From NCBI GenBank assembly GCA_038063755.1, contig JBBTUL010000011.1:3946-67945 (forward strand): a stretch of 64,000 bases of DNA, written 5' to 3'. This document shows positions 1 through 64,000 of the stretch, one piece after another (within the stretch, counting starts at the first letter, position 1; each line of letters begins with the position of its first letter). Source of the stretch: Patescibacteria group bacterium. Its GTDB lineage: Bacteria > Patescibacteriota > Minisyncoccia > UBA6257 > 2-01-FULL-56-20. Under the pieces are notes generated by a model. The model was not told the origin of the DNA and did no database searches. It worked only from the letters and a program-made list of their open reading frames with translations. Both the position numbers and the translations under genes were made by a program.

Positions 1-1985
1 CAGGATTTCGAGAAGTGCGCGTGGACGGAAAACTCCGCTCGCTTCGAGAACGAATCGAGATGAGCAGATACAAACAGCACACCATCGAGCTCATCGTCGA
101 TAGAATTCCATCAATCATGGACTTCAAAGACAAGGATAATCGTTTGCGCCTTGCCGAGGCAGTTGAGTCGGCTTTGAAATACGGGAACGACGTTGTGACG
201 ATCGTCGCAGAAGAAGAAGTTTCACTTTCGGCAAAGTTTACTTGTCCAGAGGACGGTTTCTCATTTCCCGAAATTGAGCCACGACTTTTTTCTTTCAATA
301 GTCCTTTTGGCGCCTGCGAGATGTGTCACGGTCTCGGGACGGAAGATCTGTGGTCTGATAAAATCTGCCCTGCATGCGACGGAAGAAGGTTGAAGCCAGA
401 GAGCCTAAGCGTCTTAATACAGGGAAAAAATATCGCACAGACAACCGCATTCTCGATTGTTCAGGCCGAGCAGTTTTTCAAAACAATTAAACTAAAACCA
501 GCGTTTCAGGAGGTTGCCGAGGTACCGCTTCGCGAAATAAGAAGTCGCCTCAAGTTCCTCGTGGATGTTGGTCTCGAATATCTTACGCTTGAAAGAAGAG
601 CGGGAACTCTTTCGGGGGGAGAGGCGCAGCGTATACGGCTTGCCTCTCAGATCGGTTCTCGTCTTGTTGGGACGCTCTACATTCTCGATGAGCCGACGAT
701 CGGATTACACCAGAGAGACAACGATAAACTTATCAAGACATTGCACGAGCTGCGGGATCTTGGAAATACGGTTATCGTCGTTGAACACGATGAGGATACC
801 ATTCGATCGGGTGACTACATTGTCGATTTCGGTCCAGGGGCGGGGGTTCACGGAGGGAAGGTGGTAGCCGAGGGTGAGTTGCCGAGCATCCTTAAGAATA
901 TGAAACAGACATCGCTTACGCTTGACTATCTGCGCGGAAAGAAGAAGATTGCCGTTCCTGAAAAAAGAAGAAAAGTTTCGAAAGATCATGACTATTTAAA
1001 AGTGAGGGATGCGTATGTCAATAACTTACAAAATGTGAATGTCGATATTCCGCTTAGGCGATTTACCGCAATCACCGGTGTTTCAGGTTCAGGGAAGAGC
1101 TCGTTGCTTTACGATGTGGTCTACAAGGTTTTGGCAAATAAATTCAATGGCGCGACGTACAAGGTCAAAGGAGTAAAAGGCATTCTGGGGCTCGAATACG
1201 TGAATCGCGTGGTGAACATCGACCAGTCTGCGATCGGGAGAACGCCTCGCTCAAATCCTGCAACCTACGTCGGTGCATGGACATTTATCAGAGACCTTTT
1301 TACCGCGACAGAAGGTGCTCGAGTGCGAGGATACAAGCCTGGACGCTTCAGCTTTAACGTTCCCGGAGGGCGTTGTGAGAATTGCGAGGGTCATGGAACG
1401 ATTGCGATCGAGATGCACTTTTTACCGACGGTGTATGTTCCTTGCGATGTTTGCAAGGGGAAAAGATTTGACAGAGAAACGCTCGAAGTGGAATACAAAG
1501 GAAAGAATATCTATGAGATTCTTAAAATGACGATTGAAGAAGCGGTAAAGTTTTTCGATGATATTCCATGGTTGCACGATCGATTGACCGTACTTCAAGA
1601 GGTTGGGTTGGGATATCTTGAGTTGGGGCAGTCTGCTACGACACTTTCGGGGGGCGAAGCTCAACGAGTGAAGCTCTCCGCCGAACTCGGTAAGAGAGAC
1701 ACGCGAAAGACGCTTTATCTTTTGGATGAGCCGACGACCGGATTACATTTCGCCGATATCGCGAACCTACTCATAGTTCTCCAGCGACTTGTTGATCGCG
1801 GGAATACCGTGATTGTTATTGAACATAATCTCGACGTTATTAAATCTGCTGATTGGGTCATTGATCTTGGGCCGGAGGGAGGGGATAATGGCGGAAAGAT
1901 CGTTGCCGTTGGAACTCCAGAGGAAGTTTCTATTTGCGCGGGAAGCATAACCGGATCGTATCTGCGGAAGATGTTCAAGAGATAG
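1..1985 (+). CDS. uvrA: Excinuclease ABC subunit A (UvrA), 5-prime truncated by window edge
   Basis: ORF runs from the window start. Two ABC signature motifs LSGGEAQR, a CxxC zinc-finger region, Walker B LYILDEPTIGLH and C-terminal LYLLDEPTTGLH are all UvrA-like. Confidence 0.9.
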   Translation, partial: GFREVRVDGKLRSLRERIEMSRYKQHTIELIVDRIPSIMDFKDKDNRLRLAEAVESALKYGNDVVTIVAEEEVSLSAKFTCPEDGFSFPEIEPRLFSFNSPFGACEMCHGLGTEDLWSDKICPACDGRRLKPESLSVLIQGKNIAQTTAFSIVQAEQFFKTIKLKPAFQEVAEVPLREIRSRLKFLVDVGLEYLTLERRAGTLSGGEAQRIRLASQIGSRLVGTLYILDEPTIGLHQRDNDKLIKTLHELRDLGNTVIVVEHDEDTIRSGDYIVDFGPGAGVHGGKVVAEGELPSILKNMKQTSLTLDYLRGKKKIAVPEKRRKVSKDHDYLKVRDAYVNNLQNVNVDIPLRRFTAITGVSGSGKSSLLYDVVYKVLANKFNGATYKVKGVKGILGLEYVNRVVNIDQSAIGRTPRSNPATYVGAWTFIRDLFTATEGARVRGYKPGRFSFNVPGGRCENCEGHGTIAIEMHFLPTVYVPCDVCKGKRFDRETLEVEYKGKNIYEILKMTIEEAVKFFDDIPWLHDRLTVLQEVGLGYLELGQSATTLSGGEAQRVKLSAELGKRDTRKTLYLLDEPTTGLHFADIANLLIVLQRLVDRGNTVIVIEHNLDVIKSADWVIDLGPEGGDNGGKIVAVGTPEEVSICAGSITGSYLRKMFKR

Positions 1986-2024
1986 GCGTTTTTGTTTCTA
2001 GCCACGGAGGCATATACTTAAGCC

Positions 2025-2303
2025 ATGATTAAAATCGTCGGGAATGATATTTTGCGCTCCGGATCTAAGATTGGCTGGATTGAGTCAAACGATATTTTTG
2101 ACCATAGCGGAAAGAAGCGAGGATATTTTACCGAGAACGATATTTTCGAATACAGTGGGAAGAAAATAGGATGGGTTTTGGGAAACGAAATTCATGCCGT
2201 TGGTGGCAGGGCTATGCGACTTGATGATAATAGAAGAATCGTCTCCGGAGGATCTTACCCCGACATTGTGCGAGCGGCGATACGGCTTATTCTCGGAGAG
2301 TGA
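2025..2303 (+). CDS. Small hypothetical protein with three tandem SGKKIGW / NDIF(D/E)(H/Y) repeats (WG/KWG-like)
   Basis: 92-aa ORF in the uvrA-uvrC gap. Internal repeats GSKIGWIESNDIFDHSGKKRGYFTENDIFEYSGKKIGWVLGNEIH are visible by eye. Confidence 0.4.
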   Translation: MIKIVGNDILRSGSKIGWIESNDIFDHSGKKRGYFTENDIFEYSGKKIGWVLGNEIHAVGGRAMRLDDNRRIVSGGSYPDIVRAAIRLILGE

Positions 2304-2337
2304 TCGTTTACGCCCCACTTTTCCGCAAAGAGAACGG

Positions 2338-3543
2338 ATGCACATGAAGAAGCTTTACGCGAATCTCCCAGAGACTCCAGGCGTCTATCTCTTCAAAGAC
2401 AAAAGAGGAGATTTGCTTTATGTGGGGAAGGCGGCGAGCCTTAAGAAACGAGTCTCGAGTTATTTCTTGCGTCCACATGAAGCGCGAATACAAAGACTCG
2501 TTTCCCTTGTGCGCCATATTGACTATCAAAAGACCGATACGGCGCTTGAGGCCCTGATCCTTGAGGCGGAACTGATAAAGAAAAACCAACCTCCCTTTAA
2601 TGTTCTTGAGAAAGACGACAAATCTTTTCTTTATGTTCAGATAACAGCCGAGGAATTTCCCCGAGTACTTCCGATTCGAGGAAAAGACTTAAAAACGAGC
2701 AAGTTAACGGTTCAATTCGGTCCGTTTACGTCTGCTACAAGCGTGCGACAGGCCCTGACGCTTATTCGCCGCATCTTTCCTTTTCACACACACCTCCCGA
2801 ATGAGGTCGGGCGCATGAAGCGACCATGTTTTAATCATGAGATCGGACTTTGTCCCGGTGTTTGTGCGGGCCTCATATCGAAAAATGCCTACGGGAAAAT
2901 CGTAAGAAACATTAAACTTTTTTTTACCGGCAAGAAAGATCGGATTATTTCATCTCTTACGGCAGATATGCAAAAAGCGGCTCGTTCGCTTGACTACGAA
3001 GGCGCCGCGGATTTAAGAAGAAGGCTTTTCGCGATTCAGCACATACAAGACATAGCTTTTATCGGAGAAAACGAAGTTGGAAGCCCCGATGATTCCAACT
3101 TTAGGATGAGGGTTGAGGGTTATGACATTTCAAACATCTCAGGAGATTCAGCGGTAGGTTCAATGGTTGTTTTTATTAATGGAAAACCTGCTCGGAGTGA
3201 GTATAGAAAATTTAAAATAAAAACCGTGAAAGGTCCGAATGATGTAAAAATGCTCGAGGAAGTTCTTCTTCGGAGATTTCGAAATGCGTGGGAGTTGCCA
3301 AGTCTTATTTTAATCGACGGAGGCCTGGGGCAAGTCGGCATTGCTCAAAAAGTTTTGCGGTTACAAAATCTTGCCATCCCGATTTTAGGGATGATAAAGG
3401 GGCCGAAGCGGAAGAGAGTGGATGTACTCGGTGCCGTTCCCGACGGTGTTAGTCAGAAAACACTTATTCGCGTGAGAGACGAGGCTCACCGATTTGCGAT
3501 TCAATATCATCGAGCGATGCGTCGTGCTAGAATGAGCCAATAA
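2338..3543 (+). CDS. uvrC: Excinuclease ABC subunit C (UvrC), short form lacking the C-terminal (HhH)2 domain
   Basis: GIY-YIG motif GVYLFKDKRGDLLYVGKA at the N-terminus. UVR domain (LDYEGAADLRRRLFAIQ). RNase-H-like endonuclease region (SMVVFINGKPARSEYRKFKIKTV ... LILIDGGLGQ ... RVRDEAHRFAIQYHR). The ORF opens at 2194, but the GIY-YIG region begins at ATG 2338/2344. Confidence 0.8.
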   Translation: MHMKKLYANLPETPGVYLFKDKRGDLLYVGKAASLKKRVSSYFLRPHEARIQRLVSLVRHIDYQKTDTALEALILEAELIKKNQPPFNVLEKDDKSFLYVQITAEEFPRVLPIRGKDLKTSKLTVQFGPFTSATSVRQALTLIRRIFPFHTHLPNEVGRMKRPCFNHEIGLCPGVCAGLISKNAYGKIVRNIKLFFTGKKDRIISSLTADMQKAARSLDYEGAADLRRRLFAIQHIQDIAFIGENEVGSPDDSNFRMRVEGYDISNISGDSAVGSMVVFINGKPARSEYRKFKIKTVKGPNDVKMLEEVLLRRFRNAWELPSLILIDGGLGQVGIAQKVLRLQNLAIPILGMIKGPKRKRVDVLGAVPDGVSQKTLIRVRDEAHRFAIQYHRAMRRARMSQ

Positions 3544-3547
3544 GATC

Positions 3548-5392
3548 ATGTGCGGAATCGTCGGATATCTGGGAAAGGAGCGGGCGTTGCCGATTTTAAT
3601 CGATGGTCTTAAGAATCTCGAATATCGTGGATATGATTCCTCCGGCGTTGTTATTCTCGACAAGAACGGCGCAAGCATCACGCGTTCTGTTGGAAGAGTC
3701 CAAAATCTTGAGGCTCGTCTTGAAGATGGGGGAGTTGAGTTAAACGGAGTAATCGGAATTGCTCACACGAGGTGGGCAACACACGGCAAGGTTTCGGAAG
3801 AGAACGCGCATCCGCATCGTGATTGTCGAGGGCAGATTTTCGTTGTTCATAATGGCATTATCGAGAATTACAAAGAGTTGAAAACAGAACTCGCCAAAGA
3901 AGGCCATCAATTTTTTTCTGAAACCGACACCGAAGTTCTTGCGCATCTCATAGAGAAGCATTACAAGCCGGAGGATGGGGTTACTCTTTTTGTCGCGGTG
4001 AGAAGCGCGCTTCGCGAGATTCGAGGAACATACGGGATAGCGGTCGTTTCTTCCCTTGAGCCGTCGAAGATTATTGCCGCAAGAAACTCGAGCCCTCTTA
4101 TATTGGGAATCGGGGCGACTGGAAATATTGTTGCTTCGGATGCTTCGGCGATCGTACACCAGACAAAAGACGTGGTGTACTTAAAAGATGAAGAAATCGT
4201 TGAGCTAACGGCAGATAATTTTAAAATTGAAACTTTAGGATCGGCTATTACTACGAGAGCTCCCGAAAGACTAGAGTGGGATGCGGAAACCATAAAGAAG
4301 GGTGGGCACGAACACTTCATGCACAAAGAGATTTTTGAAATACCCGAAACGATCAAAAATTCGACGAGAGGAAGAATGATTATCGACGATGGAATGGCGA
4401 AGCTTGGCGGCATCGAGAGCATAAAAGAGAAGCTTCTGGGAATTGAGCGTCTCAAGCTTATTGCCTGCGGGACTGCGTCGTACGCCGCACGTGTCGGAGA
4501 ATACATGCTTGAAGAATACGCCGGGATACCGACCGAGGTTGATATTGGATCAGAGTTTCGTTATCGAAAGCCAATTCTTGATTCAAAGACCGCGCTTGTT
4601 GTCGTTTCTCAGTCCGGGGAAACGGCAGACACTCTCGCTGCGGTGAAGGAGGCAAAGGAGAAAGGCATTCTTACGCTTGGTATTGTAAATGTTGTCGGGT
4701 CAAGTATCGCCCGCGAAGCCGGTGTTGGAATCTACAATCATGCAGGTCCTGAGATAAGCGTTGCCTCTACGAAAGCGTTCGTTTCTCAGCTTTCGGTTCT
4801 CGCACTTCTCACCGTGTTTTTGGGTCGTCAGCGACAGATGTCGCTTGTTATGGGCAAACGCATCCTTGAGGAGCTTTCTCGTTTACCCGAATTGGTTTCG
4901 GTAATTCTCGCGGGCGAGAAACGAATCATCGAAGTCGCAGAAAAATACAAGGATATTGAGCACATAATGTATCTCGGAAGAAAATACAACTACCCGACCG
5001 CTCTTGAGGGGGCGCTGAAACTGAAGGAGGTGACTTATATTCACGCCGAGGGGCTTGCCTCCGGTGAGATCAAGCATGGTCCGATCGCCATGATTGACGA
5101 GCGCTTTCCGACGTTTTTTATTGCGCCGAAGGACAGCGTATATGAAAAAACAGTTTCAAATATGGAAGAGATTCGAGCGCGTGGCGGGAGAATTATCGCG
5201 CTTACCACCGAGGGAAATACCGAACTTGAAAATCTTGCCGAGGACGTACTCTATATTCCGAAGACTCTTGAAATGCTCACCCCCATCCTCGCTGCCGTTC
5301 CGCTTTATCTTTTTGCATATCACATCGCGGTGATGCGCGGTAGAGACGTTGATAAACCGAGAAACTTGGCGAAAAGCGTGACGGTTGAATAG
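3548..5392 (+). CDS. glmS: Glutamine--fructose-6-phosphate aminotransferase (GlmS)
   Basis: Starts MCGIVGY (N-terminal nucleophile Cys). Two SIS domains. 614 aa. Confidence 0.93.
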   Translation: MCGIVGYLGKERALPILIDGLKNLEYRGYDSSGVVILDKNGASITRSVGRVQNLEARLEDGGVELNGVIGIAHTRWATHGKVSEENAHPHRDCRGQIFVVHNGIIENYKELKTELAKEGHQFFSETDTEVLAHLIEKHYKPEDGVTLFVAVRSALREIRGTYGIAVVSSLEPSKIIAARNSSPLILGIGATGNIVASDASAIVHQTKDVVYLKDEEIVELTADNFKIETLGSAITTRAPERLEWDAETIKKGGHEHFMHKEIFEIPETIKNSTRGRMIIDDGMAKLGGIESIKEKLLGIERLKLIACGTASYAARVGEYMLEEYAGIPTEVDIGSEFRYRKPILDSKTALVVVSQSGETADTLAAVKEAKEKGILTLGIVNVVGSSIAREAGVGIYNHAGPEISVASTKAFVSQLSVLALLTVFLGRQRQMSLVMGKRILEELSRLPELVSVILAGEKRIIEVAEKYKDIEHIMYLGRKYNYPTALEGALKLKEVTYIHAEGLASGEIKHGPIAMIDERFPTFFIAPKDSVYEKTVSNMEEIRARGGRIIALTTEGNTELENLAEDVLYIPKTLEMLTPILAAVPLYLFAYHIAVMRGRDVDKPRNLAKSVTVE

Positions 5393-5412
5393 AAAGCTGA
5401 TATAATAGTAAT

Positions 5413-6372
5413 ATGGAACTTACACAGGCAACGCCAAAGGCGAGTCCGCGAGATGTTTTTCTTCATCTCCTTGCTATTATCACCTTATATGCGAGCGCGA
5501 CTGCTCTTATCGCGTTGCTGTTTCAATACATTGAGCTCGGTTTTCCTGATTCGTTGAGAATCGAAACAGGTGGTCAATATTATCGCGATAGTATCTATCG
5601 GGCGATTCGTGTCGCTGTAGCTACGCTCATCGTTGTTTTTCCGGCATACATTACGGCAAGCCGCTTTTTGGGCAAGATCGGGCGTGTGACGCCAGAAAAG
5701 AGAAGTTTGAAAATCAGGAAATGGCTTCTTTACTTTACGGTTTTTATCGCCGCTCTTATTATGCTTGGAGACTTTGTGACGCTTGTTTACAACCTGCTGA
5801 ATGGAGAATCGAGTATTTCATTCTTTCTCAAAGTGCTTTCGGTGTTTCTCGTTGCCGGAAGTGTTTTTCTGTACTATCTTTGGGATTTGCATGAGACTTC
5901 GCCAAGTGGAAAGATGAAGTGGTTTTCGTATGCTGTCATTGTGTTGGTTTCAATCGCGGTGGTTTGCGGATTTTTTGCAGTAGGATCTCCGAGCGAGAAG
6001 CGCGACAGGGATTTCGATGCTCAACGTGTGGGCAACCTCCAGGCAATTCAGTCGTCGATTGTCCAATATTGGCGGAGTAAGGGAAGGCTGCCCGAAAACC
6101 TCGGTGTCCTTGCAGATCCACTGCGTTATGTAACCATCCCCGTAGACCCGCAGACAAAAGCATCGTATGAGTACGAGGTCAAGGGCGAGAAAACTTTTGT
6201 GTTGTGCGCAGATTTCAAATTCTCAAGCGCCCTAGAAGGCGCACCTGCGGTTTATATGCCATCGGTTGAATTGTGGGATCACGCGAGTGGACGATTCTGT
6301 TTCGAGAGAAGTATAGACGCGGATTTTTTCAAGGACAAATCGATGGGAATCGAGCCGTCTTTTCCAAGATAG
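5413..6372 (+). CDS. Polytopic membrane protein with C-terminal pilin/pseudopilin-like globular domain
   Basis: About five hydrophobic helices, then RDRDFDAQRVGNLQAIQSSIVQYW...IPVDPQTKASYEYEV..FVLCADF. That tail resembles the conserved post-helix region of type IV pilins / T2SS pseudopilins. Confidence 0.6.
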   Translation: MELTQATPKASPRDVFLHLLAIITLYASATALIALLFQYIELGFPDSLRIETGGQYYRDSIYRAIRVAVATLIVVFPAYITASRFLGKIGRVTPEKRSLKIRKWLLYFTVFIAALIMLGDFVTLVYNLLNGESSISFFLKVLSVFLVAGSVFLYYLWDLHETSPSGKMKWFSYAVIVLVSIAVVCGFFAVGSPSEKRDRDFDAQRVGNLQAIQSSIVQYWRSKGRLPENLGVLADPLRYVTIPVDPQTKASYEYEVKGEKTFVLCADFKFSSALEGAPAVYMPSVELWDHASGRFCFERSIDADFFKDKSMGIEPSFPR

Positions 6373-6410
6373 TCTTGATTTTATTTGGTTTATCGCGTAC
6401 TCTCTAGGGG

Positions 6411-6435
6411 CGTCGCCGGAGTGGCGACTTTTCTT
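6411..6435 (+). terminator. Rho-independent terminator hairpin (GTCGCC-ggagt-GGCGAC + TTTTCTT)
   Basis: Perfect 6-bp GC-rich stem followed by a T-run, directly after the 5413-6372 CDS. Confidence 0.55.
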
Positions 6436-6440
6436 AACTT

Positions 6441-8264
6441 ATGGAACGGAACATTCGGAACATTGCAATTATCGCGCACGTCGATCACGGGAAGACAACG
6501 CTTGTCGATTCTCTTCTTAAGCAATCAAAAAACTTTAAGCTGAAAAGCGGGGCGGAGTCGAATCTCATTATGGATTCAAATGAGCTTGAGCGCGAGCGAG
6601 GGATAACCATATTTTCGAAAAACGCAGCAGTCCAATATAAAGGAACGAAAATAAACATTGTCGACACCCCCGGACATGCTGATTTTGGAGGAGAAGTCGA
6701 GCGAATTATGCGGATGGTAGACGGAGCTCTGCTTCTTGTCGATGCAAAAGAGGGGCCAATGCCGCAGACGAAGTTCGTATTAAAAAAAGCGCTACAGGCC
6801 GGACATCGAATTATCGTTGTAATAAACAAAATTGATAAACCAGGGGCGAGGAGCGATTGGGCGGTAGACAGAACCTTTGATCTTTTTATTGAGCTTGGCG
6901 CGAGCGATTTACAGGCGGATTTTCCGATCATTTACGCATCTGCGATACAAGGGAAGGCAGGGCGGGAGTCGAACTTGGATGTGATGGAGGACGTCGTGCC
7001 GCTTTTTGAGGCAATCCTTGAGACGATCCCGCCACCGGTGGTTCCGGTTGGCTCTCCGTTGCAGATGCTTACCGTGAATCTTGCCTATGACAATTACAAG
7101 GGCAAGGTCGCAATCGGGCGGGTATATGGCGGAGCGCTCAAAAAAGGAATGACTGTTGCTCACATTACGCGGACAGGAGAAGTGAGGAAGGCTATACTTG
7201 CAAATGTCATGACTTTTGACGGTCTTGCGCGAGTCGATGTTGACGAGGTGGATGGTGGAGAAATTGCGGCGGTGAGTGGAATACCCGATATCTCGATCGG
7301 GGAGACCATAACCGACCCAGATCATCCAATTGCGCTTCCAACGATCGACATTGAAGAACCAACTGTAAAGATGACGTTTGCTATCAACAATTCGCCCTTT
7401 GCCGGAAGGGAGGGCGAGTACGTGACTTCTCGCAATCTTGCCGACCGTCTTTTAAAAGAAGTCGAGACCGACGTTGCCCTTCGCGTGGAGGCGACATCAT
7501 CATTTGATTCGTGGACGGTTTCTGGCAGAGGGGAGCTGCATCTCGCGATCTTAATTGAAAAGATGCGCCGCGAGGGATTCGAGTTCCAAGTTTCTCGTCC
7601 GCAGGTTATCTTTCGTGAAACTGAAGGAAAGAAGTGCGAGCCTATCGAGCGCGTTTCGATTGAGGTTCCGGAAGGTTTTACCGGAAGCGCGATCGAAGAT
7701 ATGGGGAGAAGAAAGGGCACGATGGTAGATATGCGAGTTGACGGTGGGATCGCTTTCATTGAATTTCTCATTCCCACAAGAGGCCTCATTGGTTTCCGCA
7801 ATCAATTCCTCACCAACACGAAGGGTCTCGGAATTATGAATTCTCTTTTTGAAGGATACGAGGAATTTAAAGGAGAATTTGAAGGCAACTCTCACGGATC
7901 ATTGGTCGCATCAGAGTCCGGCGTTACGAGAGCATATGGCCTCTTGAACGCGGAAGGCCGAGGTGCCTTGTTCATATCGCCAGGAACCGAGGTTTATGCC
8001 GGCATGATTGTTGGCGAGAACGCGAAAGACGAAGATCTCCGCGTGAACATTTGCAAAGAAAAGCAATTATCTAACATGCGCGCAAAAAACGACGGCGGGA
8101 TGGAATTTTTGAAAGTTGCGCGCGTTCTTACGCTCGAGGAGGCAATCGAGTATATTGGAGATGACGAGCTGGTGGAAATAACTCCGAAATCGATTCGCTT
8201 GCGCAAATTCTACTTAAATGAAAACGACGAAAAGCGCATCAAAAAAGGACTTGCGGTTGCCTAG
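6441..8264 (+). CDS. typA: Translational GTPase TypA/BipA
   Basis: AIIAHVDHGKTTL G1 motif, DTPGHADF G3, NKIDK G4. 607 aa, typical TypA length. Confidence 0.93.
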   Translation: MERNIRNIAIIAHVDHGKTTLVDSLLKQSKNFKLKSGAESNLIMDSNELERERGITIFSKNAAVQYKGTKINIVDTPGHADFGGEVERIMRMVDGALLLVDAKEGPMPQTKFVLKKALQAGHRIIVVINKIDKPGARSDWAVDRTFDLFIELGASDLQADFPIIYASAIQGKAGRESNLDVMEDVVPLFEAILETIPPPVVPVGSPLQMLTVNLAYDNYKGKVAIGRVYGGALKKGMTVAHITRTGEVRKAILANVMTFDGLARVDVDEVDGGEIAAVSGIPDISIGETITDPDHPIALPTIDIEEPTVKMTFAINNSPFAGREGEYVTSRNLADRLLKEVETDVALRVEATSSFDSWTVSGRGELHLAILIEKMRREGFEFQVSRPQVIFRETEGKKCEPIERVSIEVPEGFTGSAIEDMGRRKGTMVDMRVDGGIAFIEFLIPTRGLIGFRNQFLTNTKGLGIMNSLFEGYEEFKGEFEGNSHGSLVASESGVTRAYGLLNAEGRGALFISPGTEVYAGMIVGENAKDEDLRVNICKEKQLSNMRAKNDGGMEFLKVARVLTLEEAIEYIGDDELVEITPKSIRLRKFYLNENDEKRIKKGLAVA

Positions 8265-8847
8265 CGTTCAAGGGGTAAACGAGGTAGTTCTTGGTTGTAT
8301 CAAAGAAGGCGGAGTCGGTGTCTTTCCGACAGACACCATCTATGGAATCGTCGGATCGGCTTTTCAGAAAAAAGCTGTTCAGAGGATTTATCGCTTAAAA
8401 CGCAGGGAAAGGAAAAAACCATTCATTATTCTTATTTCTTCGGTGTCAGAAATAAGAAGATTCGGAATCCACCTTTCTGCGAAAAAAGAAAGGTTTTTAC
8501 GGAGTCTTTGGCCGGCGAAAGTGAGCGTCCGTATCACGTGCCCTGCGCGGAAATTCAGATATCTTCATCGAGGACTTTCGTCGTTAGTGTTTCGCCTACC
8601 ACCAAAAAAAATGTTACGGGAGATTTTGAAAAAAACAGGGCCGCTTGTCGCTCCGAGCGCTAACGTTTCGGGTATGCCTCCGGCGAAAAATGTTTGGGAA
8701 GCGAGACGATATTTTGGGTCAAGCGTTGATTTTTATGTCGATGGAGGAACCATTGTCGGAAAGCCGTCGACGGTCATCGGATTCGGAGTAGGCGGCGCAA
8801 TTATTGTTCTACGAAAGGGGGCGGGAAGGATTCCGCAGATGATATAA
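8218..8847 (+). CDS. tsaC: L-threonylcarbamoyladenylate synthase YrdC/TsaC family
   Basis: GGVGVFPTDTIYGI motif typical of YrdC/Sua5. Overlaps the typA end; the true start may be TTG 8257. Confidence 0.8.
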   Translation: MKTTKSASKKDLRLPSVQGVNEVVLGCIKEGGVGVFPTDTIYGIVGSAFQKKAVQRIYRLKRRERKKPFIILISSVSEIRRFGIHLSAKKERFLRSLWPAKVSVRITCPARKFRYLHRGLSSLVFRLPPKKMLREILKKTGPLVAPSANVSGMPPAKNVWEARRYFGSSVDFYVDGGTIVGKPSTVIGFGVGGAIIVLRKGAGRIPQMI

Positions 8848-8854
8848 TTAGCGA

Positions 8855-10525
8855 ATGATTCTGGATGATTTGCGGGGGGCAGTTCGCGGAGAGGTTTTAG
8901 GCGATGAGCAGTCGCTTTCTAAGTACAGTCACGATGCCTCCATATTTGAAGTAAAGCCGCAGGCGGTAGTACAACCACTCGACGTGGAGGATATAAAAAG
9001 CCTCGTTCGGTTCGCAACGGAAAAAAACGAGCAAGGGGAGCGAGTTTCGCTCTCCGGCCGTGCCGCAGGGACTGATATGAGCGGCGGACCGCTTACCGAG
9101 TCGATCGTAGTCGACTTCATGAAGCACCTAAACCATGTTGTTTCCGTTTCCCCGGAAGTCAACAGCCAAGGAGTCATAACTGGAGGGTCAGCCGTAACGG
9201 AGCCCGGAGTGTTTTATAGGGACTTCGAAAAAGAAACGATGAAGGTGAATCTCATCATGCCTTCATACCCGGCCTCACGCGAACTTTGTGCAATCGGAGG
9301 AATTGTTTCAAACAATTCGGGAGGAGAAAAAACGCTTATGTTCGGAAAAACCGAAGATTACGTGAGCCGCCTTAAGGTGGTCTTGAGCGATGGGAATGAA
9401 TACGAGTTTCGTTCGCTTTCTCCCGAAGAGCTCGCCAAAAAAAGGGAGCTCAAGACTTTTGAGGGAGAGATTTATCGAAAAATGTTTAAGCTTCTCGAAG
9501 AGAACTACGAAACGATTCAGCGTGCGCGCCCTGATGTCTCAAAAAATTCCGCGGGGTACTTTTTGTGGAATGTATGGGACAAAAAGAAGTTTGATCTTAC
9601 CAAGTTATTTGTTGGTGCGCAGGGTACGCTCGGTCTTATCACCGAAGTCGAATTTCAACTTGTTCCGGTCAAAAAGCATTCGCGTATGGTAATAGTTTCG
9701 CTTCGAAACACCGACGTGGTGAGCGAGATGATCAACGTGATACTTTCCTTCAAGCCGGAGAGCTTCGAGTCGTATGATGACAAAACGCTCAAGCTTGCTA
9801 TGAAATTTGCTCCCGAACTGGTCCGGAAGCTTAAAAAGAATATTTTTGTCCTTGCATGGGAATTTCTTCCGAGCATTTTAGCGATGCTCCGTATCGGATT
9901 TCCAAAGCTTGTTTTACTTGTCGAGTTCAACGGAGACAACGAAGCTGAACTCGAGGAGAAGACAAAAGAAGTTGCGAAAGCGCTCAAGCGTTTTCGCTCT
10001 CCAGTGCGGAGAACGCGGAGCGAAGAAGAGGGGAAGGAGTACTGGGAAATTCGAAGAGAGAGCTTCAGCCTGCTGCGTGGCCACGTGAAGGACAGGCACA
10101 CCGTTCCCTTTATAGACGATGTTATCGTAAAACCCGAACACCTTCCTGAATTCCTACCGAAACTCGACGCCATCCTTGCGCCGTACAAAGACAAGATGAT
10201 TTACACGATTGCCGGGCACGAAGGAAATGGAAACTTCCATATTATTCCTCTTATGAAAATTGAAGATCCAGAAACTCGCGCGCTCATTCCCAAAATCTCA
10301 GATGCGGTTTACGACCTGGTGCTCGAGTATGGAGGTTCGATTACGGCAGAACACAATGATGGAATTATCCGGACGCCATACCTTACGAAGATGTATGGGG
10401 AGGGGGTCGTCAAATTGTTCGAGGATACGAAGAACATTTTCGATCCAAAAGGCATTTTTAACCCGGGAAAGAAGGTCAGGGGGACTCTCGAGTATGCCAT
10501 GAGCCATATCCGTGAGCGGTGGTAG
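8855..10525 (+). CDS. FAD-binding oxidoreductase (FAD-linked oxidase / GlcD-like dehydrogenase)
   Basis: N-terminal PCMH-type FAD-binding domain (RAAGTDMSGGPL, GGIVSNNSGGEK). C-terminal FAD-oxidase domain. 556 aa. Confidence 0.8.
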   Translation: MILDDLRGAVRGEVLGDEQSLSKYSHDASIFEVKPQAVVQPLDVEDIKSLVRFATEKNEQGERVSLSGRAAGTDMSGGPLTESIVVDFMKHLNHVVSVSPEVNSQGVITGGSAVTEPGVFYRDFEKETMKVNLIMPSYPASRELCAIGGIVSNNSGGEKTLMFGKTEDYVSRLKVVLSDGNEYEFRSLSPEELAKKRELKTFEGEIYRKMFKLLEENYETIQRARPDVSKNSAGYFLWNVWDKKKFDLTKLFVGAQGTLGLITEVEFQLVPVKKHSRMVIVSLRNTDVVSEMINVILSFKPESFESYDDKTLKLAMKFAPELVRKLKKNIFVLAWEFLPSILAMLRIGFPKLVLLVEFNGDNEAELEEKTKEVAKALKRFRSPVRRTRSEEEGKEYWEIRRESFSLLRGHVKDRHTVPFIDDVIVKPEHLPEFLPKLDAILAPYKDKMIYTIAGHEGNGNFHIIPLMKIEDPETRALIPKISDAVYDLVLEYGGSITAEHNDGIIRTPYLTKMYGEGVVKLFEDTKNIFDPKGIFNPGKKVRGTLEYAMSHIRERW

Positions 10526-10640
10526 TTGCCTGATCGACGGGGAAGCGCTCAGAAGTTGACAAGGCCCTATTGCGCTTGCGAAAAAGAGCGTGCTATATTG
10601 CAGGTAGGACTTTGACTTCTTCAAAAAAAGGAGTGAACCA

Positions 10641-13388
10641 GTGAACGTCAAAGCTAAAAAAGCGCTTTCGGAGCCGAATTTTAAGGACTCTGAGTTTGCA
10701 AGTTTCGCGAATAAACTAATCGAACGCGGGATTCTTGAGAAACCCGTTTCGGAGTTCGTTCGTGAATTGAACAAAGAGTCTTTCGGTGGTGATTCTCCGT
10801 GGCGGAGGATCAAGGTTGCCGATCTTACGAAGTCGGTGCTCGATTCTATTATTTGGACGAAGGATCGTCTTGATTTATTGAAGGATCACGTTCGACTTGG
10901 AGTCGAACTTGGTCCGGTCTATAAGATTCTTGCATATATCCCGAAGAAGATGGTTGATGCAAAGGCATCCGATCTTCGGGGAAAGAGCCGCAAGACTATT
11001 TTTCCTGAGCTGTCCGAGCCGGGCGTGGGGAGACTCGCAACCGACGAGGAAATCAAAAAGGGGCACATTGTCCCACTCAAGACATACACGCTAAAGAAGC
11101 CGTACGTTGTTTCGATTCCTGACCCTGAGAAATTCAGAGTGCTTTTCGTGAACGCGCCTCATCTTGGACTCGAATACAATCGAGTTCTTGCGGAGAACTT
11201 TTTGCGAAACGCGCTCGTTCGAGCGGAGAAGAAAAAGTTCGATGCAGTGGTTTTAACGGGTGCTCTTATGTGGCTCGATGCGAGTCGAGCGCATGGACAC
11301 CTTACCACTCACCGGGCGCTTTACTCCGGACTGGATTTTGATCCAGACGCGCTTGACCCTGGATACGGGGAAAAGGCAAAAAAAGTTCGCAAAGAAAAGA
11401 ATCCGAACGTTGTTACCTTCTCGACGCTTAGAGAGCGAGTGAAGATGGCGATGGGTGGATACAGGAAGGTTTTTCTTCTCGACGAGCGGAATCCTGTTTT
11501 CTCGGGTAAGGTCTACGTTTGCTTCGGAAAGCAGGAAGAAGAAATGATCGAGGCCGCGGCCCACGATCACATTCGATACGTCGTAGATAGGATGCGAGGA
11601 AGTGTCGATACCGAAAAGAAGGCCCTCGAGGCCGAGCTTAGATTCAAGTTGAGCGATGGGTCGAGTGGCGGTAAAGGGATTGACGAACTTCGTGAACGTA
11701 TCGACGAGCTCCGTCGTGAGGAGCAGAGAATGATTCAAACGAACGTTGATGTCATTGATAGGCGACGATTCGTTGACATCATTCGGACCCTCCTGATTTC
11801 CTGGTATAAGGAGGTAATTCCAAACTGTGAATTTGTTGCGCAAGGATCGACGGTTTTCTCGATCGGTGGAAAAACGATCCAAATCCTTCAAGAGGGCGAT
11901 GATTCGCTTTCCCGCGCGAAAATCGATAATGCCATGAAGGGGAGTTCGGGAAGAGCCCTTGGCGGGCGACTCTCGGACTTTGTTCTTGCTGCTGGACCGT
12001 ACAGTGTCGACGCTCGCGAGGGAATCATTGAGCGGGTTTCCGGGAAGAACCGTGAAACGACGCGTGTCTGGACGCTTCCTGTGGCAATCGACGTTGATTA
12101 TTTGCGGAATGCTCGACCGGAGCTTGTCCGGCGCGCTTCACCGCTCGAGAGATTGTTGGGAGATGCGGGCTTTAGTCCGGGAGTTTTCGAGCTTGGTTTT
12201 GTAAATGGTATTTGGGATTGCAGCGTTATCTCTCCAAGGACTTTCGGACACAAGGCACCGAAGGTGGTGGGTAGCACCCCATATATCTATCTCATTGCTG
12301 ATGGAGACTATCATTATGGTGCTCCTGCGAAAGACTGGATTTTTGATCCGGTAACCAGGTCCTATCTTCCTATTGAAGTTGCGGCATCGGAACTTTTCAT
12401 GAGAGAGTTCGTTGCCAAAGGAAAGGACCTTCCATTTTCTGGGTGGCATTGCGGAGGCGACTTCCTCCACGGGAAGCACTTCCCAACGCACCAGGCGAGA
12501 AATCCTGGAACGTTACCCTACGCGACCATCGCGAAAAGATTGAGCGAGGCCAGGAAGGATTCCGGCAAGGTTCAAGAGGTTTTGAATCTTATCGATAGTC
12601 AACTTCAGAAGAGGGGAGAGGTGTGGATGAACTCTCAGCTCGAAGAAGCGATCAGGATATCGATTCTTCCGAGAATTCCCTTCTTTGCTGCGGTTCTGAA
12701 GCACGCGAAGGATGCAGGAGTTCGGATGCGAGGGACCGCGGAGGTTTATACTGGGTCTTCTGATCTTGCGTCGATAGATATGGGATGTCTTAACGTTTTG
12801 GGCGGCAATCACGCGGAAAAGACGACTTTCGGAGAGTTTCTCGAAAGTCCTGTGATTGCGTGGATGATTCGCCTTGCTCTTGTCCCGAGCGGGTTTAGCC
12901 TCGAAGAGCTGGAACGGCTCGTTCGGGCGCCGCTTTTCGGACCGGAGAACATTGGATATGGTCTGCTCTCTGTGCCGGATGGGTACGAGTGGGCGATTCA
13001 TATTCGCCACGATCCTCCAGTCAAAGGTCCGCAGAACGGATGGACCTTGAGGGGAGTCGCGGAGAAATATCGCGAACGCGGTGACTATCCAAGGATTTTC
13101 ACTGGGCGGCACATGATCGCAATGAGTTCGGATATTCACCGAGCTGGAGCAAGTTTCGGACCTGATATCCATGTTGTTTCTGTGCCGGCGTGCACTGATG
13201 GCGATGCCTACGGTGAGCGTTTTGGCATGAGTCGGAACAACATCGGGTTTACCGTGGTCGGACTTCCGGTTCATGGACCGCTGGCTGGTCCTGTCCGGGT
13301 AATTCAGTTCACTCACGATATTTTGAGGAAGTATTTTGCGAATCCTTGGTCGATCGACTGGGACACCTTGTTCCGGGGAGCGATCTAG
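10641..13388 (+). CDS. Large hypothetical protein (915 aa); C-terminal half with ordered calcineurin-like metallophosphoesterase-like motifs
   Basis: GTG start 7 nt after AAGGAG. No recognisable family overall. Motifs in order: DGDYHYG (~12300), GGDFLHG (~12455), GGNHAE (~12801), HIRHD. An N-terminal weaker echo is present (FVNAPHLG ... FDAVVLTGALMWLD). Confidence 0.7.
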   Translation: MNVKAKKALSEPNFKDSEFASFANKLIERGILEKPVSEFVRELNKESFGGDSPWRRIKVADLTKSVLDSIIWTKDRLDLLKDHVRLGVELGPVYKILAYIPKKMVDAKASDLRGKSRKTIFPELSEPGVGRLATDEEIKKGHIVPLKTYTLKKPYVVSIPDPEKFRVLFVNAPHLGLEYNRVLAENFLRNALVRAEKKKFDAVVLTGALMWLDASRAHGHLTTHRALYSGLDFDPDALDPGYGEKAKKVRKEKNPNVVTFSTLRERVKMAMGGYRKVFLLDERNPVFSGKVYVCFGKQEEEMIEAAAHDHIRYVVDRMRGSVDTEKKALEAELRFKLSDGSSGGKGIDELRERIDELRREEQRMIQTNVDVIDRRRFVDIIRTLLISWYKEVIPNCEFVAQGSTVFSIGGKTIQILQEGDDSLSRAKIDNAMKGSSGRALGGRLSDFVLAAGPYSVDAREGIIERVSGKNRETTRVWTLPVAIDVDYLRNARPELVRRASPLERLLGDAGFSPGVFELGFVNGIWDCSVISPRTFGHKAPKVVGSTPYIYLIADGDYHYGAPAKDWIFDPVTRSYLPIEVAASELFMREFVAKGKDLPFSGWHCGGDFLHGKHFPTHQARNPGTLPYATIAKRLSEARKDSGKVQEVLNLIDSQLQKRGEVWMNSQLEEAIRISILPRIPFFAAVLKHAKDAGVRMRGTAEVYTGSSDLASIDMGCLNVLGGNHAEKTTFGEFLESPVIAWMIRLALVPSGFSLEELERLVRAPLFGPENIGYGLLSVPDGYEWAIHIRHDPPVKGPQNGWTLRGVAEKYRERGDYPRIFTGRHMIAMSSDIHRAGASFGPDIHVVSVPACTDGDAYGERFGMSRNNIGFTVVGLPVHGPLAGPVRVIQFTHDILRKYFANPWSIDWDTLFRGAI

Positions 13389-13491
13389 GTCGCAGATATT
13401 CGTACAGCCGAGATTTTCTCGGCTGTTTTTTATTGACAAAAAAAGCGATTCAGCTTTAAGCTGTGGTCAGCAATCTCCTTTCGGAGGGGAC

Positions 13492-14628
13492 ATGAAAATT
13501 TGCGGCAGAGATATCGGTATTCAAGGGGTCATCACGATATTCCTGATCTTCCTCGGCACGGTCTCACTGGTTGTATCGAGTACGCCGACCGAGATCCTGA
13601 TCCTGATGCTCTTGGCCTACGCCTCGAATGCGAGCTATTCGATGGTGAGCCGGTCTGCGGTGAGAACAAGCGTGCTTTACCACGCGCTTACCGTCTTCTT
13701 AAACAACACCTTGTTCTATTTGGTGTTGCACCGGCTTGTCCAGAACGATCTGAGCATTGTGCTCTTCATTCCGTATACCGTAGCCACGGTTTTCGGGAGT
13801 CAGAATGGCTCTCTCGCTTCGATGAGGATAGAGGAGAGGTTTGGCATCAAGGCGAACCCGGACAAGAAGGCGAAGCCTACGCCCCAGTCAGTCCTCGCTC
13901 AGAAGCTGTTGCTTGGTTTCGTGGGAGTGTTGGGTATCGTTGCGGCGGTTTTTACGCGCGACTTGAAGACCGCAGCGTTCGTCGCATTCCTCGCCCTCGC
14001 GGACAACCTTACCTTCTCGGTTTTGCGGCGCTCCAGGAATACCAACAACGTTGCATATCACATCATTGCATCGATCGCGAAAGGTACGGTGTGGTATTTG
14101 CTGTTCCGAGAACTCTCGCTTTCAAAAATGGCGCTCGGATTCTTTCCGCAGTACTGTTTCGGGTCCGTGCTTGGCGGGCTGATCGGTCAAGACGTGTCGT
14201 TGCGGATTGAGCGGTTGATAGGTGCATCCGCGGACGACCACCTAAAGTCCAAAGCGAAGCACTTCATGCCGACCGTTTCCCTCGCCATCCTTTCCCTTGG
14301 GGTGGTCGCGATCTCGTTTTTTGCGAACGAACCGAGCTTTGCCGTCTACCTTGCCTTGCTCTCCGGAGCCCAACAGGTGTCTTTCACCATCGTGAGTCGC
14401 TCCCGAAACCGAGGCCACATGGGCTACCACATGCTTGCTTCGATCTTGAGCAATGGGGTGTGGTTCTTGACGTTTCGCCAGGCGAACCTGGAACATTGGT
14501 CCCCAGACCTCTATCTACCATTTGCCCTCGGCGGAACTGCCGGAAGCATTAGCGGAGCCGGGATTTCGATGCAGATCGAACGCAAGCTTGGTATTTCCTC
14601 TGACGCGCATCTTGCGAAGCCTGCATAG
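13492..14628 (+). CDS. Integral membrane protein built from three ~115-aa internal repeats
   Basis: Each repeat has two TM helices, a (S/T)xVSRS(A/R)...Y(H)...L motif, then RIEERFGI / RIERLIGAS / QIERKLGIS. The ORF opens at 13336, but the likely start is ATG 13492 (MKICGRD). Confidence 0.65.
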   Translation: MKICGRDIGIQGVITIFLIFLGTVSLVVSSTPTEILILMLLAYASNASYSMVSRSAVRTSVLYHALTVFLNNTLFYLVLHRLVQNDLSIVLFIPYTVATVFGSQNGSLASMRIEERFGIKANPDKKAKPTPQSVLAQKLLLGFVGVLGIVAAVFTRDLKTAAFVAFLALADNLTFSVLRRSRNTNNVAYHIIASIAKGTVWYLLFRELSLSKMALGFFPQYCFGSVLGGLIGQDVSLRIERLIGASADDHLKSKAKHFMPTVSLAILSLGVVAISFFANEPSFAVYLALLSGAQQVSFTIVSRSRNRGHMGYHMLASILSNGVWFLTFRQANLEHWSPDLYLPFALGGTAGSISGAGISMQIERKLGISSDAHLAKPA

Positions 14629-14634
14629 TGATAC

Positions 14635-14660
14635 AACCCGACTTGCGTCGGGTTTTTTGT
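14635..14660 (+). terminator. Rho-independent terminator (AACCCGAC-ttgc-GTCGGGTT + T6)
   Basis: Perfect stem followed by TTTTTTG, just past the membrane-protein stop. Confidence 0.65.
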
Positions 14661-14727
14661 TTGGGACTTGCATTGCGGCAGGCGAGATGTTTAAGTCTTT
14701 ATAGTTGCGATTTAAAAGGAGGATTTT

Positions 14728-15468
14728 TTGTCTAGACGAAGAGTCGCCGTGTTCTTTGATTGGAACGGGACGCTCTTGAACGATCTGCCGCTAGTGTTCA
14801 AAAGCGTAATGGAGATTTTCAAACGGTATTCGGTTCGCCCTCCGAGCAAGAGGCAATACCTTGCGGAGATTAATGGAGACTTTATGAAATTCTACTGGGG
14901 ACATGGAATTCCTCCGAATAGATCCGCGTCCGACTTGAATAAGATCAGAAGGGGAATCATTTTTGAGAACTCAATTCCGACATCGCTCCATCAAAACGCG
15001 AGAAGGACTTTAAGCTCCCTGGAGAGAATGGGATTCACGCTTGCGCTTATCAGCGCAGAAGACTCCGCCCTTCTTGCTTCGGAAACCGCACGCTTTCACG
15101 TTCGCGAGAAGTTTAGCCTGATTCGTGGAGATTCTCGAAAGAAGACTCCGGTAATCAGGCGAGCGCTTCGCGAACTCGACGTTTCTCCAGAACGGGTGCT
15201 CTACGTTGGAGATACAGTTGATGATGTTGTTTCTGCAAGGAGAGCCGGAGTGCTCACCGTTGCATTCTCGAGGGGATATAATTCGAAGAGAAGGCTTGAG
15301 CGTGCCGCTCCGTCTTTCCTCATCGACAATCTCATTGATGTGCCAAGAATTGCCAAGCGGCTTTTTCTTGATGCAGGGTGCAATCTTGGAAGCAAGTCGG
15401 GGCGCGCGGTCTCGTCGCCTTGTTACGACGACCTACCCAGATTTGCGAGAAGCACCTTCCTCGACTGA
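14728..15468 (+). CDS. HAD-superfamily hydrolase
   Basis: TTG start 6 nt after AAAGGAGG. Motif I FFDWNGTL (DxN variant), motif IV VGDTVDDV. Confidence 0.75.
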   Translation: MSRRRVAVFFDWNGTLLNDLPLVFKSVMEIFKRYSVRPPSKRQYLAEINGDFMKFYWGHGIPPNRSASDLNKIRRGIIFENSIPTSLHQNARRTLSSLERMGFTLALISAEDSALLASETARFHVREKFSLIRGDSRKKTPVIRRALRELDVSPERVLYVGDTVDDVVSARRAGVLTVAFSRGYNSKRRLERAAPSFLIDNLIDVPRIAKRLFLDAGCNLGSKSGRAVSSPCYDDLPRFARSTFLD

Positions 15469-15560
15469 GGTTGATATTCACCAGTTGCCCGACATTTGTC
15501 GGGCACTTTAATTTTGTTATACTAGGGGCAGAAGCTTGAAAAGACAGAAAGGACTATGCG

Positions 15561-18254
15561 ATGGAAGCGGATCTTTCAAAGGTTCCGAAGAGATTGGTTG
15601 TTATGAACTGGAGTAACCCAGGAGGCAGTCCGAAGGTCTGCTTTCCTGGAGTACGGGCAGTACTTCCGTTCCCAGATTTGAGCGGTGCCCCGAGTATTGA
15701 AAAAGGGGTTGCCAAAATGAAAGAAGACGGGGCTTTTCTCGTCCAGTATCAGAAAGAAGACGTATCGTTTCCGGTTTCTCTCATTGTTCTCATCAAAGAA
15801 GCGAAGAACGTGGAAAAAGACGGAAGAAAAATCACGTTGATCATCGGAGAATTTACTCGAAGAGTTCTGTTGTCATCTCATTGCGATGAGGAGTTCGGAA
15901 GCAGTTATGAGTGGACTCCTGCGGAAGAGACTTGCTTTTCCGAAGAAGAGTTTGGCAGTCAGGAGACACAGGAAATGATTCAAGGTGTCGCAAGGTTAAG
16001 CGAAGAGCTTTTGGACCTCATGCAGCAGGGGAGCCCCAGTATTTTGCCCGAAATTTGGAAGCTTTGCGAAAAAAGAGAGTCAATCGGGGAATTTCTCGAC
16101 AATATTTCTTCGCCGCTCTTGAGCGTCTGCTCGATGAGTAAGGAAGTTGCCGATGCAGCCGAGGCGCTCATCTGTGAGCTGGGACATAAAAAGCGACTTG
16201 AAATTTTGTCTTTCATATATCCCATTGCCATTGATCTTCTGAAGAAGGAGAAGGATAGCAGCGAGACCTTTGATGGGCTTGTCGCGATTCCGTTTGACGT
16301 CAATGACGGGACAGAGCTTATCATGTTCCCCGGAACTCCATTTATGACCTCGCTTGGTGTAAAGGGATCGCTTTCCGAGGAAAGACTTCTTAAAAAGATA
16401 AGAGAAGACAAAGAAATGGTCTTCTATACCCCGAAAGACGGCATGATTCCGCAGATCGGAATTTTGGTTCATGTCAGGACGTCTCGGAATAACGGACTTA
16501 GATCAATTTCCTGCCGCGCGCTTCGACGCGTTGAAATACTTGATTACCAAATAGATCAAGGGATGTTTGGCGTAAAACACGGCGACGTAGATGAAATTCA
16601 GCTTGGTGAAAAAGAATTTCTAAGTGCCGAAGTGCAGAAAAAGATTTCCGATCTCAAGGCTTTTAGCGAAAGATTTCTGAGTTTTTTCAGGGCGGATGAA
16701 TCGGGTGGAGATGTTGAAATAGACGAACGGCATATCAAGAATTCGGAAAGCGTCGAGAGTCTTGGGAAATACCTTGACGTCCTTGCGCAACAACTTGTTT
16801 TTATTTTTCCACCCATAGACTCGATAATTACATCATCGCTTCGGGAACTGATTTGCGAGCTTGATCAAAAGAAGCGGATCGAGATTCTCTTGAACGCCTA
16901 TCCGCTCGCCATAGAATTTGCGAAAAAAACGGTAAGCGGGGAAAGCTTGATCATTGCTCCTTCGCCTGATCTTCTTGCGAATCCTTCGCAGCATGCCGAA
17001 CGACGAACCGCGTTCAAGCTCGAGGATTTTGCAAATGATTCCGCAGAAGTGGAAGTTCCTCTCTCGGATAAGCCTGGTCAACGACATCGTTCTCCAGAAG
17101 TCGAGACGTTCTATCGTTTTCTTCGGAAGAACGTTATTGGCGAAGGCGGACAAAAGCGTGCGATCAAGCGCCTTACTACTAGATTTGAGGTTTATCGCTC
17201 GCTTTTCCGGAAGCACCGCAAGCCGATAGGAACATTTCTATTTTTGGGTCCCTCGGGAGTCGGCAAGACAGAGCTTGCCGAACGGGTGGCAGAATTTCTT
17301 CTTGGACAGAAAACGTCTGTCACAAAAATTGCCTGCGGTGAGTATACAGAAGGGCATCAGGTTTCGAGGCTCATCGGCTCGCCGCCCGGATACGTTGGAT
17401 CGGACGATCGGCCGCTCCTTGCTCAGGAGCGAGTTGATAGGTATGGCATTGAGGCCGAAATCAAATGGCTGCAATCTCAACTAAACGAACCGAATTTGCC
17501 ACCGGAGAAAGAGAAGGTTTTGCTCGAGAGACTGAAAATTTTCGGATCTCATCTCGGGCACAAGCAGGGTTCGCGGTCAGGGGAGAGCTCAAAAGCAATC
17601 CGTACGGCGGATCTTGCGAGGGCCTATCCGGTTCTCTCGGTTCTCCTTGTCGACGAAATTGACAAAGCGCACGAAAATCTTTTAAAGTTTTTTCTTGAGG
17701 TTTCTTCAAAGGGGGTCGCGCAGCTTTCGAACGGTGAGGAAGTTGACCTTTCGAACTCGTTCATTATCTTCACGAGCAATCATGGATCGAAAAAAATCGC
17801 ACAGATTCTTCATGGAAAGGTCACGAGAGTAGGTTTCGGAGACGGCCACCAAGAAAAGTCTGTTTACGAGGTTGCCATGGATGAACTGAGGAGAGTCCTT
17901 CCGCCGGAACTTATCGGACGGATTCAAGATGACATTGTTGTTTTTTCGGAGTTGAGCCACGAAGAGATGCGGAAGATTCGAGACCTGAGATTTTCCGAGC
18001 TCGATCTGCAAATTCGGGCGAAGATGCCCAATCTTTCGGTCGAGTTTGATGGGGCTGCAAAAGAATTCATCTTTTCGAAATCCTCCGATCACCCGGAGTA
18101 CGGGGCACGAGTCCTGGAGGCGAAGATTGATCACTATGTCATCGAACCTTTAGCAGAACAGCTGAATAATGGCGAGCTAAAGGACGGCGACAAGGTTTTG
18201 GGGGTCCTCCTTGCGGGGGACGAGGAGATGGAGATTCGTTTCAAGAAGGTGTAA
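15561..18254 (+). CDS. Atypical AAA+ protein: novel ~520-aa N-terminal region plus a single ClpA/ClpB D2-like ATPase module
   Basis: Walker A FLFLGPSGVGKTELAE, GSPPGYVGSDD, Walker B LLVDEIDKAHENLLKFFLEV, sensor IIFTSNHGS and the D2 small domain are all ClpA/B-like. A ~60-aa coiled-coil insert sits between Walker A and Walker B. The N-terminus has two LICEL(G/D)xKKR(L/I)EIL..YP(I/L)AI repeats. Confidence 0.8.
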   Translation: MEADLSKVPKRLVVMNWSNPGGSPKVCFPGVRAVLPFPDLSGAPSIEKGVAKMKEDGAFLVQYQKEDVSFPVSLIVLIKEAKNVEKDGRKITLIIGEFTRRVLLSSHCDEEFGSSYEWTPAEETCFSEEEFGSQETQEMIQGVARLSEELLDLMQQGSPSILPEIWKLCEKRESIGEFLDNISSPLLSVCSMSKEVADAAEALICELGHKKRLEILSFIYPIAIDLLKKEKDSSETFDGLVAIPFDVNDGTELIMFPGTPFMTSLGVKGSLSEERLLKKIREDKEMVFYTPKDGMIPQIGILVHVRTSRNNGLRSISCRALRRVEILDYQIDQGMFGVKHGDVDEIQLGEKEFLSAEVQKKISDLKAFSERFLSFFRADESGGDVEIDERHIKNSESVESLGKYLDVLAQQLVFIFPPIDSIITSSLRELICELDQKKRIEILLNAYPLAIEFAKKTVSGESLIIAPSPDLLANPSQHAERRTAFKLEDFANDSAEVEVPLSDKPGQRHRSPEVETFYRFLRKNVIGEGGQKRAIKRLTTRFEVYRSLFRKHRKPIGTFLFLGPSGVGKTELAERVAEFLLGQKTSVTKIACGEYTEGHQVSRLIGSPPGYVGSDDRPLLAQERVDRYGIEAEIKWLQSQLNEPNLPPEKEKVLLERLKIFGSHLGHKQGSRSGESSKAIRTADLARAYPVLSVLLVDEIDKAHENLLKFFLEVSSKGVAQLSNGEEVDLSNSFIIFTSNHGSKKIAQILHGKVTRVGFGDGHQEKSVYEVAMDELRRVLPPELIGRIQDDIVVFSELSHEEMRKIRDLRFSELDLQIRAKMPNLSVEFDGAAKEFIFSKSSDHPEYGARVLEAKIDHYVIEPLAEQLNNGELKDGDKVLGVLLAGDEEMEIRFKKV

Positions 18255-18308
18255 TAATCCGGCATGAAAATGCCGGTTTTTTATTTCAAAATCAGCGATT
18301 TTCATCCG

Positions 18309-18337
18309 TTGACAAGCATGATGTCATCGGCTACTAT
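18309..18337 (+). promoter_or_regulatory. Sigma70-like promoter TTGACA-N17-TACTAT for rpsP
   Basis: Consensus -35 with 17-nt spacer. The -10 ends 10 nt before ATG 18348, implying an (almost) leaderless mRNA. Confidence 0.5.
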
Positions 18338-18347
18338 GGCTTCCATA

Positions 18348-18671
18348 ATGCTTGCTATAAAACTTCAGCGAATCGGAAAAAAGAAACAGCCAAGCTACCG
18401 TATCGTGGTGGCGGAAAGGCGATCGAAACTCGGAGCTCCTCCGGTTGAAGATATGGGGTCATACAACTCGGTTACCAAAAAAGGATCTGTGGCAAATGAC
18501 CGTGTTTTGTATTGGGTCTCAAAAGGCGCAAAACCGACGACAACCGCGCACAACCTTCTCGTTCGTCTCGGCGCGCTTTCTTCTCCAAAGATTGCGGTAA
18601 AAATGAAGAAAAAAGCGGTCTTGGAGGAAACCGCAAAGGCGCCGGAGATGTCTCCAGAGAAGGCCGAATAG
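18348..18671 (+). CDS. rpsP: 30S ribosomal protein S16
   Basis: MLAIKLQRIGKKKQPSYRIVVAERRS matches the S16 N-terminus. The ORF opens at 18264, but the S16 homology starts at ATG 18348. Confidence 0.8.
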   Translation: MLAIKLQRIGKKKQPSYRIVVAERRSKLGAPPVEDMGSYNSVTKKGSVANDRVLYWVSKGAKPTTTAHNLLVRLGALSSPKIAVKMKKKAVLEETAKAPEMSPEKAE

Positions 18672-18785
18672 GGCAAGTATTCTTCCAGGGAGACGTTGAC
18701 ACAGGATAATTTTTGTGCTAGAATTGTAAAATCTTCATACTGGGGAATTGAACGAAAGGAAAGGTCGAAAACGAATTGATATGAA

Positions 18786-19082
18786 ATGTCAGAAACCGTA
18801 GATAAAGCATTCCTCGAATTTCTTGTTAAGTCTCTCGTTGATCATCCCGATGACGTTCGTGTTGACCGGAAGGTTGACGAGCGCGGTGTGCTTCTCACTC
18901 TTCATGTAAACTCATCCGACATGGGACACGTTGTCGGACGTCGCGGAGCAACCGCAAACGCGATCCGATCGCTTGTTCGTATCGTAGGTATCAAAAACGA
19001 TTCTAGGATAAACTTGAAGATCGAGGAACCCGAGGGCTCAATGAGACGAGAACATCCGATGGGTGCCGAAGGAACATTGTAG
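18786..19082 (+). CDS. khpA: KH-domain RNA-binding protein (KhpA/UPF0109)
   Basis: GHVVGRRGATANAIRSLV is the KH GxxG core. Conserved position after rpsP. Confidence 0.75.
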   Translation: MSETVDKAFLEFLVKSLVDHPDDVRVDRKVDERGVLLTLHVNSSDMGHVVGRRGATANAIRSLVRIVGIKNDSRINLKIEEPEGSMRREHPMGAEGTL

Positions 19083-19164
19083 GACGCAATTTCCCAAAGA
19101 TGCCACTGTGCTGATCTAGACACGCGGTGGTGTTTTTGTATATACTGGAAAAACTGAAAGAAAC

Positions 19165-19734
19165 ATGCTTGCATACACCGACCTAAAAAAAGGGACACTC
19201 TTTGTACTTGATGGCGATCCGTATGAGGTGATTGAATCGCATTTTTTGCGTATGCAGCAGCGAAAGGCGGTTGTTCAGACGAAGATACAGAATCTTATTA
19301 CGGGAAAGATCCTCGATCGAAATTGGCAAGCAAGCGACAATTTTGAAGAGGCCGAAGTGGAAAAGAAAAAAGCAATTTTTATTTATAGCCATCGCGGAGA
19401 ATGCTGGTTTACGGAAGAAGGAAACCCAAAAAATCGATTTCCTCTTACGGCAGATTCTATCGGAGAACAGGCAAGGTTTTTGAAACCGAACACGCCCGTT
19501 GGAACGACCGTGTTTAACGAAAAAGTTATCAAGATTGAACTTCCGGTAAAAATGGATTTTGTGGTGACGGAGGCTCCTCCTTCCATAAAAGGGAATACCG
19601 CACAAGGAGGCAACAAGACGGTAACTCTTGAGGGAGGAGTTACCATCCTCGCCCCGCTTTTTATAAACACCGGAGACGTGGTGCGAGTAAATACTGAGAC
19701 AGGAGAGTACGCAGAACGGATCGATAAAAAATAA
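19165..19734 (+). CDS. efp: Elongation factor P
   Basis: 189 aa, three OB/KOW-like domains, MLAYTDLKKGTLFVLDGDPYEVIE start. Confidence 0.92.
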   Translation: MLAYTDLKKGTLFVLDGDPYEVIESHFLRMQQRKAVVQTKIQNLITGKILDRNWQASDNFEEAEVEKKKAIFIYSHRGECWFTEEGNPKNRFPLTADSIGEQARFLKPNTPVGTTVFNEKVIKIELPVKMDFVVTEAPPSIKGNTAQGGNKTVTLEGGVTILAPLFINTGDVVRVNTETGEYAERIDKK

Positions 19735-19838
19735 AAACCCCGACCAAGGTCGGAGTGTTGCATTACTTGTCGAACACACTTGCGATTATGCGCACCAGCG
19801 GCCCTTCGGTAAGGCCGCTTATGGTCAACTAGATTTTT

Positions 19839-20951
19839 ATGCTAAAAAAGAAAGGAAAAACAGTGTTTGTCGGCATGTCCGGGGGAGTTGATTCCTCGGT
19901 TGCGGCTTACCTTTTGAAGCGCAGCGGTCATTGCGTCATCGGGATTTTTTTGCGCTGCTGGAGCGGCCCCGATGCCGGCGGAGTCGGGGTAAACTGCGCC
20001 GAACGTGATGCAGAAGACGCACGACGCGTTGCCGAGGTTCTTAAAATACCATTTTATGTTTGGGATTTTGAGAGAGAATACGAGCAAAAAGTTGTGGAGT
20101 ACATGGTTCAAGGATATCGAGAGGGGATAACACCGAATCCTGACGTTGCGTGCAACCGCGAGATAAAATTCGGACTTTTTCTGAAGCGAGCCAAGCTGCT
20201 CGGCGCAGACCATGTCGCGACAGGGCACTACGCGAGAATCAAAAGCTCAAAATCTGGGATGAAAGACGGGAGGGAATATCGACTCAGCGCTGCGAAAGAC
20301 AAGAATAAAGATCAAAGCTATTTCCTGTGGACATTAACCCAGCGCGACCTTAAGCATGTGCTTTTTCCGATCGGCGTTTATTTAAAAAGCGAGGTTCGCG
20401 AGATTGCTCGGAGGGCGAATCTTCCTACGGCCGAGAAGAAAGATTCGCAAGGAATATGCTTCTTGGGGAAAATTACGATTGAAGATTTCCTTCGTTCATA
20501 CATTTCCCCAAAGAAAGGGGCAGTACTTTCGGTTAAAAACGAGATCCTCGGCGAACATGAAGGAGCTCACCTTTATACGGTTGGACAAAGGCGCGGAATA
20601 GGAAATATAAAACATCAAAAAGGCATGAACACCCACAAGCCGCTTTATGTTTCGGCGAAAGATATGGCGATGAACACCGTCACGGTCGCCGAAGAGAATG
20701 ACCATAAAGCGTTATGTCGCGACACAATTACCCTTAAAAATATAAACTGGGTTTCGCGTGCGCCGAGAGATAATGAAAAGATTCTAGTGCGCACTCGCTA
20801 TCGACAGGCGCTCCGTGAGGCGGTCTTCAAAAAGGATGGCAAAAACTGCATCCTCAAATTCACTACTCCCCAAAGGTTTGTTGCGCCCGGTCAGTCTGCT
20901 GTTGTGTATGTGAAGAGCGGAGAGATGCTTGGAGGAGGCGTCATTCTTTAG
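19839..20951 (+). CDS. mnmA: tRNA-specific 2-thiouridylase MnmA
   Basis: PP-loop FVGMSGGVDSSVAAYLL. 370 aa. Confidence 0.9.
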   Translation: MLKKKGKTVFVGMSGGVDSSVAAYLLKRSGHCVIGIFLRCWSGPDAGGVGVNCAERDAEDARRVAEVLKIPFYVWDFEREYEQKVVEYMVQGYREGITPNPDVACNREIKFGLFLKRAKLLGADHVATGHYARIKSSKSGMKDGREYRLSAAKDKNKDQSYFLWTLTQRDLKHVLFPIGVYLKSEVREIARRANLPTAEKKDSQGICFLGKITIEDFLRSYISPKKGAVLSVKNEILGEHEGAHLYTVGQRRGIGNIKHQKGMNTHKPLYVSAKDMAMNTVTVAEENDHKALCRDTITLKNINWVSRAPRDNEKILVRTRYRQALREAVFKKDGKNCILKFTTPQRFVAPGQSAVVYVKSGEMLGGGVIL

Positions 20952-21009
20952 CCTTTACACAAACGTTGATCCGTCCTATTGTTGGAGAAGAAATTTTGAG
21001 GGAGGTTTG

Positions 21010-21210
21010 ATGGAGAAGCTCCGAAGATTTATAGAACGGCATCGAAGCGGGCACATCAATATGCCCCACGAAGTTTTACGGGAGTTCCTGAATGTGGAAG
21101 CTGACGGAAGTTTTTTAACCATTCCTGAGTCCGAAAGAAAGATTCTTTTAGGATGTCTCGCGTGCAAGGCTAAAATAGACATCGAACGAGCGGGAATGCA
21201 TGCAGAATAG
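21010..21210 (+). CDS. Small hypothetical protein (66 aa)
   Basis: ATG follows a GGAGG. The upstream part of the 93-aa ORF overlaps mnmA, so it was trimmed. Confidence 0.3.
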   Translation: MEKLRRFIERHRSGHINMPHEVLREFLNVEADGSFLTIPESERKILLGCLACKAKIDIERAGMHAE

Positions 21211-21268
21211 GTCGATCTTTCGGTCGGCCCTTTTTAATAAAGGCCGTGCCGATGTGGGCGGGGGGGGG

Positions 21269-21297
21269 TGGACAAGAGAAATTCGGCATATTATAAT
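21269..21297 (+). promoter_or_regulatory. Sigma70-like promoter TGGACA-N17-TATAAT for rpsB
   Basis: Perfect -10, near-consensus -35, 17-nt spacer. The -10 ends 7 nt before ATG 21305 (leaderless). Confidence 0.5.
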
Positions 21298-21304
21298 TGT
21301 TGCC

Positions 21305-22087
21305 ATGTCAGATGAAGCTTTGATTTCAGCACAAAAAAACGAAGAGGTAGTAGTAGAATCGGGGCCCCTCGATCCTGAGCTAAAAGAGATGCTTGATGCA
21401 GGGGTGTTTTATGGCAGGACAAGAACGAAAACCCACCCGAGACTTAAGCCGTACATTACCGCAAACAGGAGTGGTATAGAAATTATTAATCTTGAAAAAG
21501 TTTTGCCGATGCTTCGCACGGCAGAAGAGTTTCTCGTGAGCCGGGTGGAAAAAGGCGCCCTCCCGATCGTTGTGGGAACCCAGCCGATGGCCCAAGAAAT
21601 TGTTTCAGAGACCATATCGCCATTTGGAATTCCATTTGTAACCAACCGCTGGCTTGGAGGAACGCTTACTAATTTCAAGATCATTTCAAAGAGAATTGAG
21701 TATTTTACGAAATTAAAAGAAGGCCTTGCTTCGGGGGCATTTAAGGGATACACCAAGAAGGAGCAGCTTGATCTTGAAAAAGAATCAGTTCGAATGAATG
21801 TGCTTTTCGGAAGTATTGAAGTGATGAGCGCACGGCCCGACCTCCTTTTGGTGATTGATCCGGTGGTTCACAAGACCGCCGTGCAAGAGGCGAGGCGCTT
21901 AGGAATACCGGTGCTTGCTTTCATGAACACAGATGCTGACCCAGACAGTGTCGACTACCCCGTCCTGGGGAACACGAAAGCAAAAGAAAGTATTCAATGG
22001 TTCCTTTCGAAGATGGCTGGGGCCATCAATGAGGGGAAGAAAAAAATATCGGTTGTCGAACCAGCAGTAGTAACTGCGAAGGAATAG
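21305..22087 (+). CDS. rpsB: 30S ribosomal protein S2
   Basis: MLDAGVFYGRTRTKTHPRLKPYI and the rest of S2. The ORF opens at 21200, but S2 homology starts at MSDEAL (21305). Confidence 0.88.
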   Translation: MSDEALISAQKNEEVVVESGPLDPELKEMLDAGVFYGRTRTKTHPRLKPYITANRSGIEIINLEKVLPMLRTAEEFLVSRVEKGALPIVVGTQPMAQEIVSETISPFGIPFVTNRWLGGTLTNFKIISKRIEYFTKLKEGLASGAFKGYTKKEQLDLEKESVRMNVLFGSIEVMSARPDLLLVIDPVVHKTAVQEARRLGIPVLAFMNTDADPDSVDYPVLGNTKAKESIQWFLSKMAGAINEGKKKISVVEPAVVTAKE

Positions 22088-22088
22088 C

Positions 22089-22538
22089 ATGGGAGTAAAC
22101 ACGCAAGAAGTACAACGGCTTCGAGAGACGACAGGAGCAGGAGTTGTTGAGTGTAAGAAGGCACTGGACGAGGCGAAAGGGGACTTTGAAGTCGCGAAAA
22201 AGATAATTCACGAAAAAGGACTTGCGAAGGTGGAGAAAAGGGCGGGAAGAGAAGCCGGTTCAGGTCTTATTTTCTCATACGTGCACAGCGACCGGATCGG
22301 GGTTTTGGTTGATGTTCGAGCCGAGACCGACTTTGTGGTTCGCTCCGAACCATTTCGGACGCTTGTCCGCGAGGTTGCCATGCAGATTTCTGCGATGGCC
22401 CCGCAGAACGTCGACGATCTTTTGGAGCAACCCTATATTCGTGATGAATCGAAAAAAATTTCCGACCTTGTAAATGAAGTCATCGCGCGGGTTGGTGAGA
22501 ATGTGAAGGTTTCAAGTTTCTACCGAATGGAGATTTAG
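22089..22538 (+). CDS. tsf: Elongation factor Ts (short form)
   Basis: N-terminal UBA-like region TGAGVVECKKALDEAKGDFEVA. 149 aa. Directly after rpsB, with an AGGAA RBS. Confidence 0.88.
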   Translation: MGVNTQEVQRLRETTGAGVVECKKALDEAKGDFEVAKKIIHEKGLAKVEKRAGREAGSGLIFSYVHSDRIGVLVDVRAETDFVVRSEPFRTLVREVAMQISAMAPQNVDDLLEQPYIRDESKKISDLVNEVIARVGENVKVSSFYRMEI

Positions 22539-22542
22539 AGTC

Positions 22543-22905
22543 TTGATGATGACCGAACTTATTGTCTCAACTGTTTTCATGATTGCCGTAGGGGTTCTGG
22601 TGTATTTAGTTGTCCGAACCATTCCCAGGATTGATGAGGGCGCGGGAGGTGGACAAAGGACATGGGAGAGGTGGTTTACCGCCGAACTTCCCGAGAAGCT
22701 TGATGGCGTTACGAACGCATTTTTGGTGAAGTTTTTCAGAAAGGCAAAGGTGGTTGTTTTGAAGCTCGATAATTTTTTGAACCGAGAGTTAAAAAGGGTC
22801 CGACCGGAGGACGGAATTGCGGCAGCGCAGAAGCCTGATTTTAAGGACTTGGCGGGAGAGCAAGCCGCGTTGAGAGAGAGAAAAGACGAAGCCGAGAAGA
22901 ATTGA
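22543..22905 (+). CDS. Small membrane protein (1 TM + charged tail)
   Basis: One hydrophobic helix in a 120-aa ORF packed immediately after tsf. Confidence 0.45.
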   Translation: MMMTELIVSTVFMIAVGVLVYLVVRTIPRIDEGAGGGQRTWERWFTAELPEKLDGVTNAFLVKFFRKAKVVVLKLDNFLNRELKRVRPEDGIAAAQKPDFKDLAGEQAALRERKDEAEKN

Positions 22906-22930
22906 AAGTTTTTGCTAAGAGTCATATAAT
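22902..22930 (+). promoter_or_regulatory. Sigma70-like promoter TTGAAA-N17-TATAAT upstream of tRNA-Tyr
   Basis: Consensus spacing. The -10 ends 21 nt before tRNA nucleotide 1. Confidence 0.5.
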
Positions 22931-22951
22931 TCTTTTGTTTAGGTTTCAAAC

Positions 22952-23038
22952 GCCGCGGTGGCGGAGTGGTCAATCGCAACAGACTGTAAATCTGTCGCCC
23001 AATGGGCTACGCAGGTTCGAATCCTGCCCGCGGCACCA
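22952..23038 (+). tRNA. tRNA-Tyr (anticodon GTA), class II long variable arm, CCA encoded
   Basis: Hand-folded cloverleaf: acceptor GCCGCGG/CCGCGGC, anticodon loop CTGTAAA, variable arm GCCC-AATG-GGGC, T-loop TTCGAAT, ends ACCA. Confidence 0.85.
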
Positions 23039-23150
23039 GAAAGCGAAGGGTTGCATAATTTTTTTAGGGTAAGTATTATAAAAGTAGAGTTCCTTTCGGC
23101 GGCATCATCGCCGACTGGAGCCGCTGCCCCGGGGGAAAACCCCTGCGGCA

Positions 23151-23192
23151 GGCTGGGCTGGCACCACCGTTGCCGCCCAGCCTTCTTTTTTT
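23151..23192 (+). terminator. Strong rho-independent terminator (GGCTGGGCTGGCA...TGCCGCCCAGCC + T-run)
   Basis: 12-bp interrupted GC stem then TTCTTTTTTT. Confidence 0.7.
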
Positions 23193-23238
23193 AAGAGCTA
23201 TACCACAGTAACGAGAGCGCATATATTGATGTAGAATT

Positions 23239-23748
23239 GTGTGTATGCGTGAATACGTAACCGACGCGATAGTGCTCGACAGAGAGCCTTCAGGAGAGAG
23301 AGATTTTCGTGTCGTTTTGTTTACAAAGCTCTTTGGGAAGATCGACGCTCGCGCGAAGAGTGCGAGAAATATAACGTCGAAGCTTTCGTCCCACTTAAAT
23401 CCTGGAGCGGTTGTCCGGGTTCGTGTCGTAGAGAAGAAAAACAGACACATTGTAGACGCTATTAGGGAAGGGACGGTTGTTTCTTCTCCGACATCGCTTC
23501 ACCGCCTTTTGGGGCTTTTGCCAGATGAAGTTCCAGAGATTGAGCTTTGGGACATGCTGCTTTCCGGAGCGCCTCGATGGAGTGACGTCCTTACGGCTCT
23601 CGGATGGGGTCCAAAGAGCGCTGAGTGCGAGCTTTGTACATCTACGGACCACCTTTTGTTCCATCCGCGAACGCAGAAGTTTTTCTGCATAAACTGCGCT
23701 TCAAAACTTCCCCTGAAGGAAGTACTATATATTCATGAGTCTCTTTAG
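23239..23748 (+). CDS. recO: DNA repair protein RecO (compact form)
   Basis: N-terminal OB-fold pattern (YVTDAIVLDREPSGERDFRVVLFT). C-terminal CxxC...CxxC zinc finger (CELC ... CINC). Confidence 0.65.
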   Translation: MCMREYVTDAIVLDREPSGERDFRVVLFTKLFGKIDARAKSARNITSKLSSHLNPGAVVRVRVVEKKNRHIVDAIREGTVVSSPTSLHRLLGLLPDEVPEIELWDMLLSGAPRWSDVLTALGWGPKSAECELCTSTDHLLFHPRTQKFFCINCASKLPLKEVLYIHESL

Positions 23749-25477
23749 TATTCGCAGGCGAAGCGGGGGCGTAGGGACAGTTATGATCGTTGTGATCGCG
23801 GTTATTGCCATAGCCGTATTTGGCTATTTAAGCTTTTTTTCGAAGTCGCGACCGAGCGTTGCGATTGAGGTTACGAAGCCAGACGAAGTTCTCGTCGGAG
23901 AGCCGTTTTCGGTTACCGTTGCATACTCAAACGAATCTGAACAGGTTCTTAAAAATGTACAAGTCGGTCTTTCGGTGCCGGAGGATATTATTTTTGTTGG
24001 CGGGAAAGGGGAGCGAGCGAGAGATGAGTCTGTGGGAGATATCGGACCCGGGAGCATGAACCAAAAAACATTTACCTTACTCGTGACGAAAGGAGAGCAA
24101 AGCGTGCGGCAGCTCGTCGCAAGGCTTCGCTATGGGATTGAGGGGAGCGCAAAGGCTCAATTTGAGGAGACTACGAAAGCAGACATTGTTGTTGGCCGAT
24201 CAAGTATAGCTCTTCATCTCACGACTCCGGAGACCGTATTTAGTGGAGAGCGATTTGAAACAAAGATCGAGTATCAGAATGACAGCAAACAGGAATTCAA
24301 AAATCTTAAGGTTGTTGCCGAATATCCTCAAAACTACCAGATTGAAGAGACTAACCCGTTTCCTTCACAGAAAAATAATGAATGGGATATACGAAGCATC
24401 CTTCCTGGGGAGCGAGGAACCATTCTTGTTTCAGGGAACGCGATCGGGGAAGAGGGATCGTTCTTCTCGTTGAACGTGAAACTGTTAGGCGAGTTTTTCG
24501 GAGAGGAGCAGCAGCTAAACGCCCAAGAGGCATCGGTTGGGATTTCCGTCGCGCCTCTGTCGCTTAGAATACTTTTGAACGGAGAGAACGATCCAACGGT
24601 CAAAAGCGGAGATACGCTTCGATATGCGCTGATGTATAAAAACAACTCCGACACCCCCCTTAAAGACCTTTCTGCCCAAGTTGGACTCACGGGAGAGCTT
24701 TATGACTTCAGGACCCTGCACACGCAAGGATCGTTCAACTCCATAACAAATATGCTAAGTTGGGCGGTAGCAAATGTGAAAGAACTTTCTTCTCTTGAGC
24801 CAGGCGAAGAAGGGACGCTCACGTTCGAAGTAAACACAAAGAGGGATTTTACGATCAAACGACTTAGCGATAAAAATTATACTCTGCGTGTTCGTGCAAA
24901 TATGCAGTCACCGACTGTCCCTCCTGGCGTGCAAGCTCAAAAAACGGTTTCTATTGCCATGAAGGAAACGAAAGTACAGGGGAGGCTTGCGTTGAAGTCT
25001 TCGGGATATTTTTATGATGCACAGTCGGGGATACTTAATAAAGGCCAATATCCACCTCGCGTAAATCAACCGACACAGTACACGATGCACTGGAAACTCA
25101 CAAATTATTCAACCGACGTGAAAAATATTCGTGTTTCGGCATTTCTTCAGTCAGGCGCAAAGTTTACCGGGGAAGTTAAAACAAATATTGACTCGCCTCC
25201 GATCTATAATTCAGAGACTGGCGAGGTTGTTTGGGAGGTCCCATTTCTTTCATCCGGTAGGGGGATAATAAACACAGCCCCTGAAGTAGTTTTCCAGATT
25301 GAAGTAATCCCGCCAATTACGGCGCTCAATCAGGACCTTGCGCTTCTTAGCGAGTCGCGATTTCGAGGAGAAGATGTGTTTACGGGGAGTATCCTTGAGG
25401 GCGTTACCCCTCCGATTTCGACGGCACTTCCTGATGATACAAAAATCAGTACGCAGAATCGACAGGTTCAAAATTGA
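23735..25477 (+). CDS. Membrane-anchored surface protein with tandem beta-sandwich (DUF11/CARDB-like) repeats
   Basis: N-terminal TM helix. Repeated V.(K/T)P(D/E).V..GE.F...V.Y.N.S units. Confidence 0.55.
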   Translation: MSLFSIRRRSGGVGTVMIVVIAVIAIAVFGYLSFFSKSRPSVAIEVTKPDEVLVGEPFSVTVAYSNESEQVLKNVQVGLSVPEDIIFVGGKGERARDESVGDIGPGSMNQKTFTLLVTKGEQSVRQLVARLRYGIEGSAKAQFEETTKADIVVGRSSIALHLTTPETVFSGERFETKIEYQNDSKQEFKNLKVVAEYPQNYQIEETNPFPSQKNNEWDIRSILPGERGTILVSGNAIGEEGSFFSLNVKLLGEFFGEEQQLNAQEASVGISVAPLSLRILLNGENDPTVKSGDTLRYALMYKNNSDTPLKDLSAQVGLTGELYDFRTLHTQGSFNSITNMLSWAVANVKELSSLEPGEEGTLTFEVNTKRDFTIKRLSDKNYTLRVRANMQSPTVPPGVQAQKTVSIAMKETKVQGRLALKSSGYFYDAQSGILNKGQYPPRVNQPTQYTMHWKLTNYSTDVKNIRVSAFLQSGAKFTGEVKTNIDSPPIYNSETGEVVWEVPFLSSGRGIINTAPEVVFQIEVIPPITALNQDLALLSESRFRGEDVFTGSILEGVTPPISTALPDDTKISTQNRQVQN

Positions 25478-25495
25478 TGGTTATAGTTAGGTACC

Positions 25496-26818
25496 ATGAG
25501 TGATCAGGAGAAGAGAATGGATAAAATTGTGAGCCTTGCGAAACGCAGGGGTTTTGTATTTCCCGGTTCCGAGATTTACGGAGGTTTGCGGGGAACTTGG
25601 GATTACGGGCCTTTGGGGGCATTACTCAAGAAGAACTTTAAAGATGAATGGTGGAAGGAGATGGTGCAATTGCGAGACGATGTTGTAGGTATCGATGCCG
25701 CAATCATGATGAACCCGAAAGCGTGGGAAGCTTCCGGTCATGTAGAAGCTTTTACCGATCCGCTCGTCGAGTGCAAAGTTTGCCACCAGCGTTTTAGAGC
25801 AGACAAGCCTGACGAAATAAAAGAGCACGAAGGAACACACAAGGGAAAGAAAGTTGAATGGACCGATCCGCAGAAATTCAATCTTTTGGTACGGGCATAC
25901 TTAGGAGTGCTTGAGGGAAAAGAATCGGAAATATTCCTGCGTGGAGAAATCACGAACGGTGTACATGTGAATTTTAAAAATATCGTGGACTCCACACGCA
26001 TCAAGATACCTTTCGGCGTCGCGCAAATCGGAAAAGCGTTTCGTAACGAAATCACTCCCGGTAATTTTATTTTCCGGAGCCGAGAGTTTGAGCAGGCGGA
26101 ACTTCAGTTCTACGTGAAACCGGAAGAAGAAGAGGGGAGAAAGTGGTTCGAATATTGGAAACAGAACAGGATGGATTGGTTTTTGAAAATCGGATTCAAC
26201 GAGTCTCATTTGCGCTTCCGTGATCACGAACCGGATGAACGCGCCCACTACGCGCGTTTTGCAACAGACATTGAATACAACGCCCCCTGGGGATGGGACG
26301 AGATGATGGGAATTCACCACAGAGGAGATTGGGACCTAAAGAGGCATCAGGAATATTCTGGCGTTGATATGTCATACAATGACCCACAAACCGGAGAAAA
26401 GTTTATTCCGTGGGACATCGAAACGTCTTCCGGCGTTGACCGACCGATCCTATTCCTCCTCCTTGACGCGTACACGGAAGATGGCGAGCGTATTTATTTG
26501 AAGCTGAATCCAAGACTTGCACCATACAAGGCCGCGGTCTTTCCTCTCTTGGCGAATAAGCCGGAGCTTGTGGAGCTCGCGAAAAAGATTCGGGACGATT
26601 TAAAAAAGAATTTTATGATTGCCTGGGACGACAGAGGAAACATCGGAAAACGCTATTACGCACAGGACGAGATTGGGACTCCTTACTGCATTACTATTGA
26701 TTTTCAGACGCTTGAAGACGGTACCGTGACCGTCCGAGACAGAGATTTCGCAAAACAAATACGCAAACCGATAGAGGAGCTTGCGGCATACATCTCCGAG
26801 GCAGTTCGCGGGTCGTAA
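25496..26818 (+). CDS. glyS: Glycine--tRNA ligase, class II alpha2 (archaeal/eukaryote-type)
   Basis: FVFPGSEIYGGLRGTWDYGPLG and later class II motifs. 440 aa. Confidence 0.9.
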   Translation: MSDQEKRMDKIVSLAKRRGFVFPGSEIYGGLRGTWDYGPLGALLKKNFKDEWWKEMVQLRDDVVGIDAAIMMNPKAWEASGHVEAFTDPLVECKVCHQRFRADKPDEIKEHEGTHKGKKVEWTDPQKFNLLVRAYLGVLEGKESEIFLRGEITNGVHVNFKNIVDSTRIKIPFGVAQIGKAFRNEITPGNFIFRSREFEQAELQFYVKPEEEEGRKWFEYWKQNRMDWFLKIGFNESHLRFRDHEPDERAHYARFATDIEYNAPWGWDEMMGIHHRGDWDLKRHQEYSGVDMSYNDPQTGEKFIPWDIETSSGVDRPILFLLLDAYTEDGERIYLKLNPRLAPYKAAVFPLLANKPELVELAKKIRDDLKKNFMIAWDDRGNIGKRYYAQDEIGTPYCITIDFQTLEDGTVTVRDRDFAKQIRKPIEELAAYISEAVRGS

Positions 26819-26827
26819 AAGAAAGAT

Positions 26828-26857
26828 CCCCAGTATATCACATATGATATACTGGGG
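26828..26857 (+). promoter_or_regulatory. Perfect inverted repeat CCCCAGTATATCA-cata-TGATATACTGGGG ending 3 nt before the murA ATG
   Basis: 13-bp arms, 4-nt spacer. Lies between the glyS stop and the HTH-MurA start. Candidate operator for the fused XRE HTH, or an SD-sequestering hairpin. Confidence 0.5.
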
Positions 26858-26859
26858 AT

Positions 26860-28383
26860 ATGAAAGATTTATCCGAACAGCAGAAGATCGGGCGTTTTAT
26901 TGCGGATCTTCGGGAGCATGCACACATGACGCAGGGGGATTTGGCAAAAGCACTCTCTACAAGCCAGAGTGCGGTTGCGCGGATGGAGGCGGGAGAGCAA
27001 AACTTCTCGACCGAAATGCTCGCGAAAGTTTCCCGCGCGCTTGGGCGGGATATCGTTACACTTTCTTCCGGGGCGATGAACTTTCGCATCGAAGGAGGGA
27101 AGAAGCTTTCCGGAAAAGTCACTACCAACACCTCAAAGAATTCTGCGGTTGGGCTTTTATGCGCCTCGCTCTTAAATAGAGGAAGGACTGAGTTCCGCGA
27201 TATGCCTCGCATAGAAGAGGTGAATCGGATCGTCGAGGTGCTCATCTCAATTGGCGTATCTATAAAATGGCTAAACGAAAACGATCTCGAAATAATCCCG
27301 CCGAAACGATTTTCAATGGATAATCTTAACGTGCAGGCGGCGATGAAGACGCGAAGTGTTCTGATGCTTCTGGGACCGCTCATACATGAGCTTCAGAACT
27401 TCGTGATTCCCTATCCGGGTGGATGCAAGCTTGGTCGGAGGTCGGTTCGCCCGCATCTTTTTGCGCTGCAGAAGCTTGGCGTAAAGATCGGTGCCTCGAA
27501 GGGCAATTATCATGTTTCGGTAAAGAAGTTAAAGCCAGCGAACGTTGTCCTTTACGAGGCGGGAGATACTGTCACCGAAAATGCCCTCATGGCGGCCGCG
27601 CGTATTCCTGGAGTGACGACCCTCAAGTTTGCATCGGCAAACTACATGGTTCAGGATGTTGCTCGCTTCATTGAGGCGCTCGGCGTGAGGATTGATGGAA
27701 TCGGGACATCGACGCTTGTCGTCCATGGGAAGCAGGACATCCAAAAATCGGTTGTTTTTTATCCAAGCGAGGATCCAATCGAATCAATGCTTTTCCTTTC
27801 TCTTGCCGCGACGACGAACTCATCAATCGTGATTGAGCGATGCCCGATTGATTTTTTGGAGCTAGAACTTTTGAAATTGGAAAAGATGGGGTTCAAATAT
27901 AAAATCCTTCGACGTTACAAATCAAAGAATGAGATTACGAATCTTGTGGATATCAAAACATTTTCGTCAAAACTTATTGCGCTTGAAGAGAAGATTCATC
28001 CGCTTCCTTCCGCTGCCGGCATAAATATAGACAATTTACCGTTTTTCGTGCCAGTCGCGGCCTGCGCGAAGGGAACAACGCTTATCCATGACTGGGTGTA
28101 TGAGAATCGAGCTATCTATTATATGGAGCTTCAAAAGCTCGGAGTAAATATCATCTTAGCTGATCCGCATCGAGTCTACGTTGAGGGACCAACCGAGTTT
28201 CGGGCGTCCGAGGTGGTGTGCCCTCCGGCTCTCCGCCCCGCAGTTATTATACTTATCGCTATGATTGCTGCTCCTGGTGTTTCGATTTTGCGAAATGTTT
28301 ATTCGATCAACAGAGGGTACGAGGACTTGGTAAACCGCTTGAACAGGCTCGGAGCAAGGGTTGAGATTTTGCACGGGATATAA
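26860..28383 (+). CDS. murA: UDP-N-acetylglucosamine 1-carboxyvinyltransferase (MurA) with N-terminal XRE-type HTH domain
   Basis: Residues ~5-65 form a canonical Cro/C1 HTH (IGRFIADLREHAHMTQGDLAKALSTSQSAVARMEAG). The remaining ~430 aa align with MurA (KLSGKVTTNTSKNSAVGLLCASLL...). Confidence 0.88.
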   Translation: MKDLSEQQKIGRFIADLREHAHMTQGDLAKALSTSQSAVARMEAGEQNFSTEMLAKVSRALGRDIVTLSSGAMNFRIEGGKKLSGKVTTNTSKNSAVGLLCASLLNRGRTEFRDMPRIEEVNRIVEVLISIGVSIKWLNENDLEIIPPKRFSMDNLNVQAAMKTRSVLMLLGPLIHELQNFVIPYPGGCKLGRRSVRPHLFALQKLGVKIGASKGNYHVSVKKLKPANVVLYEAGDTVTENALMAAARIPGVTTLKFASANYMVQDVARFIEALGVRIDGIGTSTLVVHGKQDIQKSVVFYPSEDPIESMLFLSLAATTNSSIVIERCPIDFLELELLKLEKMGFKYKILRRYKSKNEITNLVDIKTFSSKLIALEEKIHPLPSAAGINIDNLPFFVPVAACAKGTTLIHDWVYENRAIYYMELQKLGVNIILADPHRVYVEGPTEFRASEVVCPPALRPAVIILIAMIAAPGVSILRNVYSINRGYEDLVNRLNRLGARVEILHGI

Positions 28384-28408
28384 AAGCGTATTGGTTGACA
28401 GATAGCTC

Positions 28409-28756
28409 TTGGGAGCGCTAGGCTCATTAAAGACATTTGAAGAAAGCGAGGATCTTATGTGGAGTCAGGAGTCCGCCATCCTTCTCAATTTCAAAGATAT
28501 TCCAGGACGGAGGCGCTGGGAGCTGGCACTCCTTTTCGCCTTTGTGAGACAAGTGAAAGTTTTTTTTCAAGAGGGCAGGGGGGATCTGGTGGTGACGAGG
28601 GTTCAATCGGTTCCTGTTTTTTCACCATCGACTGCTCGTTTGGCGAGAGATCGATGGATGGAAAGACTTTCAGAAATTGAAAACCTCGGCCTAGAAGCCG
28701 ATGAACGCGAGCTTCTTCAAAGGGCGATTCAGCAAATCGTCCCGTACTGCTCGTAG
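28409..28756 (+). CDS. Hypothetical protein
   Basis: ORF with no recognisable motifs. A better RBS (GAGGAT) precedes the internal ATG at 28458. Confidence 0.4.
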   Translation: MGALGSLKTFEESEDLMWSQESAILLNFKDIPGRRRWELALLFAFVRQVKVFFQEGRGDLVVTRVQSVPVFSPSTARLARDRWMERLSEIENLGLEADERELLQRAIQQIVPYCS

Positions 28757-28770
28757 CCGACAGAAATTAT

Positions 28771-28804
28771 AATGCTTCGACCATGGTCGAAGCATTTTTT
28801 GTTT
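28771..28804 (+). terminator. Rho-independent terminator (AATGCTTCGACC-atg-GTCGAAGCATT + T6)
   Basis: 11-12-bp perfect stem followed by TTTTTTG. Confidence 0.7.
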
Positions 28805-28996
28805 ACATGGTTTTGGGCGGACCCACTGAATGCACCGTTAAAAATGAAAAGAAGGCAGTGTTTGCCTCCTTGGATGTTTGACTGCAGGCTTACCGGCTCT
28901 TCGTTAGCGATCCTGCGAGTGATACGACCGCTAATGCCAGGTAAAGGAAAAAAATATAGACGTCAGAGAAAAATCCTGCTGCATCGCCGTTTCCGC

Positions 28997-29221
28997 TCAT
29001 ACGTCATCCTTCCACTTCAGAATCGCGGAAACGATGCTGATCACGCTCAGCGTAAGTAGCAGCGATAAACCGCAGGGTGCGCCAACGAACAAAAGAAGGT
29101 TTTCTGAGGTTAATTTTCCCTGTGCCAGTGTCTCGAGGAGACATGCCACGTAGAAGAAAGAAAGAAAAAGACCGATGAACAGTAACCCGCACCCGACGAA
29201 AAGATGGTCCCTCGCGCTCAT
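28997..29221 (-). CDS. Small two-helix membrane protein (74 aa)
   Basis: The only plausible ORF in the 28.8-29.36 kb gap. Two hydrophobic helices. AAGGGTAAGGAA lies upstream of the ATG on the minus strand. Confidence 0.3.
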   Translation of the reverse strand: MSARDHLFVGCGLLFIGLFLSFFYVACLLETLAQGKLTSENLLLFVGAPCGLSLLLTLSVISIVSAILKWKDDV

Positions 29222-29325
29222 TCCTTACCCTTTCCTTGAAGATGCTGAACGCATCATAGCATAGCAAAGCCTTTTGTCAATCTCTTTCTGCCAGGATTTT
29301 CTGTCGCCCAGAAACAATTCCGAAA

Positions 29326-29354
29326 TTGACTTTCAATCTTAAATCACCTTAAAT
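29326..29354 (+). promoter_or_regulatory. Sigma70-like promoter TTGACT-N17-TTAAAT for mreB
   Basis: The -10 ends 7 nt before ATG 29362 (leaderless arrangement). Confidence 0.45.
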
Positions 29355-29361
29355 ACATATA

Positions 29362-30369
29362 ATGTTTTCAAGAAAGATAGGAATCGATCTTGGTACCGCG
29401 AATACCGTCGTTTTTGTTCCCGGACGAGGTTTTATTATCAACGAGCCAACAATCGTCGCGCTTTCAAAACCAGAAAACACCGTTCTTGCGGTGGGGGTCG
29501 AGGCAAAAGAAATGATCGGAAGAACGCCCGAGGAGATCGTCGCGTATCGTCCGCTTAAAGATGGCGTCATTGCCGACTACTATATTACCAGAGCGCTTCT
29601 TACGTATTTCATTGCGAAAGCATCGCATTGGATGAATCCTTTCAAGCCGGACGTTGTGATATCGGTACCCGCCGGAATTACACAGACCGAGCGAAGAGCT
29701 GTTGTGAATGCTGCGAGGGAGGCCGGAGCGAGAAACGCGTTTATTGTACGCGAGCCAGTTCTTGCGGCGCTTGGGGCAGGGATACCGATAAATGCTCGTT
29801 CGGGGCATATGATCATAAATATAGGAGGTGGTACGTCAGAAGTTGCGGTTATCGCACTCGGAAACATTGTTTCTTGGACCAGCCTTCGTGTCGCCGGAAA
29901 TAAGTTTGATCGCGCGATCAGCGATTATGTAAAGAAAAAGTATGGCTTGGCGATTGGCGAGCAAACCGCGGAAAAAGTTAAGATCGAGATCGGGTCAGCG
30001 CTTCAGGTCAAGCAGAAGAAGGAATTCGAACTGCGCGGACGAGATTTAGTGAGCGGTCTTCCGAAGGATATCGTAATCAATTCAAGCGAGATTGCGGAGG
30101 CTCTAAACCCGCTTCTTATGGAAATTGCCGACTCGGTGCAGACGGTATTCAATAGCACGCCACCGGAGCTTGTCGCGGATATCATGGAGAAGGGAATTAT
30201 TCTTTCTGGAGGAAGCGCACAGCTCAATAATCTTACAGACTTTTTTGAGCAGATATTCCGTGTTCCTTCTTACGTTGCCGAAGATCCGCTATTTTGCGTT
30301 GCTCGCGGCACAGGCCTTATTTTAAATCACCTCGATGCATACAAGCGGACTTTGCTAAACAAGAGATAG
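29362..30369 (+). CDS. mreB: Rod-shape determining protein MreB
   Basis: IGIDLGTANTVVFV phosphate-1 motif. 335 aa actin-like ATPase. Confidence 0.9.
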   Translation: MFSRKIGIDLGTANTVVFVPGRGFIINEPTIVALSKPENTVLAVGVEAKEMIGRTPEEIVAYRPLKDGVIADYYITRALLTYFIAKASHWMNPFKPDVVISVPAGITQTERRAVVNAAREAGARNAFIVREPVLAALGAGIPINARSGHMIINIGGGTSEVAVIALGNIVSWTSLRVAGNKFDRAISDYVKKKYGLAIGEQTAEKVKIEIGSALQVKQKKEFELRGRDLVSGLPKDIVINSSEIAEALNPLLMEIADSVQTVFNSTPPELVADIMEKGIILSGGSAQLNNLTDFFEQIFRVPSYVAEDPLFCVARGTGLILNHLDAYKRTLLNKR

Positions 30370-30372
30370 GGC

Positions 30373-31221
30373 ATGGTTATCGGAAACAGGCATGTTCAAG
30401 CTGAATTCGAGCGGCTTGCCAAGAAGAAGAGACTTTCACACGGGTACCTTTTTTTTGGCCCAGCCGGATCCGGCAAGACAACATTTGCGAAAGAATTCGC
30501 GTATTTCCTAGAACACGGTTCGTACTTTGAGGGGAGGGAAGAGGAGAATAAAACACCGCTCATCGATTTTCGTTTCATTTCTCCAGGAGAAAGCGGGAGC
30601 ATTGGGATCGATGAGTCCCGAGCGGTAAAACATTTTTTATGGCAGAGACCAGTAAAAAGTTTATATCGAACGTGCATTATTGATCACGCAGAGCTGCTCA
30701 CCGCAGAAGCTCAGAACGCACTTCTTAAAATTACGGAAGAACCGCCATCGTATGCACTCCTCATTCTCATTCTGCAAGATCACGAATCTCTTCCGGTCAC
30801 TCTTGTCTCTCGTCTTCACAAGGCCTACTTTGGTCTTTCTGGCGTGAAAGAAGTGGAAGATTGGCTCGCCGGTTTTCATGGAGTTGCCCGCGAAGATGCC
30901 GTCAAGGTATCGCTCCAAACCCGCGGGAGCCCTGGTCTTGCCTGGAAAATGCTTTTTGACGAAAAGCTTAAAGGAAAAATTGCTGACGCAAAAAAGTTTC
31001 TCCACGTTCGTCCAGAGGAAAGAAAGGATTTCCTGAAAAAACTTCTTGAAGACGAAATGTTTTCACTTCCGATTTTTCTTGATGCGCTCGTTCTCTCGAC
31101 ATGCGGAGAAGGAGATATTTATGGAAAATTTTGGCATGCCATGCTAGAATTGAGAGGTGCTGCGGATGGGACGCCGCTCAATCCGCGGATTCAACTTTCA
31201 GAATTATGGAACAAAACATAA
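30373..31221 (+). CDS. holB: DNA polymerase III delta-prime subunit-like AAA+ protein
   Basis: GYLFFGPAGSGKTT P-loop without a classic Walker B acidic pair. Sits between mreB and frr. Confidence 0.7.
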   Translation: MVIGNRHVQAEFERLAKKKRLSHGYLFFGPAGSGKTTFAKEFAYFLEHGSYFEGREEENKTPLIDFRFISPGESGSIGIDESRAVKHFLWQRPVKSLYRTCIIDHAELLTAEAQNALLKITEEPPSYALLILILQDHESLPVTLVSRLHKAYFGLSGVKEVEDWLAGFHGVAREDAVKVSLQTRGSPGLAWKMLFDEKLKGKIADAKKFLHVRPEERKDFLKKLLEDEMFSLPIFLDALVLSTCGEGDIYGKFWHAMLELRGAADGTPLNPRIQLSELWNKT

Positions 31222-31757
31222 AAGAACTCGAAGCCTCGCTCAAGGGACTCACTGCGTATTTAAGCGATGAGCTCAAAGGGATTCGAACAAACCGTCCTTC
31301 GGTTGAGCTCATTGAAAGCATTAAGGTCAACTATTTTGATGACTGGCTTACTATTCAACAGCTTGGATCAATTTCTGTCGTTCCTCCGCGTGAAATACGA
31401 ATTTCCGTTTGGGATAAAAATGCAACCGGCCCCATAACAAAAGCGATAGAGGACGCAAACGCAGGGCTGACGGTCTCTGTCGACGGAACCGCTATCCGAG
31501 CGACGCTTTCGCAGATGAGCAACGAGCGACGGGAGGAGTTTATGAAAATTGCCAAAAAGAAGGCGGAATCTACCCGTATCGAGATACGGGGGAAGCGTGA
31601 CGAAACCATGAAGAGAATGAAGGCGATGCAGGACTCGGGGGGTATTACCGAAGACCAGGCTTTTAAAGGTAAGGAGCGAATTCAGAAGGTTGTTGATGGC
31701 GAAAACAAGCGAGTAGAGGCACTTCTTGAGGAGAAACTTAGGGAGCTGGAAGAATAA
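31206..31757 (+). CDS. frr: Ribosome recycling factor
   Basis: 183 aa. LKGIRTNRPSVELIESIKV and the RRF C-terminal coiled coil. The ATG overlaps the holB end by 16 nt. Confidence 0.88.
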   Translation: MEQNIKELEASLKGLTAYLSDELKGIRTNRPSVELIESIKVNYFDDWLTIQQLGSISVVPPREIRISVWDKNATGPITKAIEDANAGLTVSVDGTAIRATLSQMSNERREEFMKIAKKKAESTRIEIRGKRDETMKRMKAMQDSGGITEDQAFKGKERIQKVVDGENKRVEALLEEKLRELEE

Positions 31758-31765
31758 ACTAAACC

Positions 31766-32803
31766 ATGGTCATCTTTTTCATTGTTCTTTTCGGACTTTC
31801 TGCGTTGATCTTGGGACACGAAGCGGGTCATTTTTTTGCTGCGCGTTGGTTCAAGTTGAAAATAGAAGAGTTCGGAATTGGTTTTCCGCCGCGTATTTTC
31901 GCCAGGAAGAAAGGAGAAACCGAGTACAGTGTGAATTGGCTTCCATTCGGTGGATTCGTGAGAATCGCCGGCGAGAACGACGGAATGAAAAACGAAGAAG
32001 AGCCCATAGCGAACGAAGATCGCTCGAGGTATTTTTCTACGCAACCCGCGTGGAAGCGAGCAGTGATAATGTTCGCGGGAGTTTTTGTGAACTTTATTCT
32101 CGGCTGGTTGCTTCTTTCGGCGGTTTTTCTTTCGGGAACTCCAAAAATACTCCTTGTTGCGGATGTTGAACCGAATTCGCCAGCCGCATCGGTTGGGCTA
32201 AAGCGAGGTGATGTGATAAAGGACTATCAACAAGCCGAGCAGTTTATTAGTTTCGTAAACGAAAATCGTGGCAAGGAAATATCGTTTGCGATTATTCGCG
32301 ATGGGAAAGAGATTTTTATGGTTACAACTCCGCGCGGAACTGTTTCTGACGGGAAGGGGGCGTTGGGAGTTTTTCTGGAGGAAGGAGGTTCGGAGCGATC
32401 CGGATTTTTTGCATCACTTGCAAAAGGATTCAGCGCCGCACTCAGCATGATTGTTCTTACCATTCAATCATTTTATGAGCTTATTAGAAATTTTGTTTCG
32501 AGCGGAACACTGCTTGAGGGAGTCGTCGGACCGGTTGGGATTTTTTCTGTTGCCGCAAGCGCAAGTAAGTTTGGTCTCGTTTATCTTTTTCAGATTCTCG
32601 GAATTATTTCGGTCAATCTCGCGGTTCTAAATCTCATTCCGTTTCCGGCCCTCGACGGGGGAAGGCTTTTCCTCCTTTTGATAGAGAAAATAAAAGGAAC
32701 TCCGGTTCCGAGGAGGACCGAGATGATTGCAAACGGAATCGGATTTGCCCTGCTTATTCTTCTTATGATTGTTGTGACCGTTCGAGATGTCGTGCGATGG
32801 TAG
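31766..32803 (+). CDS. rseP: RIP metalloprotease RseP (site-2 protease, M50) with PDZ domain
   Basis: HEAGH zinc motif within the first TM helix. PDZ segment. LDGG motif near the C-terminus. Confidence 0.88.
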   Translation: MVIFFIVLFGLSALILGHEAGHFFAARWFKLKIEEFGIGFPPRIFARKKGETEYSVNWLPFGGFVRIAGENDGMKNEEEPIANEDRSRYFSTQPAWKRAVIMFAGVFVNFILGWLLLSAVFLSGTPKILLVADVEPNSPAASVGLKRGDVIKDYQQAEQFISFVNENRGKEISFAIIRDGKEIFMVTTPRGTVSDGKGALGVFLEEGGSERSGFFASLAKGFSAALSMIVLTIQSFYELIRNFVSSGTLLEGVVGPVGIFSVAASASKFGLVYLFQILGIISVNLAVLNLIPFPALDGGRLFLLLIEKIKGTPVPRRTEMIANGIGFALLILLMIVVTVRDVVRW

Positions 32804-33141
32804 ATTTTCTTGCCGTAAATAATCGTTTTCTTGAAGAAATCAATTTTCGCGCCGCGGATGGAATTTTTTAAGCGTTCCGAAGGGTGAAAGGAAGGGCGAT
32901 TAAGAAGATTCTTGTTTTGCATCTTAAGCTTTCAACGGGCAACATATCCATCTTGACACCCTTTCGTGTCTGGGACTTGAGGGTGTGAATCATTTTTTGC
33001 GACAAGGTTTTCCAATGCGAAAGTTTGGGGATAACTAATTCTTTGACATGGATCGAGGGTCGGCCCTACACTTTTTTATAGGGGATGTTCTGTCGACTCC
33101 CAACTAAAAAAACAGGGTAGCCGTTTTACGGCACCATCCAT

Positions 33142-35868
33142 ATGCCCAAAGAAAAAACAAATCGGTCAGTAGCTCGTCGTATACTCGCAACACCATCTCA
33201 CCTTCGGAGATTTTACACAAAGGAAGGAGTACATCCTTTCGCCGAGGTTGAGTGGAAGAGCGCCGTTGTGACTGTACCAGGAGTTACCGGCATGCTTGAG
33301 CGGGAGGTTGAGGTTCCGGCATCATGGTCAGAGCATGCGGTTCGAATTGCAGCGGCGAAGTATTTTCGAGGACGGATTGGGACAAGCGAGTGGGAGTCTT
33401 CGGTGAAGCAGATGATCTCTCGCGTCGCAGGGACGATCCGCGATTGGGGAAAAAAATTCGGTTATTTCTCAAGCGAAGAAGCATCGAGTGTTTTTCATGA
33501 TGAACTCACTTCGATTTTACTTCATCAGCGCGCTGCGTTTAATTCTCCGGTTTGGTTCAACGTTGGCGTTATGGCCGAGCCGCAATGTTCCGCGTGTTTT
33601 ATTCTTTCGGTTGAGGATAATATGGATTCTATTTTGGACTGGATTAAAAACGAGGGACTCATCTTTAAGCGGGGGTCTGGTGCCGGAATAAATCTTTCAA
33701 CGCTTCGTGCCGAACGAGAGACGCTATCGCAAGGAGGACATTCTTCGGGACCTGTTTCGTTTATGCGAGGTGCCGATTCGGTTGCAGGGATGATCGCTTC
33801 CGGTGGTTCCACGAGGCGTGCCGCAAAGATGGTCGTGATGAATATTGATCACCCCGACATCATGCAGTTCGTTTCTTCAAAGGCAGAAGAGGAGAAGAAG
33901 ATCAGAGCGTTTATTGATGCGGGATACAATATGTATGACTTAAACAATGAAGCGTGGCACTCCATCCAATATCAGAATGCGAATAATTCTGTTCGAGTGA
34001 CAGACGAGTTTATGTCAGCGGTTGAGCGGGACGAATCATTCTCGACAAAGTTCATTCGTAATAACGACGTTGCGGAAACACATCGCGCGAAAGATATGAT
34101 GCGTTCGATTGCGCAAGCGGCATGGGATTGCGGGGACCCAGGAATCCAATTCGATACCATCATCAACAGGTGGCATACGTGTCCCGTGACGGGGCGTATT
34201 AATGCGTCGAATCCATGCAGCGAATACATGCACCTTGACGATTCCGCATGCAACCTTGCCTCGATAAATCTCATGAAGTATCTCGGCGAAGATGGGTCGT
34301 TCGACGTTGATGCCTTCAGGCATACCGTTCGAATCATGATCCTTGCCCAGGAGATTGCGGTTGAGGGTTCTTCCTATCCAACGAAAAAAATAACCGAAAA
34401 CGCGAGGAATTTCAGGCAGCTTGGCCTGGGATATGCGAATTTGGGAGCGCTTCTTATGAAAAAAGGTATCGCGTATGATTCGGAGGAGGGCCGACACTCA
34501 GCTGCTTCGATTACGGCGCTCATGACCGGAGAGGCGTATCGCTGGTCCGCGGTCATTGCAAAGGAAAAAGGACCGTTTGTGGGTTTTGATGTGAACCGAA
34601 AGCCGATGCTGCGCGTGCTTGGCATGCATCGTGACGCACTTGATCAAATAAGACCGGAAAGAGTTTTTGACCGTCGGGTGTTGAGCGAAGCGGTAGAGGC
34701 GTGGGATGAGGCAGTGCAATTTGGCGGAAAATACGGAGTCCGAAATTCTCAAGCAACCGTTCTCGCTCCGACGGGAACCATAGCGCTTATGATGGACTGT
34801 ACAACGACCGGCATCGAGCCGGAGTTCGCTCTCGTGAAAACGAAACATCTTGTTGGCGGAGGGACGATGAAATTTATTAACTCTGTGGTGCGGGATGCGC
34901 TCGTGACGCTTGGTTATGGCGAAGAAGAACGAAATGCTATCGTTTCATACATCGAGGACAAAGGGGTTGCCGAGGGAGCGCCGTATCTGAAAGCAGAACA
35001 TCTTTCGGTTTTTGACTGTGCGGTGCGATCTCAGAACGGAACGCGATCAATCCCGTGGCAGGGTCACGTGAAGATGGTCGCGGCCGCGCAGCCATTCCTC
35101 TCGGGAGCAGTTTCAAAAACTTTCAACATGTCTGCCGAGACGACGGTCGAAGAGATAATGGAAGCATATGTTTCAGCGTGGAAGTTGGGACTCAAGGCTT
35201 TTGCGGTGTACCGCGATGGCTCAAAGGCTGCGCAGCCGCTTGTTACGGGAAACGGAGGCGGAACGAAAAGGAAGAAGCAGGAAGAACCGGTGCGAAGGCG
35301 CTTGTCCGCTACTCGCAAATCGGAAACGCATAAGTTTTCCATTGCAGGGCACGAAGGATACCTCACGCATAGCATTTTCGACAACGGAGATCTCGCAGAA
35401 ATTTTTATTAAAATGTCGAAACAAGGATCGACACTTGCTGGACTTCTCGATACTTTTGCGATTGCGGTTTCTATCGCCATTCAGTACGGAGTGCCTCTTT
35501 CGACTTTGGTACAGAAGTTCTCGCACGGGAGGTATGAGCCAGCTGGATTTACCGCAAATCCGGATATTCCTGTTGCCACGTCTATCACCGACTATATTTT
35601 TCGATATCTCGCGGTAAAGTTTCTGACTTCGACAGAACTTGAAGACCTCGGAATTTCGGGCACCTCTCAAATTAAGAGCGACACGACGACAAAAGAAGAG
35701 GTCGAGGTTGAGCTTGAAAAACCGGCAGCGCTTCCTCCAAAAAGAGAGGCCTCAAGCGGCGGCGTGGTGTATGCCGACAGTGTTTGCCGCGCGTGCGGCG
35801 GTATGCTCATCCAGACGGGATCTTGTAAGACCTGTATTCAGTGCGGTACTTCAAACGGCGGTTGCTGA
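33142..35868 (+). CDS. nrdJ: Ribonucleoside-diphosphate/triphosphate reductase, class II (adenosylcobalamin-dependent, NrdJ)
   Basis: 908 aa. ATP-cone-less class II layout. Conserved NPCSE-like catalytic region. C-terminal Cys-rich zinc ribbon (CRACGG...CKTCIQCG). Confidence 0.9.
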   Translation: MPKEKTNRSVARRILATPSHLRRFYTKEGVHPFAEVEWKSAVVTVPGVTGMLEREVEVPASWSEHAVRIAAAKYFRGRIGTSEWESSVKQMISRVAGTIRDWGKKFGYFSSEEASSVFHDELTSILLHQRAAFNSPVWFNVGVMAEPQCSACFILSVEDNMDSILDWIKNEGLIFKRGSGAGINLSTLRAERETLSQGGHSSGPVSFMRGADSVAGMIASGGSTRRAAKMVVMNIDHPDIMQFVSSKAEEEKKIRAFIDAGYNMYDLNNEAWHSIQYQNANNSVRVTDEFMSAVERDESFSTKFIRNNDVAETHRAKDMMRSIAQAAWDCGDPGIQFDTIINRWHTCPVTGRINASNPCSEYMHLDDSACNLASINLMKYLGEDGSFDVDAFRHTVRIMILAQEIAVEGSSYPTKKITENARNFRQLGLGYANLGALLMKKGIAYDSEEGRHSAASITALMTGEAYRWSAVIAKEKGPFVGFDVNRKPMLRVLGMHRDALDQIRPERVFDRRVLSEAVEAWDEAVQFGGKYGVRNSQATVLAPTGTIALMMDCTTTGIEPEFALVKTKHLVGGGTMKFINSVVRDALVTLGYGEEERNAIVSYIEDKGVAEGAPYLKAEHLSVFDCAVRSQNGTRSIPWQGHVKMVAAAQPFLSGAVSKTFNMSAETTVEEIMEAYVSAWKLGLKAFAVYRDGSKAAQPLVTGNGGGTKRKKQEEPVRRRLSATRKSETHKFSIAGHEGYLTHSIFDNGDLAEIFIKMSKQGSTLAGLLDTFAIAVSIAIQYGVPLSTLVQKFSHGRYEPAGFTANPDIPVATSITDYIFRYLAVKFLTSTELEDLGISGTSQIKSDTTTKEEVEVELEKPAALPPKREASSGGVVYADSVCRACGGMLIQTGSCKTCIQCGTSNGGC

Positions 35869-35880
35869 AATCCATCGACC

Positions 35881-36402
35881 ATGTTTTTACTGTTCACCGG
35901 AAACGGCAAGGGAAAAACGACATCCGCAATCGGACAAGCGGTACGAATGTTGGGCGAGGGGAAGCGGGTACTCATGATCCAATTTATTAAAGGCCCGTGG
36001 AAGTCCGGAGAGGACGAGTCGTCAAAGCTGCTTCATCCGAATTTCCGGATCATAAAGTCGGGGAAAGGGTTTGTGGGAATATTGGGAGACAAACTGCCTC
36101 GCGAGGTGCACCGTGCGGCCGCGCGAAAAGGACTTGCGCTCGCCATAAAAGAGGCGAAATCGAGAAGATGGGACGCTCTTATCTTGGATGAGGTTCATAA
36201 CGCGATAAAACTTCGCTTGCTTACCACAAAGGATGTGCTGTCTTTTGTCGATATCGCGCTTAAGAAGCTCGAGCATCTAATTCTTACCGGGCGGGATGCG
36301 CCCCGCGCGCTTATCTCTCGTGCCGATCTCGTGACGGAGATGCGCGAAATAAAGCATCCATACGCGAAAGGAAAGAAGGCCGAGAAGGGAATAGAATACT
36401 AA
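35881..36402 (+). CDS. cobO: ATP:cob(I)alamin adenosyltransferase (CobA/CobO/BtuR family)
   Basis: P-loop GNGKGKTTSAIG and IQFIKG motif typical of CobA/BtuR. 173 aa. Confidence 0.85.
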   Translation: MFLLFTGNGKGKTTSAIGQAVRMLGEGKRVLMIQFIKGPWKSGEDESSKLLHPNFRIIKSGKGFVGILGDKLPREVHRAAARKGLALAIKEAKSRRWDALILDEVHNAIKLRLLTTKDVLSFVDIALKKLEHLILTGRDAPRALISRADLVTEMREIKHPYAKGKKAEKGIEY

Positions 36403-36422
36403 AAACCAACCGTGACCAATAT

Positions 36423-36959
36423 ATGATTAATCGCTTCACGAACATCATAAAATATCTTTTAGGAATCGGCATCTGTCTTGGCATTCGGTTTCTTCCATTT
36501 CGCGCGCCGAATGTCGAGCCGGTAATGGGGACGCTTATGCCCTTCGCGAAGCGATTCGGTTATCTTTCGGGTTTTCTTTTTGGGTTTGTGAATATTTTCC
36601 TCTATGACATTTTGACCGGAAAGATTGGCATGTGGACATGGGTGACTGCATGCTCGTATGGACTGCTTGGTCTTGCAGCGGGTTTGTTTTTTAAAAACCG
36701 GAAGGGAAGCCCCGCGAACTTTTTCGCGTTTTCTGTGATCGGAACAATTGCCTACGACGCGATTACCGGACTTACGATCGGGCCGGTTTTCTACGGGCAG
36801 CCGTTTTTGAACGCACTCACTGGGCAGATTCCGTTTACCGCATTGCATCTTTTGGGTAACGGCGTTTTCGCTCTTGCTATCTCTCCGCTCATTGATCGCT
36901 TTATCGTTTCGAACAAGAGTATTGAGCTTGCGGTAATACGAGAAAAGTTTGCCACGTAG
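36423..36959 (+). CDS. Small 5-6 TM membrane protein; candidate ECF-type vitamin S-component
   Basis: 178 aa, hydrophobic throughout. The functional guess rests only on size, topology and position next to nrdJ-cobO. Confidence 0.45.
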   Translation: MINRFTNIIKYLLGIGICLGIRFLPFRAPNVEPVMGTLMPFAKRFGYLSGFLFGFVNIFLYDILTGKIGMWTWVTACSYGLLGLAAGLFFKNRKGSPANFFAFSVIGTIAYDAITGLTIGPVFYGQPFLNALTGQIPFTALHLLGNGVFALAISPLIDRFIVSNKSIELAVIREKFAT

Positions 36960-37082
36960 GAGAAAGGGAGAAAACCATTGCAAATGCTTGCGGTTTCCAT
37001 AGATTGACAAAACCTGTGTAAATGTTAATATATAGGGAGCACGAAGAAAATCTATCAACTCTAAAACCCAGGGAGGTCTCTC

Positions 37083-38222
37083 ATGAAGATCGCGCGTTTG
37101 CTTTGTGTCGTGGCGGCGCTACTCAGCGTCGCAACGGAAAGCTTCGGCGCCTCTTCAGGGAGGTCGCCGGAATTTTTCGGGTACAACAATAACCTTTCAA
37201 TCTCTTCTCGGCAAGGTATTACCGCCGAGGCGGCGATGCTCGGTGCGAAAGGCGGGATGAAGTGGTCCCGCTACACGCTTTACTGGAATCGGGTGAACCC
37301 CGAACCGGGAGTGTATGACTGGTCGCAGGTCGACCAGCAGCTCCAGGTTACGTACGACGCCGGTGGCGTTGTATATGTAAACCTGAAGTGGGCTCCGGCT
37401 CATGCGGCGGAGGGGAGGAACACATACCTCCCGTTCTACTGCATGAAGTTGGACGGTTCGGAGCCCGACGGCTTCGATCGTTCCAAGCCGGACTGCACTG
37501 ATCCGGCTCCGCTCGATTCAGCGAAGTTGCGGACAGTCATCCGCGAGTTCCTCACGTCGCATGTACTGGACGTGAAGGCGGGCAGGATTGCCGCGTTTGG
37601 GTGCTTCAACGAACCGGCGGACCAGATCTATTGGCCGCCGGGATCGCCCCAGGAACTCGTGGATCGGGTCCTTCGCCCGTGCGCGGAGGAGGTTCGGAAG
37701 TTTCGGAAGGAAAACCGGATCTCGGCCGCGAAGCTACCGATCGTGGGGCCGGAAGAAATCGATCCGGCCAACCTCGAGCGGATTTTCAAGCTTGAGGAAG
37801 CCGGAAAGATCTCGCTCTTCGACGTGGTAAGTTTTCATCTTTACCACGGTCCGAAGGGTATGGAATACCCGGTGGGACCGCTCACATTCTACGATCATCG
37901 CTACCGGCCGCTCATCGAGCGGTACGGAGCGAATCGTCCCGTCTGGATCACCGAGACAGGCGCAAAGCCCCTCGGTGAGACGTTCGCGGATCTTCGAGAT
38001 CAGGGCGTTCGCTTGGTCTCAATGCTCTCCGAGCTCGAGGCCAGGAGGACGTTCGTCGTAAAGAGCGGCGGGAAGAACATTACCCGCCGAGGAGTTGAGA
38101 AAATTTTCATATATAAACTAGTTGCTGGGTCGTGCCCGGGGAGCGAGTATACGCTTCTCGATTGCACGGGAAAGGTCAAGCCCAGCTACCGCCAGGTGAA
38201 GGCCTTCATTCTCGGCAAGTAG
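37083..38222 (+). CDS. Secreted TIM-barrel glycoside-hydrolase-like protein
   Basis: Signal peptide MKIARLLCVVAALLSVA. The W..VNPEPGVYDW motif resembles GH5/GH39/GH42-type barrels. Locally GC-rich. Confidence 0.5.
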   Translation: MKIARLLCVVAALLSVATESFGASSGRSPEFFGYNNNLSISSRQGITAEAAMLGAKGGMKWSRYTLYWNRVNPEPGVYDWSQVDQQLQVTYDAGGVVYVNLKWAPAHAAEGRNTYLPFYCMKLDGSEPDGFDRSKPDCTDPAPLDSAKLRTVIREFLTSHVLDVKAGRIAAFGCFNEPADQIYWPPGSPQELVDRVLRPCAEEVRKFRKENRISAAKLPIVGPEEIDPANLERIFKLEEAGKISLFDVVSFHLYHGPKGMEYPVGPLTFYDHRYRPLIERYGANRPVWITETGAKPLGETFADLRDQGVRLVSMLSELEARRTFVVKSGGKNITRRGVEKIFIYKLVAGSCPGSEYTLLDCTGKVKPSYRQVKAFILGK

Positions 38223-38234
38223 TTCATCGTTTCT

Positions 38235-38261
38235 CCCGCGGACAACCGCGGGCTTTTTTTT
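38235..38261. terminator. Bidirectional rho-independent terminator (CCCGCGG-acaa-CCGCGGG + T8)
   Basis: Sits between convergent genes. The T-run is on the + side; the A-rich flank on the other side serves the minus gene. Confidence 0.7.
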
Positions 38262-38265
38262 ATAG

Positions 38266-38820
38266 CTAAAGCGAGGTCAGAGAAAGAAAATCGAAAAGCA
38301 CTCTGGTTATTGGGTCCGCATCCGGTCCGTAGACAAGGATTCCGCCCAAGGCACCGGTTAAAAGAAGTGCGGAAAGTCCGAAGAGGGCGAAAAGAAGAAT
38401 GAGTGGGGTTTCGACAACAAGACGAAGAATGCCGGAGAAGAATGCGAAAATCTTTCGAATGGCACTTTCGCTTGGAATCGCAAGGAATGCGAAAATTTTC
38501 TCGTGTAAGTCTTCTCTGATAAGCCAACGAATAAAATAGAGTGCTGTGATGAAGATAAAAATCGCAGTCGTAAGTTCCGCCGCTGATTCATGGAGCTTAA
38601 AGACGGCACTTTCTAGAAATGCTTCTCCCTTTGATTCCGCATCAAGCTCTCCGGTTTTGAGCGTCGCAAGCGCGCCAAGTGTTCCGGTTATGAGGAGGAT
38701 GAGCTTGGTGTTAAACCACGAATTGCTCTCTACGAGCTTCCTGAATCTGAAAAGCTCAAGAAATGCGTAGAGAGAAAGAAGGGCTACCGGGAAATGAACG
38801 AATAAGGGATGTATAACCAT
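38266..38820 (-). CDS. Membrane protein (DUF2231-like HP..VHFP family)
   Basis: N-terminal MVIHPLFVHFPVALL motif. 4-5 TM helices. Confidence 0.55.
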   Translation of the reverse strand: MVIHPLFVHFPVALLSLYAFLELFRFRKLVESNSWFNTKLILLITGTLGALATLKTGELDAESKGEAFLESAVFKLHESAAELTTAIFIFITALYFIRWLIREDLHEKIFAFLAIPSESAIRKIFAFFSGILRLVVETPLILLFALFGLSALLLTGALGGILVYGPDADPITRVLFDFLSLTSL

Positions 38821-38894
38821 GCATTCAGTATATCACCACGAAGGCCCTCTCTTGCGCGAGATGCCTTTTCGCAAGAGTTGTATTTTCTTGTAAT

Positions 38895-39902
38895 TTGTGC
38901 TATAATGCAAAAATGAGAAATTGGCTCAGAGATCATTTTCTTCCGCATCAAGGGAATGAACAAAAGCCGCAGCTGCTCCGCTCGCAAGCGGCGATTCTTC
39001 TTTTTGTCCTGGTTCTTTTCCTAGAGCTTGGATTTTTCCTCCGAACTTCCGTTGACGGGAAACTAGATACGTTTTTTGCCGCAGTTTTGCCGAGCGTCCT
39101 TGTCGACAAGACCAATGAAGTTCGTATTTCAGAGAGGGTTGGGTTATTAAAACAAAGTCCGGCGCTTGAAGTTGCGGCTATCGCCAAGGCGAAGGATATG
39201 GCGAAAAAAGGATATTTTGCGCATACGAGCCCCGACGGAGTGAGTCCGTGGTCTTGGATCAAAGGGGCGGGGTACACATACAGCCATGCGGGAGAAAATC
39301 TTGCGATAAATTTTACGGATTCTCGCGATGTCGTCGATGCATGGCTTGCGTCCCCCCGACATCGTGCAAATCTCTTAAACGGAAAATATACAGAGATCGG
39401 CATTGCGACCGCGGAGGGCGTTTATGAAGGGCGCGACGCGATATTCATCGTTCAGTTTTTTGGACGTCCTGCACGACCGAAAACAAGGCTCGCGGAAAAA
39501 GACACTGACACAATTAATATTTCGCCCTCCGGAGGAAAGAGTGTCTTGGAAAACAGGCCGATTGTTTCGGAGGCGGTTGTTTTAAAAAATACTCAAGCGA
39601 TTGCGGTAAAGGGAGAGATCGATGAAAACTTCATTGCGGAGACTACGGGAAGCACGGTTTCAATGCTCACGCCCTACGCAACCATTTCGCAGAAGATATT
39701 CGCAAATCCGAAGATGACGCTAACGACTCTTTTTTCGATTCTCGCCGCGGCGATTTTTGCAGCGCTACTCTTTATGCTCGCGCTCAACACCCGCATCGTT
39801 CATCCGAAGCTTATCGCGAACGGAATTTTACTCCTTGTTCTTATTGACGGATTTTTCCTTCTGAACGACTATCTTACGCTTGCTCGTTCGAGTATTGAGT
39901 AA
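38895..39902 (+). CDS. CAP/SCP/PR1-like domain protein with N- and C-terminal TM anchors
   Basis: GYFAHTSPDG...YSHAGENLA...ASPRHRANLL matches the bacterial CAP (YkwD-like) domain. Confidence 0.75.
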   Translation: MCYNAKMRNWLRDHFLPHQGNEQKPQLLRSQAAILLFVLVLFLELGFFLRTSVDGKLDTFFAAVLPSVLVDKTNEVRISERVGLLKQSPALEVAAIAKAKDMAKKGYFAHTSPDGVSPWSWIKGAGYTYSHAGENLAINFTDSRDVVDAWLASPRHRANLLNGKYTEIGIATAEGVYEGRDAIFIVQFFGRPARPKTRLAEKDTDTINISPSGGKSVLENRPIVSEAVVLKNTQAIAVKGEIDENFIAETTGSTVSMLTPYATISQKIFANPKMTLTTLFSILAAAIFAALLFMLALNTRIVHPKLIANGILLLVLIDGFFLLNDYLTLARSSIE

Positions 39903-40872
39903 TCGCTTTCCCAAGAACGGCGAGAGCTTCACGCGCGTTTTTGGTTTCCATGAGTTGAACGCGCAATTCGCGAGCTCCAGAAAATCCCTCAACGTAGGAT
40001 TTAAAATGTTTTTTCATATTGGCGAAATTTTTTATGTCGCCCAGTAGTTTTTCAAAATAACCAATGTGTTCGGAAAGTGCCTGTATGCGTTCAGTTGGCG
40101 TCGGGGAGTACCCCGTGAAAAACCACGGGTTGCCGAATAAACCGCGCCCAATCATGACGCCATCGGCACCACTTTCTTTTGCCCTTATTTTCGCCTCTTC
40201 TATCGAGCGGACATCTCCATTTCCGATGATAAGTGTTTTGCTATTTAGTCTGTTGCGAATATCGACAGCCTTTTCGATCGCGTCCCAGTTCGCCGGAACT
40301 TTCGAAAGTTCTTTTTTCGTTCGTGCGTGAAGCGTGATTGCCGCCGGCTCTTCGGCGAGGAGTTCCGGAAGCCAGATGTCGAGTTCGTCCTCCGCATATC
40401 CAATCCTCGTCTTTACGGAAACGGGAAGTCCATTCGACACTTCTTTCGTCACGCGAATAATTTCTCTGGCAACCTTCGGGTTTTTAATGAGCGCCGCTCC
40501 CGCGCCTTGACGGCACACGCCCTTGTCGGGACAACCCATATTAATGTCGACACCGTCAAACCCGAGTTTCGCGACGAGTGCCGAGGCCCTTTTCATGAGT
40601 TCGATGTCGGAAGAAAATATCTGCGCCACGATAGGCCGCTCTTCGGAAGAAAAAAGAAAGTCTTTCGAGAGCACGTCAAAATTGCCGCGGAAAAGGCCGT
40701 CGGCAGAGACAAATTCAGTCCAAAAAACATCTGGGCCGCCCTTGCGATCATTTCGCTTGCTAAGATCGCCGTATTTCACAAACATTTTTCGAAATGCAGC
40801 ATCGGTAACGTTTGCCATGGGTGCAAGGCAGAAAAAAGGACGCGGAAGGTTGTCCCAAAATGATTTTTTCAT
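39874..40872 (-). CDS. dus: tRNA-dihydrouridine synthase
   Basis: FFCLAPMANVTD and the internal Cys motif. The ORF opens at 40920, but ATG 40872 (MKKSFWDN) is the likely start. Confidence 0.85.
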   Translation of the reverse strand: MKKSFWDNLPRPFFCLAPMANVTDAAFRKMFVKYGDLSKRNDRKGGPDVFWTEFVSADGLFRGNFDVLSKDFLFSSEERPIVAQIFSSDIELMKRASALVAKLGFDGVDINMGCPDKGVCRQGAGAALIKNPKVAREIIRVTKEVSNGLPVSVKTRIGYAEDELDIWLPELLAEEPAAITLHARTKKELSKVPANWDAIEKAVDIRNRLNSKTLIIGNGDVRSIEEAKIRAKESGADGVMIGRGLFGNPWFFTGYSPTPTERIQALSEHIGYFEKLLGDIKNFANMKKHFKSYVEGFSGARELRVQLMETKNAREALAVLGKAITQYSNEQA

Positions 40873-40916
40873 GCGAGTCCTGTGTATTGGAGCACGGGGT
40901 CGATGTCGAAGTTTAG

Positions 40917-41318
40917 TCATGTGCTGCCTTTGAGCGAGGAAAAATAGTCTTCTGCTATTTTGTTATCGTGAAATCCAAGGTCCATTTTTTCAATGGTGGA
41001 TTCATCGAAGTACTGGATCTTTTGACCTTCGTGAAGCTGGATGTGTGCCGCATCCAAGTTCATCTTTGCATAGTACATGTGCTCAATCTTTTCCGGCCAA
41101 TCATATGTTCGGAAAAATAAGATATTTGGTATCTTGAGTTCCATTTCCTCTTTCATTTCTCGCGTGATTGCTTCTTGTGGTGTTTCCCCGGCTTCAACTA
41201 CGCCTCCAGGGATGTACCATCGACTTGGATATGGGATATTCGGCTTGTTGTCTCGTAACAAAAGCAGTATTTTGTTATCATCGTTTTGGATAATGATTCC
41301 TACGGTATTCTTCTTCAT
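40917..41318 (-). CDS. NUDIX hydrolase
   Basis: Nudix box GGVVEAGETPQEAITREMKEEMEL. Confidence 0.8.
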   Translation of the reverse strand: MKKNTVGIIIQNDDNKILLLLRDNKPNIPYPSRWYIPGGVVEAGETPQEAITREMKEEMELKIPNILFFRTYDWPEKIEHMYYAKMNLDAAHIQLHEGQKIQYFDESTIEKMDLGFHDNKIAEDYFSSLKGST

Positions 41319-41475
41319 TTTAATGAAGAAAGCCTACAGGGGCGATGCGTGGCGAGGAAAAGTGTCATCGGTACGATGAAGCTTTTCCGCAATTCGGACA
41401 AGAATAAAATTTCGGAGAAATCGGTTGGTGGCAGAGGGGACAGGTGGGGCTTGTCGGCTCTGGTGGTTCCATTAT

Positions 41476-41898
41476 TTAAAAAGCGATGTTGGGGTGCGCC
41501 GCGATGAGCTTTTGCAGTGAGTCCTCGTCTCCAAGCATGCGGAGCACTTCGGCGAATAATCGCTGATCGACCATCTGGCTGTGGTGATATTTTTCCCCGG
41601 CGGGATTCGTGTCGCCTCGCAGTACCCCATAGAGGGCTACCCTCGGATCAAGAGAACCGCTTGAGCTATAGAGGGCAATCCCCGAGACTTTTGCTATAAC
41701 CTCCGCTTCTGCAAAGTGCGGACGATCGAGGGTCGTAGTCTTCTCGGCTCTATCAAGCGCGCTTTGATAGTCTTTTTCGTTGATAATTCCTCCCAAGCTC
41801 TTATATTTCTCGTAGTCGCCCTTCGGTGCATATTGGACGCCCTCCCTCTTCACCCCTTCCTCATCGGGAATTTTTTCTTCGAAAGATCGTTCGTTCAT
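41476..41898 (-). CDS. Hypothetical protein
   Basis: ORF with no recognisable motifs. The ORF opens at 41934; ATG 41898 (MNERSFEEK) is the likely start. Confidence 0.4.
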   Translation of the reverse strand: MNERSFEEKIPDEEGVKREGVQYAPKGDYEKYKSLGGIINEKDYQSALDRAEKTTTLDRPHFAEAEVIAKVSGIALYSSSGSLDPRVALYGVLRGDTNPAGEKYHHSQMVDQRLFAEVLRMLGDEDSLQKLIAAHPNIAF

Positions 41899-41951
41899 GA
41901 TTTGCACTGTAGTCCCCGATGACGGGAAAAGCAAGGCACAAAGGATAGTCT

Positions 41952-42596
41952 TTAGTCGACCTCAGGACGCAAACCGACAAAATCAAAGGTATCTTTGTCG
42001 AACGAAAACTTGGTGAGCGTTCCGGTTTCAACCGAAAACTCCTCGTGCCGATCTCTGCCTGCTTTTCCGAGTATCGGCAAGACGGCCCTGAGGCATCCCT
42101 TGTGCGTGACGATGAGAATATTTTCTCCCGCATCGTTTTCATCCGCTATTTCCTCAAGGGCAGAGAATAGCCTGCGTTCCATCTGTTCCCACGATTCGCC
42201 GCCTTCGGGAATAAAACCGAACCGCCCATCGATGCTCATATTCTCGAGATTCTTTGCAACCTCGAACCACTTCATATCTTTCCATGCTCCCCAGTTGCGC
42301 TCCCGCAAACCGTCTCTTGCTTTGATCGGCAGATTCAAAGCATCCGCAATCACCTCGGCGGTTTGATACGATCGACCAAGCGGGGAGGAATAGATATCTG
42401 TCACGCGAACACCGTTTTTCTTAAAGTAGCTGGCAACCGATACGGCCTCCCGCCTGCCCCGTTCGGTAAGCGGTGCATCATTCATGACGGTGGCTTGATC
42501 GACGAAGACATTGTCCTCGCTTTGCCCGTGCCGGATAAACCAAAAGGATATCTTGGTTGATCTCTTGGAAATCTTTTGTTTTAGGCGTTCGGACAT
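41952..42596 (-). CDS. Histidine phosphatase (phosphoglycerate-mutase-like) family protein
   Basis: RHGQS catalytic motif near the N-terminus. C-terminal LIVTHKGCLRAV motif. Confidence 0.75.
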   Translation of the reverse strand: MSERLKQKISKRSTKISFWFIRHGQSEDNVFVDQATVMNDAPLTERGRREAVSVASYFKKNGVRVTDIYSSPLGRSYQTAEVIADALNLPIKARDGLRERNWGAWKDMKWFEVAKNLENMSIDGRFGFIPEGGESWEQMERRLFSALEEIADENDAGENILIVTHKGCLRAVLPILGKAGRDRHEEFSVETGTLTKFSFDKDTFDFVGLRPEVD

Positions 42597-42773
42597 GTTT
42601 CCTTGTGATGCCTAAGTATAAATCTTGAAAGGAAGAACCTCAAACCTACTTTTTACGAAGCTTGATCGGACTTTCCACTAGGCACCTTGAAAAAATATAT
42701 CGAAAAACGTAATGTTCTGTTAATGCGTTCGATGACTTTTTCCCGAAAACGCGGGGAGCAGTGCGTTTAAAAA

Positions 42774-43592
42774 ATGAAAAAGGCAAGCAAGATAATAACG
42801 CTTAAAAAACTGGGGAAGGTAGTGGAGCCCCGAAAAGTCACTTTGATCAGCGGATCTTTTGACCCATTTAACTCTTACTACCGCAAACTTCTTACGTGGG
42901 CATCGCTCCAGTCAAGACCCTTGGTTGTTGTCGTGCACACCGACAGGGCAGTAAGCATCAGGAGAGGTCTTTCAAGACCAACAGAAAACCAAAAAAAAAG
43001 AGCAGAAAATGTTGCCGGTTTGGATTTTGTCGATTACGTGGTTATTTCAAGTAAGGGTGCCCATGATAAAAAAATCGTAAAGTTGCTCAAGCCCAGGCTT
43101 CTGTTGTTCCAGCAAGACAACACAAGCTTTCTTGCGGGGCTGTTTAGCATAATCAATCGTAAGTTCCCAGGTATCGGAATCCGTGTATCTCCCATAAAAA
43201 AAGAAATCGTTATTTCCACTGTTCCTTCCAAAATTACTCCTAATAATATAAAGAACCCGATCCTGAAAAGGGTATTGGAACTGGCAAGGACATCAACCGC
43301 TCCGGTCGGGAGAGTCTCCGCCGTTTTGGTTTCAAAGAGCAAGGTGCTAGCCGAATCATCTAATCTTGCGGGGGGCGAGCATGCCGAGAAAGTAATTTTA
43401 GATAGATTGTTGGGTAAAAACATGGAAGGATGTTCTTTATACGTTCTCATTCCTCCTTGTCCCATGTGTGCCGACAGCATCATCCGCGCCAAGCTGAAAA
43501 ATGTTTATTACTTATTCAACTACGGAGATAAAATGGGTGTTGAGCGTTTGCATGAGGCGGGTATCGTTGTCAGGAAAATTAAATTGGTATAA
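42774..43592 (+). CDS. Fusion protein: PPAT/cytidylyltransferase-like domain (HxGH degenerated to NSYY) + TadA/CDA-like zinc deaminase
   Basis: N-terminal LISGSFDPFNSYY resembles the (T/G)xFDxxHxGH nucleotidyltransferase fold but lacks both His. C-terminal GGEHAEKV...PCPMCA is the H(A/C)E...PCxxC deaminase zinc site with TadA-like context. Confidence 0.7.
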   Translation: MKKASKIITLKKLGKVVEPRKVTLISGSFDPFNSYYRKLLTWASLQSRPLVVVVHTDRAVSIRRGLSRPTENQKKRAENVAGLDFVDYVVISSKGAHDKKIVKLLKPRLLLFQQDNTSFLAGLFSIINRKFPGIGIRVSPIKKEIVISTVPSKITPNNIKNPILKRVLELARTSTAPVGRVSAVLVSKSKVLAESSNLAGGEHAEKVILDRLLGKNMEGCSLYVLIPPCPMCADSIIRAKLKNVYYLFNYGDKMGVERLHEAGIVVRKIKLV

Positions 43593-43601
43593 CTTGATTG
43601 T

Positions 43602-44429
43602 ATGGAAAAGCTAGATTCCAATATCCCCATCATCCGGCACCTGGAAGACCAGGAAAACATCTTGAAGTTCGGACGCGACGGAGATTTGGTTCCGGGACAA
43701 GAAGAAGCGGCAAGGCGGATCGGAGAAAAAATCCTTGAAGACGCAAAACGAGAGAAAAAAGGAGCGATTATGTTGGTTTGCTCAAACAAAAAAAGGAGCA
43801 CTCAAACGGCGCATTTGGTTGTTGGAGAAATAAAGAAAATCGAAAGCAGTATTAAAACAAGAATCGTTCAAGAAGACCGTTTAGCTCCCATTGATGAAGG
43901 AGGGTTCGTTTTACCGGCCGATTACCGGGAAGGAGAAACATTCGAGGGACTTCCTCTCGCAAACAAGGCTTTCAACAAGGAGGCGTTCGATGAAGCAAAC
44001 GACCTATACAGATTCGGTGACCCCGTTTTACGGAACGACGGAACGTACAAATACCCAGAGTTGGTACCATATTTTAAGAGCTATGGGGAGAGCAACAGAG
44101 ATTTGATGATTAGGATTTATGAGCTCATTATCGAAACGACCCAAAAAATAGACAAATTTGATTCTAGAACAAAAGTTTTTGTTGTAACCCACTCCCAGCT
44201 CTATCAGATTTTTAGAAACTTGATGGTGGTTGCAAAGATGATCAAAACCGAAGGACTTAAGTTTGAGACCGGAGAGGTTCCGAGATTATGCTGGAACGTG
44301 TATCAGAGTAGGACCAAGCAAGAAAAGCCAACCTATGAGGCAAACCTTGTACCGATCGACGACTTGCGCGATCCTGAGATCATAGAATTGCTGAAGAAAG
44401 AAATCGAATATTTAAAAAACCTTACCTAA
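43602..44429 (+). CDS. Divergent histidine-phosphatase-like protein
   Basis: PIIRHLE (RHxE) near the N-terminus and VFVVTHSQL second-His motif. Weak assignment. Confidence 0.45.
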   Translation: MEKLDSNIPIIRHLEDQENILKFGRDGDLVPGQEEAARRIGEKILEDAKREKKGAIMLVCSNKKRSTQTAHLVVGEIKKIESSIKTRIVQEDRLAPIDEGGFVLPADYREGETFEGLPLANKAFNKEAFDEANDLYRFGDPVLRNDGTYKYPELVPYFKSYGESNRDLMIRIYELIIETTQKIDKFDSRTKVFVVTHSQLYQIFRNLMVVAKMIKTEGLKFETGEVPRLCWNVYQSRTKQEKPTYEANLVPIDDLRDPEIIELLKKEIEYLKNLT

Positions 44430-44433
44430 ACCC

Positions 44434-44928
44434 ATGAGCGACGAAAAAGAGCAAAAAATGAACACCAAGTATGTGGGACATCATATTTCTTCTGGGGGTT
44501 TTATCTTCCACGAAGACAAAGACACTGGTCTTCTGTCGGTGCTGCTTATCAAGAACAAAAAGGGAGAGTACTGGATACCAAAAGGCCACATTGAGGAGGG
44601 CGAGGATCAGATAGCTGCGGCATTTAGAGAAATTGAGGAAGAGGTCGGTCTCACGAAAGATCAGTTAACATACATCGGCCTTTGTCATCTGCACAAATTT
44701 TCTTTCGTCGACGACGGCGGGAACCCGAATACCAAGGATGTTTATATGAATCTTTTTGGGGTCCACGAAAAGCATGATCTGAAAAAAGAGGAGGGGGCGA
44801 CGGATCTCACGGATGCGGGATGGTTCGAGTTCTCAAGGGCCCTGGAAATGATCATCCCTTACAGCAAGAACGAGTTGATCAAGGCCAAGGAAATGTTCGA
44901 AAATTATTTACGAAGTTCAAGCTCATGA
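44434..44928 (+). CDS. NUDIX hydrolase
   Basis: Nudix box GHIEEGEDQIAAAFREIEEEVGL. Confidence 0.8.
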   Translation: MSDEKEQKMNTKYVGHHISSGGFIFHEDKDTGLLSVLLIKNKKGEYWIPKGHIEEGEDQIAAAFREIEEEVGLTKDQLTYIGLCHLHKFSFVDDGGNPNTKDVYMNLFGVHEKHDLKKEEGATDLTDAGWFEFSRALEMIIPYSKNELIKAKEMFENYLRSSSS

Positions 44929-45632
44929 GCAGAGGCTTCGAAGAGGTGAAAAGGAGTCTTCCGAATCAACCTTTCGCAGAGGACCTGGTTTGTTTCATTG
45001 TGTTCGGATCAAGCGTGGTAAACGCCAACATGGAGAAGGCTCCCGATGATGTGGATGTTTGCGTCGTTGCGAGCAACCGCAGGGCGGATCTGCGCCAGAT
45101 TTCGGAGTTTATATTTGATAGTTTCGAAAAGCCAGACTTCAGAATATATTTTCAAGATGAAATAGACAGCGATCTGCAATTTATGGATGTCGGGATTGGT
45201 GTTTTTGCGATGGAATACTTTGCGAATGGCATTACCTTGTTCGGAGAAAATATTTTTATTAAGAAACTGCCTCAAATCAGCAAACTGAAGTTGAAGGAAA
45301 GCTATTTGAATAAAATCTTCGAGTATATTATACGAATCCGGGTGGCCTACATTGCAAAGACTTCAACATATGAGTATAAAATGTGGCACATCTATAAGTA
45401 TGTGATACGTCTCTTGATAGACATTCTGTTATACAACGACTATATCGTTTACGGCGATCTGAAAAAAATGACAAAAATGGAGATTATCGACCTGTGCAAA
45501 AACAAGGGAATTATACGGAAAGATGTGGAAATCGATTTTACCAACCTAGAAAAAATGTATAAATTGTTTGAGGAAGTGAACTTGTATGTCGTAAATGCCC
45601 ATACCCGCCCCCGAAACGAAGGCTTACTCTAG
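44925..45632 (+). CDS. Pol-beta-superfamily nucleotidyltransferase (ANT/Lnu-like architecture)
   Basis: FGSSVVNANMEKAPDDVDVCVV is the hG[GS]...D.D NTase signature, followed by a helical C-terminal domain. ATGA overlap with the upstream NUDIX stop. Strongly AT-rich. Confidence 0.6.
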   Translation: MSRGFEEVKRSLPNQPFAEDLVCFIVFGSSVVNANMEKAPDDVDVCVVASNRRADLRQISEFIFDSFEKPDFRIYFQDEIDSDLQFMDVGIGVFAMEYFANGITLFGENIFIKKLPQISKLKLKESYLNKIFEYIIRIRVAYIAKTSTYEYKMWHIYKYVIRLLIDILLYNDYIVYGDLKKMTKMEIIDLCKNKGIIRKDVEIDFTNLEKMYKLFEEVNLYVVNAHTRPRNEGLL

Positions 45633-45677
45633 CGTTTCCTTCTGGATCGGTATGCCGACAGATGATATACTGAAATC

Positions 45678-46820
45678 ATGAGGAAAATCATAATATTTGG
45701 AGTTTTGGCGGGGTTCCTGCCGGTCATGGCACTCGCCGCGTATGTGGGAGCAGGGGAGAGTGTCATGGTTCCTCCGCCGCTTGGCGGGGCAGAGCCTGTA
45801 GTTCAGAACGCTTATCTTGTGGGCGGAACGGTTAACGTCGCGAATCCCGTTCGGGGAGATGTGGTGACTGCCGGAGGTACGATTGTTGTCTCCGGAAAAG
45901 TGGAGCAGGATATTTTTGCTTTCGGTGGCAATATAAGCATGCTCGGCATTTCTGCCGAAGACATCCGCACTGCCGGTGGTAACATCACTATTGGCGGAAA
46001 GGTGAGCGGCGAAATTCTTGTGGCGGGAGGACAGATTATGATAACGCCGGACACGACCATTGCCCGAGATTCATACATTGCGGGAGGCACGCTCGTTTTT
46101 TCAGGAACTGAAAATGGCAATCTTACCGCGGTTGGTGGTAATATCCGTATTGACGGTGTGGTCAATGGCAATCTCTTGATCAAGCAAGCGGACAAAGTTA
46201 CTTTCGGACCGCAATCGGTTGTGAAGGGTACTATCGAATATTTTGCGCCTGCGGAGGCGACGATTCTCGATGGGGCTCAACTTGCAACCGCGCCGGTGTT
46301 CCATGAGATAGAAAAAAATCGCGCTGCTGGTGCGCGCCCGCGGCTCTTCGCCGCATTCTTTGGGATCGCGATCTTTTTGAAGGCGCTCGCTCTTCTCGGT
46401 GCCGCGTATCTTCTGTGGTATTTACGCCGTCGCGACATGACAACCGCGATCGAGCAGGTTTACGGGCATTTTTGGAGCGTACTGTTCCGAGGGTTTTCAG
46501 TGCTTGTCCTCATTCCGGCTGCAAGTATCATTCTCTTATTTACTGTCATTGGATGGATTCCTGCGGCGGCAATGCTCGCCGTCTACGCCGCACTCCTTGT
46601 TCTTGCGGCTCCGGTTGCCACGATAATCGCGACCTCGTTTCTCATGACGCTTCTAAAGAAGAGCCGTACGGATCTTGCCTGGTATCACATTCTTGGAGGA
46701 CTTGTCGTCGTGAAGCTTGTCGTGGTTGTTCCGGTGGTGGGTTGGCTTATCTGCCTTGTGATCTACCTAGTGTCTCTCGGCGCGGTGGCGGGCATTGTGA
46801 AAACAAAGTTTTCGGCATAA
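45678..46820 (+). CDS. Secreted/membrane protein with bactofilin-like beta-helical G-rich repeats and C-terminal multi-TM domain
   Basis: Signal peptide, then ~10 repeats of (V/I)xGx(V/I)xxAGGx(V/I). Then 4 TM helices. Confidence 0.55.
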   Translation: MRKIIIFGVLAGFLPVMALAAYVGAGESVMVPPPLGGAEPVVQNAYLVGGTVNVANPVRGDVVTAGGTIVVSGKVEQDIFAFGGNISMLGISAEDIRTAGGNITIGGKVSGEILVAGGQIMITPDTTIARDSYIAGGTLVFSGTENGNLTAVGGNIRIDGVVNGNLLIKQADKVTFGPQSVVKGTIEYFAPAEATILDGAQLATAPVFHEIEKNRAAGARPRLFAAFFGIAIFLKALALLGAAYLLWYLRRRDMTTAIEQVYGHFWSVLFRGFSVLVLIPAASIILLFTVIGWIPAAAMLAVYAALLVLAAPVATIIATSFLMTLLKKSRTDLAWYHILGGLVVVKLVVVVPVVGWLICLVIYLVSLGAVAGIVKTKFSA

Positions 46821-46851
46821 AAGTAAAATCTTCGATATGAAGGTGTAAGCT

Positions 46852-47274
46852 ATGGAAAAGATCATAAAAGAAAAATATAAAATAGCAGTTATCGAAGATG
46901 AAGAGATTTTATCCGAATCAATTTCAGGAGAACTCGAAGATGATGGCTTTCTTGTCGTCAAGGCGTTTGATGGAGAGAGCGGGCTCGAGCTCGTACGTAA
47001 GGAAAAGCCCGACCTCATTCTGCTTGATATCATCATGTCGAAACAAGACGGATTTTATGTCCTAGGAGCAGTGAGAACAAATCCGGAATGGAAACCAGTC
47101 CCCATCATTGTGCTCTCAAATTTGGGCGGCGATGCGGAGATCAAGAGGGCGCTTGCGATGGGAGCGGATGATTATTTTGTAAAATCCCAACATCCCATCG
47201 AGATGGTGGTCGAGAAGGTTAAAGAATACCTTGAGGGAGGAAAGTCGATCAACCCCCCGAAGATTGGAACATAA
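46852..47274 (+). CDS. Single-domain response regulator (CheY-like receiver)
   Basis: IAVIEDEE, phospho-acceptor DLILLDIIM, and T/K positions conserved. 140 aa, no output domain. Confidence 0.85.
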   Translation: MEKIIKEKYKIAVIEDEEILSESISGELEDDGFLVVKAFDGESGLELVRKEKPDLILLDIIMSKQDGFYVLGAVRTNPEWKPVPIIVLSNLGGDAEIKRALAMGADDYFVKSQHPIEMVVEKVKEYLEGGKSINPPKIGT

Positions 47275-47600
47275 TGCCACTTCCTATAATACAAGTCGGG
47301 ACACTCTTGTTAGGAAGTAGCGGCGTAGTCTTATGTTTACTCCTTATTCTAGCGGGAGGATTTGGTATCGGAATGTGGTTCAGCAGAAAAAGGCAGAAGG
47401 CGTTGGTTCTGCGAACGGAATTCGCTGAATCAGAAATCACCAAAATGTTCAAACTCATTACGGATGATATCGAGGAACTTTCCCGATCGCTTAAAACTTC
47501 CTCGGGCGCTGATGACGACTATGCGTTCGAACGGCTTAGGTCTACTGTCAAAAAAATGGAACTGTATCTTAAACAAGAGGTCGGAAACATAAAAAAATAA
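47274..47600 (+). CDS. Small bitopic membrane protein with coiled-coil tail
   Basis: One TM helix plus a charged helical tail. Start overlaps the receiver stop (TAATG). Confidence 0.45.
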   Translation: MPLPIIQVGTLLLGSSGVVLCLLLILAGGFGIGMWFSRKRQKALVLRTEFAESEITKMFKLITDDIEELSRSLKTSSGADDDYAFERLRSTVKKMELYLKQEVGNIKK

Positions 47601-47637
47601 CACCTCGCGAGGACACCTCATATAACTATTCACGATT

Positions 47638-49293
47638 ATGAAGTTTGACGACAAAAAAATAAAGCAGATCCTCTTAAAAGAAAACTACGTTACCGAAGAA
47701 GATATTCGAAATGCAGAAAGTTTTACCAAAACACATCCTGTCTCGTTCACGGAGTATTTACTCAAGGAAAATCTCATCACCAAGGATCTCTTGGGGCAAA
47801 CGATCGCCGAATCGTTCGGCCTTCCGTATGCGGATCTTAACTTGCGTCCGGCAACGACCGAACAGGTTAATGTACTGCCGGAAGATATTGCGAAGAAATA
47901 TCGTCTTGTGGTGTTCTGGTGGAACGACAAGCGGGTCATTATAGCAACCGATGATCCTGGGCAACCCGGCGTGCTCGCGGCCGCGGCGCAGTTATATCCA
48001 AAGCGCGCGGTCTCTCTTGCGTACGCGTTACCAGAAGACGTTAATGCGGCATTTATTTTTTATCAAAAACCGCTCGAAACTCGCTTCGGGAAGATTATCG
48101 AGGGTCAGGGACGAATTGCTCCGGAGCTTTTGGAAGAAATTTTTGGGGACGCGATTGCGTATCACGCCTCTGATATCCATTTTGAACCTCAGCAAAAAAA
48201 TGTGCTTGTGCGATTTCGCATTGACGGAGTTTTGCACGTAGCCGGTAGGATCCCCAAAGAGTATTATGAGAATATTCTTAATCGCATAAAGGTGCAAAGC
48301 GGCCTGCTCATTGATGAACACTTTGCGGCTCAAGACGGTTCGCTTCGATATGAAAAAGACGGCTCAGCAATTGATATGCGAATTTCAATCGTGCCGACCA
48401 TTGAAGGCGAAAAAGCCGTCTTACGTATTTTAGCGGCGTATGCTCAGGGGCTTAACCTTTTAGACCTTGGACTTTCTCCATTGCATCAAGAATTACTTAA
48501 GGCATCTGCCAAAAAACCGTTTGGAATGATTCTCGTTACGGGGCCGACGGGTAGCGGAAAAACGACAACCTTGTACGCGCTCGTAAAACTCGTGAACAGC
48601 CCGGACGTGAATATCACCACCATCGAAGATCCGGTGGAATACAAGGTGCTTGGCATAAATCAAATACAAATAAATCCTCAGACTGATCTTACTTTTGCCA
48701 AAGGCTTACGCTCTATTGTGCGCCAAGACCCGGATATTATTCTCGTGGGCGAAATTCGAGATAACGAAACAGCAGAAATATCAATCAATGCGGCTTTGAC
48801 CGGACATTTGCTATACTCCACTTTTCACGCCAACGACTCCGCCGCGGCAATTCCCAGACTTCTTGATATGGGAGTTGAGCCGTTTCTCCTCGCTTCCACG
48901 CTTGAGGTGATCATTGCGCAACGGCTCGTGCGCAAAATTTGCGATCGTTGTCGTTATGGCGCGGAGAAAAAAATCGGTGATTTTGATACGCCACAATTTA
49001 AATCTGCCGCGCGTTATTTTCCCGAAGAATCCATAACGCTTTATCAAGGCAAGGGGTGCGCGTCGTGTAGCAATACGGGCTACCGAGGAAGAACTGCGAT
49101 TTTTGAGTTCATCCAAATTACTCCCGATATGCAAAATCTTATTTTACGCTCGCCGTCTTCCCAGGAAATCTGGTCTTTGGGGTGCAAAGAAGGTGCGCAA
49201 TCGCTTTTTGAAGATGGAATTCTGAAAGTAAGAGCCGGTATCACGACACTCGAAGAACTACTTCGCGTCGCTGAGCCGCCACAACAAAAATAG
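47638..49293 (+). CDS. pilB: Type IV pilus assembly ATPase PilB (GspE family)
   Basis: N-terminal GSPII_E_N-like domain, Walker A GPTGSGKTTT, Asp/His boxes, tetracysteine motif CDRC...CASC. Confidence 0.9.
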   Translation: MKFDDKKIKQILLKENYVTEEDIRNAESFTKTHPVSFTEYLLKENLITKDLLGQTIAESFGLPYADLNLRPATTEQVNVLPEDIAKKYRLVVFWWNDKRVIIATDDPGQPGVLAAAAQLYPKRAVSLAYALPEDVNAAFIFYQKPLETRFGKIIEGQGRIAPELLEEIFGDAIAYHASDIHFEPQQKNVLVRFRIDGVLHVAGRIPKEYYENILNRIKVQSGLLIDEHFAAQDGSLRYEKDGSAIDMRISIVPTIEGEKAVLRILAAYAQGLNLLDLGLSPLHQELLKASAKKPFGMILVTGPTGSGKTTTLYALVKLVNSPDVNITTIEDPVEYKVLGINQIQINPQTDLTFAKGLRSIVRQDPDIILVGEIRDNETAEISINAALTGHLLYSTFHANDSAAAIPRLLDMGVEPFLLASTLEVIIAQRLVRKICDRCRYGAEKKIGDFDTPQFKSAARYFPEESITLYQGKGCASCSNTGYRGRTAIFEFIQITPDMQNLILRSPSSQEIWSLGCKEGAQSLFEDGILKVRAGITTLEELLRVAEPPQQK

Positions 49294-49316
49294 CAACTGC
49301 TCTGTGTCTCTATTGT

Positions 49317-50408
49317 ATGCCGCAGGAAACATTACAGCGTAAATTTTTCAATATCGGCCTTGGCAGAGAACGGGAGTATTTTGTTGAAAATCTAAGTACG
49401 TTGGTCGCCGCTGGCATGCCGATCCTAAACGCGCTCGATGCCATTGTAAAAGGACTACGTTCACGCCGTATGAAGCACATCGTTGCTCTTATCCGGGATG
49501 ATATTGAATCCGGTTCGCCGATCTGGAAAGCGCTTAAGAAAACGAACCTATTCGCTGATCACGCCATCTCGCTCGTCCGGCTCGGCGAAGAAGCGGGAAG
49601 ATTGGCCGAGAACCTGAAGGTGGTCGCGAGCGAACAAGAGAAAGGGAGAGTTTTTCGCTCCAAGCTTCGTTCGGCAATGATGTATCCGGTCTTCGTGCTT
49701 TCACTCACGGTTATTATCGGCGTGGGTATTGCCTGGTTCATATTGCCCAAATTGGCGCTTGTATTTGCCCAGCTTCGAATAGAGTTGCCACTCATCACCA
49801 GGGTACTAATCGGAATCGGCATTTTTCTAAACAACTACGGGCAGTATGCCGTGCCTGCGGCCATCACGGTGCTCGTCGCTTTATTTTATTTTGCGTTTTT
49901 ATCTCCCAGGACAAAAGATATCGGTCAATTTATTTTATTTTCTTTGCCCGGCGTGAAGAGGCTTATTCAGGAGGTGGAGTTGGCGCGATTCGGTTATCTT
50001 TTGGGAACGCTTCTCGAAGCGGGCTTGCCGATCACACAGGCGCTCGGTTCGCTCGCAAGCGCGACCGAAATTCCGCAATACAGAAAACTTTACGCGTACC
50101 TTCACGATTCAGTGGAAGACGGCAACTCGTTCCAGAAAAGTTTTACTTCATTTAAGCACGTCGATCCCCTTATCTCCGTGCCCATACAGCAACTCATCAT
50201 CGTCAGCGAACAAGCCGGTACGCTTTCCAAAACGGTGCTCAAGATAGGCCAAATATATGAAACAAAGTCCGACACCACCGCAAAGAACCTCGCCGTCATT
50301 CTTGAGCCGATACTGCTTGTCATCGTGTGGCTTGGAGTCGTAGCTGTGGCGCTGGCAGTCATTCTGCCTATTTATAGTCTCATTGGCGGATTTAGTCCCA
50401 ACAATTGA
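49317..50408 (+). CDS. pilC: Type IV pilus platform protein PilC (GspF family)
   Basis: Two GspF repeats and three TM segments. Confidence 0.88.
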   Translation: MPQETLQRKFFNIGLGREREYFVENLSTLVAAGMPILNALDAIVKGLRSRRMKHIVALIRDDIESGSPIWKALKKTNLFADHAISLVRLGEEAGRLAENLKVVASEQEKGRVFRSKLRSAMMYPVFVLSLTVIIGVGIAWFILPKLALVFAQLRIELPLITRVLIGIGIFLNNYGQYAVPAAITVLVALFYFAFLSPRTKDIGQFILFSLPGVKRLIQEVELARFGYLLGTLLEAGLPITQALGSLASATEIPQYRKLYAYLHDSVEDGNSFQKSFTSFKHVDPLISVPIQQLIIVSEQAGTLSKTVLKIGQIYETKSDTTAKNLAVILEPILLVIVWLGVVAVALAVILPIYSLIGGFSPNN

Positions 50409-50412
50409 TCAG

Positions 50413-50856
50413 ATGAAAATTTGTAAGACCGGGGGCTTTACTCTGCTGGAAATAGTTCTCTCCATCGCGACGATTACGATTATTGCCGGAATTTCCATTC
50501 CCATCTATCAATCGTTCCAGGTTAAAAATGATTTGGATATTACCGCGAATACATGGGTCCAAACATTGCGGCGAGCCCAAGTACTTTCGCGCGCAGTTGA
50601 CGGAGACAGTACCTGGGGAGTAAAAATTCAACCCGCCGGTTTGATTTTATTTAAAGGCGCGAGTTACGACTCACGCGATGCTACCTTTGATGAAATTTTT
50701 ATGGTGCCCACGAGCATCAGCGCCTCCGGCATTACCGAAATCGTTTTTGCAAAGTTCACCGGCAACCCGCAGGCAACCGGTACCACAACGCTCACGGCTT
50801 CGACTGCCGAAATTAGGACGATTAACATAAATGAAAAAGGTACGCTTACATACTAA
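50413..50856 (+). CDS. Prepilin-type (minor) pilin
   Basis: MKICKTGG|FTLLEIVLS: class III signal with Glu+5. The ORF opens at 50383. Confidence 0.75.
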   Translation: MKICKTGGFTLLEIVLSIATITIIAGISIPIYQSFQVKNDLDITANTWVQTLRRAQVLSRAVDGDSTWGVKIQPAGLILFKGASYDSRDATFDEIFMVPTSISASGITEIVFAKFTGNPQATGTTTLTASTAEIRTININEKGTLTY

Positions 50857-52591
50857 GAAAGGCTTCAGTATTATTGAGGCGCTTCTCGCGGGGGCACTTT
50901 TTACGCTCATAGCCTCTGCTTTTATCGGAGCCGTCGTGTACGGCGAAGAAAGCACCCAGCTTTCGGGCGAATTGAGCCGAGGGGCAACTATTGCAGAAGA
51001 GGGAATAGAGGCGACTCGGAATATTCGAGATAACGCTTTTTCTAGCCTGACTGCCGGAAATAACGGCCTCGCGATTTCCGGAAATCAATGGATTTTCTCA
51101 GGAGTACAGGATGTCGTCGATATCTTTACCAGAAAAATTAATGTCGCTCCCAATTCGCTTGGGAGCGGGTCAAGGAGTGTGTCAGTGTCTACCACATGGA
51201 CACAAACACAGCAGAGAGGTGGTTCGATAAATATTTCTTCGTATCTCACCAACTGGCGCGGCTGCCGGGGAGGAATACTTGTCTACGGCGATGGTGGCGC
51301 GACAACTGACGCCATAAAATATAAAACCCTGAAGGGAAATGATGCCAGCGACTGTACTTGGAGTTCGGCCGCGTCCGCCGCGGATGTGGATACCGGCACT
51401 ACTAACAAAAGCCTTCGGGCGGTTCAGGTTTACGCCTCCTCCAATCGCCATGAAAAAATAATGCTCTCTCGCCATTACAATGGAACTACGCAGTATATAT
51501 ATGCGCAGGTTTTTGACGGCACTTCCGGCACATGGGGCAATGTCCAGTTGCTTTCCAGCTGGGCGGCGGCAACATTCTTAGATGTCCAAAATTTTAGCGG
51601 AACATATTTGGCGAACGGTGATTTTATGGTTGTTTATTCAGACAACGGCACCACTCCGAAATCCAGAACTTGGGACGGTTCGTCGTGGTTAGCACAAGTC
51701 TCAATGCCGGACATGGGTGGTAACCCAAACTACATTGTCGTGCGCGCAAGACCAGGTACCAACGAAGTGATGGCTGCCTTTTTTGATCAGTCGAGCGATA
51801 CAAATACAGAGTATTTCAATGGTGGAACGTATGCTACGGCAAATTGGACACTTCATACTGAACATGCAAGCGCGGCTCCGAATAACACGCAATGGCTTGT
51901 TGATTTTGCTTGGAGCCCTAACAATTCTCTTAAGGGCGGATTAATTTACTCCGATGCCGGAACTGACAAATCGCTTGATATTAAAATATGGACTGCGGAT
52001 GGTTCCGGTGGTGGATCTTGGAGTGCGGTTGTAAATAGCACTAATCAAGCAAGTAACCTCGGTCCGATGGCAATACGTGGACGACCGGGAATGGATGAAT
52101 TTGTAGCCTGTGATAAAGACGCCGGGAACCCTCCAAGAGTTATATGTTATAACAGCAATTTCACGCCAACGTGGACTAATCCGACCAACAACATAATCGT
52201 TGATGGAACAGATGCAGGCATACAGCGCAGTTTTGATATCGGTTTTGAATCAGTTTTCGGAGATCCGGCTGTGGCTGTTTATTCCGACCGAACACTGACC
52301 CCAAAGCTTAAAAAGTATACTGCCTCGACTACGACGTGGGATCTTAGCGCCACAAATTTGAGTGTGATTGACGCGGCTCTCGCGACTGTCCGCATAACTC
52401 CCTACCCAAACACGGATGAAATGATGATTCTCCTGGGTGATGTTAACTCTCGTTTTTATAGTGTTGTTTGGGACGGGGACAATAATGTCATCTACACTAC
52501 TCCCGGCGGATATGCATTTGCCGTTCATGGCGTCAATGGTTCAATAGTCGAGACAGATTATTGGTATGACTTCGCATGGGACCTTTATTAA
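50831..52591 (+). CDS. Giant pilin-like protein (586 aa) with prepilin N-terminus and WDG(S/T)xW repeat domain
   Basis: MKKVRLHTKKG|FSIIEALLAG prepilin signal. The body contains repeated ...TWDGSSW..., ...DGTSGTWGN... units. Confidence 0.75.
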   Translation: MKKVRLHTKKGFSIIEALLAGALFTLIASAFIGAVVYGEESTQLSGELSRGATIAEEGIEATRNIRDNAFSSLTAGNNGLAISGNQWIFSGVQDVVDIFTRKINVAPNSLGSGSRSVSVSTTWTQTQQRGGSINISSYLTNWRGCRGGILVYGDGGATTDAIKYKTLKGNDASDCTWSSAASAADVDTGTTNKSLRAVQVYASSNRHEKIMLSRHYNGTTQYIYAQVFDGTSGTWGNVQLLSSWAAATFLDVQNFSGTYLANGDFMVVYSDNGTTPKSRTWDGSSWLAQVSMPDMGGNPNYIVVRARPGTNEVMAAFFDQSSDTNTEYFNGGTYATANWTLHTEHASAAPNNTQWLVDFAWSPNNSLKGGLIYSDAGTDKSLDIKIWTADGSGGGSWSAVVNSTNQASNLGPMAIRGRPGMDEFVACDKDAGNPPRVICYNSNFTPTWTNPTNNIIVDGTDAGIQRSFDIGFESVFGDPAVAVYSDRTLTPKLKKYTASTTTWDLSATNLSVIDAALATVRITPYPNTDEMMILLGDVNSRFYSVVWDGDNNVIYTTPGGYAFAVHGVNGSIVETDYWYDFAWDLY

Positions 52592-52671
52592 TATATGGGC
52601 CACACCGCATATATTCTCATCCGCTCGAAAATATTTTAGCAAGCTAAATATTTTTCTCACTCATTTCGATT

Positions 52672-53127
52672 ATGAAAAAACAAAAAATCAAAATTAATTC
52701 CGGGTTCACACTTATCGAATTGCTCCTCTATGTAAGTTTGAGCGGGATAATTCTTCTTTCCACTTCTATTTTTTTGACATCACTCTTGGAAGCGAGGGTC
52801 AAGAATCAAACGATTGCGACAGTAGAACAAGAGGGGGCTCAAGTGATGGAAGCAATCAATCAAGCGGTCCGAAACGCTACCGCCATAAATTCGCCGGCAA
52901 CCGGAATGAGCGCCACGTCACTTTCAATTAATACAACCATACCGGCGAACAATCCTACTATTTTTGATTTATCGAGTGGTACTATCAAAATCCAAGAGGG
53001 AGCTGGGCCGGCGGTTTCGCTTACTTCCAATCGGAGTATTGTCTCCGGTTTAAACTTCCAGAATCTAACGAAGCCATTCACGTCAGGAAATATCCGAACA
53101 TTATTTATACTTACTCATATTCAATAA
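52672..53127 (+). CDS. Prepilin-type pilin
   Basis: MKKQKIKINSG|FTLIELLLYVSLS. Confidence 0.8.
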   Translation: MKKQKIKINSGFTLIELLLYVSLSGIILLSTSIFLTSLLEARVKNQTIATVEQEGAQVMEAINQAVRNATAINSPATGMSATSLSINTTIPANNPTIFDLSSGTIKIQEGAGPAVSLTSNRSIVSGLNFQNLTKPFTSGNIRTLFILTHIQ

Positions 53128-53139
53128 ATAACACCCAAC

Positions 53140-54207
53140 ATGAACCCGAAATTAAAAAAATCTAAAAAATGGTTTGCGCCCACTGGATTTTTTTTAGCAC
53201 TCTTTGTTGCGGTATTTTTTATAGCCAACAACATTATAGCTGCCGATGGATCGGGGACAAATACGGTAAGCCCGACCTCCGCAACCACAAGTTCTGCCGG
53301 CAACATTTTTAATTTCACCTTTACCGCTGCGGAAACAATGGATAGCGGCGAAATTAACCTTTTGACTCCGACCGGATGGAGCGCTATGCAGGGTGTTAGT
53401 GGAACTGCAGGATATACGACCGCCGCATCAACTGGCATGATTGCTAATGTTTTGGATAACGCGGATAGTATTACTGGCTGGTCGGCTGGCACCCAATGTG
53501 GCGGCGGCTTAACTTCGGATACGACAAATAAACAAGAGGGAACCGCTTCTATCAACTGCGCTGCCAACAACGAGGCTCTCGGTGATGTCTTTTATAAAAA
53601 CATTACCGCCCAGAATTGGTCTGGTTACACCAAGGTTGGTTTTTGGATACGTTCCGGTAAAGCTTTGGCCGCCGGCAATCTTCAATTCTCCTACGACGAC
53701 AGCAGTAATCTTGCCAGCCCAATTGAAAACATATCGGTTCCGGCCATCCCCTTCAATAGCCCATGGATGTATGTCGTTTTAGATTTAGGAGCTACCACCA
53801 GAACTTCGGTTGTAAGTTTTGGGTTCCGGAATAACACCGGCGGTGGGCCGTTGGACTTTACGACGTTTCGTATAGACGACCTACTAATAGGCCCCGGATC
53901 GCTCTCTTTCCCTGGCGGTGGTGTTGTCGGTGCCAGACTGCTTCAATTGTCAAACACCCAGACCGTAACAATCACGTATGGCTCCGGCGGGGGATCAAGC
54001 GGCGTCACCGCGCCGGCAATAGTGGGAGCGGCTATGGCAACTACCACGAATAGAGTTTCAGATGCCGGAACACTGACTAATGTAGGTACCCAACCAACGC
54101 TAACTGCGATCGATCCTGCCTCCACGACCACCTCTACTGCGCCGACTATTGGCCGATACGAATATATTTATTCAAGAACTTTTTCCGGCGACGCAAGCCT
54201 TAGATAA
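53140..54207 (+). CDS. Secreted Ser/Thr/Gly-rich protein in pilus locus
   Basis: Sec-type signal peptide, no Glu+5. T/S/G-rich body. Confidence 0.5.
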   Translation: MNPKLKKSKKWFAPTGFFLALFVAVFFIANNIIAADGSGTNTVSPTSATTSSAGNIFNFTFTAAETMDSGEINLLTPTGWSAMQGVSGTAGYTTAASTGMIANVLDNADSITGWSAGTQCGGGLTSDTTNKQEGTASINCAANNEALGDVFYKNITAQNWSGYTKVGFWIRSGKALAAGNLQFSYDDSSNLASPIENISVPAIPFNSPWMYVVLDLGATTRTSVVSFGFRNNTGGGPLDFTTFRIDDLLIGPGSLSFPGGGVVGARLLQLSNTQTVTITYGSGGGSSGVTAPAIVGAAMATTTNRVSDAGTLTNVGTQPTLTAIDPASTTTSTAPTIGRYEYIYSRTFSGDASLR

Positions 54208-54208
54208 T

Positions 54209-54592
54209 ATGAAAAATAAAGGATTTATAACCCTGGCAAGTGTTTTGGTTATAAGCGCAGTCGGTCTATCGATCGCGTTGTCCCTTGTACTGCTTGGCCT
54301 GGGTTCTTCACGAACCAGTTTCGCTCTTAATCAATCAATTCAGGCGAGGGGCCTGGCGAATGCCTGCGCCGAAGAATCTTTGCGTAAGGTTAAAAACTCA
54401 CTTCTCTTCGTGGGAACTTCAACCCTAACCTTACCCGGGGGCACCTGCGTGTATGCCGTTACGAATACCGGCGGTCAAGCAAGAGCCATTACCACCTCGG
54501 GCCAGGTCGGCGCCATTATCCGCAAGGTCAATATATCAATTAGTCGAATTACACCATTTATTACCGTTACCTCTTGGCAGGAATTGCCATAA
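54209..54592 (+). CDS. Pseudopilin-like minor pilin lacking Glu+5
   Basis: MKNKG|FITLASVLVIS. The ORF opens at 54149. Confidence 0.55.
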   Translation: MKNKGFITLASVLVISAVGLSIALSLVLLGLGSSRTSFALNQSIQARGLANACAEESLRKVKNSLLFVGTSTLTLPGGTCVYAVTNTGGQARAITTSGQVGAIIRKVNISISRITPFITVTSWQELP

Positions 54593-54680
54593 TTTCTGAA
54601 AAGTTTTCCTTAATGTATAATTAAGGAGGGTAAAGGTCGTTCTTAAGCAACCACTTAACTAATTAACTAAAGAGCAGCAC

Positions 54681-55169
54681 ATGAAAAAACTAATTCGTAA
54701 TTCCCGATTGCAAAGCAATCGAGGATCCTCGATTAAATCGGGACAAAAAGGGTTTACGCTTCTCGAAATTCTTCTCGTTGTCGCCGCCATCGGTACCTTG
54801 GCCGGCATCGTTATTTTGGCCATCAATCCGAACAAACAGCTTGGTGACACGAGGAACGCCCAACGGAAAGCCGATGTGAATACGATCCTGAATGCCATCT
54901 ATCAATATTCGATTGATAATAACGGAGCATTACCGGCGGCTATTACCACCGGCTCGGTAGCAATCTGCAGAACTGGCGCTGTCTGTACCGGCTTGATCGA
55001 TCTGGGCGTGCTTACCGCCAATGAGAAATATCTCACGTCAATACCGTTTGATCCGAACGGATCCACTGCGACCAGTACGGGCTATACGGTCATCAAATCC
55101 GTCAATAACAGAATAACCATAGCGGCTCCGAGTGCCGAACAGAGTGCAGTTATTAGTGTCACAAGATAA
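54681..55169 (+). CDS. pilA: Type IV major-pilin-like protein (PilA-like) with long leader and C-terminal disulfide loop
   Basis: ...GQKG|FTLLEILLVVAAIGTLAG. Cys pair CRTGAVC. Strong terminator follows. Confidence 0.8.
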   Translation: MKKLIRNSRLQSNRGSSIKSGQKGFTLLEILLVVAAIGTLAGIVILAINPNKQLGDTRNAQRKADVNTILNAIYQYSIDNNGALPAAITTGSVAICRTGAVCTGLIDLGVLTANEKYLTSIPFDPNGSTATSTGYTVIKSVNNRITIAAPSAEQSAVISVTR

Positions 55170-55293
55170 TCTCGTTGAGATGCCTGATTCCCAGACTGAT
55201 AAGGGGCGTCGCGGAACTTTAAACCACTATTACAATAGGTATATATTAGTGTAATATGCGTTTACATAATCATGCCTAATCTTCAAGACAAAA

Positions 55294-55322
55294 AGACCGC
55301 CGATTCGTTCGGTGGTTTTTTG
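55294..55322 (+). terminator. Rho-independent terminator (ACCGCCGA-ttcgt-TCGGTGGT + T6)
   Basis: 8-bp stem with one G-U pair, then TTTTTT. 125 nt after the pilA stop. Confidence 0.65.
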
Positions 55323-55567
55323 CTCTGGATACGGCGCTCAGTCCTGCCGGCAGGCAGGCGATATGACGTGGGTGGGACAGAGTGCTTTCGCTTTTCAGTT
55401 ATCGCCGCTCCTCGATTGAGATAACCGGAATTGGTGACATCTCGCCGTGCATAAGTGCGGAGCAAAACCCCGCACTAAGGGCCAGACACGCCAGACTTTA
55501 TCCACCAACAGATTCGGCGGCCTTCTGGTGCGTGGGTAGGGGGAGGTGGGCTAATGACGAACGAAAT

Positions 55568-55597
55568 AAAGCGGAAAACCATTCGCTTTATTTTTTT
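55568..55597. terminator. Bidirectional terminator hairpin (AAAGCG-10 nt loop-CGCTTT) flanked by A-run and T7
   Basis: Abuts the stop of the minus-strand P-loop kinase. It would also terminate any + strand transcript from the 55.33-55.57 kb element. Confidence 0.5.
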
Positions 55598-55599
55598 GA

Positions 55600-56145
55600 T
55601 TATAAATCCAGCCTACTCGCGAGCTGTTCTACGTCTCCATCGTTTTCTACCACAACCACCTGATATTCCTTTGCCTCTCGGATCAAATAGTCCTGAATTA
55701 TTCTTACGGCCCTAAAAATTTCTTCCTGAAGATCGCTGTGCTCTCGATGCTTGAAGTATTGGGAGTAATGTTTTTTCTCGTCGGGTGTGACGACAAGGAT
55801 CAACTTTCCATGCGGGGCAACCAATGCAGGGTTAAGAAATGCGGCTTCCATGATTAATTTGTCCGGATATTTTGCCATCTCATTTTCGACATATGGTGCC
55901 ATGCTGTTGCGAACCGCCCGAAGTCCCTTGGTGACATTCTCTTCGGTCAGTTTCCCAAACTCGCGATACGCTTCTTTGGTTCCAACCCACACAAAAGGAT
56001 CCTCTTCCCGGGTTTTTTCTTTTTGAGCCACGACTTCCCGCAAGAAATCAGCTTCAACCAATGGATAGTGAAATTTCTTTTGAAGTTCGAGGCTAAGGGT
56101 GGTCTTTCCCGATCCGGGAGCGCCATAAATTAGGATTTTGTTCAT
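55600..56145 (-). CDS. P-loop NTPase / small-molecule or nucleotide kinase-like protein
   Basis: MNKILIYGAPGSGKTTLS Walker A at the N-terminus. The ORF opens at 56205. AT-rich. Confidence 0.6.
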   Translation of the reverse strand: MNKILIYGAPGSGKTTLSLELQKKFHYPLVEADFLREVVAQKEKTREEDPFVWVGTKEAYREFGKLTEENVTKGLRAVRNSMAPYVENEMAKYPDKLIMEAAFLNPALVAPHGKLILVVTPDEKKHYSQYFKHREHSDLQEEIFRAVRIIQDYLIREAKEYQVVVVENDGDVEQLASRLDL

Positions 56146-56219
56146 CGGGTCAATGATAATGGTTAAACGGAACGGCGTTCCCAAAGTGCCGTCAGGATCT
56201 CTCAACTATTCCTGCAAAA

Positions 56220-56750
56220 TTAGATTAAAGAATCAAAAACCACACACTTTAATCGTATCAACCCCTTTTTTATTGTATCGGGGTTTGTTTTTTTGTAATA
56301 ACTGATTTCAGCTCCATATCCTGGATGAACTGCAAATATCGGATGTTTAAAAACCGGTCCAAGTCCCCACTTAGAAATCACAATGTTTCCGCCCTGAAAA
56401 ATACCAGCGTGCTTAATCACTTTATTATTTTTATAAATAATATAATCACCAACAACGGGGCTTGATATCTCTTTAAGTATTTTCCCATCAACCAACTCTT
56501 GAACACGATTTTCAGTTCCCAACAGCGCACGTTCAAAGGATGCGTCATTGTTTAGTCCAAATGCATAAACATAACAATTATGACAAGCATCATTTTTGAT
56601 GGGCAATCGAAAAAGATTTAATCCTTCAGGAAGATGCGGATGTATATTTTTTTTAAATTGGTCGGGATCATTCCAATCACTCGCATTATCATTTCGATAA
56701 TTTGATGCGATCCACCTTCTAAGCAATTTTTCTTTTTCTGTTACATTCAT
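56220..56750 (-). CDS. Putative papain-like Cys/His amidase (NlpC/P60- or YiiX-like)
   Basis: Candidate Cys (DACHNCYVYAFG) and His (KVIKHAGIF...ISKWG) motifs in NlpC/P60-like order. AT-rich. Weak assignment. Confidence 0.4.
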   Translation of the reverse strand: MNVTEKEKLLRRWIASNYRNDNASDWNDPDQFKKNIHPHLPEGLNLFRLPIKNDACHNCYVYAFGLNNDASFERALLGTENRVQELVDGKILKEISSPVVGDYIIYKNNKVIKHAGIFQGGNIVISKWGLGPVFKHPIFAVHPGYGAEISYYKKTNPDTIKKGLIRLKCVVFDSLI

Positions 56751-56905
56751 TATTTAACAAAGAGGGTCTACCTTACTTTTTACCTTTCCGAAGCATAGGA
56801 GCTGCTAAAACCTGGTTCTTTTGGATATATTAGCCCCGCTATCGCTTCGCTCAGACGGGGCATAAGGCTTTCTAATCGCGGATACCCGATAAGAAAAGCC
56901 TAATG

Positions 56906-56976
56906 CTGGGGGTCAGGGACTCGAACCCCGATACCTGCCTCCAAAGGGCAGTGTCCTACCATTAGACGAACCCCCA
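56906..56976 (-). tRNA. tRNA-Pro (anticodon TGG), CCA not encoded
   Basis: Reverse complement folds as TGGGGGT-TC-GTCT..GGAC-A-CTGCC-TTTGGAG-GGCAG-GTAT-CGGGG-TTCGAGT-CCCTG-ACCCCCA-G. Confidence 0.85.
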
Positions 56977-57218
56977 ACGTACTTCACTATTAGATCAGTC
57001 TCGACTAGACATCAAGTCTAGGCGGGCGATCCCCCAAACGTCACTAAGCCGTTATATTATTCGCCGAATCACCCGAAAAGGCAACATATGTGCCGAGAGT
57101 TAATATAAGGAAAAGGTAAAAATGTGTTAAAATTTTTCAGTGAACCTCTTTCGGAAAAAACACGAAGGGCGGCGGTTTTTCGGCATTCGAAAAGTTCGGC
57201 ACGAATCCAACATGTTTC

Positions 57219-58190
57219 ATGACAAATAAGTTTTCCTCACTCTTTTCAAATAGGCGATTCTCCCTCTGGCTTGGAGTATTTTGTGCGGTAAGCGTCGTCT
57301 TTTCGTTTTGGCTTCTTATGTTCCGCATTCCAGCCATCCGGCGCGAAGCGCAACAGAGTTTTTACCACCAATATCCGCTCCTCGACCCCGCACGGAACTT
57401 CGTTGCCCAGGATGACTTCATCGTCAATCTTCAACCGCTTCGCGAGGAGCTGCGCGATCTCGTAAAATGGGAGTATCCTCGATCCGTTTCGCTCTATTTC
57501 GAGTTTCTGAACACCGGCGCGAACATCGCGATCAACCAAGACCTGAATGTTTGGCCTGCTTCATTGCCGAAAGTGCCGATGGCGATGGCGGTCTTGAAAA
57601 AAGTCGAGCAAGGGGTTTGGTCAATGGGTCAAAAATTCGAACTTTTGGAGTCCGACAAGGACGCGAACTACGGATCGCTTTTCAACGTGCCCTCGGGAAC
57701 CATTCTTTCGCTCGAGAGACTTTTATCCGAGATGCTTTCACGTTCCGACAATACGGCGTATAAGGTTTTTCTGCGCAATGTCAGCACAAGGGAACTGGAT
57801 GATGTTATTTTGGAGCTCGGGTTGGAAGATCTTTTCACGGAGGACGGGTTGGTGAGTTCAAAAGAGTATTCGCGCCTTTTCCGTTCCATCTACACTTCGA
57901 GCTTCCTCAAGCGTGAATACTCGACCCGTATCCTCGAGTTGCTCGCCAAATCCGACTTCAAGGACTTTCTCGCTTCAGGACTACCATCCGAAATTATATT
58001 CCCGCATAAGTTCGGGATAGACCGGACAAGAGACGCATATCTTGATGCCGGCATCGTTTACGTTCCCGACAGGCCCTACCTCATTACGGTTGCGGTTCAG
58101 GGAGAAGGCGGCCCTGGCGAAGAAGAGAAGGTCCGGGAATTTATGAAAGAGGTTTCTCGAAAGGCCTACGAATACATCTCGGCGCAATAA
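57219..58190 (+). CDS. Membrane-anchored class A beta-lactamase-like serine hydrolase (PBP-like)
   Basis: N-terminal TM helix. SxxK (SLPK), SDN (SRSDNTAYKV) and KTG-like (HKFG) motifs in canonical order. Confidence 0.7.
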   Translation: MTNKFSSLFSNRRFSLWLGVFCAVSVVFSFWLLMFRIPAIRREAQQSFYHQYPLLDPARNFVAQDDFIVNLQPLREELRDLVKWEYPRSVSLYFEFLNTGANIAINQDLNVWPASLPKVPMAMAVLKKVEQGVWSMGQKFELLESDKDANYGSLFNVPSGTILSLERLLSEMLSRSDNTAYKVFLRNVSTRELDDVILELGLEDLFTEDGLVSSKEYSRLFRSIYTSSFLKREYSTRILELLAKSDFKDFLASGLPSEIIFPHKFGIDRTRDAYLDAGIVYVPDRPYLITVAVQGEGGPGEEEKVREFMKEVSRKAYEYISAQ

Positions 58191-58192
58191 CG

Positions 58193-61100
58193 GTGCCCCA
58201 TGACCACATGAGCATTTTCTGGGAGAAAAACAAAGAGGGAAACATGATCGACGCGTTGGGTCGGAGGAAGAGCCTCTCTTTTATTTTCTCGCTGGGCCGC
58301 CGAAATACCCGTGGTGTGGTTGACCTCCGACTGCCCTTTCGCCGACGATATCCCGTCATAGCCGCATCCCTGCTCCTTGTAACCGTCATAGCCGCTTTCG
58401 GCGCGCGATCACTCCTTACGAAGGCGGAGGTGACCGATTTTCATCCGCTTACGTGTCTCGGGAGCTGGGAACATACATCCCGAGCCGAGGGGAAACCAGA
58501 AGCTCTTAACGATGCCACACTTCTCACGGCGGATGTTTCCGCGATATTTACGCAACCGACGAGCCAAATTTTTTGCGGCAACTTCATTCCTGATGATTTT
58601 AAAGAAGCAGGCACGATAACGAGTGTGGGATTGACCTTTACGTGGAAGATTGAAGGAGGGGATCAAGAGGGAAGTGTTGACCAATCCTCATCGGAAGAAA
58701 CGGTATTGCCTCCGGCAGGCGAAACGAATTTGGAGATGCCGACATCATCGGCACTTCTCGCGCCGAAGATAAAATTCTTCAGAGTTGCAAAAGCCGAGGA
58801 GGTGGTTCCACCGGAGCCGATGCCCGCGCCGGTTGAGACCGTCCCCGAAGAAACCCCGACGCCCACCCCAACCCCAGAGCTGCCTTCACCTTCCCCGGAA
58901 GTTATTCAAGACGGCGTGTCCGAACCGGAGGCGGTTCCTGTCGAAGAAAGCATCGTTCCGGAAAATGACGCTACTCCCGACGCGACATCTGGAGAAGTCC
59001 TCGGAGAATCCCAAGAGGCGGTTCCCGTAACCTCTTCGACGGAGAATGATGCGGGTAATGGTGTCGTGGATGAAAACCAAAACCCGGAAATTCCGTCGTT
59101 TGCTCCTTCCACTCCGCCGTTTCTCCGCGTGAGCTACAGTCTTGACGGTACGAACTGGTTTTCACTCGCCGACGTTTCCAGGGAGATGCTTGCCCAACTT
59201 ACGGTTTCCATTCCGCTTACTTCGTGGAGCGATCTAAAAAAACTTCAGATAGGGATCGAGGGAGTCCCTGCGGCGCTTCCGGTGCTTCCTAGAGTTCTCC
59301 TCGACGGGATGCTTCTCGAGGTGCACTACGAGATACCGCCGCTTTTCACGAACAACGAGCCGGACGAAGATATTGTTCCCGCTCCACAGGGATCGCTTCT
59401 TCCCGTTGTTCCCGTACTGCCTGCCATGGAAGGAGCGAGCACCGGCACTCCGCCTTCTTTCGGAGGAGATGAGTCGCCGAGTTTCGAGCTTGATATGGAT
59501 TCGCTCACGCCTATTCCGGAAAGTGAACTGCCTCCGCTTTCGTTTCACCATCCCGCGACAAGGAACTCTCTTTTTGGAAAAATAGCGAAGTGGTTGGGGG
59601 TCACCGGTTCCGCATTCGCACAGCAAAACGGAGAAACCCCGCCGCCGCTCCCCACGGCAGAAAACCCGATCATCGCGAGAGTTTTTAACCACGGGGACGA
59701 TGAGTTGGATATCCTTCCCCAGGTACTTCTTTCCAACAACCGCCTTAGGGTTAATGTTCCTCAACCGGCGGATCAGTTTGCTCCCGGGAAATATCTCCTC
59801 CGCGTCTGGGTGTGGCGCAACGGGAACATTTATTACACGGAAAACTCGTTTACCTGGGGCGTTCTCGCGATGAATCCGAACAAATTCGTTTATCTTCCGG
59901 GAGAGACATCGAAGATTGGCATCGCGGTTCTCGACGAGGGAGGTGACATGGTCTGCGATGCCAATGTCCGGCTCGAGATCACCACGCCCTCCAGCACGGT
60001 GCGCACGCGCGCGACGAGTGACGGAAGTATTGTCGTGAACGAGGAATGTAATCTCAAGGGATTTACGGAGAGACCGGACTACGAAACCGATTATCAAGTA
60101 GAAGAGCCGGGTATCTATCAGACGAGGCTTACGGCGACAACGGAGAACGGAACGCATACCATATACGATTCATTCGAAGTGCGTGAGTCAGTTTCATTCG
60201 ATATCGAGCGAAAATCGGCCACGCGCATTTACCCTCCCACACCGTATCCCGTCCGCATTGCGATCAAGACAACAGAGGCGTTTTCCGGAGATATCGAAGA
60301 GCGCGTACCGCTCTCCTTCGAGGTGAAGCACATATCCCACGGAGGACAAGTTGTCCGCCGGAACGAGGACCAGGTTATTCGATGGGCGGTCGATCTCCCT
60401 GCGGGAGGAACAATCGAGCTTCTGTACGATTATCTTGCTCCCGAAGTAAGTCCCCAGTTCTACCTTCTCGGCCCCCTTCGGGTCGGTACTTTCTCCGAGA
60501 CCCGGCGTTGGCAGATCGCCGCCGACGCGATCGCTTCAAACTCGGCGAGGACGTTCTACAGCGTTACCAATAATGCGGGAAGACTCATGTGGGCTACGGG
60601 AGCATCGAATTCAACGGGAGCCGAAATCGCCGGTCCGGTCGGAACGGCTGCCACCTCCTCTTTTGTGAAAGCGGCACATGGACCGACCAGGGACGAGATT
60701 TTGGCCGGAATGATAAAACGTGATGGACTGCTTGCATTGTCGCTCGTTATCGGAAACCAGGATGCCGCAGGGGATGCGGTGCTTCAGTTTGATCAGGCAA
60801 GCGTCACTTCGGCTCAAGCATGCGATGCGGTGACATTCGGTTCCTGTTGGCGCGCATTTGATATCGCTTACGAACAACTATCGGGAGAGGGAATGGTCGC
60901 ATTTGCGAGCACGACGGCATCGCGGCTCGCGTATCGTACCTGGGACGGTACAAATTGGTCTCCGGCGACAACGAGCGCTCCGAGCGTTGTGAATATGGGG
61001 GGTACCGGCGCAATCCGGTGGGTAAGGCTTATTCCAAGAGGGGAAATGCTCAAAGGAAGCCGCTCGGACGAAATACTTGTTATCACTTCGGATGCCAACT

Positions 61101-63316
61101 CCGATATCTTCGCAGGTATTTGGAATGGTTCGGCATGGACCGCCACAACAACCATCACCGCCGCCGCCTCGACGTTCCACACACAGAATTTTGACGGAGC
61201 ATGGGAGGAATCCTCCGGAGACGCGATGGTTGTCTGGGCGGAGGGAACAGCGGCGACCACCACTCCGTATCGATACAAGAAATGGACGCGATCCTCGACG
61301 ACATGGGCTTCTTCGGGGTTGCCCCTGCCGGCGATGGGAGCATCGCATATCGGACACTGGGTTGCGGCAAAGGCGGCGCCTATCGCGGGCAAAAATCATA
61401 TTGCGGTTATTACAAGCTCGGCGACCGCCGTCGGGAATAATTGCGGCACCGGAACCAACTGCCGAGCTCAACCATTTATTTGGGACGGTTCAGGTTTTAC
61501 GATGGGAAACGAATGGACGTCGCAAGAACCCGTCTGGCAACAAGCCGTGAACGTTGCGGTTGAATCGGTGAATACAAACGTACAGGTCTTTTACGCATCT
61601 TCTATTGCGCAGAGCACCACCGTTGTAAGTTCCTATGAAACATGGATAGAAGGAACGGGATTTTCCGCCGTAACCACTCTTGCCGGGTCAATGGGAGATG
61701 ATCTTGCGGGGGTACAAACGACGGCGCACCCGAATTCCACCGAAGTGTTTGTGACGGTTGAAGATGTTGATGCCGACTGTAACGGCATTGCGTGGAACGG
61801 GGCGACGACGACGGCCGCATGGGATATAACGGGGTGTAACTCCGCCGGAGAGACCGCGCTTGCTCCTCTGTCTCACACGGCGCAACCGAGCGAAGGATCC
61901 GCATTTTGGGTGGTAGCGAAGCCCTACTCGCCATGGCAGAGGAACTGGCGTTTCTACGGAGACATTACGGAAAACGACCCGGACAACACTGCGGACGTCT
62001 TGGGGACGAGCGAAAACGGATCCCCGGCGATTTCCCAGGAAGGATTCGCCCGGCTCCGAATGCAGTTTGTGGAATTAACGAACATTGCCCAGACCGATGC
62101 CCGAAAGAAGATCCAATGGACCACGGAAAACCCGGACTATTCGACATCCACCTGGACCGACGTGGGAGATACGTCGGAAACAGGAGCGGTGTGGAGATAT
62201 GCGACAGCGGCGGAAACATGCGCCAACTGTAGTGACAACACCACAATCGGAGCGACTCGTCTTACGGGAAGTTCGCAGTCCGGTACTTATATTTCGGACA
62301 AGGACGCGGCTGCGGGAACAGGAATGGATCACACTGCGCTTGCGCTCTCGGAATACGATTATCCGATTAAGGCGGAAAACGCAACCTCGGGTACCACATA
62401 CTATTTCCGCGCGTACGACAACGACCAGCTCACTCCCGTCTTTCGGGAGCAGGACAGCGACGGATCCAACGACTGCTCAAGCGCGGCATGTGTGTATCCA
62501 AGCGCCACCGTTCAAGCGCCAGCCAATAACCTTCCGACACTTTCCGCGCTCTTACTAAACGGAGGGTCGGCTATCACTGTTATAGAAAATACCTCGACTT
62601 CAATTGCGGTTACGGGTACTGCCACGGATCTCGATGGAAACGCGGACATTTCTTTCGCGACGGGAACCATCTACCGGTCGGGAGTCGGCGGGGGAGCCTC
62701 ATGCACGAGCAACGAGAATAATTGTTATCGCGTCGCATCCTCTTCATGTGCCAAATCAAACTGTTCGGGAAACAGTTGTGATTTCACCTGCACCGCGAAG
62801 ATACAGTATTTTGCGGACCCTACCGACTCGGGAGCGTTCTCTGCGGAAAACTGGCTTGGACAAATCACTGCGACGGATGCCGCGGGAGCGACGGGAGTTT
62901 CGACAACCGTCTCCGGTGTCGAACTCAACACGCTTTTTTCGCTGAATATCACCAATTCAATTAATTTCGGAAGTCTCCTGCCGGGAGGGGATAGCGGTGC
63001 CGTAAATCAGATTGCAACAACCACGAACACCGGGAATGCGGCGATCGATGTCGAATTCTCCGGGACAAATATGGTTTTCGGCGCGAATACCATCGCCGTA
63101 GGAAATGAAAGATACGCGACAAGCACCTTCACCTATTCGAGTTGTACGGTTTGTACCGCTCTTACCACCATTGCCACCGCCTACGAACTTGATCTTGCGA
63201 AACCTACCTCGACGGCTGTTGTGGAAGACACCGTTTTTTGGGGGTTAAGCGTACCGAACGGGAACCCGCCGGGAAGCTATACCGGTACGAGCACGTTTAC
63301 CGCGGTGACGGACTAA
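58193..63316 (+). CDS. Giant surface protein (1707 aa): TM anchor, Pro/Thr/Glu-rich linker, WDG(S/T)xW repeat region, C-terminal Cys-containing NNCYR domain
   Basis: GTG start. TM near aa 50-72. PEPMPAPVETVPEETPTPTPTPELPSPSPE linker. Repeats YRTWDGTNWS / IWNGSAWT / IWDGSGFT. C-terminal domain with the CTSNENNCYR motif. Confidence 0.8.
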   Translation: MPHDHMSIFWEKNKEGNMIDALGRRKSLSFIFSLGRRNTRGVVDLRLPFRRRYPVIAASLLLVTVIAAFGARSLLTKAEVTDFHPLTCLGSWEHTSRAEGKPEALNDATLLTADVSAIFTQPTSQIFCGNFIPDDFKEAGTITSVGLTFTWKIEGGDQEGSVDQSSSEETVLPPAGETNLEMPTSSALLAPKIKFFRVAKAEEVVPPEPMPAPVETVPEETPTPTPTPELPSPSPEVIQDGVSEPEAVPVEESIVPENDATPDATSGEVLGESQEAVPVTSSTENDAGNGVVDENQNPEIPSFAPSTPPFLRVSYSLDGTNWFSLADVSREMLAQLTVSIPLTSWSDLKKLQIGIEGVPAALPVLPRVLLDGMLLEVHYEIPPLFTNNEPDEDIVPAPQGSLLPVVPVLPAMEGASTGTPPSFGGDESPSFELDMDSLTPIPESELPPLSFHHPATRNSLFGKIAKWLGVTGSAFAQQNGETPPPLPTAENPIIARVFNHGDDELDILPQVLLSNNRLRVNVPQPADQFAPGKYLLRVWVWRNGNIYYTENSFTWGVLAMNPNKFVYLPGETSKIGIAVLDEGGDMVCDANVRLEITTPSSTVRTRATSDGSIVVNEECNLKGFTERPDYETDYQVEEPGIYQTRLTATTENGTHTIYDSFEVRESVSFDIERKSATRIYPPTPYPVRIAIKTTEAFSGDIEERVPLSFEVKHISHGGQVVRRNEDQVIRWAVDLPAGGTIELLYDYLAPEVSPQFYLLGPLRVGTFSETRRWQIAADAIASNSARTFYSVTNNAGRLMWATGASNSTGAEIAGPVGTAATSSFVKAAHGPTRDEILAGMIKRDGLLALSLVIGNQDAAGDAVLQFDQASVTSAQACDAVTFGSCWRAFDIAYEQLSGEGMVAFASTTASRLAYRTWDGTNWSPATTSAPSVVNMGGTGAIRWVRLIPRGEMLKGSRSDEILVITSDANSDIFAGIWNGSAWTATTTITAAASTFHTQNFDGAWEESSGDAMVVWAEGTAATTTPYRYKKWTRSSTTWASSGLPLPAMGASHIGHWVAAKAAPIAGKNHIAVITSSATAVGNNCGTGTNCRAQPFIWDGSGFTMGNEWTSQEPVWQQAVNVAVESVNTNVQVFYASSIAQSTTVVSSYETWIEGTGFSAVTTLAGSMGDDLAGVQTTAHPNSTEVFVTVEDVDADCNGIAWNGATTTAAWDITGCNSAGETALAPLSHTAQPSEGSAFWVVAKPYSPWQRNWRFYGDITENDPDNTADVLGTSENGSPAISQEGFARLRMQFVELTNIAQTDARKKIQWTTENPDYSTSTWTDVGDTSETGAVWRYATAAETCANCSDNTTIGATRLTGSSQSGTYISDKDAAAGTGMDHTALALSEYDYPIKAENATSGTTYYFRAYDNDQLTPVFREQDSDGSNDCSSAACVYPSATVQAPANNLPTLSALLLNGGSAITVIENTSTSIAVTGTATDLDGNADISFATGTIYRSGVGGGASCTSNENNCYRVASSSCAKSNCSGNSCDFTCTAKIQYFADPTDSGAFSAENWLGQITATDAAGATGVSTTVSGVELNTLFSLNITNSINFGSLLPGGDSGAVNQIATTTNTGNAAIDVEFSGTNMVFGANTIAVGNERYATSTFTYSSCTVCTALTTIATAYELDLAKPTSTAVVEDTVFWGLSVPNGNPPGSYTGTSTFTAVTD

Positions 63317-63413
63317 TGGGGAATTGTGCACATGTGGGCGCTTTCCGCCTCAAGGCATCTCTGATACAATGGAACCGAGGGGGAAAAATAAAAACTTTAT
63401 AAAATGAACCCAA

Positions 63414-64000
63414 TATTCAAGATATACGCGGTGTCAGTTGTGATGGCGCTCGGCATTCTTGGTGCGTTCGGAGCACTTCAATTTGTACTTGCGGACGGAT
63501 CAAGCACCGCAGTAGTCGTCCAGAACGCCGCTCCCTCGGTGAGTGCCGTTGATTTGACGGCGAATCCGATTACCCTTACCGAGAATACTTCTACGACCGT
63601 TACTATTACGGCGACCGTGACCGATTCGAACGGTTGCGACGACGTATTTACGAGCGGCACCATTCTTGCGACAGTCTATCGATCCGGGCTCGCGGCGACT
63701 TCCTCATGCTCGGCGGATGAAAATAACTGCTACAGAAACGTTCCTCTTGCGGAAGTGGGGAATACTTGCACGGGAGGGAGCGATACGACAGGAGACGCGT
63801 CGGGAACGATCCCGCTTTGGTATTTCGCCGAGGCAACGGATGCAAGCTCGACCTATCCCACCGAGACCTGGCAGGTTGCGGTTACCGCGCGCGATGCGAC
63901 GGGAGACTCCGGAACTTCAACCGACAGCACTCCTCCGGAGCTTAATTCGCTCTATGCCTTGAACGTCACGTCCGCCATCAACTTTGGAACAGTTCCGCCG
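63414..64000 (+). CDS. Secreted protein, 3-prime truncated by window edge; paralog of the C-terminal NNCYR domain of the preceding giant protein
   Basis: Hand translation: MNPIFKIYAVSVVMALGILGAFGA...SSCSADENNCYRNVPLAEVGNTC...NVTSAINFGTVPP. It aligns position-for-position with residues ~1500-1650 of the 58193 protein. Confidence 0.7.

Follow-up and report, generated by a model that had tools for sequence, protein, structure and literature searches.

A degenerate cytidylyltransferase-type domain fused to a zinc deaminase in Patescibacteria and DPANN archaea: a probable deaminase of cytosine nucleotides

Domain architecture of the fusion gene

Why should a deaminase carry a nucleotidyltransferase domain whose catalytic motif has been lost? 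The question is raised by a 272-residue open reading frame in a 64,000-nucleotide stretch of Patescibacteria DNA (the window), in which the initial annotation had seen a nucleotidyltransferase fold joined to a zinc deaminase, and for which it had proposed either a tRNA adenosine-34 deaminase with an added handle or a distinct nucleotide deaminase. The gene comes from groundwater Patescibacteria, and its product is 100% identical to a database protein (P0001) annotated 'MAG: deaminase [Patescibacteria group bacterium]'. Its parts are as follows.

42774..43592, + strand: whole fusion gene, pseudo-cytidylyltransferase / zinc deaminase (ATG start, 272-aa ORF)
42774..43187, + strand: N-terminal domain, aa 1-138, a Rossmann domain of the HldC/RfaE-II / cytidylyltransferase fold
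42858..42881, + strand: degenerate motif 1, FDPFNSYY in place of FDxxHxGH (translation and alignment to relatives)
43188..43256, + strand: linker, aa 139-161, which takes the place of the helix bearing the second nucleotidyltransferase motif (RxSTS/ISTT)
43257..43589, + strand: C-terminal minimal zinc deaminase of the helix-4 division, aa 162-272 (Pfam, AF2 model)
43380..43388, + strand: HAE, with zinc ligand His203 and catalytic Glu205 (translation)
43455..43469, + strand: PCPMC, with zinc ligands Cys229 and Cys232 (translation)

Both domains are kept in 13 full-length homologues that are 43-100% identical to the window protein, and the two-domain fusion is therefore real, far beyond what chance would produce; Pfam and NCBIfam matches and the AF2 model bear it out as well. 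The model of the 272-aa protein has a pLDDT of 87.6 and a pTM of 0.82, the latter indicating that the two domains are predicted to pack in a fixed arrangement. In HMM searches the deaminase family dCMP_cyt_deam_1 was matched above its gathering score and CTP_transf_like just under, and in structural superposition the N-terminal domain fell on HldC, and the C-terminal domain on both dCMP deaminase and TadA structures.

The N-terminal domain is a retained pseudo-nucleotidyltransferase

The N-terminal domain has the Rossmann-type fold of the HIGH-motif nucleotidyltransferases. It matches NCBIfam rfaE_dom_II over aa 19-111 (E=3e-11) and Pfam CTP_transf_like over aa 25-120 (E=1.5e-3; at 19.2 bits it narrowly misses the gathering score of 21), and in the AF2 model it aligns by Foldseek with HldC 5xf2 (E=9e-9, TM by target 0.73-0.78). 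The fold had initially been described as PPAT-like; its cytidylyltransferase type holds, but it stands nearer to HldC/RfaE-II and the ECT/GCT cytidylyltransferases than to PPAT.

Where HldC/RfaE domain II and the GCT, ECT and CCT enzymes carry the catalytic (T/H)xGH motif, the window protein has N-S-Y-Y, which falls column for column on the H-V-G-H of FDLFHVGH in intact relatives, as the initial annotation had suspected. In the window's clade Y35/Y36 never vary and N33 hardly does. The second nucleotidyltransferase motif, (R)xSTS / ISxT / RTEGISTT, is absent from the window protein; in its place the linker is modelled as coil (pLDDT 67-71) and is poorly conserved, with a majority fraction of 0.45 against about 0.7 in the domains. 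Since HxGH has become NSYY, the STS helix a linker and K64 an arginine, the domain is predicted to be catalytically dead, in agreement with the non-catalytic role first proposed for it. It also differs from these enzymes in lacking an evident sugar-phosphate or alcohol-phosphate substrate.

The wider family contains graded forms of the motif. Across clades motif 1 forms the series HVGH, NxGH, NxEH, NxEY/Q and NxYY, a graded decay in which the domain itself is retained, and the STS motif is confined to members that have HxGH. Sister clades retain HVGH together with the (I)STS motif; their N-terminal domain keeps GGxFDLxHxGH, RKG..RP, R76, VD and the STS motifs, matches profiles of ECT (1e-16), HldC (2e-9) and TagD (4e-6), and by these sequence criteria is a true cytidylyltransferase-family member. 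The N-terminal domain of the window protein thus descends from an active nucleotidyltransferase of HldC/cytidylyltransferase type and has lost both catalytic motifs. Basic residues persist, with R63, R68 and R76 aligning with K44, K46/47 and R55 of TagD, residues whose roles were reportedly described by Pattridge et al. in 2003. Identity to clade members is 51-67% in the N-terminal domain and 42-64% in the C-terminal one; being at least as conserved as the deaminase, the former is best regarded as a selected pseudoenzyme module.

The C-terminal domain is a minimal zinc deaminase tied to the ComEB lineage

Pfam dCMP_cyt_deam_1 (PF00383) matches aa 164-247 with E=1e-11 (45 bits against a gathering score of 25), and the H(C)xE and PCxxC motifs that mark the CDA-fold zinc deaminase superfamily are both present. 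The initial annotation had read these motifs correctly as HAE...PCPMC; its spacing of about 25 residues was too long, as 22 residues lie between E205 and P228. No clade of the family departs from H203, E205, P228, C229 and C232; A204 is nearly as constant (P0030 has HGE), and the M of PCxMC varies. In the helix-4 division of the superfamily a helix lies between strands 4 and 5, and strand 5 runs parallel to strand 4 (PMC3239186); the AF2 model has these elements as a strand at 243-246, a helix at 254-261 and a strand at 265-268. The domain is accordingly a minimal helix-4-division zinc deaminase with its catalytic residues intact, and the invariance of these residues in every clade predicts that it is catalytically competent.

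To which deaminase family it belongs is less readily seen from the window protein itself. Its NCBIfam scores (RibD 30 bits, ComEB 27, TadA 21) all lie far under their cut-offs and do not discriminate well between families. The ComEB equivalog TIGR02571 is matched at 26.7 bits over aa 213-271 against a cut-off of 219, and in place of the ComEB signature HAExNA helix 2 reads HAEKVIL. In a single-sequence search the best PDB matches were the TadA structures 7cph (9e-7) and 2b3j (1.5e-6), slightly ahead of dCMP deaminase.

The family profile and the C-terminal layout point elsewhere. The top PDB sequence match of the profile is the S-TIM5 dCMP deaminase 4p9c (1.5e-10), which covers the whole domain (173-273) in an alignment extending to the last residue of 4p9c, whereas the profile's TadA matches end at position 250; Foldseek gives 4p9e a higher TM by target (0.74) than TadA structures (0.52-0.65). 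In the window protein the tail that follows PCxxC has 40 aa, compared with 36-45 in ComEB-like and 53-67 in TadA-like matches, and the chain ends 4 residues past strand 5 in the AF2 model. The ComEB order of strand 4 (V.Y...Y), helix 4, strand 5 and chain end is reproduced as VYYLFNYGD...GIVVRKIKLV. In the sister clade and the wider family, ComEB and dCTP-deaminase models outscore TadA by 5 to 19 orders of magnitude: the sister protein P0018 gives 5e-13 (49 bits) with ComEB, 1e-11 with dCTP deaminase and 1e-7 with TadA, and the distant fusions P0033 and P0040 give about 1e-23/1e-20 (73-83 bits) with ComEB, with TadA at 1e-4 or undetected. The wider family and the C-terminal layout together tie the deaminase domain to the dCMP-deaminase (ComEB) lineage.

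With S-TIM5 4p9c, T4 Cd (1vq2) and B. subtilis ComEB the domain therefore shares the helix-4 zinc deaminase fold, HAE, PCxxC, the terminal strand 4 ('VYY...Y'), helix 4 and strand 5, and a tail of about 40 aa. It differs from them in lacking HAExNA and the strand-2/helix-2 insert of roughly 20-30 aa, which in those enzymes bears a structural zinc and the dCTP/dTTP allosteric site. Only 5 residues lie between N197 and H203 in the window protein, whereas P0033 and P0040 have the insert. A further difference is the additional 160-aa N-terminal domain.

Distribution and related fusions

The fusion family comprises more than 80 sequence clusters from Patescibacteria and DPANN archaea, annotated so far only as 'deaminase' or 'cytidyltransferase family protein'. 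It is specific to these two groups and uncharacterised: our literature search found no paper describing the fusion, and the 2011 survey of the deaminase superfamily (PMC3239186) does not mention it. A scan of species-representative genomes with a single peptide pattern recovered 3 loci. The DPANN members sit in unmistakably archaeal contexts, as single genes amid ribosomal, aaRS and eRF1 genes.

The same N-terminal domain family was also found fused to bona fide ComEB-type domains (P0029, P0033, P0040, P0048) and to tetrameric cytidine-deaminase domains (P0053, P0074, P0158). Two viral contigs, L031 and L034, encode an intact homologue of the N-terminal domain as a separate protein (hhalign probability 99.3%, E=1.6e-20), and 0-3 nt separate its gene from the end of a preceding ComEB-type dCMP deaminase gene; on L031 the gene order is NrdD, an NrdG-type activase, dUTPase, dCMP deaminase and the nucleotidyltransferase. 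These split pairs, on two contigs, are independent evidence for a partnership between cytosine deaminases and the N-terminal domain. A third viral locus, L032, was set aside, as it encodes an ordinary HldE-like nucleotidyltransferase-plus-kinase protein, and no deaminase was found downstream of the stand-alone archaeal N-terminal domain P0233.

Gene neighbourhood

The fusion gene is the first of a four-gene string on the plus strand, within which a promoter and terminator scan saw no plus-strand terminator. It is flanked by a divergent string on the minus strand.

43602..44429, + strand: co-transcribed neighbour 1, a divergent histidine-phosphatase-like protein of 275 aa (RHLEDQ...VTHSQ), after a 9-nt gap to the fusion gene
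44434..44928, + strand: co-transcribed neighbour 2, a NUDIX hydrolase of 164 aa (Pfam NUDIX 5.7e-14), after a 4-nt gap
44925..45632, + strand: co-transcribed neighbour 3, a pol-beta-type nucleotidyltransferase plus helical domain (ANT-like) of 235 aa with a G-S...D-x-D signature, overlapping the NUDIX gene by 4 nt
41952..42596, - strand: divergently transcribed histidine phosphatase of 214 aa (His_Phos_1 3e-43)
40917..41318, - strand: MutT-like NUDIX hydrolase of 133 aa in the divergent string (NUDIX 1.6e-16; MutT model 1.4e-14, below cut-off)
39874-40920, - strand: dus, 1.85 kb from the fusion gene

The initial annotation had placed the gene beside dus, which proved incorrect; because dus is three genes away and on the opposite strand, any functional argument from its proximity is weak. 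The histidine-phosphatase-like protein matches His_Phos_1 weakly, its orthologue in L004 reaching 22 bits, above the gathering score, and L004, L007 and L025 have orthologues at the corresponding place that are 52-65% identical to it. For the 235-aa protein a sequence search of the PDB gave no match, and the best match of its model was AAD(9) 6sxj, a weak one with a TM of about 0.5; proteins of its type are fused to NUDIX in P0266, P0271, P0273 and P0288.

A NUDIX gene recurs in 7 of the 9 bacterial contexts of the family and an NDK gene is a neighbour in L005, L013 and L020-22. The trio of phosphatase-like, NUDIX and nucleotidyltransferase-like genes also occurs without the fusion in Sungbacteria, so the genes may be linked through inherited synteny and not through a common pathway, and we have downgraded the trio as an obligatory pathway partner. 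A constant nucleotidyltransferase partner across clades was likewise dropped, as the window-type 235-aa protein and the NTP_transf_2 proteins of L008/L009 have only the G-S...D-x-D motif in common (hhalign probability 1%). Assignment of the NUDIX proteins to a subfamily (NudB, RppH or MutT) was abandoned, the scores being below cut-offs and mutually inconsistent. Other contexts of the family contain a DegT aminotransferase, an epimerase, a radical SAM protein, a cupin or a carbamoyltransferase, which hint at a different chemistry.

A probable cytosine-nucleotide deaminase

Judged on sequence, profile and context, the fusion is probably a (deoxy)cytidine-nucleotide deaminase joined to a non-catalytic nucleotide-binding domain, and would represent an uncharacterised family of Patescibacteria and DPANN archaea. 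The fallback of the initial annotation, a distinct nucleotide deaminase, gains support here from the ComEB-lineage profile affinities and the pyrimidine-deaminase fusions. The C-terminal domain would convert a free cytosine nucleotide (dCMP or CMP, possibly dCTP or CTP) to the uracil nucleotide, and may in this way yield dUMP for thymidylate synthesis in an organism living on salvaged nucleotides. The N-terminal domain would have lost nucleotide transfer and retained the binding of a phosphorylated nucleotide, most plausibly (d)CTP, by means of a new Tyr/Tyr/Trp pocket and the basic residues that persist (R63, R64/R68 and R76). It may thus provide an integral means of regulation or scaffolding to a deaminase in which the classical dCMP-deaminase allosteric insert is missing. 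For the NTP-to-NMP steps, the NUDIX hydrolase and phosphatase of the next two genes are candidates. Patescibacteria and DPANN archaea are not known to synthesise nucleotides de novo, and little is understood of how their dNTP pools are kept in balance; the family may be their equivalent of dCMP deaminase, and hence their source of dUMP for thymidylate synthesis.

That the protein is instead the tRNA adenosine-34 deaminase (TadA) of this lineage, with an added handle domain, is disfavoured and in our view very improbable. The window protein does share with TadA the fold division, a similar helix 2 and PCxMCA, a comparably short strand-2/helix-2 loop and the slightly better single-sequence PDB matches; moreover, no other deaminase occurs in 365 kb of related loci or in the window, where the initial annotation had rightly noted no separate tadA, and arginine CGN codons are in heavy use, so that the organism must have some means of decoding CGN. 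The window itself contains no tRNA-Arg gene, and our literature search on tadA in this CPR lineage returned nothing. The structural argument is nevertheless against it. In the S. aureus TadA-RNA complex 2b3j the helix after strand 5 is said to form the wall that binds the tRNA anticodon loop, but the modelled chain ends after strand 5 and this C-terminal helix is missing. The 40-aa tail is ComEB-like, GA does not follow PCxMC, the M of that motif is variable, and the TadA equivalog NF008113 is matched at only 21.4 bits over aa 180-246 (cut-off 150), with TadA alignments stopping at residue 246-250. TadA belongs to organisms that need to turn tRNA-Arg(ACG) into ICG, namely Bacteria and Eukarya and not Archaea, which are not known to have wobble inosine or TadA, yet the fusion family reaches into DPANN archaea. 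The absent helix, the tail length, the HMM scores, the archaeal members and the fact that the fused or neighbouring partners of the N-terminal domain are pyrimidine deaminases and dNTP enzymes together count against this proposal. Editing or mutation of another polynucleotide, such as C-to-U changes in RNA or ssDNA, we consider the least probable of all: Pfam MafB19-deam, a family of nucleic-acid deaminase toxins, matches at 4.9e-9, and CDAT8 (3g8q), which deaminates archaeal tRNA at C8, is weakly similar, but the MafB19-deam match overlaps the TadA/dCMP core generically, and an RNA-binding domain (THUMP or similar), a toxin/immunity context and extended substrate loops are all absent.

Deamination of a different small molecule, either a substrate like that of RibD or GuaD or else a sugar or metabolite activated by a nucleotide, with the N-terminal domain holding the nucleotide handle, is unlikely but deserves more weight than either of these. 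Candidate substrates would be a pyrimidine or pterin/flavin intermediate, guanine, or a sugar or metabolite made by neighbouring enzymes. RibD is the top NCBIfam deaminase model of the window protein (aa 171-267), the short strand-2/helix-2 loop is nearer RibD and TadA than ComEB, and the N-terminal domain resembles HldC, which is linked to ADP-heptose, and RibL-like proteins such as 3glv; in addition, operon NUDIX proteins of L003-L005 best match NudB, and DegT, epimerase, NTP_transf_3, PMI-like cupin and carbamoyltransferase genes lie near the gene in several clades. Against this, the scores are all far below cut-offs (30 bits against 156 for RibD TIGR00326), the RibD reductase domain is absent from a protein that ends at aa 272, and the sugar genes vary between clades. 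CPR and DPANN organisms, as far as we are aware, generally lack riboflavin and folate synthesis, and every identifiable fused or adjacent deaminase is of the cytosine-specific ComEB or CDA type. A further alternative is an anti-phage, nucleotide-depleting dCTP deaminase like AvcD/DCD, with a dCMP-deaminase-like domain under the control of a nucleotide-binding domain at the N-terminus. AvcD couples such domains in this order, giving an analogous architecture, and the dCMP-deaminase-like domains of AvcD-type enzymes and of the chlorovirus bifunctional dCMP/dCTP deaminase are able to act on triphosphates; the NCBIfam anti-phage dCTP deaminase model matches the family nearly as strongly as the ComEB model, and PADLOC reports a dCTPase match (1.2e-5). 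We nonetheless hold this to be highly improbable, if marginally less so than TadA. The matches are restricted to the shared zinc-site core (aa 210-266), the equivalog NF041025 giving 21.8 bits over aa 213-266 against a cut-off of 400, and the N-terminal domain is an HldC-like, HIGH-type Rossmann fold in place of the P-loop kinase-like domain of AvcD (the comparison with AvcD resting on HMM matches). PADLOC detected no defence genes around the window gene, and for the fusion and six neighbours it returned only weak zinc-core 'dCTPase' and generic NUDIX matches, on which a defence system was rejected; the archaeal members lie outside defence islands.

An evolutionary extension of the preferred reading, a cytosine-nucleotide deaminase with a nucleotide-binding domain, is more speculative, and we offer it as a tentative possibility with the odds against it. 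An ancestral, active (d)CTP-using nucleotidyltransferase would have worked in tandem with a cytosine-nucleotide deaminase, as in the DPANN fusion and the viral split pair. Intact members might be bifunctional, a dCTP pyrophosphatase step on the nucleotidyltransferase fold being followed by dCMP deamination, so that dCTP is converted to dUMP. Catalysis would then have been lost stepwise in Patescibacteria (HVGH, NxGH, NxEH, NxYY) while the NTP-to-NMP step passed to co-operonic NUDIX or CYTH hydrolases, and the dead domain would have been kept, exapted as an allosteric (d)CTP-sensing switch for a minimal deaminase without an allosteric site of its own. If true, this would add a previously unknown bifunctional enzyme and a new route to dUMP for ultra-small cells.

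Whatever its substrate, the fusion gene should not be called tadA, ribD or hldE in genome annotations. The family offers a clean natural case of pseudoenzyme evolution, in which a nucleotidyltransferase active site decays clade by clade inside a strongly selected domain. The deaminase domain, at about 110 aa, also falls in a size class of interest to base-editor engineering.

Domain architecture and predicted structure

The fusion gene belongs to a MAG of groundwater Patescibacteria (CPR), and its ORF is as initially annotated. P0001 ('MAG: deaminase [Patescibacteria group bacterium]') has exactly the same sequence as the product, which Hainich aquifer contigs carry too. Its features are as follows.

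nt 42774-43592, + strand: ORF, ATG start, 272 aa
nt 42858-42881, + strand: FDPFNSYY, degenerate HxGH motif (translation)
nt 43380-43469, + strand: HAE...PCPMC, deaminase motifs (translation)
aa ~20-138: Rossmann-type N-domain (AlphaFold2 model)
aa 139-161: poorly ordered linker (AlphaFold2 model)
aa 254-261: helix of the deaminase domain, between strands 243-246 and 265-268 (AlphaFold2 model)

The proposed joining of a nucleotidyltransferase (NT) fold to a zinc deaminase is borne out by Pfam and NCBIfam matches, an AlphaFold2 model and Foldseek superpositions. In the HMM searches dCMP_cyt_deam_1 matched aa 164-247 above its gathering score (E=1e-11), CTP_transf_like matched aa 25-120 at 19.2 bits, slightly below its gathering score of 21, and the nearest NCBIfam model for the N-terminus was RfaE domain II (E=3e-11). 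The model, computed from 13 homologues, is confident (pLDDT 87.6, pTM 0.82); its N-domain superposes on HldC (5xf2; TM by target 0.73-0.78), and its C-domain on the S-TIM5 dCMP deaminase (0.68-0.74) and also on TadA structures (0.52-0.65). By the definition given in PMC3239186, the modelled deaminase domain belongs to the 'helix-4 division' of the superfamily.

Neither domain is of a new kind, and family sequences already stand in public databases under generic names ('deaminase', 'adenylyltransferase/cytidyltransferase family protein', or JGI's 'cytidylyltransferase-like / RibD-like'). Neither the fusion nor its motif-decay series nor the viral split pair presented below was described in the literature we searched, which included the deaminase survey PMC3239186.

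A fusion family with graded loss of the nucleotidyltransferase motifs

A profile was run against 1.84 billion representatives, and a second search started from P0018, the closest intact relative; together they show the window-type proteins to be one clade within a fusion family that numbers over 80 clusters. Its members derive from Patescibacteria and DPANN archaea (among the latter P0178 of Ca. Nanoarchaeia); the genes of the archaeal members lie in unmistakably archaeal surroundings. The architecture of the window protein recurs in thirteen full-length homologues at 43-100% identity.

The HxGH motif is degenerate, as had been proposed: FDPF-N-S-Y-Y aligns column for column on FDLF-H-V-G-H, and the position reads N-x-Y-Y in all 13 full-length homologues save one with G-x-Y-Y. 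Across clades the motif forms a graded series that runs from HVGH with RKG and (R)STS, through NxGH and NxEH, to NxEQ, NAEY, NYDQ and NENH, and finally to NEYY and NSYY, with the RKG lysine and the second NT motif disappearing in parallel. The deaminase H, E, P, C and C are unchanged across the whole family, and A204 is almost invariant. At the intact end, the sister N-domain is, by its scores (human ECT 1e-16, HldC 2e-9, TagD 4e-6), a genuine cytidylyltransferase-family member.

Within the NxYY clade, identity to the window protein is 51-67% for the N-domain and 42-64% for the C-domain, so that the former is conserved no less than the latter, and relaxation is confined to the linker; judged by sequence, the N-domain is therefore a putative pseudoenzyme maintained by selection rather than a relic. 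TagD residues K44, K46/47 and R55, which we take to be functional, align with R63, R68 and R76 of the window protein and may thus survive there. In Pacearchaeota (P0233; L014-L016) the N-domain also stands alone, as a 153-aa protein 59% identical to P0018 with HVGH and STS intact. Its chain stops precisely at the point where a linker would begin, and no deaminase lies downstream; this is a natural truncation or else an NT form of the family that exists on its own.

Affinities of the deaminase domain

The window protein's own deaminase-model scores are ambiguous (RibD 30, ComEB 27 and TadA 21 bits, all far under cut-offs), and a single-sequence PDB search placed TadA structures marginally above dCMP deaminase. 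Family-level evidence is clearer. The top PDB sequence match of the clade profile is the S-TIM5 dCMP deaminase, over the whole domain to its last residue, whereas TadA matches end at residue 250. The P0018 C-domain scores 5e-13 with ComEB, 1e-11 with dCTP deaminase and 1e-7 with TadA, and those of P0033 and P0040 score ~1e-23 and ~1e-20 with ComEB (TadA 1e-4 or undetected). Elsewhere in the family the N-domain is joined to a classical ComEB domain with its zinc insert (P0029, P0033, P0040, P0048) or to a tetrameric cytidine deaminase (P0053, P0074, P0158; cyt_deam_tetra ~1e-26 to 1e-29). Full ComEB membership is argued against by the absence from the window protein of both the helix-2 'HAExNA' and the strand-2/helix-2 insert.

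The initial annotation had leaned towards a tRNA A34 deaminase, pointing out that the window holds no separate tadA. The window indeed contains no second deaminase, nor a tRNA-Arg gene, and since CGN codons are abundant the organism must have some way to decode them. Even so, we regard a TadA role as very improbable. The C-terminal helix of TadA is missing, the modelled protein terminating four residues past strand 5, and the 40-aa tail after PCxxC falls within the range of the nearest stand-alone ComEB-like (36-45 aa) rather than TadA-like (53-67 aa) deaminases. Wobble inosine is not known from Archaea, so the archaeal members cannot be TadA. Editing of another polynucleotide seems to us the least probable of the readings weighed here, and an AvcD-like defence dCTP deaminase, for all the dCTP deaminase score of P0018, is improbable. 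A different small-molecule substrate of the RibD/GuaD or nucleotide-sugar type, to which the RibD score could point and from which the family-level ComEB affinity leads away, is unlikely, though the most probable of the rivals.

On balance we favour, as best supported, a cytosine-nucleotide deaminase of ComEB descent that keeps a cytidylyltransferase domain, itself dead, for nucleotide binding, regulation or structural support. Such an enzyme would presumably act on a cytosine nucleotide and yield (d)UMP in a salvage-dependent organism, with the N-domain possibly binding a ligand and serving regulation.

A split gene pair in viral contigs

A deaminase gene lies within 4 kb in just 5 of 80 viral loci with cytidylyltransferase-like genes; L031 and L033 are one contig, and L108 appears to duplicate L112. 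The abutting arrangement is confined to two close relatives. The viral contig L031 carries, in order, NrdD (PF13597, 1e-81), an NrdG-type activase, a dUTPase (NF001862, 1e-49, above cut-off), a ComEB-type dCMP deaminase (1e-23), a stand-alone NT and a radical-SAM gene. The NT, with HxGH intact, begins 3 nt past the deaminase gene and matches the family profile, including its specific N-terminal extension (hhalign probability 99.3%, E=1.6e-20). The same pair abuts in the divergent contig L034, where the NT is 58% identical. The NT/dCMP-deaminase partnership therefore exists both fused and as a split gene pair, once inside a deoxynucleotide-synthesis cassette. The viral NrdD (L031 1804-4476) has an N-terminal NUMOD3 (homing-endonuclease-type) region of ~330 aa, and a small RyR-domain protein is encoded upstream (1141-1509).

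Genomic neighbourhoods

The gene does not sit beside dus, as first described; dus is three genes off on the opposite strand. Three genes follow downstream: after a 9-nt gap that of a divergent histidine-phosphatase-like protein, after a 4-nt gap that of a NUDIX hydrolase and, overlapping the latter by 4 nt, that of a 235-aa protein which joins a pol-beta-type NTase to a helical domain. No plus-strand terminator was found inside this four-gene string. L004 and L007 repeat the arrangement downstream of the fusion. L003 has a carbamoyltransferase, then NUDIX, then a 238-aa protein; in L005 NDK and NUDIX adjoin the fusion; L008 and L009 show DJ-1, cupin, NTP_transf_2 and CYTH; and clade-2 loci L013 and L020-22 have a long NDK directly upstream, with NUDIX, methyltransferase, DegT and epimerase nearby. 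NUDIX is found near the fusion in 7/9 bacterial and 0/3 archaeal contexts, and NDK in 3 bacterial contexts, possibly a fourth. There may be a pathway link between the fusion and its NUDIX and phosphatase neighbours. The NTase-like partners were compared across clades, and homology between them was not demonstrated.

As a caution, Sungbacteria have the trio where there is no fusion, and four clusters (P0266, P0271, P0273, P0288) unite NUDIX and the 235-aa-type NTase-like protein in single proteins of ~380-400 aa; the trio is therefore an autonomous module. Conserved in several lineages of Parcubacteria (Sungbacteria, Vogelbacteria) regardless of the deaminase fusion (window 43602-45632; L025-L030), it comprises a divergent histidine-phosphatase-like protein of ~275 aa, a NUDIX hydrolase of ~160 aa and, at ~235 aa, an ANT-like NTase of the pol-beta type with a helical domain. 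The NDK of the NxEH/NxEQ clade (L013 6957-7934; L020 4980-5936) is unusually long (318-325 aa), its domain occupying the first ~140 aa ahead of a ~180-aa unannotated extension, and a conserved 254-aa protein without a Pfam match comes before it.

Other observations

On the minus strand of L004 (5744-9163) a 1139-aa isoleucyl-tRNA-synthetase-type gene (tRNA-synt_1, Anticodon_1) has an internal precomputed His_Phos_1 match, either a histidine-phosphatase insertion/fusion or a gene-calling merge. A MutT-like NUDIX in the divergent string of the window (40917-41318, minus) matches the candidate defence family PADLOC PDC-S07 over its full length (E=2.8e-19), which may simply reflect a generic NUDIX model. 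Following the four-gene string after 45 nt, 45678-46820 encodes a 380-aa protein with an N-terminal signal/transmembrane segment, Gly-rich repeats, a hydrophobic C-terminal half and a weak precomputed Pfam match to DUF8173. GC skew flips from positive to negative near 50-52 kb, where cumulative skew peaks and upstream of which nearly all large ORFs are on the plus strand; across 58-64 kb, in coincidence with a 1707-aa ORF (58193-63316), GC content climbs from ~0.47 to ~0.55.

Follow-up and report, generated by a model that had tools for sequence, protein, structure and literature searches.

The prevailing view of Patescibacteria (CPR) is that they live attached to other cells, and most of what is known about partner recognition comes from a few cultured oral Saccharibacteria. 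Here, we analyzed a 64,000-nucleotide stretch (the window) of a groundwater Patescibacteria (CPR) genome, in which positions 46852-55169 hold a type IV pilus operon of ten genes, all on the + strand, and one of the encoded prepilins reaches 586 residues. The locus raises two questions, namely which machine the operon encodes and what function this giant pilin might serve. An earlier, sequence-only reading had proposed a type IV pilus with five prepilin-like genes, the 586-aa protein being a candidate tip adhesin. It is already established that CPR have type IV pili, that pilins can be modular, and that a minor pilin can bear a lectin-like propeller. The present locus defines an unannotated and very widespread family of propeller-bearing modular pilins, encoded in a cassette of conserved order. 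We favor, at a probability of about 0.68, the interpretation that it is a compact type IV filament operon, conserved across CPR, with a lectin-like modular tip pilin and with PilD, and possibly PilMNO and PilT, acting in trans.

Organization of the pilus operon

An ORF check recovered all ten genes where the sequence-only reading had placed them (Table 1). They encode a CheY-like receiver, a small membrane protein, PilB, PilC, four prepilins with a G↓F..E signal, one Glu-less prepilin, and one Sec-secreted protein. The description of the locus in that reading holds: the receiver and the small membrane protein precede pilB and pilC (Response_reg, T2SSE and T2SSF matches), and the canonical prepilin signals at 50413, 50831, 52672 and 54681, as well as the Glu-less one at 54209, can be read in the sequence and follow a pattern that orthologues from many phyla retain. 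When the 64 kb window was scanned for the motif in six frames, no additional genuine prepilin signal emerged. With PilB and PilC family matches and five conserved prepilin-type N-termini, the locus is a real type IV pilus operon.

The genes are tightly spaced or overlapping on a single strand with a terminator 3' of the last one, indicating an operon structure. The terminator hairpin starts 122 nt past the stop codon of the last pilin gene and was not listed by consensus scan. A TATAAT hexamer lies in the 88-nt gap before that gene; it went unlisted by consensus scan owing to the lack of a -35 match and is weak evidence for a promoter.

The receiver retains an intact acidic pair (E15/D16), D59, S89 and K111, and of 38 related loci, about 30 likewise place a receiver gene beside pilB. 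The 108-aa membrane protein, a lineage-specific addition, has no Pfam or NCBIfam family and gave no tblastn match in any of roughly 40 related loci. PilB contains intact Walker A (GPTGSGKT) and Walker B motifs and Asp and His boxes, with GEIRD and EDPVE among these conserved stretches, and a CDRC...CASC (CxxC...CxxC) pair.

Table 1. Features of the pilus operon, with positions in the window.
Feature	Position	Strand	Evidence or remarks
Stand-alone CheY-like receiver (response regulator), first gene of the cassette	46852..47274	+	Pfam Response_reg E 3e-20
Bitopic membrane protein, 108 aa	47274..47600	+	ORF with N-terminal hydrophobic helix
PilB-type assembly ATPase with N-terminal MshEN/GspE-N domain	47638..49293	+	T2SSE E 4e-120; MshEN E 2e-10
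PilC/GspF-type platform protein	49317..50408	+	Pfam T2SSF E 2e-45, two stretches
Minor pilin, 147 aa, weakly GspH/FimU-like	50413..50856	+	MKICKTGG↓FTLLE; N_methyl E 0.003; gspH TIGR01708 E 5e-5, under cut-off
Giant pilin, pilin module: leader, alpha1 helix 14-67, small beta-sheet 76-139	50831..51271	+	..KKG↓FSIIE; AlphaFold2 secondary structure
Giant pilin, predicted C-terminal beta-propeller module, residues 148-586	51272..52591	+	All-beta, eight W-rich repeats, acidic pI 4.5
Minor pilin, 151 aa	52672..53127	+	..NSG↓FTLIE; N_methyl E 7e-5; weak pseudopilin-family matches, under cut-offs
Sec-secreted protein, 355 aa, Ig-like and CBM-like jelly-roll domains (predicted), not a pilin	53140..54207	+	N-terminal helix, then conserved AADGSG
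Glu-less minor pilin, 127 aa (PilX/GspK/ComGG-like position)	54209..54592	+	MKNKG↓FITLA
TATAAT hexamer, possible internal promoter	54616..54621	+	Read directly from sequence
Putative major pilin, 162 aa, 24-aa leader	54681..55169	+	..QKG↓FTLLE; N_methyl E 4e-5; IV_pilin_GFxxxE 25.9 bits, above cut-off
Intrinsic-terminator-like hairpin closing the operon	55291..55321	+	13-bp stem, -18.2 kcal/mol, z = -3.75, then U6

The giant pilin carries a predicted beta-propeller

The sequence-only reading had called for structure prediction of the 586-aa protein with a beta-propeller in mind, and AlphaFold2 returned one, with a mean pLDDT of 89.7 over the whole 586-residue model and 10-residue block means mostly at least 90 over residues 148-586. 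The model depicts an ordinary pilin stalk (helix and sheet, residues 1-147) fused to an all-beta, lectin-like propeller, in agreement with the definition of a modular pilin as a class III-signal pilin module followed by a separate, non-T4P-specific structural module (PMC8179133). In Foldseek, the top matches of the propeller were Photorhabdus PLL/PHL fucose lectins (E about 1e-9, TM 0.63-0.69, about 11% identity), a similarity of predicted fold that we rate as moderate; PilY1 was absent among the 50 matches listed. The repeated WDG(S/T)xW units described earlier do exist as eight repeats, which are degenerate, the exact motif occurring in only one of them.

Eight W-rich repeats recur in 45 of 48 giant-pilin homologues, and E+5 is invariant in all 48. 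Altogether, many CPR phyla contribute >300 homologues with lengths of about 575-600 aa; this constancy of length, together with identical ORFs in independent assemblies, rules out that the ORF represents two merged genes. The giant-pilin gene overlaps the upstream pilin gene by 26 nt, an overlap also present in a related locus (L003).

The propeller module has no Pfam family. Its own family comprises 89 representatives at E <= 1e-30 (clusters at 50% identity), which carry no Pfam domain except the N-methylation motif and have no solved relative. Among them are giant surface proteins of 1800-2600 aa in which the same propeller, at 38-44% identity and without any pilin module, accompanies LamG-like and Fn3-like repeats (read by eye), and further variants have Ig-like spacer repeats separating the pilin module from the propeller. 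Judged by these occurrences, the sequences argue for a surface-binding module. Together with the high-confidence model and the lectin-type fold matches, they sustain the proposal of a candidate adhesin, which would probably sit at the filament tip.

Small pilins and the secreted protein

A major pilin plus four minor ones, including one that lacks Glu5, is the usual priming complement in T4aP, T2SS and Com systems. The 147-aa pilin keeps its G↓F..E pattern in orthologues from about 35 loci, and its orthologue profile matches solved pilins over the alpha1 helix only, whereas the 151-aa pilin is conserved among orthologues over its full length. The Glu-less pilin lacks Glu at +5 in 22/22 orthologues, all of which share two invariant Cys; PilX_N and ComGG matches are faint and confined to 3 of the 23 family members, and no PDB relative was found by sequence. 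As the small-pilin profiles match only alpha1 of solved pilins, these proteins cannot be placed firmly in the GspH/I/J/K classes.

The last gene (54681) had been named as the major subunit on the grounds of a long leader, a disulfide loop and a strong terminator. This assignment is plausible in view of the best GspG/major-pilin matches in the set (GspG is its best family match, E 2e-8), its standing as the best-conserved small pilin (37-71% identity), the upstream TATAAT and the downstream terminator, which is real. Two of the original grounds need qualification: the Cys pair is conserved in only part of the orthologues, and the 24-aa leader is not conserved among them, a long leader being in any case no criterion for a major pilin.

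The product of the gene at 53140 is secreted, as previously noted, and is not a pilin; it has a Sec-type N-terminus and a predicted CBM-like fold (AlphaFold2 pLDDT 82; Foldseek matches to CBM4/11/16/22/29, E 2e-6 to 1e-4). It was not found in any related pilus locus, and its homologues elsewhere are located among other surface-protein genes; it is a lineage-specific insertion in the pilin block.

Family membership and missing components

The operon encodes the components that mark a type IV filament, namely a PilB/GspE-family ATPase, a platform with two T2SSF domains, and pilins with class III signals (four canonical, one Glu-less). A strict T4aP assignment was rejected, given that PilB scored 494 bits against the NCBIfam PilB model TIGR02538 (cut-off 675.65) and that PilM/N/O and a second T2SSE were absent from the window and the annotated related loci. 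Nor did a type II secretion system fit: PilB scored 464 against GspE (cut-off 630), PilC 196 against GspF, its best NCBIfam match (424), and the GspG score was 34.5 (88.85); there was no secretin or GspL/M match. The Com models likewise remained under their cut-offs (ComGA 252 vs 300, ComGB 125 vs 240, ComGC 20.3 vs 75), although the gene content still fits a Com layout. None of the three ATPase scores reached its equivalog cut-off.

Pfam scans of about 55 large window ORFs, a few of which had no Pfam match of any kind, and of 4 kb beyond the window end detected no Peptidase_A24, PilM/N/O, secretin or second T2SSE (PilT), in agreement with the sequence-only reading, which had noted no prepilin peptidase, PilM-Q or PilT there. 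Prepilin processing is therefore assumed, there being no peptidase match in these 68 kb. Pfam annotation of three distant related loci likewise revealed no prepilin peptidase, PilMNO or PilT within +/-10 kb of the cassette. The absences that had suggested 'a minimal system or split loci' are not peculiar to this window; judging from the three distant loci, the lack of pilD, pilMNO and pilT appears to be a conserved property of the cassette. By T4aP standards, the composition of the machine is incomplete, with no PilMNO or PilT near the cassette in any locus examined. Absence of PilQ is expected in CPR, and PilD is reported to be widespread in them (PMC6744442).

Conservation across CPR

About 38 loci, from Parcubacteria, Moran-, Magasanik-, Berkel-, Levy-, Woese-, Davies-, Shapiro-, Ames-, Peri- and Saccharibacteria, preserve the gene order receiver-PilB-PilC-pilin-giant pilin-pilin-Glu-less pilin-major pilin. 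Across related loci the giant pilin shows 43-54% identity and is as conserved as PilB. Such identity would not normally be expected of a host-specific adhesin, given how greatly the hosts of these phyla differ, and suggests either a generic ligand or a structural role.

Proposed mechanism and alternatives

Under the favored interpretation, the receiver, phosphorylated by a kinase encoded elsewhere, would tune the PilB ATPase, which would in turn act on the PilC platform. The five prepilins would be cleaved by a prepilin peptidase encoded outside the locus, and PilMNO and PilT from another locus may also take part. The 147-aa, 586-aa, 151-aa and Glu-less 127-aa minor pilins would prime assembly and end up at the tip, with the 162-aa pilin polymerizing below them as the shaft. 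The pilin module of the giant pilin would anchor it in the filament and leave the eight-repeat propeller displayed outward, most likely as a lectin-type adhesin for glycans on the surface of a partner or host. A second glycan-binding activity may come from the CBM-like secreted protein inserted in this lineage. The giant pilin offers a concrete, conserved attachment candidate that is amenable to expression and glycan-binding assays.

A bolder version, which we consider rather unlikely, holds that the cassette, with its receiver, PilB, PilC, major pilin and four minor pilins, is an ancestral, self-sufficient CPR filament working without PilMNO/PilT, its strongly conserved eight-repeat propeller recognizing a generic cell-envelope glycan. 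If true, it would represent a first-contact organelle shared by episymbiotic CPR of different phyla, and not an adhesin tuned to particular hosts.

The operon might instead specify a Com-like pilus, a short filament that captures DNA so as to scavenge DNA or nucleotides, its uptake tip including the conserved giant pilin. DNA, as a universal ligand, would be compatible with the CPR-wide conservation, and competence systems are widespread among CPR (PMC6744442). The Firmicutes ComG operon has the same minimal content and logic of gene order, with an ATPase, a platform, and five pilins (one major, four minor, including a Glu-less one), no PilMNO, PilT or secretin, and the peptidase elsewhere; one Glu-less pilin orthologue also gave a faint ComGG match. 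Here, however, the ATPase is of the long T4aP/GspE type and includes an MshEN domain, the ComGA, ComGB and ComGC scores fall far short of their cut-offs, the major pilin gene comes last rather than first, and the operon additionally encodes a receiver and a 586-aa modular pilin. Neither ComEA nor ComEC was found beside the cassette, whether in the window or in the three loci annotated with Pfam, and the propeller, being acidic (44 D+E vs 26 K+R), is lectin-like rather than DNA-binder-like. By analogy, the propeller-pilin system of TM7x made no contribution to transformation (PMC11623550), its orthology to the present system not being shown. We therefore view a competence pilus as improbable.

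We judge equally improbable a purely structural function, in which the propeller serves as a conserved plug or initiator, acting like PilY1 with the minor pilins and allowing assembly without PilMNO, and is not an adhesin. Conservation equal to that of the motor ATPase is atypical of adhesins, the cassette occurs without PilMNO in distant lineages, and PilY1, a propeller protein, is described as priming T4aP assembly with minor pilins (PMC7541494, as cited in PMC11623550). Against this, the presence of the same propeller in giant surface proteins devoid of a pilin module points to a binding module rather than a machine part, and TM7x still extrudes filaments after loss of its propeller pilin (PMC11623550).

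Finally, a T2SS-like pseudopilus pushing proteins, possibly including the 355-aa protein, across the envelope of a cell that lacks an outer membrane is very improbable: although Gsp proteins are the best family matches of several components (GspF for the platform; GspG and GspH for pilins) and a secreted-protein gene lies within the pilin block here, with another in a related locus (L017), every Gsp score is under its family cut-off, GspC, D, L and M are absent, the 355-aa protein carries a Sec-type signal of its own and its homologues are unlinked to such operons, and a 50-kDa propeller on a piston pseudopilin would seem to be without precedent.

Comparison with known systems

The filament of our preferred reading, tipped by a modular pilin with a lectin-like propeller, can be set against several characterized systems. 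In the T4aP of Pseudomonas, Neisseria and Myxococcus, PilY1/PilC and FimU-PilVWX likewise combine a tip propeller with four minor pilins, one lacking Glu5. PilY1 itself is not a pilin, whereas the propeller here is pilin-fused; membership of the giant pilin in the PilY1/Neisseria PilC family was rejected in light of its prepilin N-terminus and the lack of a Pfam PilY1/Neisseria_PilC match. The Photorhabdus PLL/PHL lectins, the best fold-level match of the C-terminal module, share W-rich blade repeats with it, but they are soluble and seven-bladed, with fucose-binding sites between the blades, in contrast to the eight repeats of the pilin-fused module, and the likeness is one of predicted fold.

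Modular pilins are an established design that is frequent in CPR (PMC8179133). In the monoderm Streptococcus sanguinis, PilB (with vWA) and PilC (with a ConA-like lectin) similarly join a class III-signal pilin module to a bulky functional module, which is expected at the tip and used in adhesion, including glycan binding (PMC8179133, PMC9934059). The S. sanguinis machinery differs in including PilMNO and PilT, and the propeller here has no database signature, so that the giant-pilin family would escape an InterPro-based modular-pilin census; a major family of modular pilins has been missed by such domain-based censuses.

The closest characterized analogue is PilX2 of the thin pili (T4P-2) of the saccharibacterium Nanosynbacter lyticus TM7x. 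The two differ in several respects: PilX2 is described as seven-bladed with RCC1 repeats and no predicted PilD signal, and this description sets the giant pilin, with eight repeats, no Pfam RCC1 match and a canonical G↓FSIIE signal, apart from a PilX2-type pilin. We found no sequence relationship to PilX2, which may still be a remote homologue, and none of the giant-pilin homologues returned is named Nanosynbacter or TM7x, most of them carrying no name. The TM7x pilins are reported not to be conserved beyond Saccharibacteria, whereas the giant-pilin family is CPR-wide, and T4P-2 has its own PilM2/N2/O2 and its pilins in a separate locus, while here a receiver gene belongs to the cassette. Both are nevertheless type IV pili of CPR, each comprising a major pilin and four others (PMC11623550), and no PilT is encoded with either system. 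In each, the largest minor pilin bears a C-terminal beta-propeller, predicted in ours, whose best structural matches are PLL-type fucose lectins, and PilX2, a proposed adhesin, is required for efficient host binding (PMC11623550).

Organization of the pilus locus

The sequence-only reading, which had proposed a type IV pilus locus, was right in its main points: this is a true type IV filament operon. Ten ORFs lie head-to-tail on the + strand at 46852-55169, separated by intergenic gaps of -26 to +88 nt, and the assignment is carried by the family matches of PilB and PilC, the prepilin signals and the hairpin at the operon end (see table). PilB retains its Walker A motif, GEIRD sequence, Asp box, His box and CxxC...CxxC pair, and the receiver retains its acidic pocket together with D59, S89 and K111. 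The five prepilin-like genes that had been claimed, four canonical and one lacking Glu, were all recovered in the sequence, and a six-frame motif scan returned no further true prepilin signals in the 64 kb. One extra regular-expression match, at 7743, was rejected as a prepilin, lying within a GTPase gene and having a weak hydrophobic tail.

Features of the pilus cassette and of the giant pilin, with the identity of related-locus proteins to the window protein
Feature	Position	Strand	Evidence	Identity
Stand-alone receiver	46852	+	Response_reg, E 3e-20 (Pfam)	
PilB/GspE-type ATPase	47638	+	T2SSE, E 4e-120; N-terminal MshEN-type domain	38-59%
PilC/GspF platform protein	49317	+	two T2SSF domains, E 2e-45	27-56%
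147-aa pilin, canonical class III signal	50413	+	MKICKTGG↓FTLLE	
586-aa giant pilin, canonical class III signal	50831	+	..KKG↓FSIIE	43-54% in most loci; 31-60% overall
Giant pilin, long alpha1 helix	residues 14-67		AlphaFold2	
Giant pilin, small antiparallel sheet completing the pilin module	residues 76-139		AlphaFold2	
Giant pilin, ~30 beta-strands	residues 148-586		AlphaFold2	
151-aa pilin, canonical class III signal	52672	+	..NSG↓FTLIE	
127-aa pilin, prepilin-like signal without Glu at +5	54209	+	MKNKG↓FITLA	
162-aa last (major-type) pilin, canonical class III signal	54681	+	24-residue leader, then G↓FTLLE	36-71%
Other small pilins, together				24-54%, full-length alignments
Terminator-like hairpin	55291-55321	+	13-bp stem, -18.2 kcal/mol, then U6; 122 nt past last stop	

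The last pilin gene is separated from the convergent gene by a 430-nt non-coding stretch (55170-55599) that contains two strong hairpins and gave no match in Rfam; the second hairpin, within 55555-55600 (-14.4 kcal/mol, z = -5.8), probably terminates the convergent minus-strand gene. At the PilB N-terminus (47638-48060), the model of an MshE-related c-di-GMP-binding motif reached only E 0.013, below threshold, and K takes the place of R at the first motif position, which makes c-di-GMP sensing by PilB doubtful.

The Pfam scan of ~55 large ORFs of the window yielded no match to Peptidase_A24, PilM/N/O, a secretin or a second T2SSE ATPase, confirming the earlier statement that neither a prepilin peptidase nor PilM/N/O is encoded there. 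The 4 kb past the window end contain no pilus genes and code for secreted proteins with weak dockerin/cohesin matches. CPR bacteria as a rule have no secretin, and PilB, PilT, PilC, PilM/N/O and PilD have been reported to be widespread among them (PMC6744442). The remaining window carries the housekeeping genes of a reduced genome (UvrA/C, GlmS, BipA, ClpB-like, ribosomal proteins, EF-P, EF-Ts, MnmA, MreB and class II RNR) and several large unannotated surface proteins; the window matches a Hainich groundwater Patescibacteria MAG, with 100% identity to AAB495_02685. Two adjacent large ORFs of 915 and 430 aa at 10641-14628 (+) matched nothing in Pfam at E <= 1e-4, and a third ORF, at 37083-38222, likewise has no Pfam match.

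Conservation of the cassette

We compared the ten window proteins with 41 related loci by tblastn. In the great majority, the order is receiver, PilB, PilC, 147-type pilin, giant pilin, 151-type pilin, Glu-less pilin and major-type pilin, with only local rearrangements, such as a receiver-PilB pair following the pilins in Berkelbacteria. Orthologue N-termini retain G↓F..E in four pilin families, and Glu+5 is missing in all members of the fifth. The genes flanking the window operon are syntenic in no related locus and were excluded as system members, so that the unit extends from the receiver gene through the last pilin gene. Within 10 kb of the cassette in three distant loci, the precomputed Pfam annotation lists neither PilD nor PilM/N/O nor PilT, and it often lists PAS-type histidine kinases. 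Judged by these sequence comparisons, a cassette that includes the receiver and leaves out PilD, PilMNO and PilT has been kept together as a unit, which is a new point.

Directly upstream of the receiver gene, a 380-aa ORF (45678-46820, +) combines a signal/anchor, Gly-rich GG.I.I.G.V-type repeats and several membrane spans at its C-terminus. It matched no Pfam family, and other loci show no synteny between it and the cassette. Cassette copies also occur on contigs of MAGs labelled Gammaproteobacteria, Bacteroidales, Omnitrophica or Sulfotelmatobacter (L018, L019, L023, L029, L042, L035, L039 and L040). These contigs probably belong to CPR and were mislabelled or mis-binned; were any of the labels correct, the cassette would not be limited to CPR.

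Small pilins and lineage-specific additions

To class the small pilins, we compared profiles of their orthologues with the sequences in the PDB. They matched only the shared alpha1 helix, so that assignment to defined GspH/I/J/K or FimU/PilV/W/X classes was not possible; the profile of the Glu-less pilin had no match among PDB sequences, and its family shows only faint PilX_N and ComGG matches in a Pfam scan.

Two products of the operon, the 108-aa membrane protein (47274) and the 355-aa protein (53140), have no counterpart in any related locus by tblastn. A role of the former as a conserved PilN/PilO substitute is unsupported, given the lack of both homologues in related loci and a family match. 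The latter was correctly called secreted, having a Sec-type N-terminus whose hydrophobic stretch is followed by a conserved AADGSG. Its model (pLDDT 82) has a central jelly roll, matching CBM4/11/16/22/29 (E 2e-6 to 1e-4), together with Ig-like domains, and its homologues are Patescibacteria surface proteins of variable length, some with dockerin matches, encoded away from pilus genes. The Sec-type signal, the Ig/CBM-like domains and the location of the homologues rule out a sixth, non-canonical pilin, and we take the 355-aa protein to be a secreted accessory whose gene was inserted among the pilin genes. Something similar is seen in L017, a Levybacteria copy of the cassette, where a gene for a 553-aa secreted protein (11833-13494) follows the giant pilin gene and an IS200-like ORF (14586-15263) precedes the major pilin gene; by eye, the 553-aa protein shows propeller repeats of the NHL/Vgb type and ends in an M23-peptidase-like region. 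The pilin block appears to be a place where genes for secreted accessory proteins insert repeatedly.

A family of giant propeller pilins

The possibility that the 586-aa ORF is an artefact, either two merged genes or a frameshift, was ruled out by the identical ORF in three independent assemblies (ENA, Logan) and by the uniform length of its homologues, about 575-600 aa; it is one gene. A homologue search returned 309 proteins, and nearly all of the best 120 have 570-610 aa and align over their full length at 46-70% identity. Their MAG labels include Parcubacteria, Moranbacteria, Berkelbacteria, Levybacteria and Saccharibacteria, and a scan of species-representative genomes adds Magasanik-, Woese-, Davies-, Shapiro-, Ames- and Peribacteria; labels from outside CPR, seen on a few hits, probably reflect mis-binned or mislabelled MAG contigs. 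The propeller module has no Pfam family, and no solved structure related to the giant pilin by sequence was found. The propeller-pilin family is large, unannotated and CPR-wide, a second new point.

We built an AlphaFold2 model with a 48-member alignment, in which Glu+5 and the Cys pair C427/C439 are invariant (mean pLDDT 89.7, pTM 0.81). Beta-propellers dominate its Foldseek matches against the PDB, led by the Photorhabdus fucose-binding lectins PLL/PHL (E ~1e-9, target-normalised TM 0.63-0.69, ~11% identity). Model and structural matches thus agree on a modular pilin with a beta-propeller, as had been suspected. Eight repeats with the pattern hhhYsD..t.P.h.h(W/Y)(D/N)G..W follow one another in the protein at a spacing of about 55 residues, and a repeat profile detected eight or nine in 45 of the 48 family members; the matches in homologues are the informative ones, since the profile was derived from the window protein's own repeats. 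Because eight repeats are kept across the family, the propeller is expected to be eight-bladed, a count taken from sequence repeats rather than from 3D coordinates. The module is acidic (pI 4.5), and its invariant Trp residues include W235, W281, W286, W339, W361 and W397.

The propeller as a shared surface module

Residues 148-586, searched exhaustively, gave 89 representative clusters at E <= 1e-30. Most are pilins of ~580 aa in which the module spans residues ~150-590, some variants having Ig-like spacer repeats between pilin module and propeller. The module also occurs, at 38-44% identity, inside proteins of 1800-2600 aa with LamG-like and Fn3-like repeats, both recognized by eye. Three genes downstream of the operon, a 1702-aa surface or secreted protein without a Pfam family (58208-63316, +) contains a diverged propeller copy at roughly residues 870-1210 (profile E 4.9e-13) and cross-matches giant-pilin genes of other loci. 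That the propeller is common to giant surface proteins is a further new point; on sequence grounds it appears to be a shuffled surface module, behaving as binding modules do.

Downstream of the 1702-aa gene, a run of five co-directional ORFs (310, 290, 198, 285 and >494 aa) occupies L046 13547-18333, corresponding to window position 63404 to ~68190 and mostly past the window end. Their weak matches to dockerin (E 5e-5), EF-hand and cohesin (E 1e-3) may indicate a cohesin-dockerin-type surface assembly.

Proposed mechanism and alternatives

In T4aP, T2SS and Com filaments, the canonical set for priming and for the tip consists of one major and four minor pilins, one of them without Glu5. Because the pilin set of the cassette matches it, we propose a mechanism in which prepilins would be processed by a PilD encoded elsewhere, and the four minor pilins would nucleate assembly on PilC, driven by PilB, and stay at the tip. 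The 162-aa product of the last gene would build the shaft, given its best GspG/major-pilin matches, its highest conservation, the TATAAT hexamer before its gene and the terminator after it. The giant pilin would expose its propeller to the outside, where it would act as an adhesin of the lectin type. The conserved receiver may bring PilB under phosphorylation-dependent control, on the model of the CheY-like PilG/PilH.

The gene content of the cassette would also fit a Com-like DNA-uptake pilus. This reading is disfavoured by the acidic, lectin-like propeller, the long PilB type of the ATPase, Com model scores under the cut-offs and the absence of ComEA/ComEC linkage in the window and in three annotated loci. 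A purely structural propeller, acting as a cap or in priming, would explain its unusually high conservation but fits poorly with its presence in non-pilin surface proteins. The rival of a T2SS-like pseudopilus is opposed by the absence of every T2SS-specific component from the family searches of the window.

Comparison with known systems

The adhesive tip pilin proposed here fits the modular-pilin concept, that of a pilin extended by a functional module for display at the tip (PMC8179133). The census in that study relied on InterPro signatures and would therefore have missed the propeller-pilin family. The nearest characterised case is T4P-2 of the saccharibacterium TM7x, whose design is the same as that of the window locus, and full-text literature searches returned no paper besides the TM7x study on a propeller-bearing pilin in Patescibacteria. 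T4P-2 has five pilins, among them the minor pilin PilX2, which carries a seven-bladed RCC1-repeat propeller resembling PLL lectins; efficient host binding requires PilX2, filament extrusion does not (PMC11623550). The giant pilin differs from PilX2, as described there, in lacking an RCC1 match, in its eight repeats and in its canonical signal. No Nanosynbacter-named protein appeared in two homologue searches, one with the giant pilin and one with a divergent member of its family from Saccharibacteria that is 31% identical to the giant pilin. Whereas the TM7x pilins were reported not to be conserved outside Saccharibacteria (PMC11623550), the giant-pilin family extends across CPR.

Follow-up and report, generated by a model that had tools for sequence, protein, structure and literature searches.

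At the end of the window (the whole 64,000-nucleotide stretch of DNA analyzed here, from an ultrasmall CPR bacterium of the Patescibacteria) lies a gene for a 1707-aa surface protein, followed by a small gene and, just past the window end, by a third one. The large and small proteins share a module, termed A1, while the third gene encodes a protein termed A3. The A1 module matches no model in Pfam or NCBIfam and is paired across CPR with a small membrane-anchored partner. We propose, giving it an even chance of being right, that the three genes are an operon for surface display, similar in its working to the WxL clusters of Firmicutes, in which A1 would serve for retention and a beta-propeller of the large protein for ligand binding.

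Attachment to other cells is, to our knowledge, the way of life of all cultivated Patescibacteria, and the display and anchoring of their adhesins is, as far as we know, largely unexplained beyond type IV pili. The uncatalogued A1, present in thousands of proteins, together with the WxLIP-like A3 constitutes a candidate anchoring route for the variable, giant surface proteins of CPR, and suggests that the logic of WxL-type clusters extends past Firmicutes; the literature that we searched does not mention WxL in connection with Patescibacteria surface proteins.

Anatomy of the large protein and its propeller

The large gene occupies positions 58193 to 63316 of the forward strand, as given in a preliminary description of this DNA and borne out by the list of open reading frames, the translation and a 100% match to P0001. 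Its product is 1707 aa long when read from a GTG start, and 1702 aa long in the NCBI annotation (AAB495_02730), which begins at an ATG at 58208. Searches of Pfam, NCBIfam and PDB sequences with this protein, the small protein and A3 gave no match above threshold.

Sequence, hydropathy and a conserved motif place the export signal at 58193 to 58426 (forward strand): a basic N-region of ~52 aa is followed by a hydrophobic stretch at aa 53–72 (58349–58408) and then by T-K-A|E-V-T-D-F, and the pattern T-x-A|E-[VI]-x-D-F is kept after the hydrophobic stretch in all five subfamily members checked. Judging from these residues, the N-terminus may act as a signal anchor or, its N-region being long, as a signal peptide that is cleaved, with a proposed cut after A78. 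Thus, of the transmembrane anchor described previously the hydrophobic stretch stands, while the conserved motif leaves a cleavable signal peptide as the alternative; a permanent anchor at the N-terminus would make retention by the C-terminus superfluous in this case. The hydrophobic stretch is of the Sec type, with no class III signal peptide (G|F/M xxxE) and no N_methyl match, and neither the large protein nor the five proteins downstream of it carry an LPxTG-like motif, including the C-terminal LPXTG of sortase-anchored proteins.

Past the export signal the protein is a chain of distinct regions, all encoded on the forward strand. The Pro/Thr/Glu-rich stalk reported earlier is evident in the composition of aa 166–310, rich in Val and Ser as well (58688–59122; P 19%, E 16%, V 11%, S 10% and T 9%), and a second Pro-rich linker spans aa 386–500 (59348–59692). 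It is followed by a presumed Ig-like or MG-like beta-sandwich region (aa 501–770, 59693–60502; a weak, sub-threshold Pfam MG2 match, E=0.009), a beta-propeller of ~7 blades (aa 784–1201, 60542–61795), and a beta-sandwich domain at aa 1238–1439 (61904–62509), predicted from strands at residues 468–669 of the AlphaFold2 (AF2) model at lower confidence. The latter domain (YSPWxRNWRFY ... TYYFRxYD) is kept alongside the propeller in P0071–P0075. The A1 module, delimited by its own AF2 model, a family alignment and HMM boundaries, closes the protein (aa 1436–1707, 62498–63313).

The propeller contains the repeat units that had been noted at intervals of ~60 aa: a strict W(D/N)G(S/T)xW-type pattern detects four, at aa 917, 977, 1031 and 1097 (spacing 54–60 aa), and two degenerate units follow at aa 1151 (WIEGTGF) and 1200 (AWNGAT). 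A BLAST comparison of the large protein with itself detected no repeats within it at E<1, indicating that the blades are too divergent for this method, and so we turned to structure prediction. The AF2 model (mf4769e50cff6; mean pLDDT 74, pTM 0.76) shows ~27 strands across aa 784–1201, consistent with ~7 blades, and together with Foldseek and the motif positions it upholds the earlier suggestion that the repeats are blade-like. The best Foldseek matches were the lectins PLL3, PHL, AAL, FleA and RSL as well as sialidases (E ~1e-9, TM ~0.5–0.6, sequence identity to the lectins 10–14%), placing this model of moderate confidence (pLDDT 74) in the six-/seven-bladed propeller-lectin fold. From the model we infer that the propeller may be a lectin-like ligand-binding head of the large protein. 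Lectin matches of this kind are typical of many propellers in Foldseek searches.

The same repeat type had been reported in a 586-aa type IV prepilin, whose gene (50831–52591, forward strand) lies among PilB, PilC and N_methyl pilin genes, and which combines a class III signal (KKG|FSIIE) with a propeller at aa ~147–586. A direct BLASTP comparison of the large protein with this prepilin gave a weak but real similarity (best E=1e-5, several collinear segments). Furthermore, the propeller region used as a query in a search of 5.8 billion sequences brought up proteins of ~560 aa whose N-termini are those of type IV pilins (P0076, E=1.3e-25), and P0076 in turn matches the 586-aa pilin at E=4e-28. 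The direct and the transitive link together indicate that the two propellers are homologous, confirming the shared repeat type. A single genome therefore delivers this lectin-like propeller head in two ways, on a pilin as well as on a surface protein anchored by a module.

In the Saccharibacteria TM7x, efficient binding to the host requires PilX2, a minor pilin that bears a propeller and whose model is similar to PLL-type lectins (PMC11623550). Like PilX2 of Nanosynbacter lyticus TM7x, the large protein is a surface protein from CPR that has a propeller of ~7 blades, the model of which is similar to PLL-type fucose lectins, and the 586-aa pilin, which has the same propeller type, also has the pilin-plus-propeller design; the large protein, however, is not a pilin. 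The PilX2 propeller was described as containing RCC1 repeats, whereas no RCC1 match was found here. The 586-aa pilin, and not the large protein, also resembles the modular type IV pilins, in which a functional module is grafted on (Streptococcus sanguinis PilB, PMC8179133), and the tip protein PilY1 with its 7-bladed propeller.

The A1 module and its distribution

The small gene begins at 63404 on the forward strand (corrected by translation from the previously given 63414) and is incomplete at the window end (64000). We completed it from L004, an assembly made independently from the same DNA (5 mismatches in 14143 nt) and reached via the neighboring beta-lactamase-like gene. In window-equivalent coordinates it spans 63404–64336 and encodes 310 aa, comprising a signal peptide (predicted cut after VLA30) and A1 only. 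As far as the window reaches, the large protein's end aligns with the following open reading frame over 169 aa at 41% identity (90.5 bits, E=2e-26), while 200 composition-preserving shuffles reached at most 23.1 bits, and so the similarity goes beyond composition bias. The complete small protein aligns with the large protein's C-terminus over 278 aa (43% identity, E=5e-59), which indicates that the common unit is a whole module of ~272 aa; the recurrence of the C-terminus in the next gene was thus rightly recognized, but its length of ~170 aa was too short.

At the nucleotide level the two copies of A1 showed no similarity (best blastn match 21 bits, E=0.23). As the same gene order was also present in independent assemblies, this excludes a misassembled repeat. 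The preliminary description had further seen in A1 a cassette-like domain undergoing duplication. Extension of the contig revealed only one A1 paralog after the large gene, and the large/small pair was kept in all five loci first examined. In a tree of A1 domains the large-protein copies of three lineages cluster together, as do the small-protein copies; this grouping of large copies apart from small ones indicates that the duplication is old, and a recent duplication was rejected on the basis of the tree and the conserved pair.

The AF2 model of A1 (m4994ef912427, pLDDT 94) consists of two tandem beta-sandwiches, the first containing NNCYR and a Cys cluster, and the very end of the module reading YWG[LI]xVP...GxYTGTxTFTA. 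A conserved N-terminal segment, TxVxVxNxxP, is unpacked in the monomer model, and the mature small protein opens with a conserved, strand-like ADxxxTSVTVGNxAPxV. Foldseek of the model against the PDB returned generic tandem Ig/FnIII folds only, the best being RbmA (TM ~0.2).

A1 matched 3325 representatives of 50%-identity clusters at E<=1e-3. Among the best 150 of these 3325, whose lengths range from 263 to 7622 aa, the match reaches the C-terminus with few exceptions. We next took a census of 78 loci in CPR, with one genome per species; since the full A1 alignment was short of conserved stretches, the genomes were scanned with a closer A1 sub-alignment. A1 is C-terminal in most large proteins of these loci, the exceptions being L042, L068, L074, L076 and L083. 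Two or more A1 genes were present in 53 of the 78 loci, and likewise in 53 of 78 an A1 gene is immediately followed by one for A3. Several loci that lack A3 stop ~1 kb or less past their last A1 gene. The order large-A1, small-A1, A3 is shared by the lineage of the window and four divergent loci. The passengers of the large proteins vary widely among lineages, and the propeller is limited to that of the window.

A scan of positions 55000–64000 found promoter and terminator sites no more frequent than in shuffled sequence.

A3 and the comparison with WxL clusters

A WxL cluster, as defined in the literature, comprises a small WxL protein, a large protein with a C-terminal WxL domain and a WxLIP, and AF2 predicts that a strand of the WxLIP inserts into WxL (PMC9772566, PMC10599100); more than 91% of WxL sequences come from Firmicutes (PMC9772566). 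The operon described here closely resembles the WxL/Csc clusters, by which lactic acid bacteria display surface proteins, in that its secreted small protein consists of the shared domain only, its large protein bears that domain at the extreme C-terminus behind variable, adhesin-like N-terminal domains, and a WxLIP-like partner (DUF916-DUF3324-TMH in those clusters) is encoded next to them. The large, small and A3 genes are consecutive in the window as continued by L004, and so the gene layout of Hassan & Williamson, in which one or more WxLIP-type proteins are encoded next to two or more proteins, one small and one large, that have the C-terminal domain in common, is present, at the level of architecture only.

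The third gene encodes an A3 protein of about 290–300 aa in which a signal peptide precedes two Ig-like domains and a TM helix closes the C-terminus, an architecture identical to that of WxLIP. We compared A3, using hhalign, to 8–12 real WxLIPs and obtained a probability of 69–90% and E=1.9e-6 to 4.6e-5, collinear across both domains. With WxLIPs taken from Firmicute plasmids and with signal peptides and TM helices removed, the probability was 78–90% and E=1.9e-6 to 1.9e-5 over 222–224 collinear columns, domain 1 aligning with DUF916 (PGBD) and the second domain with DUF3324 (HBD). A reversed control yielded an E-value of 0.22, and the lowest of 30 column shuffles 0.086. By Pfam, WxLIP_HBD was found in four of 50 A3 members, all sub-threshold (best E=0.0013) and with scores similar to those of the generic Ig-like families CARDB, NEW3 and LEA_2, while DUF916 was found in none; the conserved NQIDKxxxYFDLK motif is absent from A3. 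Taken together, these comparisons point to A3 being a remote relative or an analogue of WxLIP.

A1 itself differs from WxL. It is a module of two beta-sandwiches with a single W-x-[LI] motif (YWG[LI]), as opposed to the two Trp-x-Leu motifs of WxL, its second conserved Trp having no Leu after it. Pfam detected WxL neither in the large protein nor in 38 A1 family members, and hhalign of A1 against alignments of small and large WxL proteins gave E>=0.029 and a probability below 2%, unstable between alignments. Repeating the profile comparisons with more WxL sequences and with sub-domains again gave non-significant results, and so we do not claim homology of the two anchoring domains. The Patescibacteria operon further differs in having no LPXTG protein or sortase, in large proteins of up to 7622 aa, and in its continuation downstream, where it encodes a dockerin protein (Pfam 23.8 bits, cut-off 22.9) and TM-anchored cohesin-like proteins (cohesin E=0.001, sub-threshold), as also seen in L001, L008 and L009.

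In the WxL-like operon that we propose, A1 would be a retention or assembly domain, alone in the secreted small protein and C-terminal in large proteins with varied passengers. A3 would hold the A1-bearing proteins at the cell surface and, by analogy with WxLIP and WxL, could dock to A1 through beta-strand complementation. The passenger of the large protein would then present, on a long stalk and Ig-like spacers, a lectin-like propeller that binds a glycan of the host cell. Our data show the domain anatomy, the homologies, the gene order and its conservation, the position of A1 at the C-terminus and the size of its family, whereas the A1–A3 interaction, the retention at the surface and the ligand binding are all parts that we infer. 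More tentatively, and with less confidence than in the operon itself, we suggest that A1 and A3 may constitute an undescribed, CPR-wide display or assembly apparatus, the main mount for variable and often giant surface proteins (up to ~7600 aa), with an anchoring domain evolutionarily distinct from WxL and possibly docking or polymerizing through beta-strands.

Alternative readings of the operon

An unlikely alternative is a non-type-IV fiber built by donor-strand exchange, with the small A1 protein as the polymerizing subunit, the large protein as a tip adhesin ending in a 'pilin' domain and A3 as a PapD-like chaperone or assembly platform tethered to the membrane. There is a parallel with the FimH-type adhesins of chaperone-usher pili, in which a receptor-binding part precedes an Ig domain that resembles a subunit, next to a subunit consisting solely of such a domain and to a two-Ig helper; A3, like periplasmic chaperones, has two Ig-like domains. 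The strand-like start of the mature small protein, whose counterpart in the large protein stays unpacked when modeled as a monomer, fits as well, and the A1 end G-x-Y-T-G-T-x-T-F-T-A recalls what we take to be the final strand of many pilin-like Ig folds. However, the operon showed no usher, sortase or LPXTG signal, the A3 helper has a membrane anchor and is similar to WxLIP, no chaperone came up when PDB sequences were searched with the A3 profile, and the structural matches of A1 were generic (RbmA, as above).

Just as improbable in our estimate is a structural envelope component, an S-layer-like or cell-wall scaffold that includes the dockerin and cohesin-like proteins and has no specific adhesive role. 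The recurring dockerin and cohesin-like continuation of the operon and the very large size of the A1 family, found on giant proteins, agree with a scaffold, as do the SH3b cell-wall-binding-type domains that some A3 members additionally carry. The varied passengers and the lineage-restricted propeller are nevertheless more typical of adhesins under diversifying selection, and the propeller is shared with a pilin of the type implicated in host binding.

The preliminary description had instead proposed an adhesin family associated with pili, acting jointly with the neighboring type IV pilus while its C-terminal cassette actively duplicates, a reading that is now very improbable and largely refuted by the census: the homologous propeller of the 586-aa pilin, encoded by a gene that stops 5.6 kb upstream, and a type IV pilus (T4P) locus ~6 kb upstream in the L008/L013 lineage speak for it, but PilB or PilC lies within 10 kb of A1 in only two of the 78 loci (about the chance level, by our own estimate, for ~1-Mb genomes with several T4P loci), the closest relative (L001, 62% identity) has ribosomal genes and no pilus genes upstream, two minus-strand genes (55600–56750) separate the pilus genes from the operon in the window, the large protein has no prepilin signal, and its single paralog stems from an old duplication. 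What endures of that adhesin reading is a modular surface protein with a propeller and a recurring Cys module, for which a role in adhesion is plausible, while the pilus link and the active duplication are not supported.

Finally, GC content is raised at 58–64 kb, mainly through a higher GC2 and with GC3 up modestly; this rise is mostly driven by amino-acid content and so we did not take it as evidence of transfer.

A C-terminal module shared by adjacent genes

The large gene (58193-63316, plus strand) encodes a 1707-aa protein, listed by NCBI as a 1702-aa 'Patescibacteria group bacterium' hypothetical protein from an ATG at 58208, and is followed on the same strand by a small gene that starts at 63404 and runs past the window end. 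The preliminary description held that the C-terminus of the large protein recurs in this next gene, and protein alignment confirmed it beyond composition bias, the two segments being 41% identical over 169 aa within the window (90.5 bits, E=2e-26, compared to 23.1 bits for the best of 200 shuffles). L004, a separately assembled version of this DNA from Hainich groundwater (5 mismatches in 14143 nt), reaches 4.2 kb beyond the window end, and there the small gene encodes 310 aa, which at full length match the last 278 aa of the large protein with 43% identity (E=5e-59). Since the two copies have no nucleotide similarity, a misassembled repeat as the source of the second copy was ruled out. The extension revealed one paralog only, not a series.

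This module of ~272 aa, termed A1, has no Pfam or NCBIfam model and no PDB relative by sequence search. An initial word-based search returned 62 clusters, and an exhaustive profile search 3325 representatives (50% identity) at E<=1e-3, 2430 at <=1e-10 and 1308 at <=1e-30. Among the best 150 of the 3325, which span 263-7622 aa, nearly all have a match that runs to their extreme C-terminal end. AlphaFold2 modeled A1 with very high confidence (pLDDT 94) as two tandem beta-sandwiches with a conserved N-terminal segment, TxVxVxNxxP, left unpacked, and Foldseek against the PDB returned generic tandem Ig/FnIII proteins only. Many A1-bearing proteins are giants of 3500-7622 aa (P0098, P0110, P0119, P0123, P0149, P0150, P0190 and P0197; loci L016-L065), and such loci also encode, about 4-8 kb downstream of the giant gene, the membrane partner A3 and another protein (about 600-660 aa) that has A1 at its end.

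In a neighbor-joining tree, the large-protein modules of L004 and of two other loci, L001 and L008, clustered together, as did the small-protein modules, indicating that the duplication is older than these lineages. At a further locus (L009:2293-5236), the large and small modules are 63% identical to each other, above either one's identity to any other locus's module, a sequence pattern that suggests homogenization by gene conversion or a separate duplication.

A conserved operon and its likeness to WxL clusters

The closest relative, L001 (62% identity), keeps the order of large gene (with A1 at its end), small gene and A3 gene, as do the divergent L007, L008 and L009. The small gene encodes ~300-320 aa comprising a signal peptide and A1 only. 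The product of the third gene, A3 (~290-335 aa), likewise has a signal peptide; its other features are a conserved FG[VI]SPP start, a pair of Ig-like domains and a TM helix at the C-terminus. In L004 (14511-18333, equivalent to 64368-68190 and thus beyond the window end), four genes follow the small gene. The first product is WxLIP-like (290 aa), the second (198 aa) combines acidic double-disulfide repeats with a dockerin (Pfam 23.8 bits, cut-off 22.9), the third is TM-anchored (285 aa), and the fourth, longer than 494 aa, matches cohesin below threshold (E=0.001). Genes for a dockerin and for cohesin-like proteins with a TM anchor also come next in L001, L008 and L009; the check covered these three loci and L004, four of the five. 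Upstream, a Beta-lactamase2-family gene (57219-58190, E=2.4e-34), which could have a cell-wall-related role, is separated from the large gene by 2 nt; as L001 keeps this arrangement, the two may be co-transcribed.

Scanning a single genome for each species yielded 78 loci, which belong almost without exception to CPR lineages (Microgenomates, many Paceibacteria groups, Dojkabacteria, Magasanikbacteria, Kerfeldbacteria and others). By ORF and HMM census, which took plain ORF calls in place of curated genes, an A3 gene directly follows an A1 gene in 53/78, several A3-less loci stopping within about 1 kb of the last A1 gene, and at least two A1 genes are likewise present in 53/78. Two loci, L058 and L073, come from MAGs labeled 'uncultured Gammaproteobacteria bacterium', so that either the binning label is wrong or the module truly occurs outside CPR. 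Longer A3-type partners in L040, L051, L056, L058 and L063 carry two TM helices and then an SH3 domain of the bacterial type (Pfam SH3_3, lowest E 2e-10), which would thus lie outside the cell, a hint at cell-wall binding. A purely structural envelope role would be compatible with these SH3b-bearing variants and with the dockerin and cohesin-like neighbors; it fits the extreme passenger variability more poorly, and we regard it as unlikely.

The gene logic of small protein, large protein and membrane partner is that published for Firmicute WxL clusters, which comprise a small WxL-only protein, a large protein in which variable adhesin-like domains precede a WxL domain at the C-terminus, and WxLIP, made of DUF916, DUF3324 and a TM helix; AF2 predicts the WxL sandwich to be completed by a strand of WxLIP (PMC9772566, PMC10599100). 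As a test of homology, we retrieved authentic WxL clusters from plasmids of Firmicutes, seeded with a peptide stretch in the WxL paper's supplement, and compared profiles with profiles. Stripped of signal peptides and TM helices, A3 and WxLIP aligned over 222-224 collinear columns (probability 78-90%, E=1.9e-6 to 1.9e-5; reversed alignment 0.22, best of 30 column shuffles 0.086), domain 1 onto DUF916 and domain 2 onto DUF3324. Pfam reported WxLIP_HBD below threshold in 4/50 A3 members, beside other generic Ig-like families. A3 is thus probably a distant WxLIP relative, the similarity being remote. In contrast, the anchoring domain A1 is not WxL by sequence: its comparison with WxL profiles was never significant (E>=0.029) and varied with the alignment used, it has one W-x-[LI] motif where the WxL domain has two, and it fell outside WxL in a membership test. 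The shared gene logic and the A3-WxLIP similarity argue, by analogy, that the operon may work like a WxL cluster; the literature we searched made no link between Patescibacteria surface proteins and WxL, the one paper to name both being unrelated. In the most likely mechanism, the A1 of the large protein, along with the secreted small protein, would dock onto membrane-anchored A3, possibly by strand complementation. An alternative in which the small protein is the subunit of a donor-strand-exchange fiber, the large protein its tip adhesin and A3 a tethered chaperone appears improbable, no usher or sortase being seen in the operon.

The propeller of the large protein and its relation to the pilin

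In this mechanism, the large protein would be exported by Sec. The TM anchor previously assigned to it, a hydrophobic stretch (aa 53-72), may instead belong to a signal peptide whose N-region is long. The stretch precedes a motif, T-x-A|E-[VI]-x-D-F, conserved in 5/5 subfamily members checked, with putative cleavage at the T-x-A|E site. The W(D/N)G(S/T)xW units described earlier were recovered, four by the strict pattern (aa 917, 977, 1031 and 1097, spaced 54-60 aa) and two degenerate (aa 1151 and 1200). AlphaFold2 (18-sequence alignment; mean pLDDT 74, pTM 0.76) placed them at aa 784-1201, where it predicts beta structure throughout (about 27 strands), with a beta-sandwich coming next, and Foldseek matched the region to beta-propellers (E about 1e-9, target TM 0.5-0.6), foremost the lectins PLL3/PHL, AAL/FleA and RSL, and sialidases. 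Among the 78 loci, the propeller is limited to the window lineage.

The preliminary description also assigned this repeat type to the 586-aa type IV prepilin (50831-52591, canonical KKG|FSIIE signal). The direct match in the window is weak (E=1e-5); nevertheless, the propeller region finds proteins of ~560 aa that begin like type IV pilins (P0076-P0079 and P0083, E 1e-25 to 1e-17), as well as an archaeal protein, and P0076 in turn matches the prepilin at E=4e-28, securing the homology transitively. The prepilin shares its pilin plus C-terminal propeller design with TM7x PilX2, a minor pilin bearing a PLL lectin-like propeller and needed for efficient host binding (PMC11623550). Fold matches and this analogy make the large protein's propeller a candidate lectin, which the stalk and Ig-like spacers would project toward a ligand on the host cell. 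Since one genome puts the same head type both on a pilin and on an A1-bearing protein, our data suggest module sharing between two display platforms, and do not suggest physical association of the large protein with the pilus. The pilus-associated role proposed earlier is contradicted by the census, PilB or PilC lying within 10 kb in 2/78 loci only.

In the window itself, the pilus gene set (47638-55169; PilB at 47638, PilC at 49317, N_methyl pilins at 50383, 52672 and 54681), which includes the 586-aa prepilin, lies upstream of the large gene, with two minus-strand genes between them (55600-56750). Downstream of the last pilin gene, a 13-pair plus-strand hairpin followed by a T-run (55563-55594) could be the terminator of the pilus operon, although terminator-like sites in this region are no more numerous than in shuffled sequence. 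A 355-aa ORF in the pilus region (53140-54207) has a weak CBM_11 match (E=0.0023). The large protein and the pilin each match DUF2510, a 35-aa Pfam motif, below threshold (E 0.005-0.01). Propellers with W(D/N)G(S/T)xW blades are also found in P0081, from a Hadarchaeales archaeon, and in proteins without a pilin N-terminus (P0080 and P0086). GC content is 0.54-0.56 at 58001-64000 and about 0.44-0.53 elsewhere in the window, the rise stemming mostly from higher GC2 (Thr/Ala/Gly/Ser/Pro-rich proteins), with GC3 modestly up.
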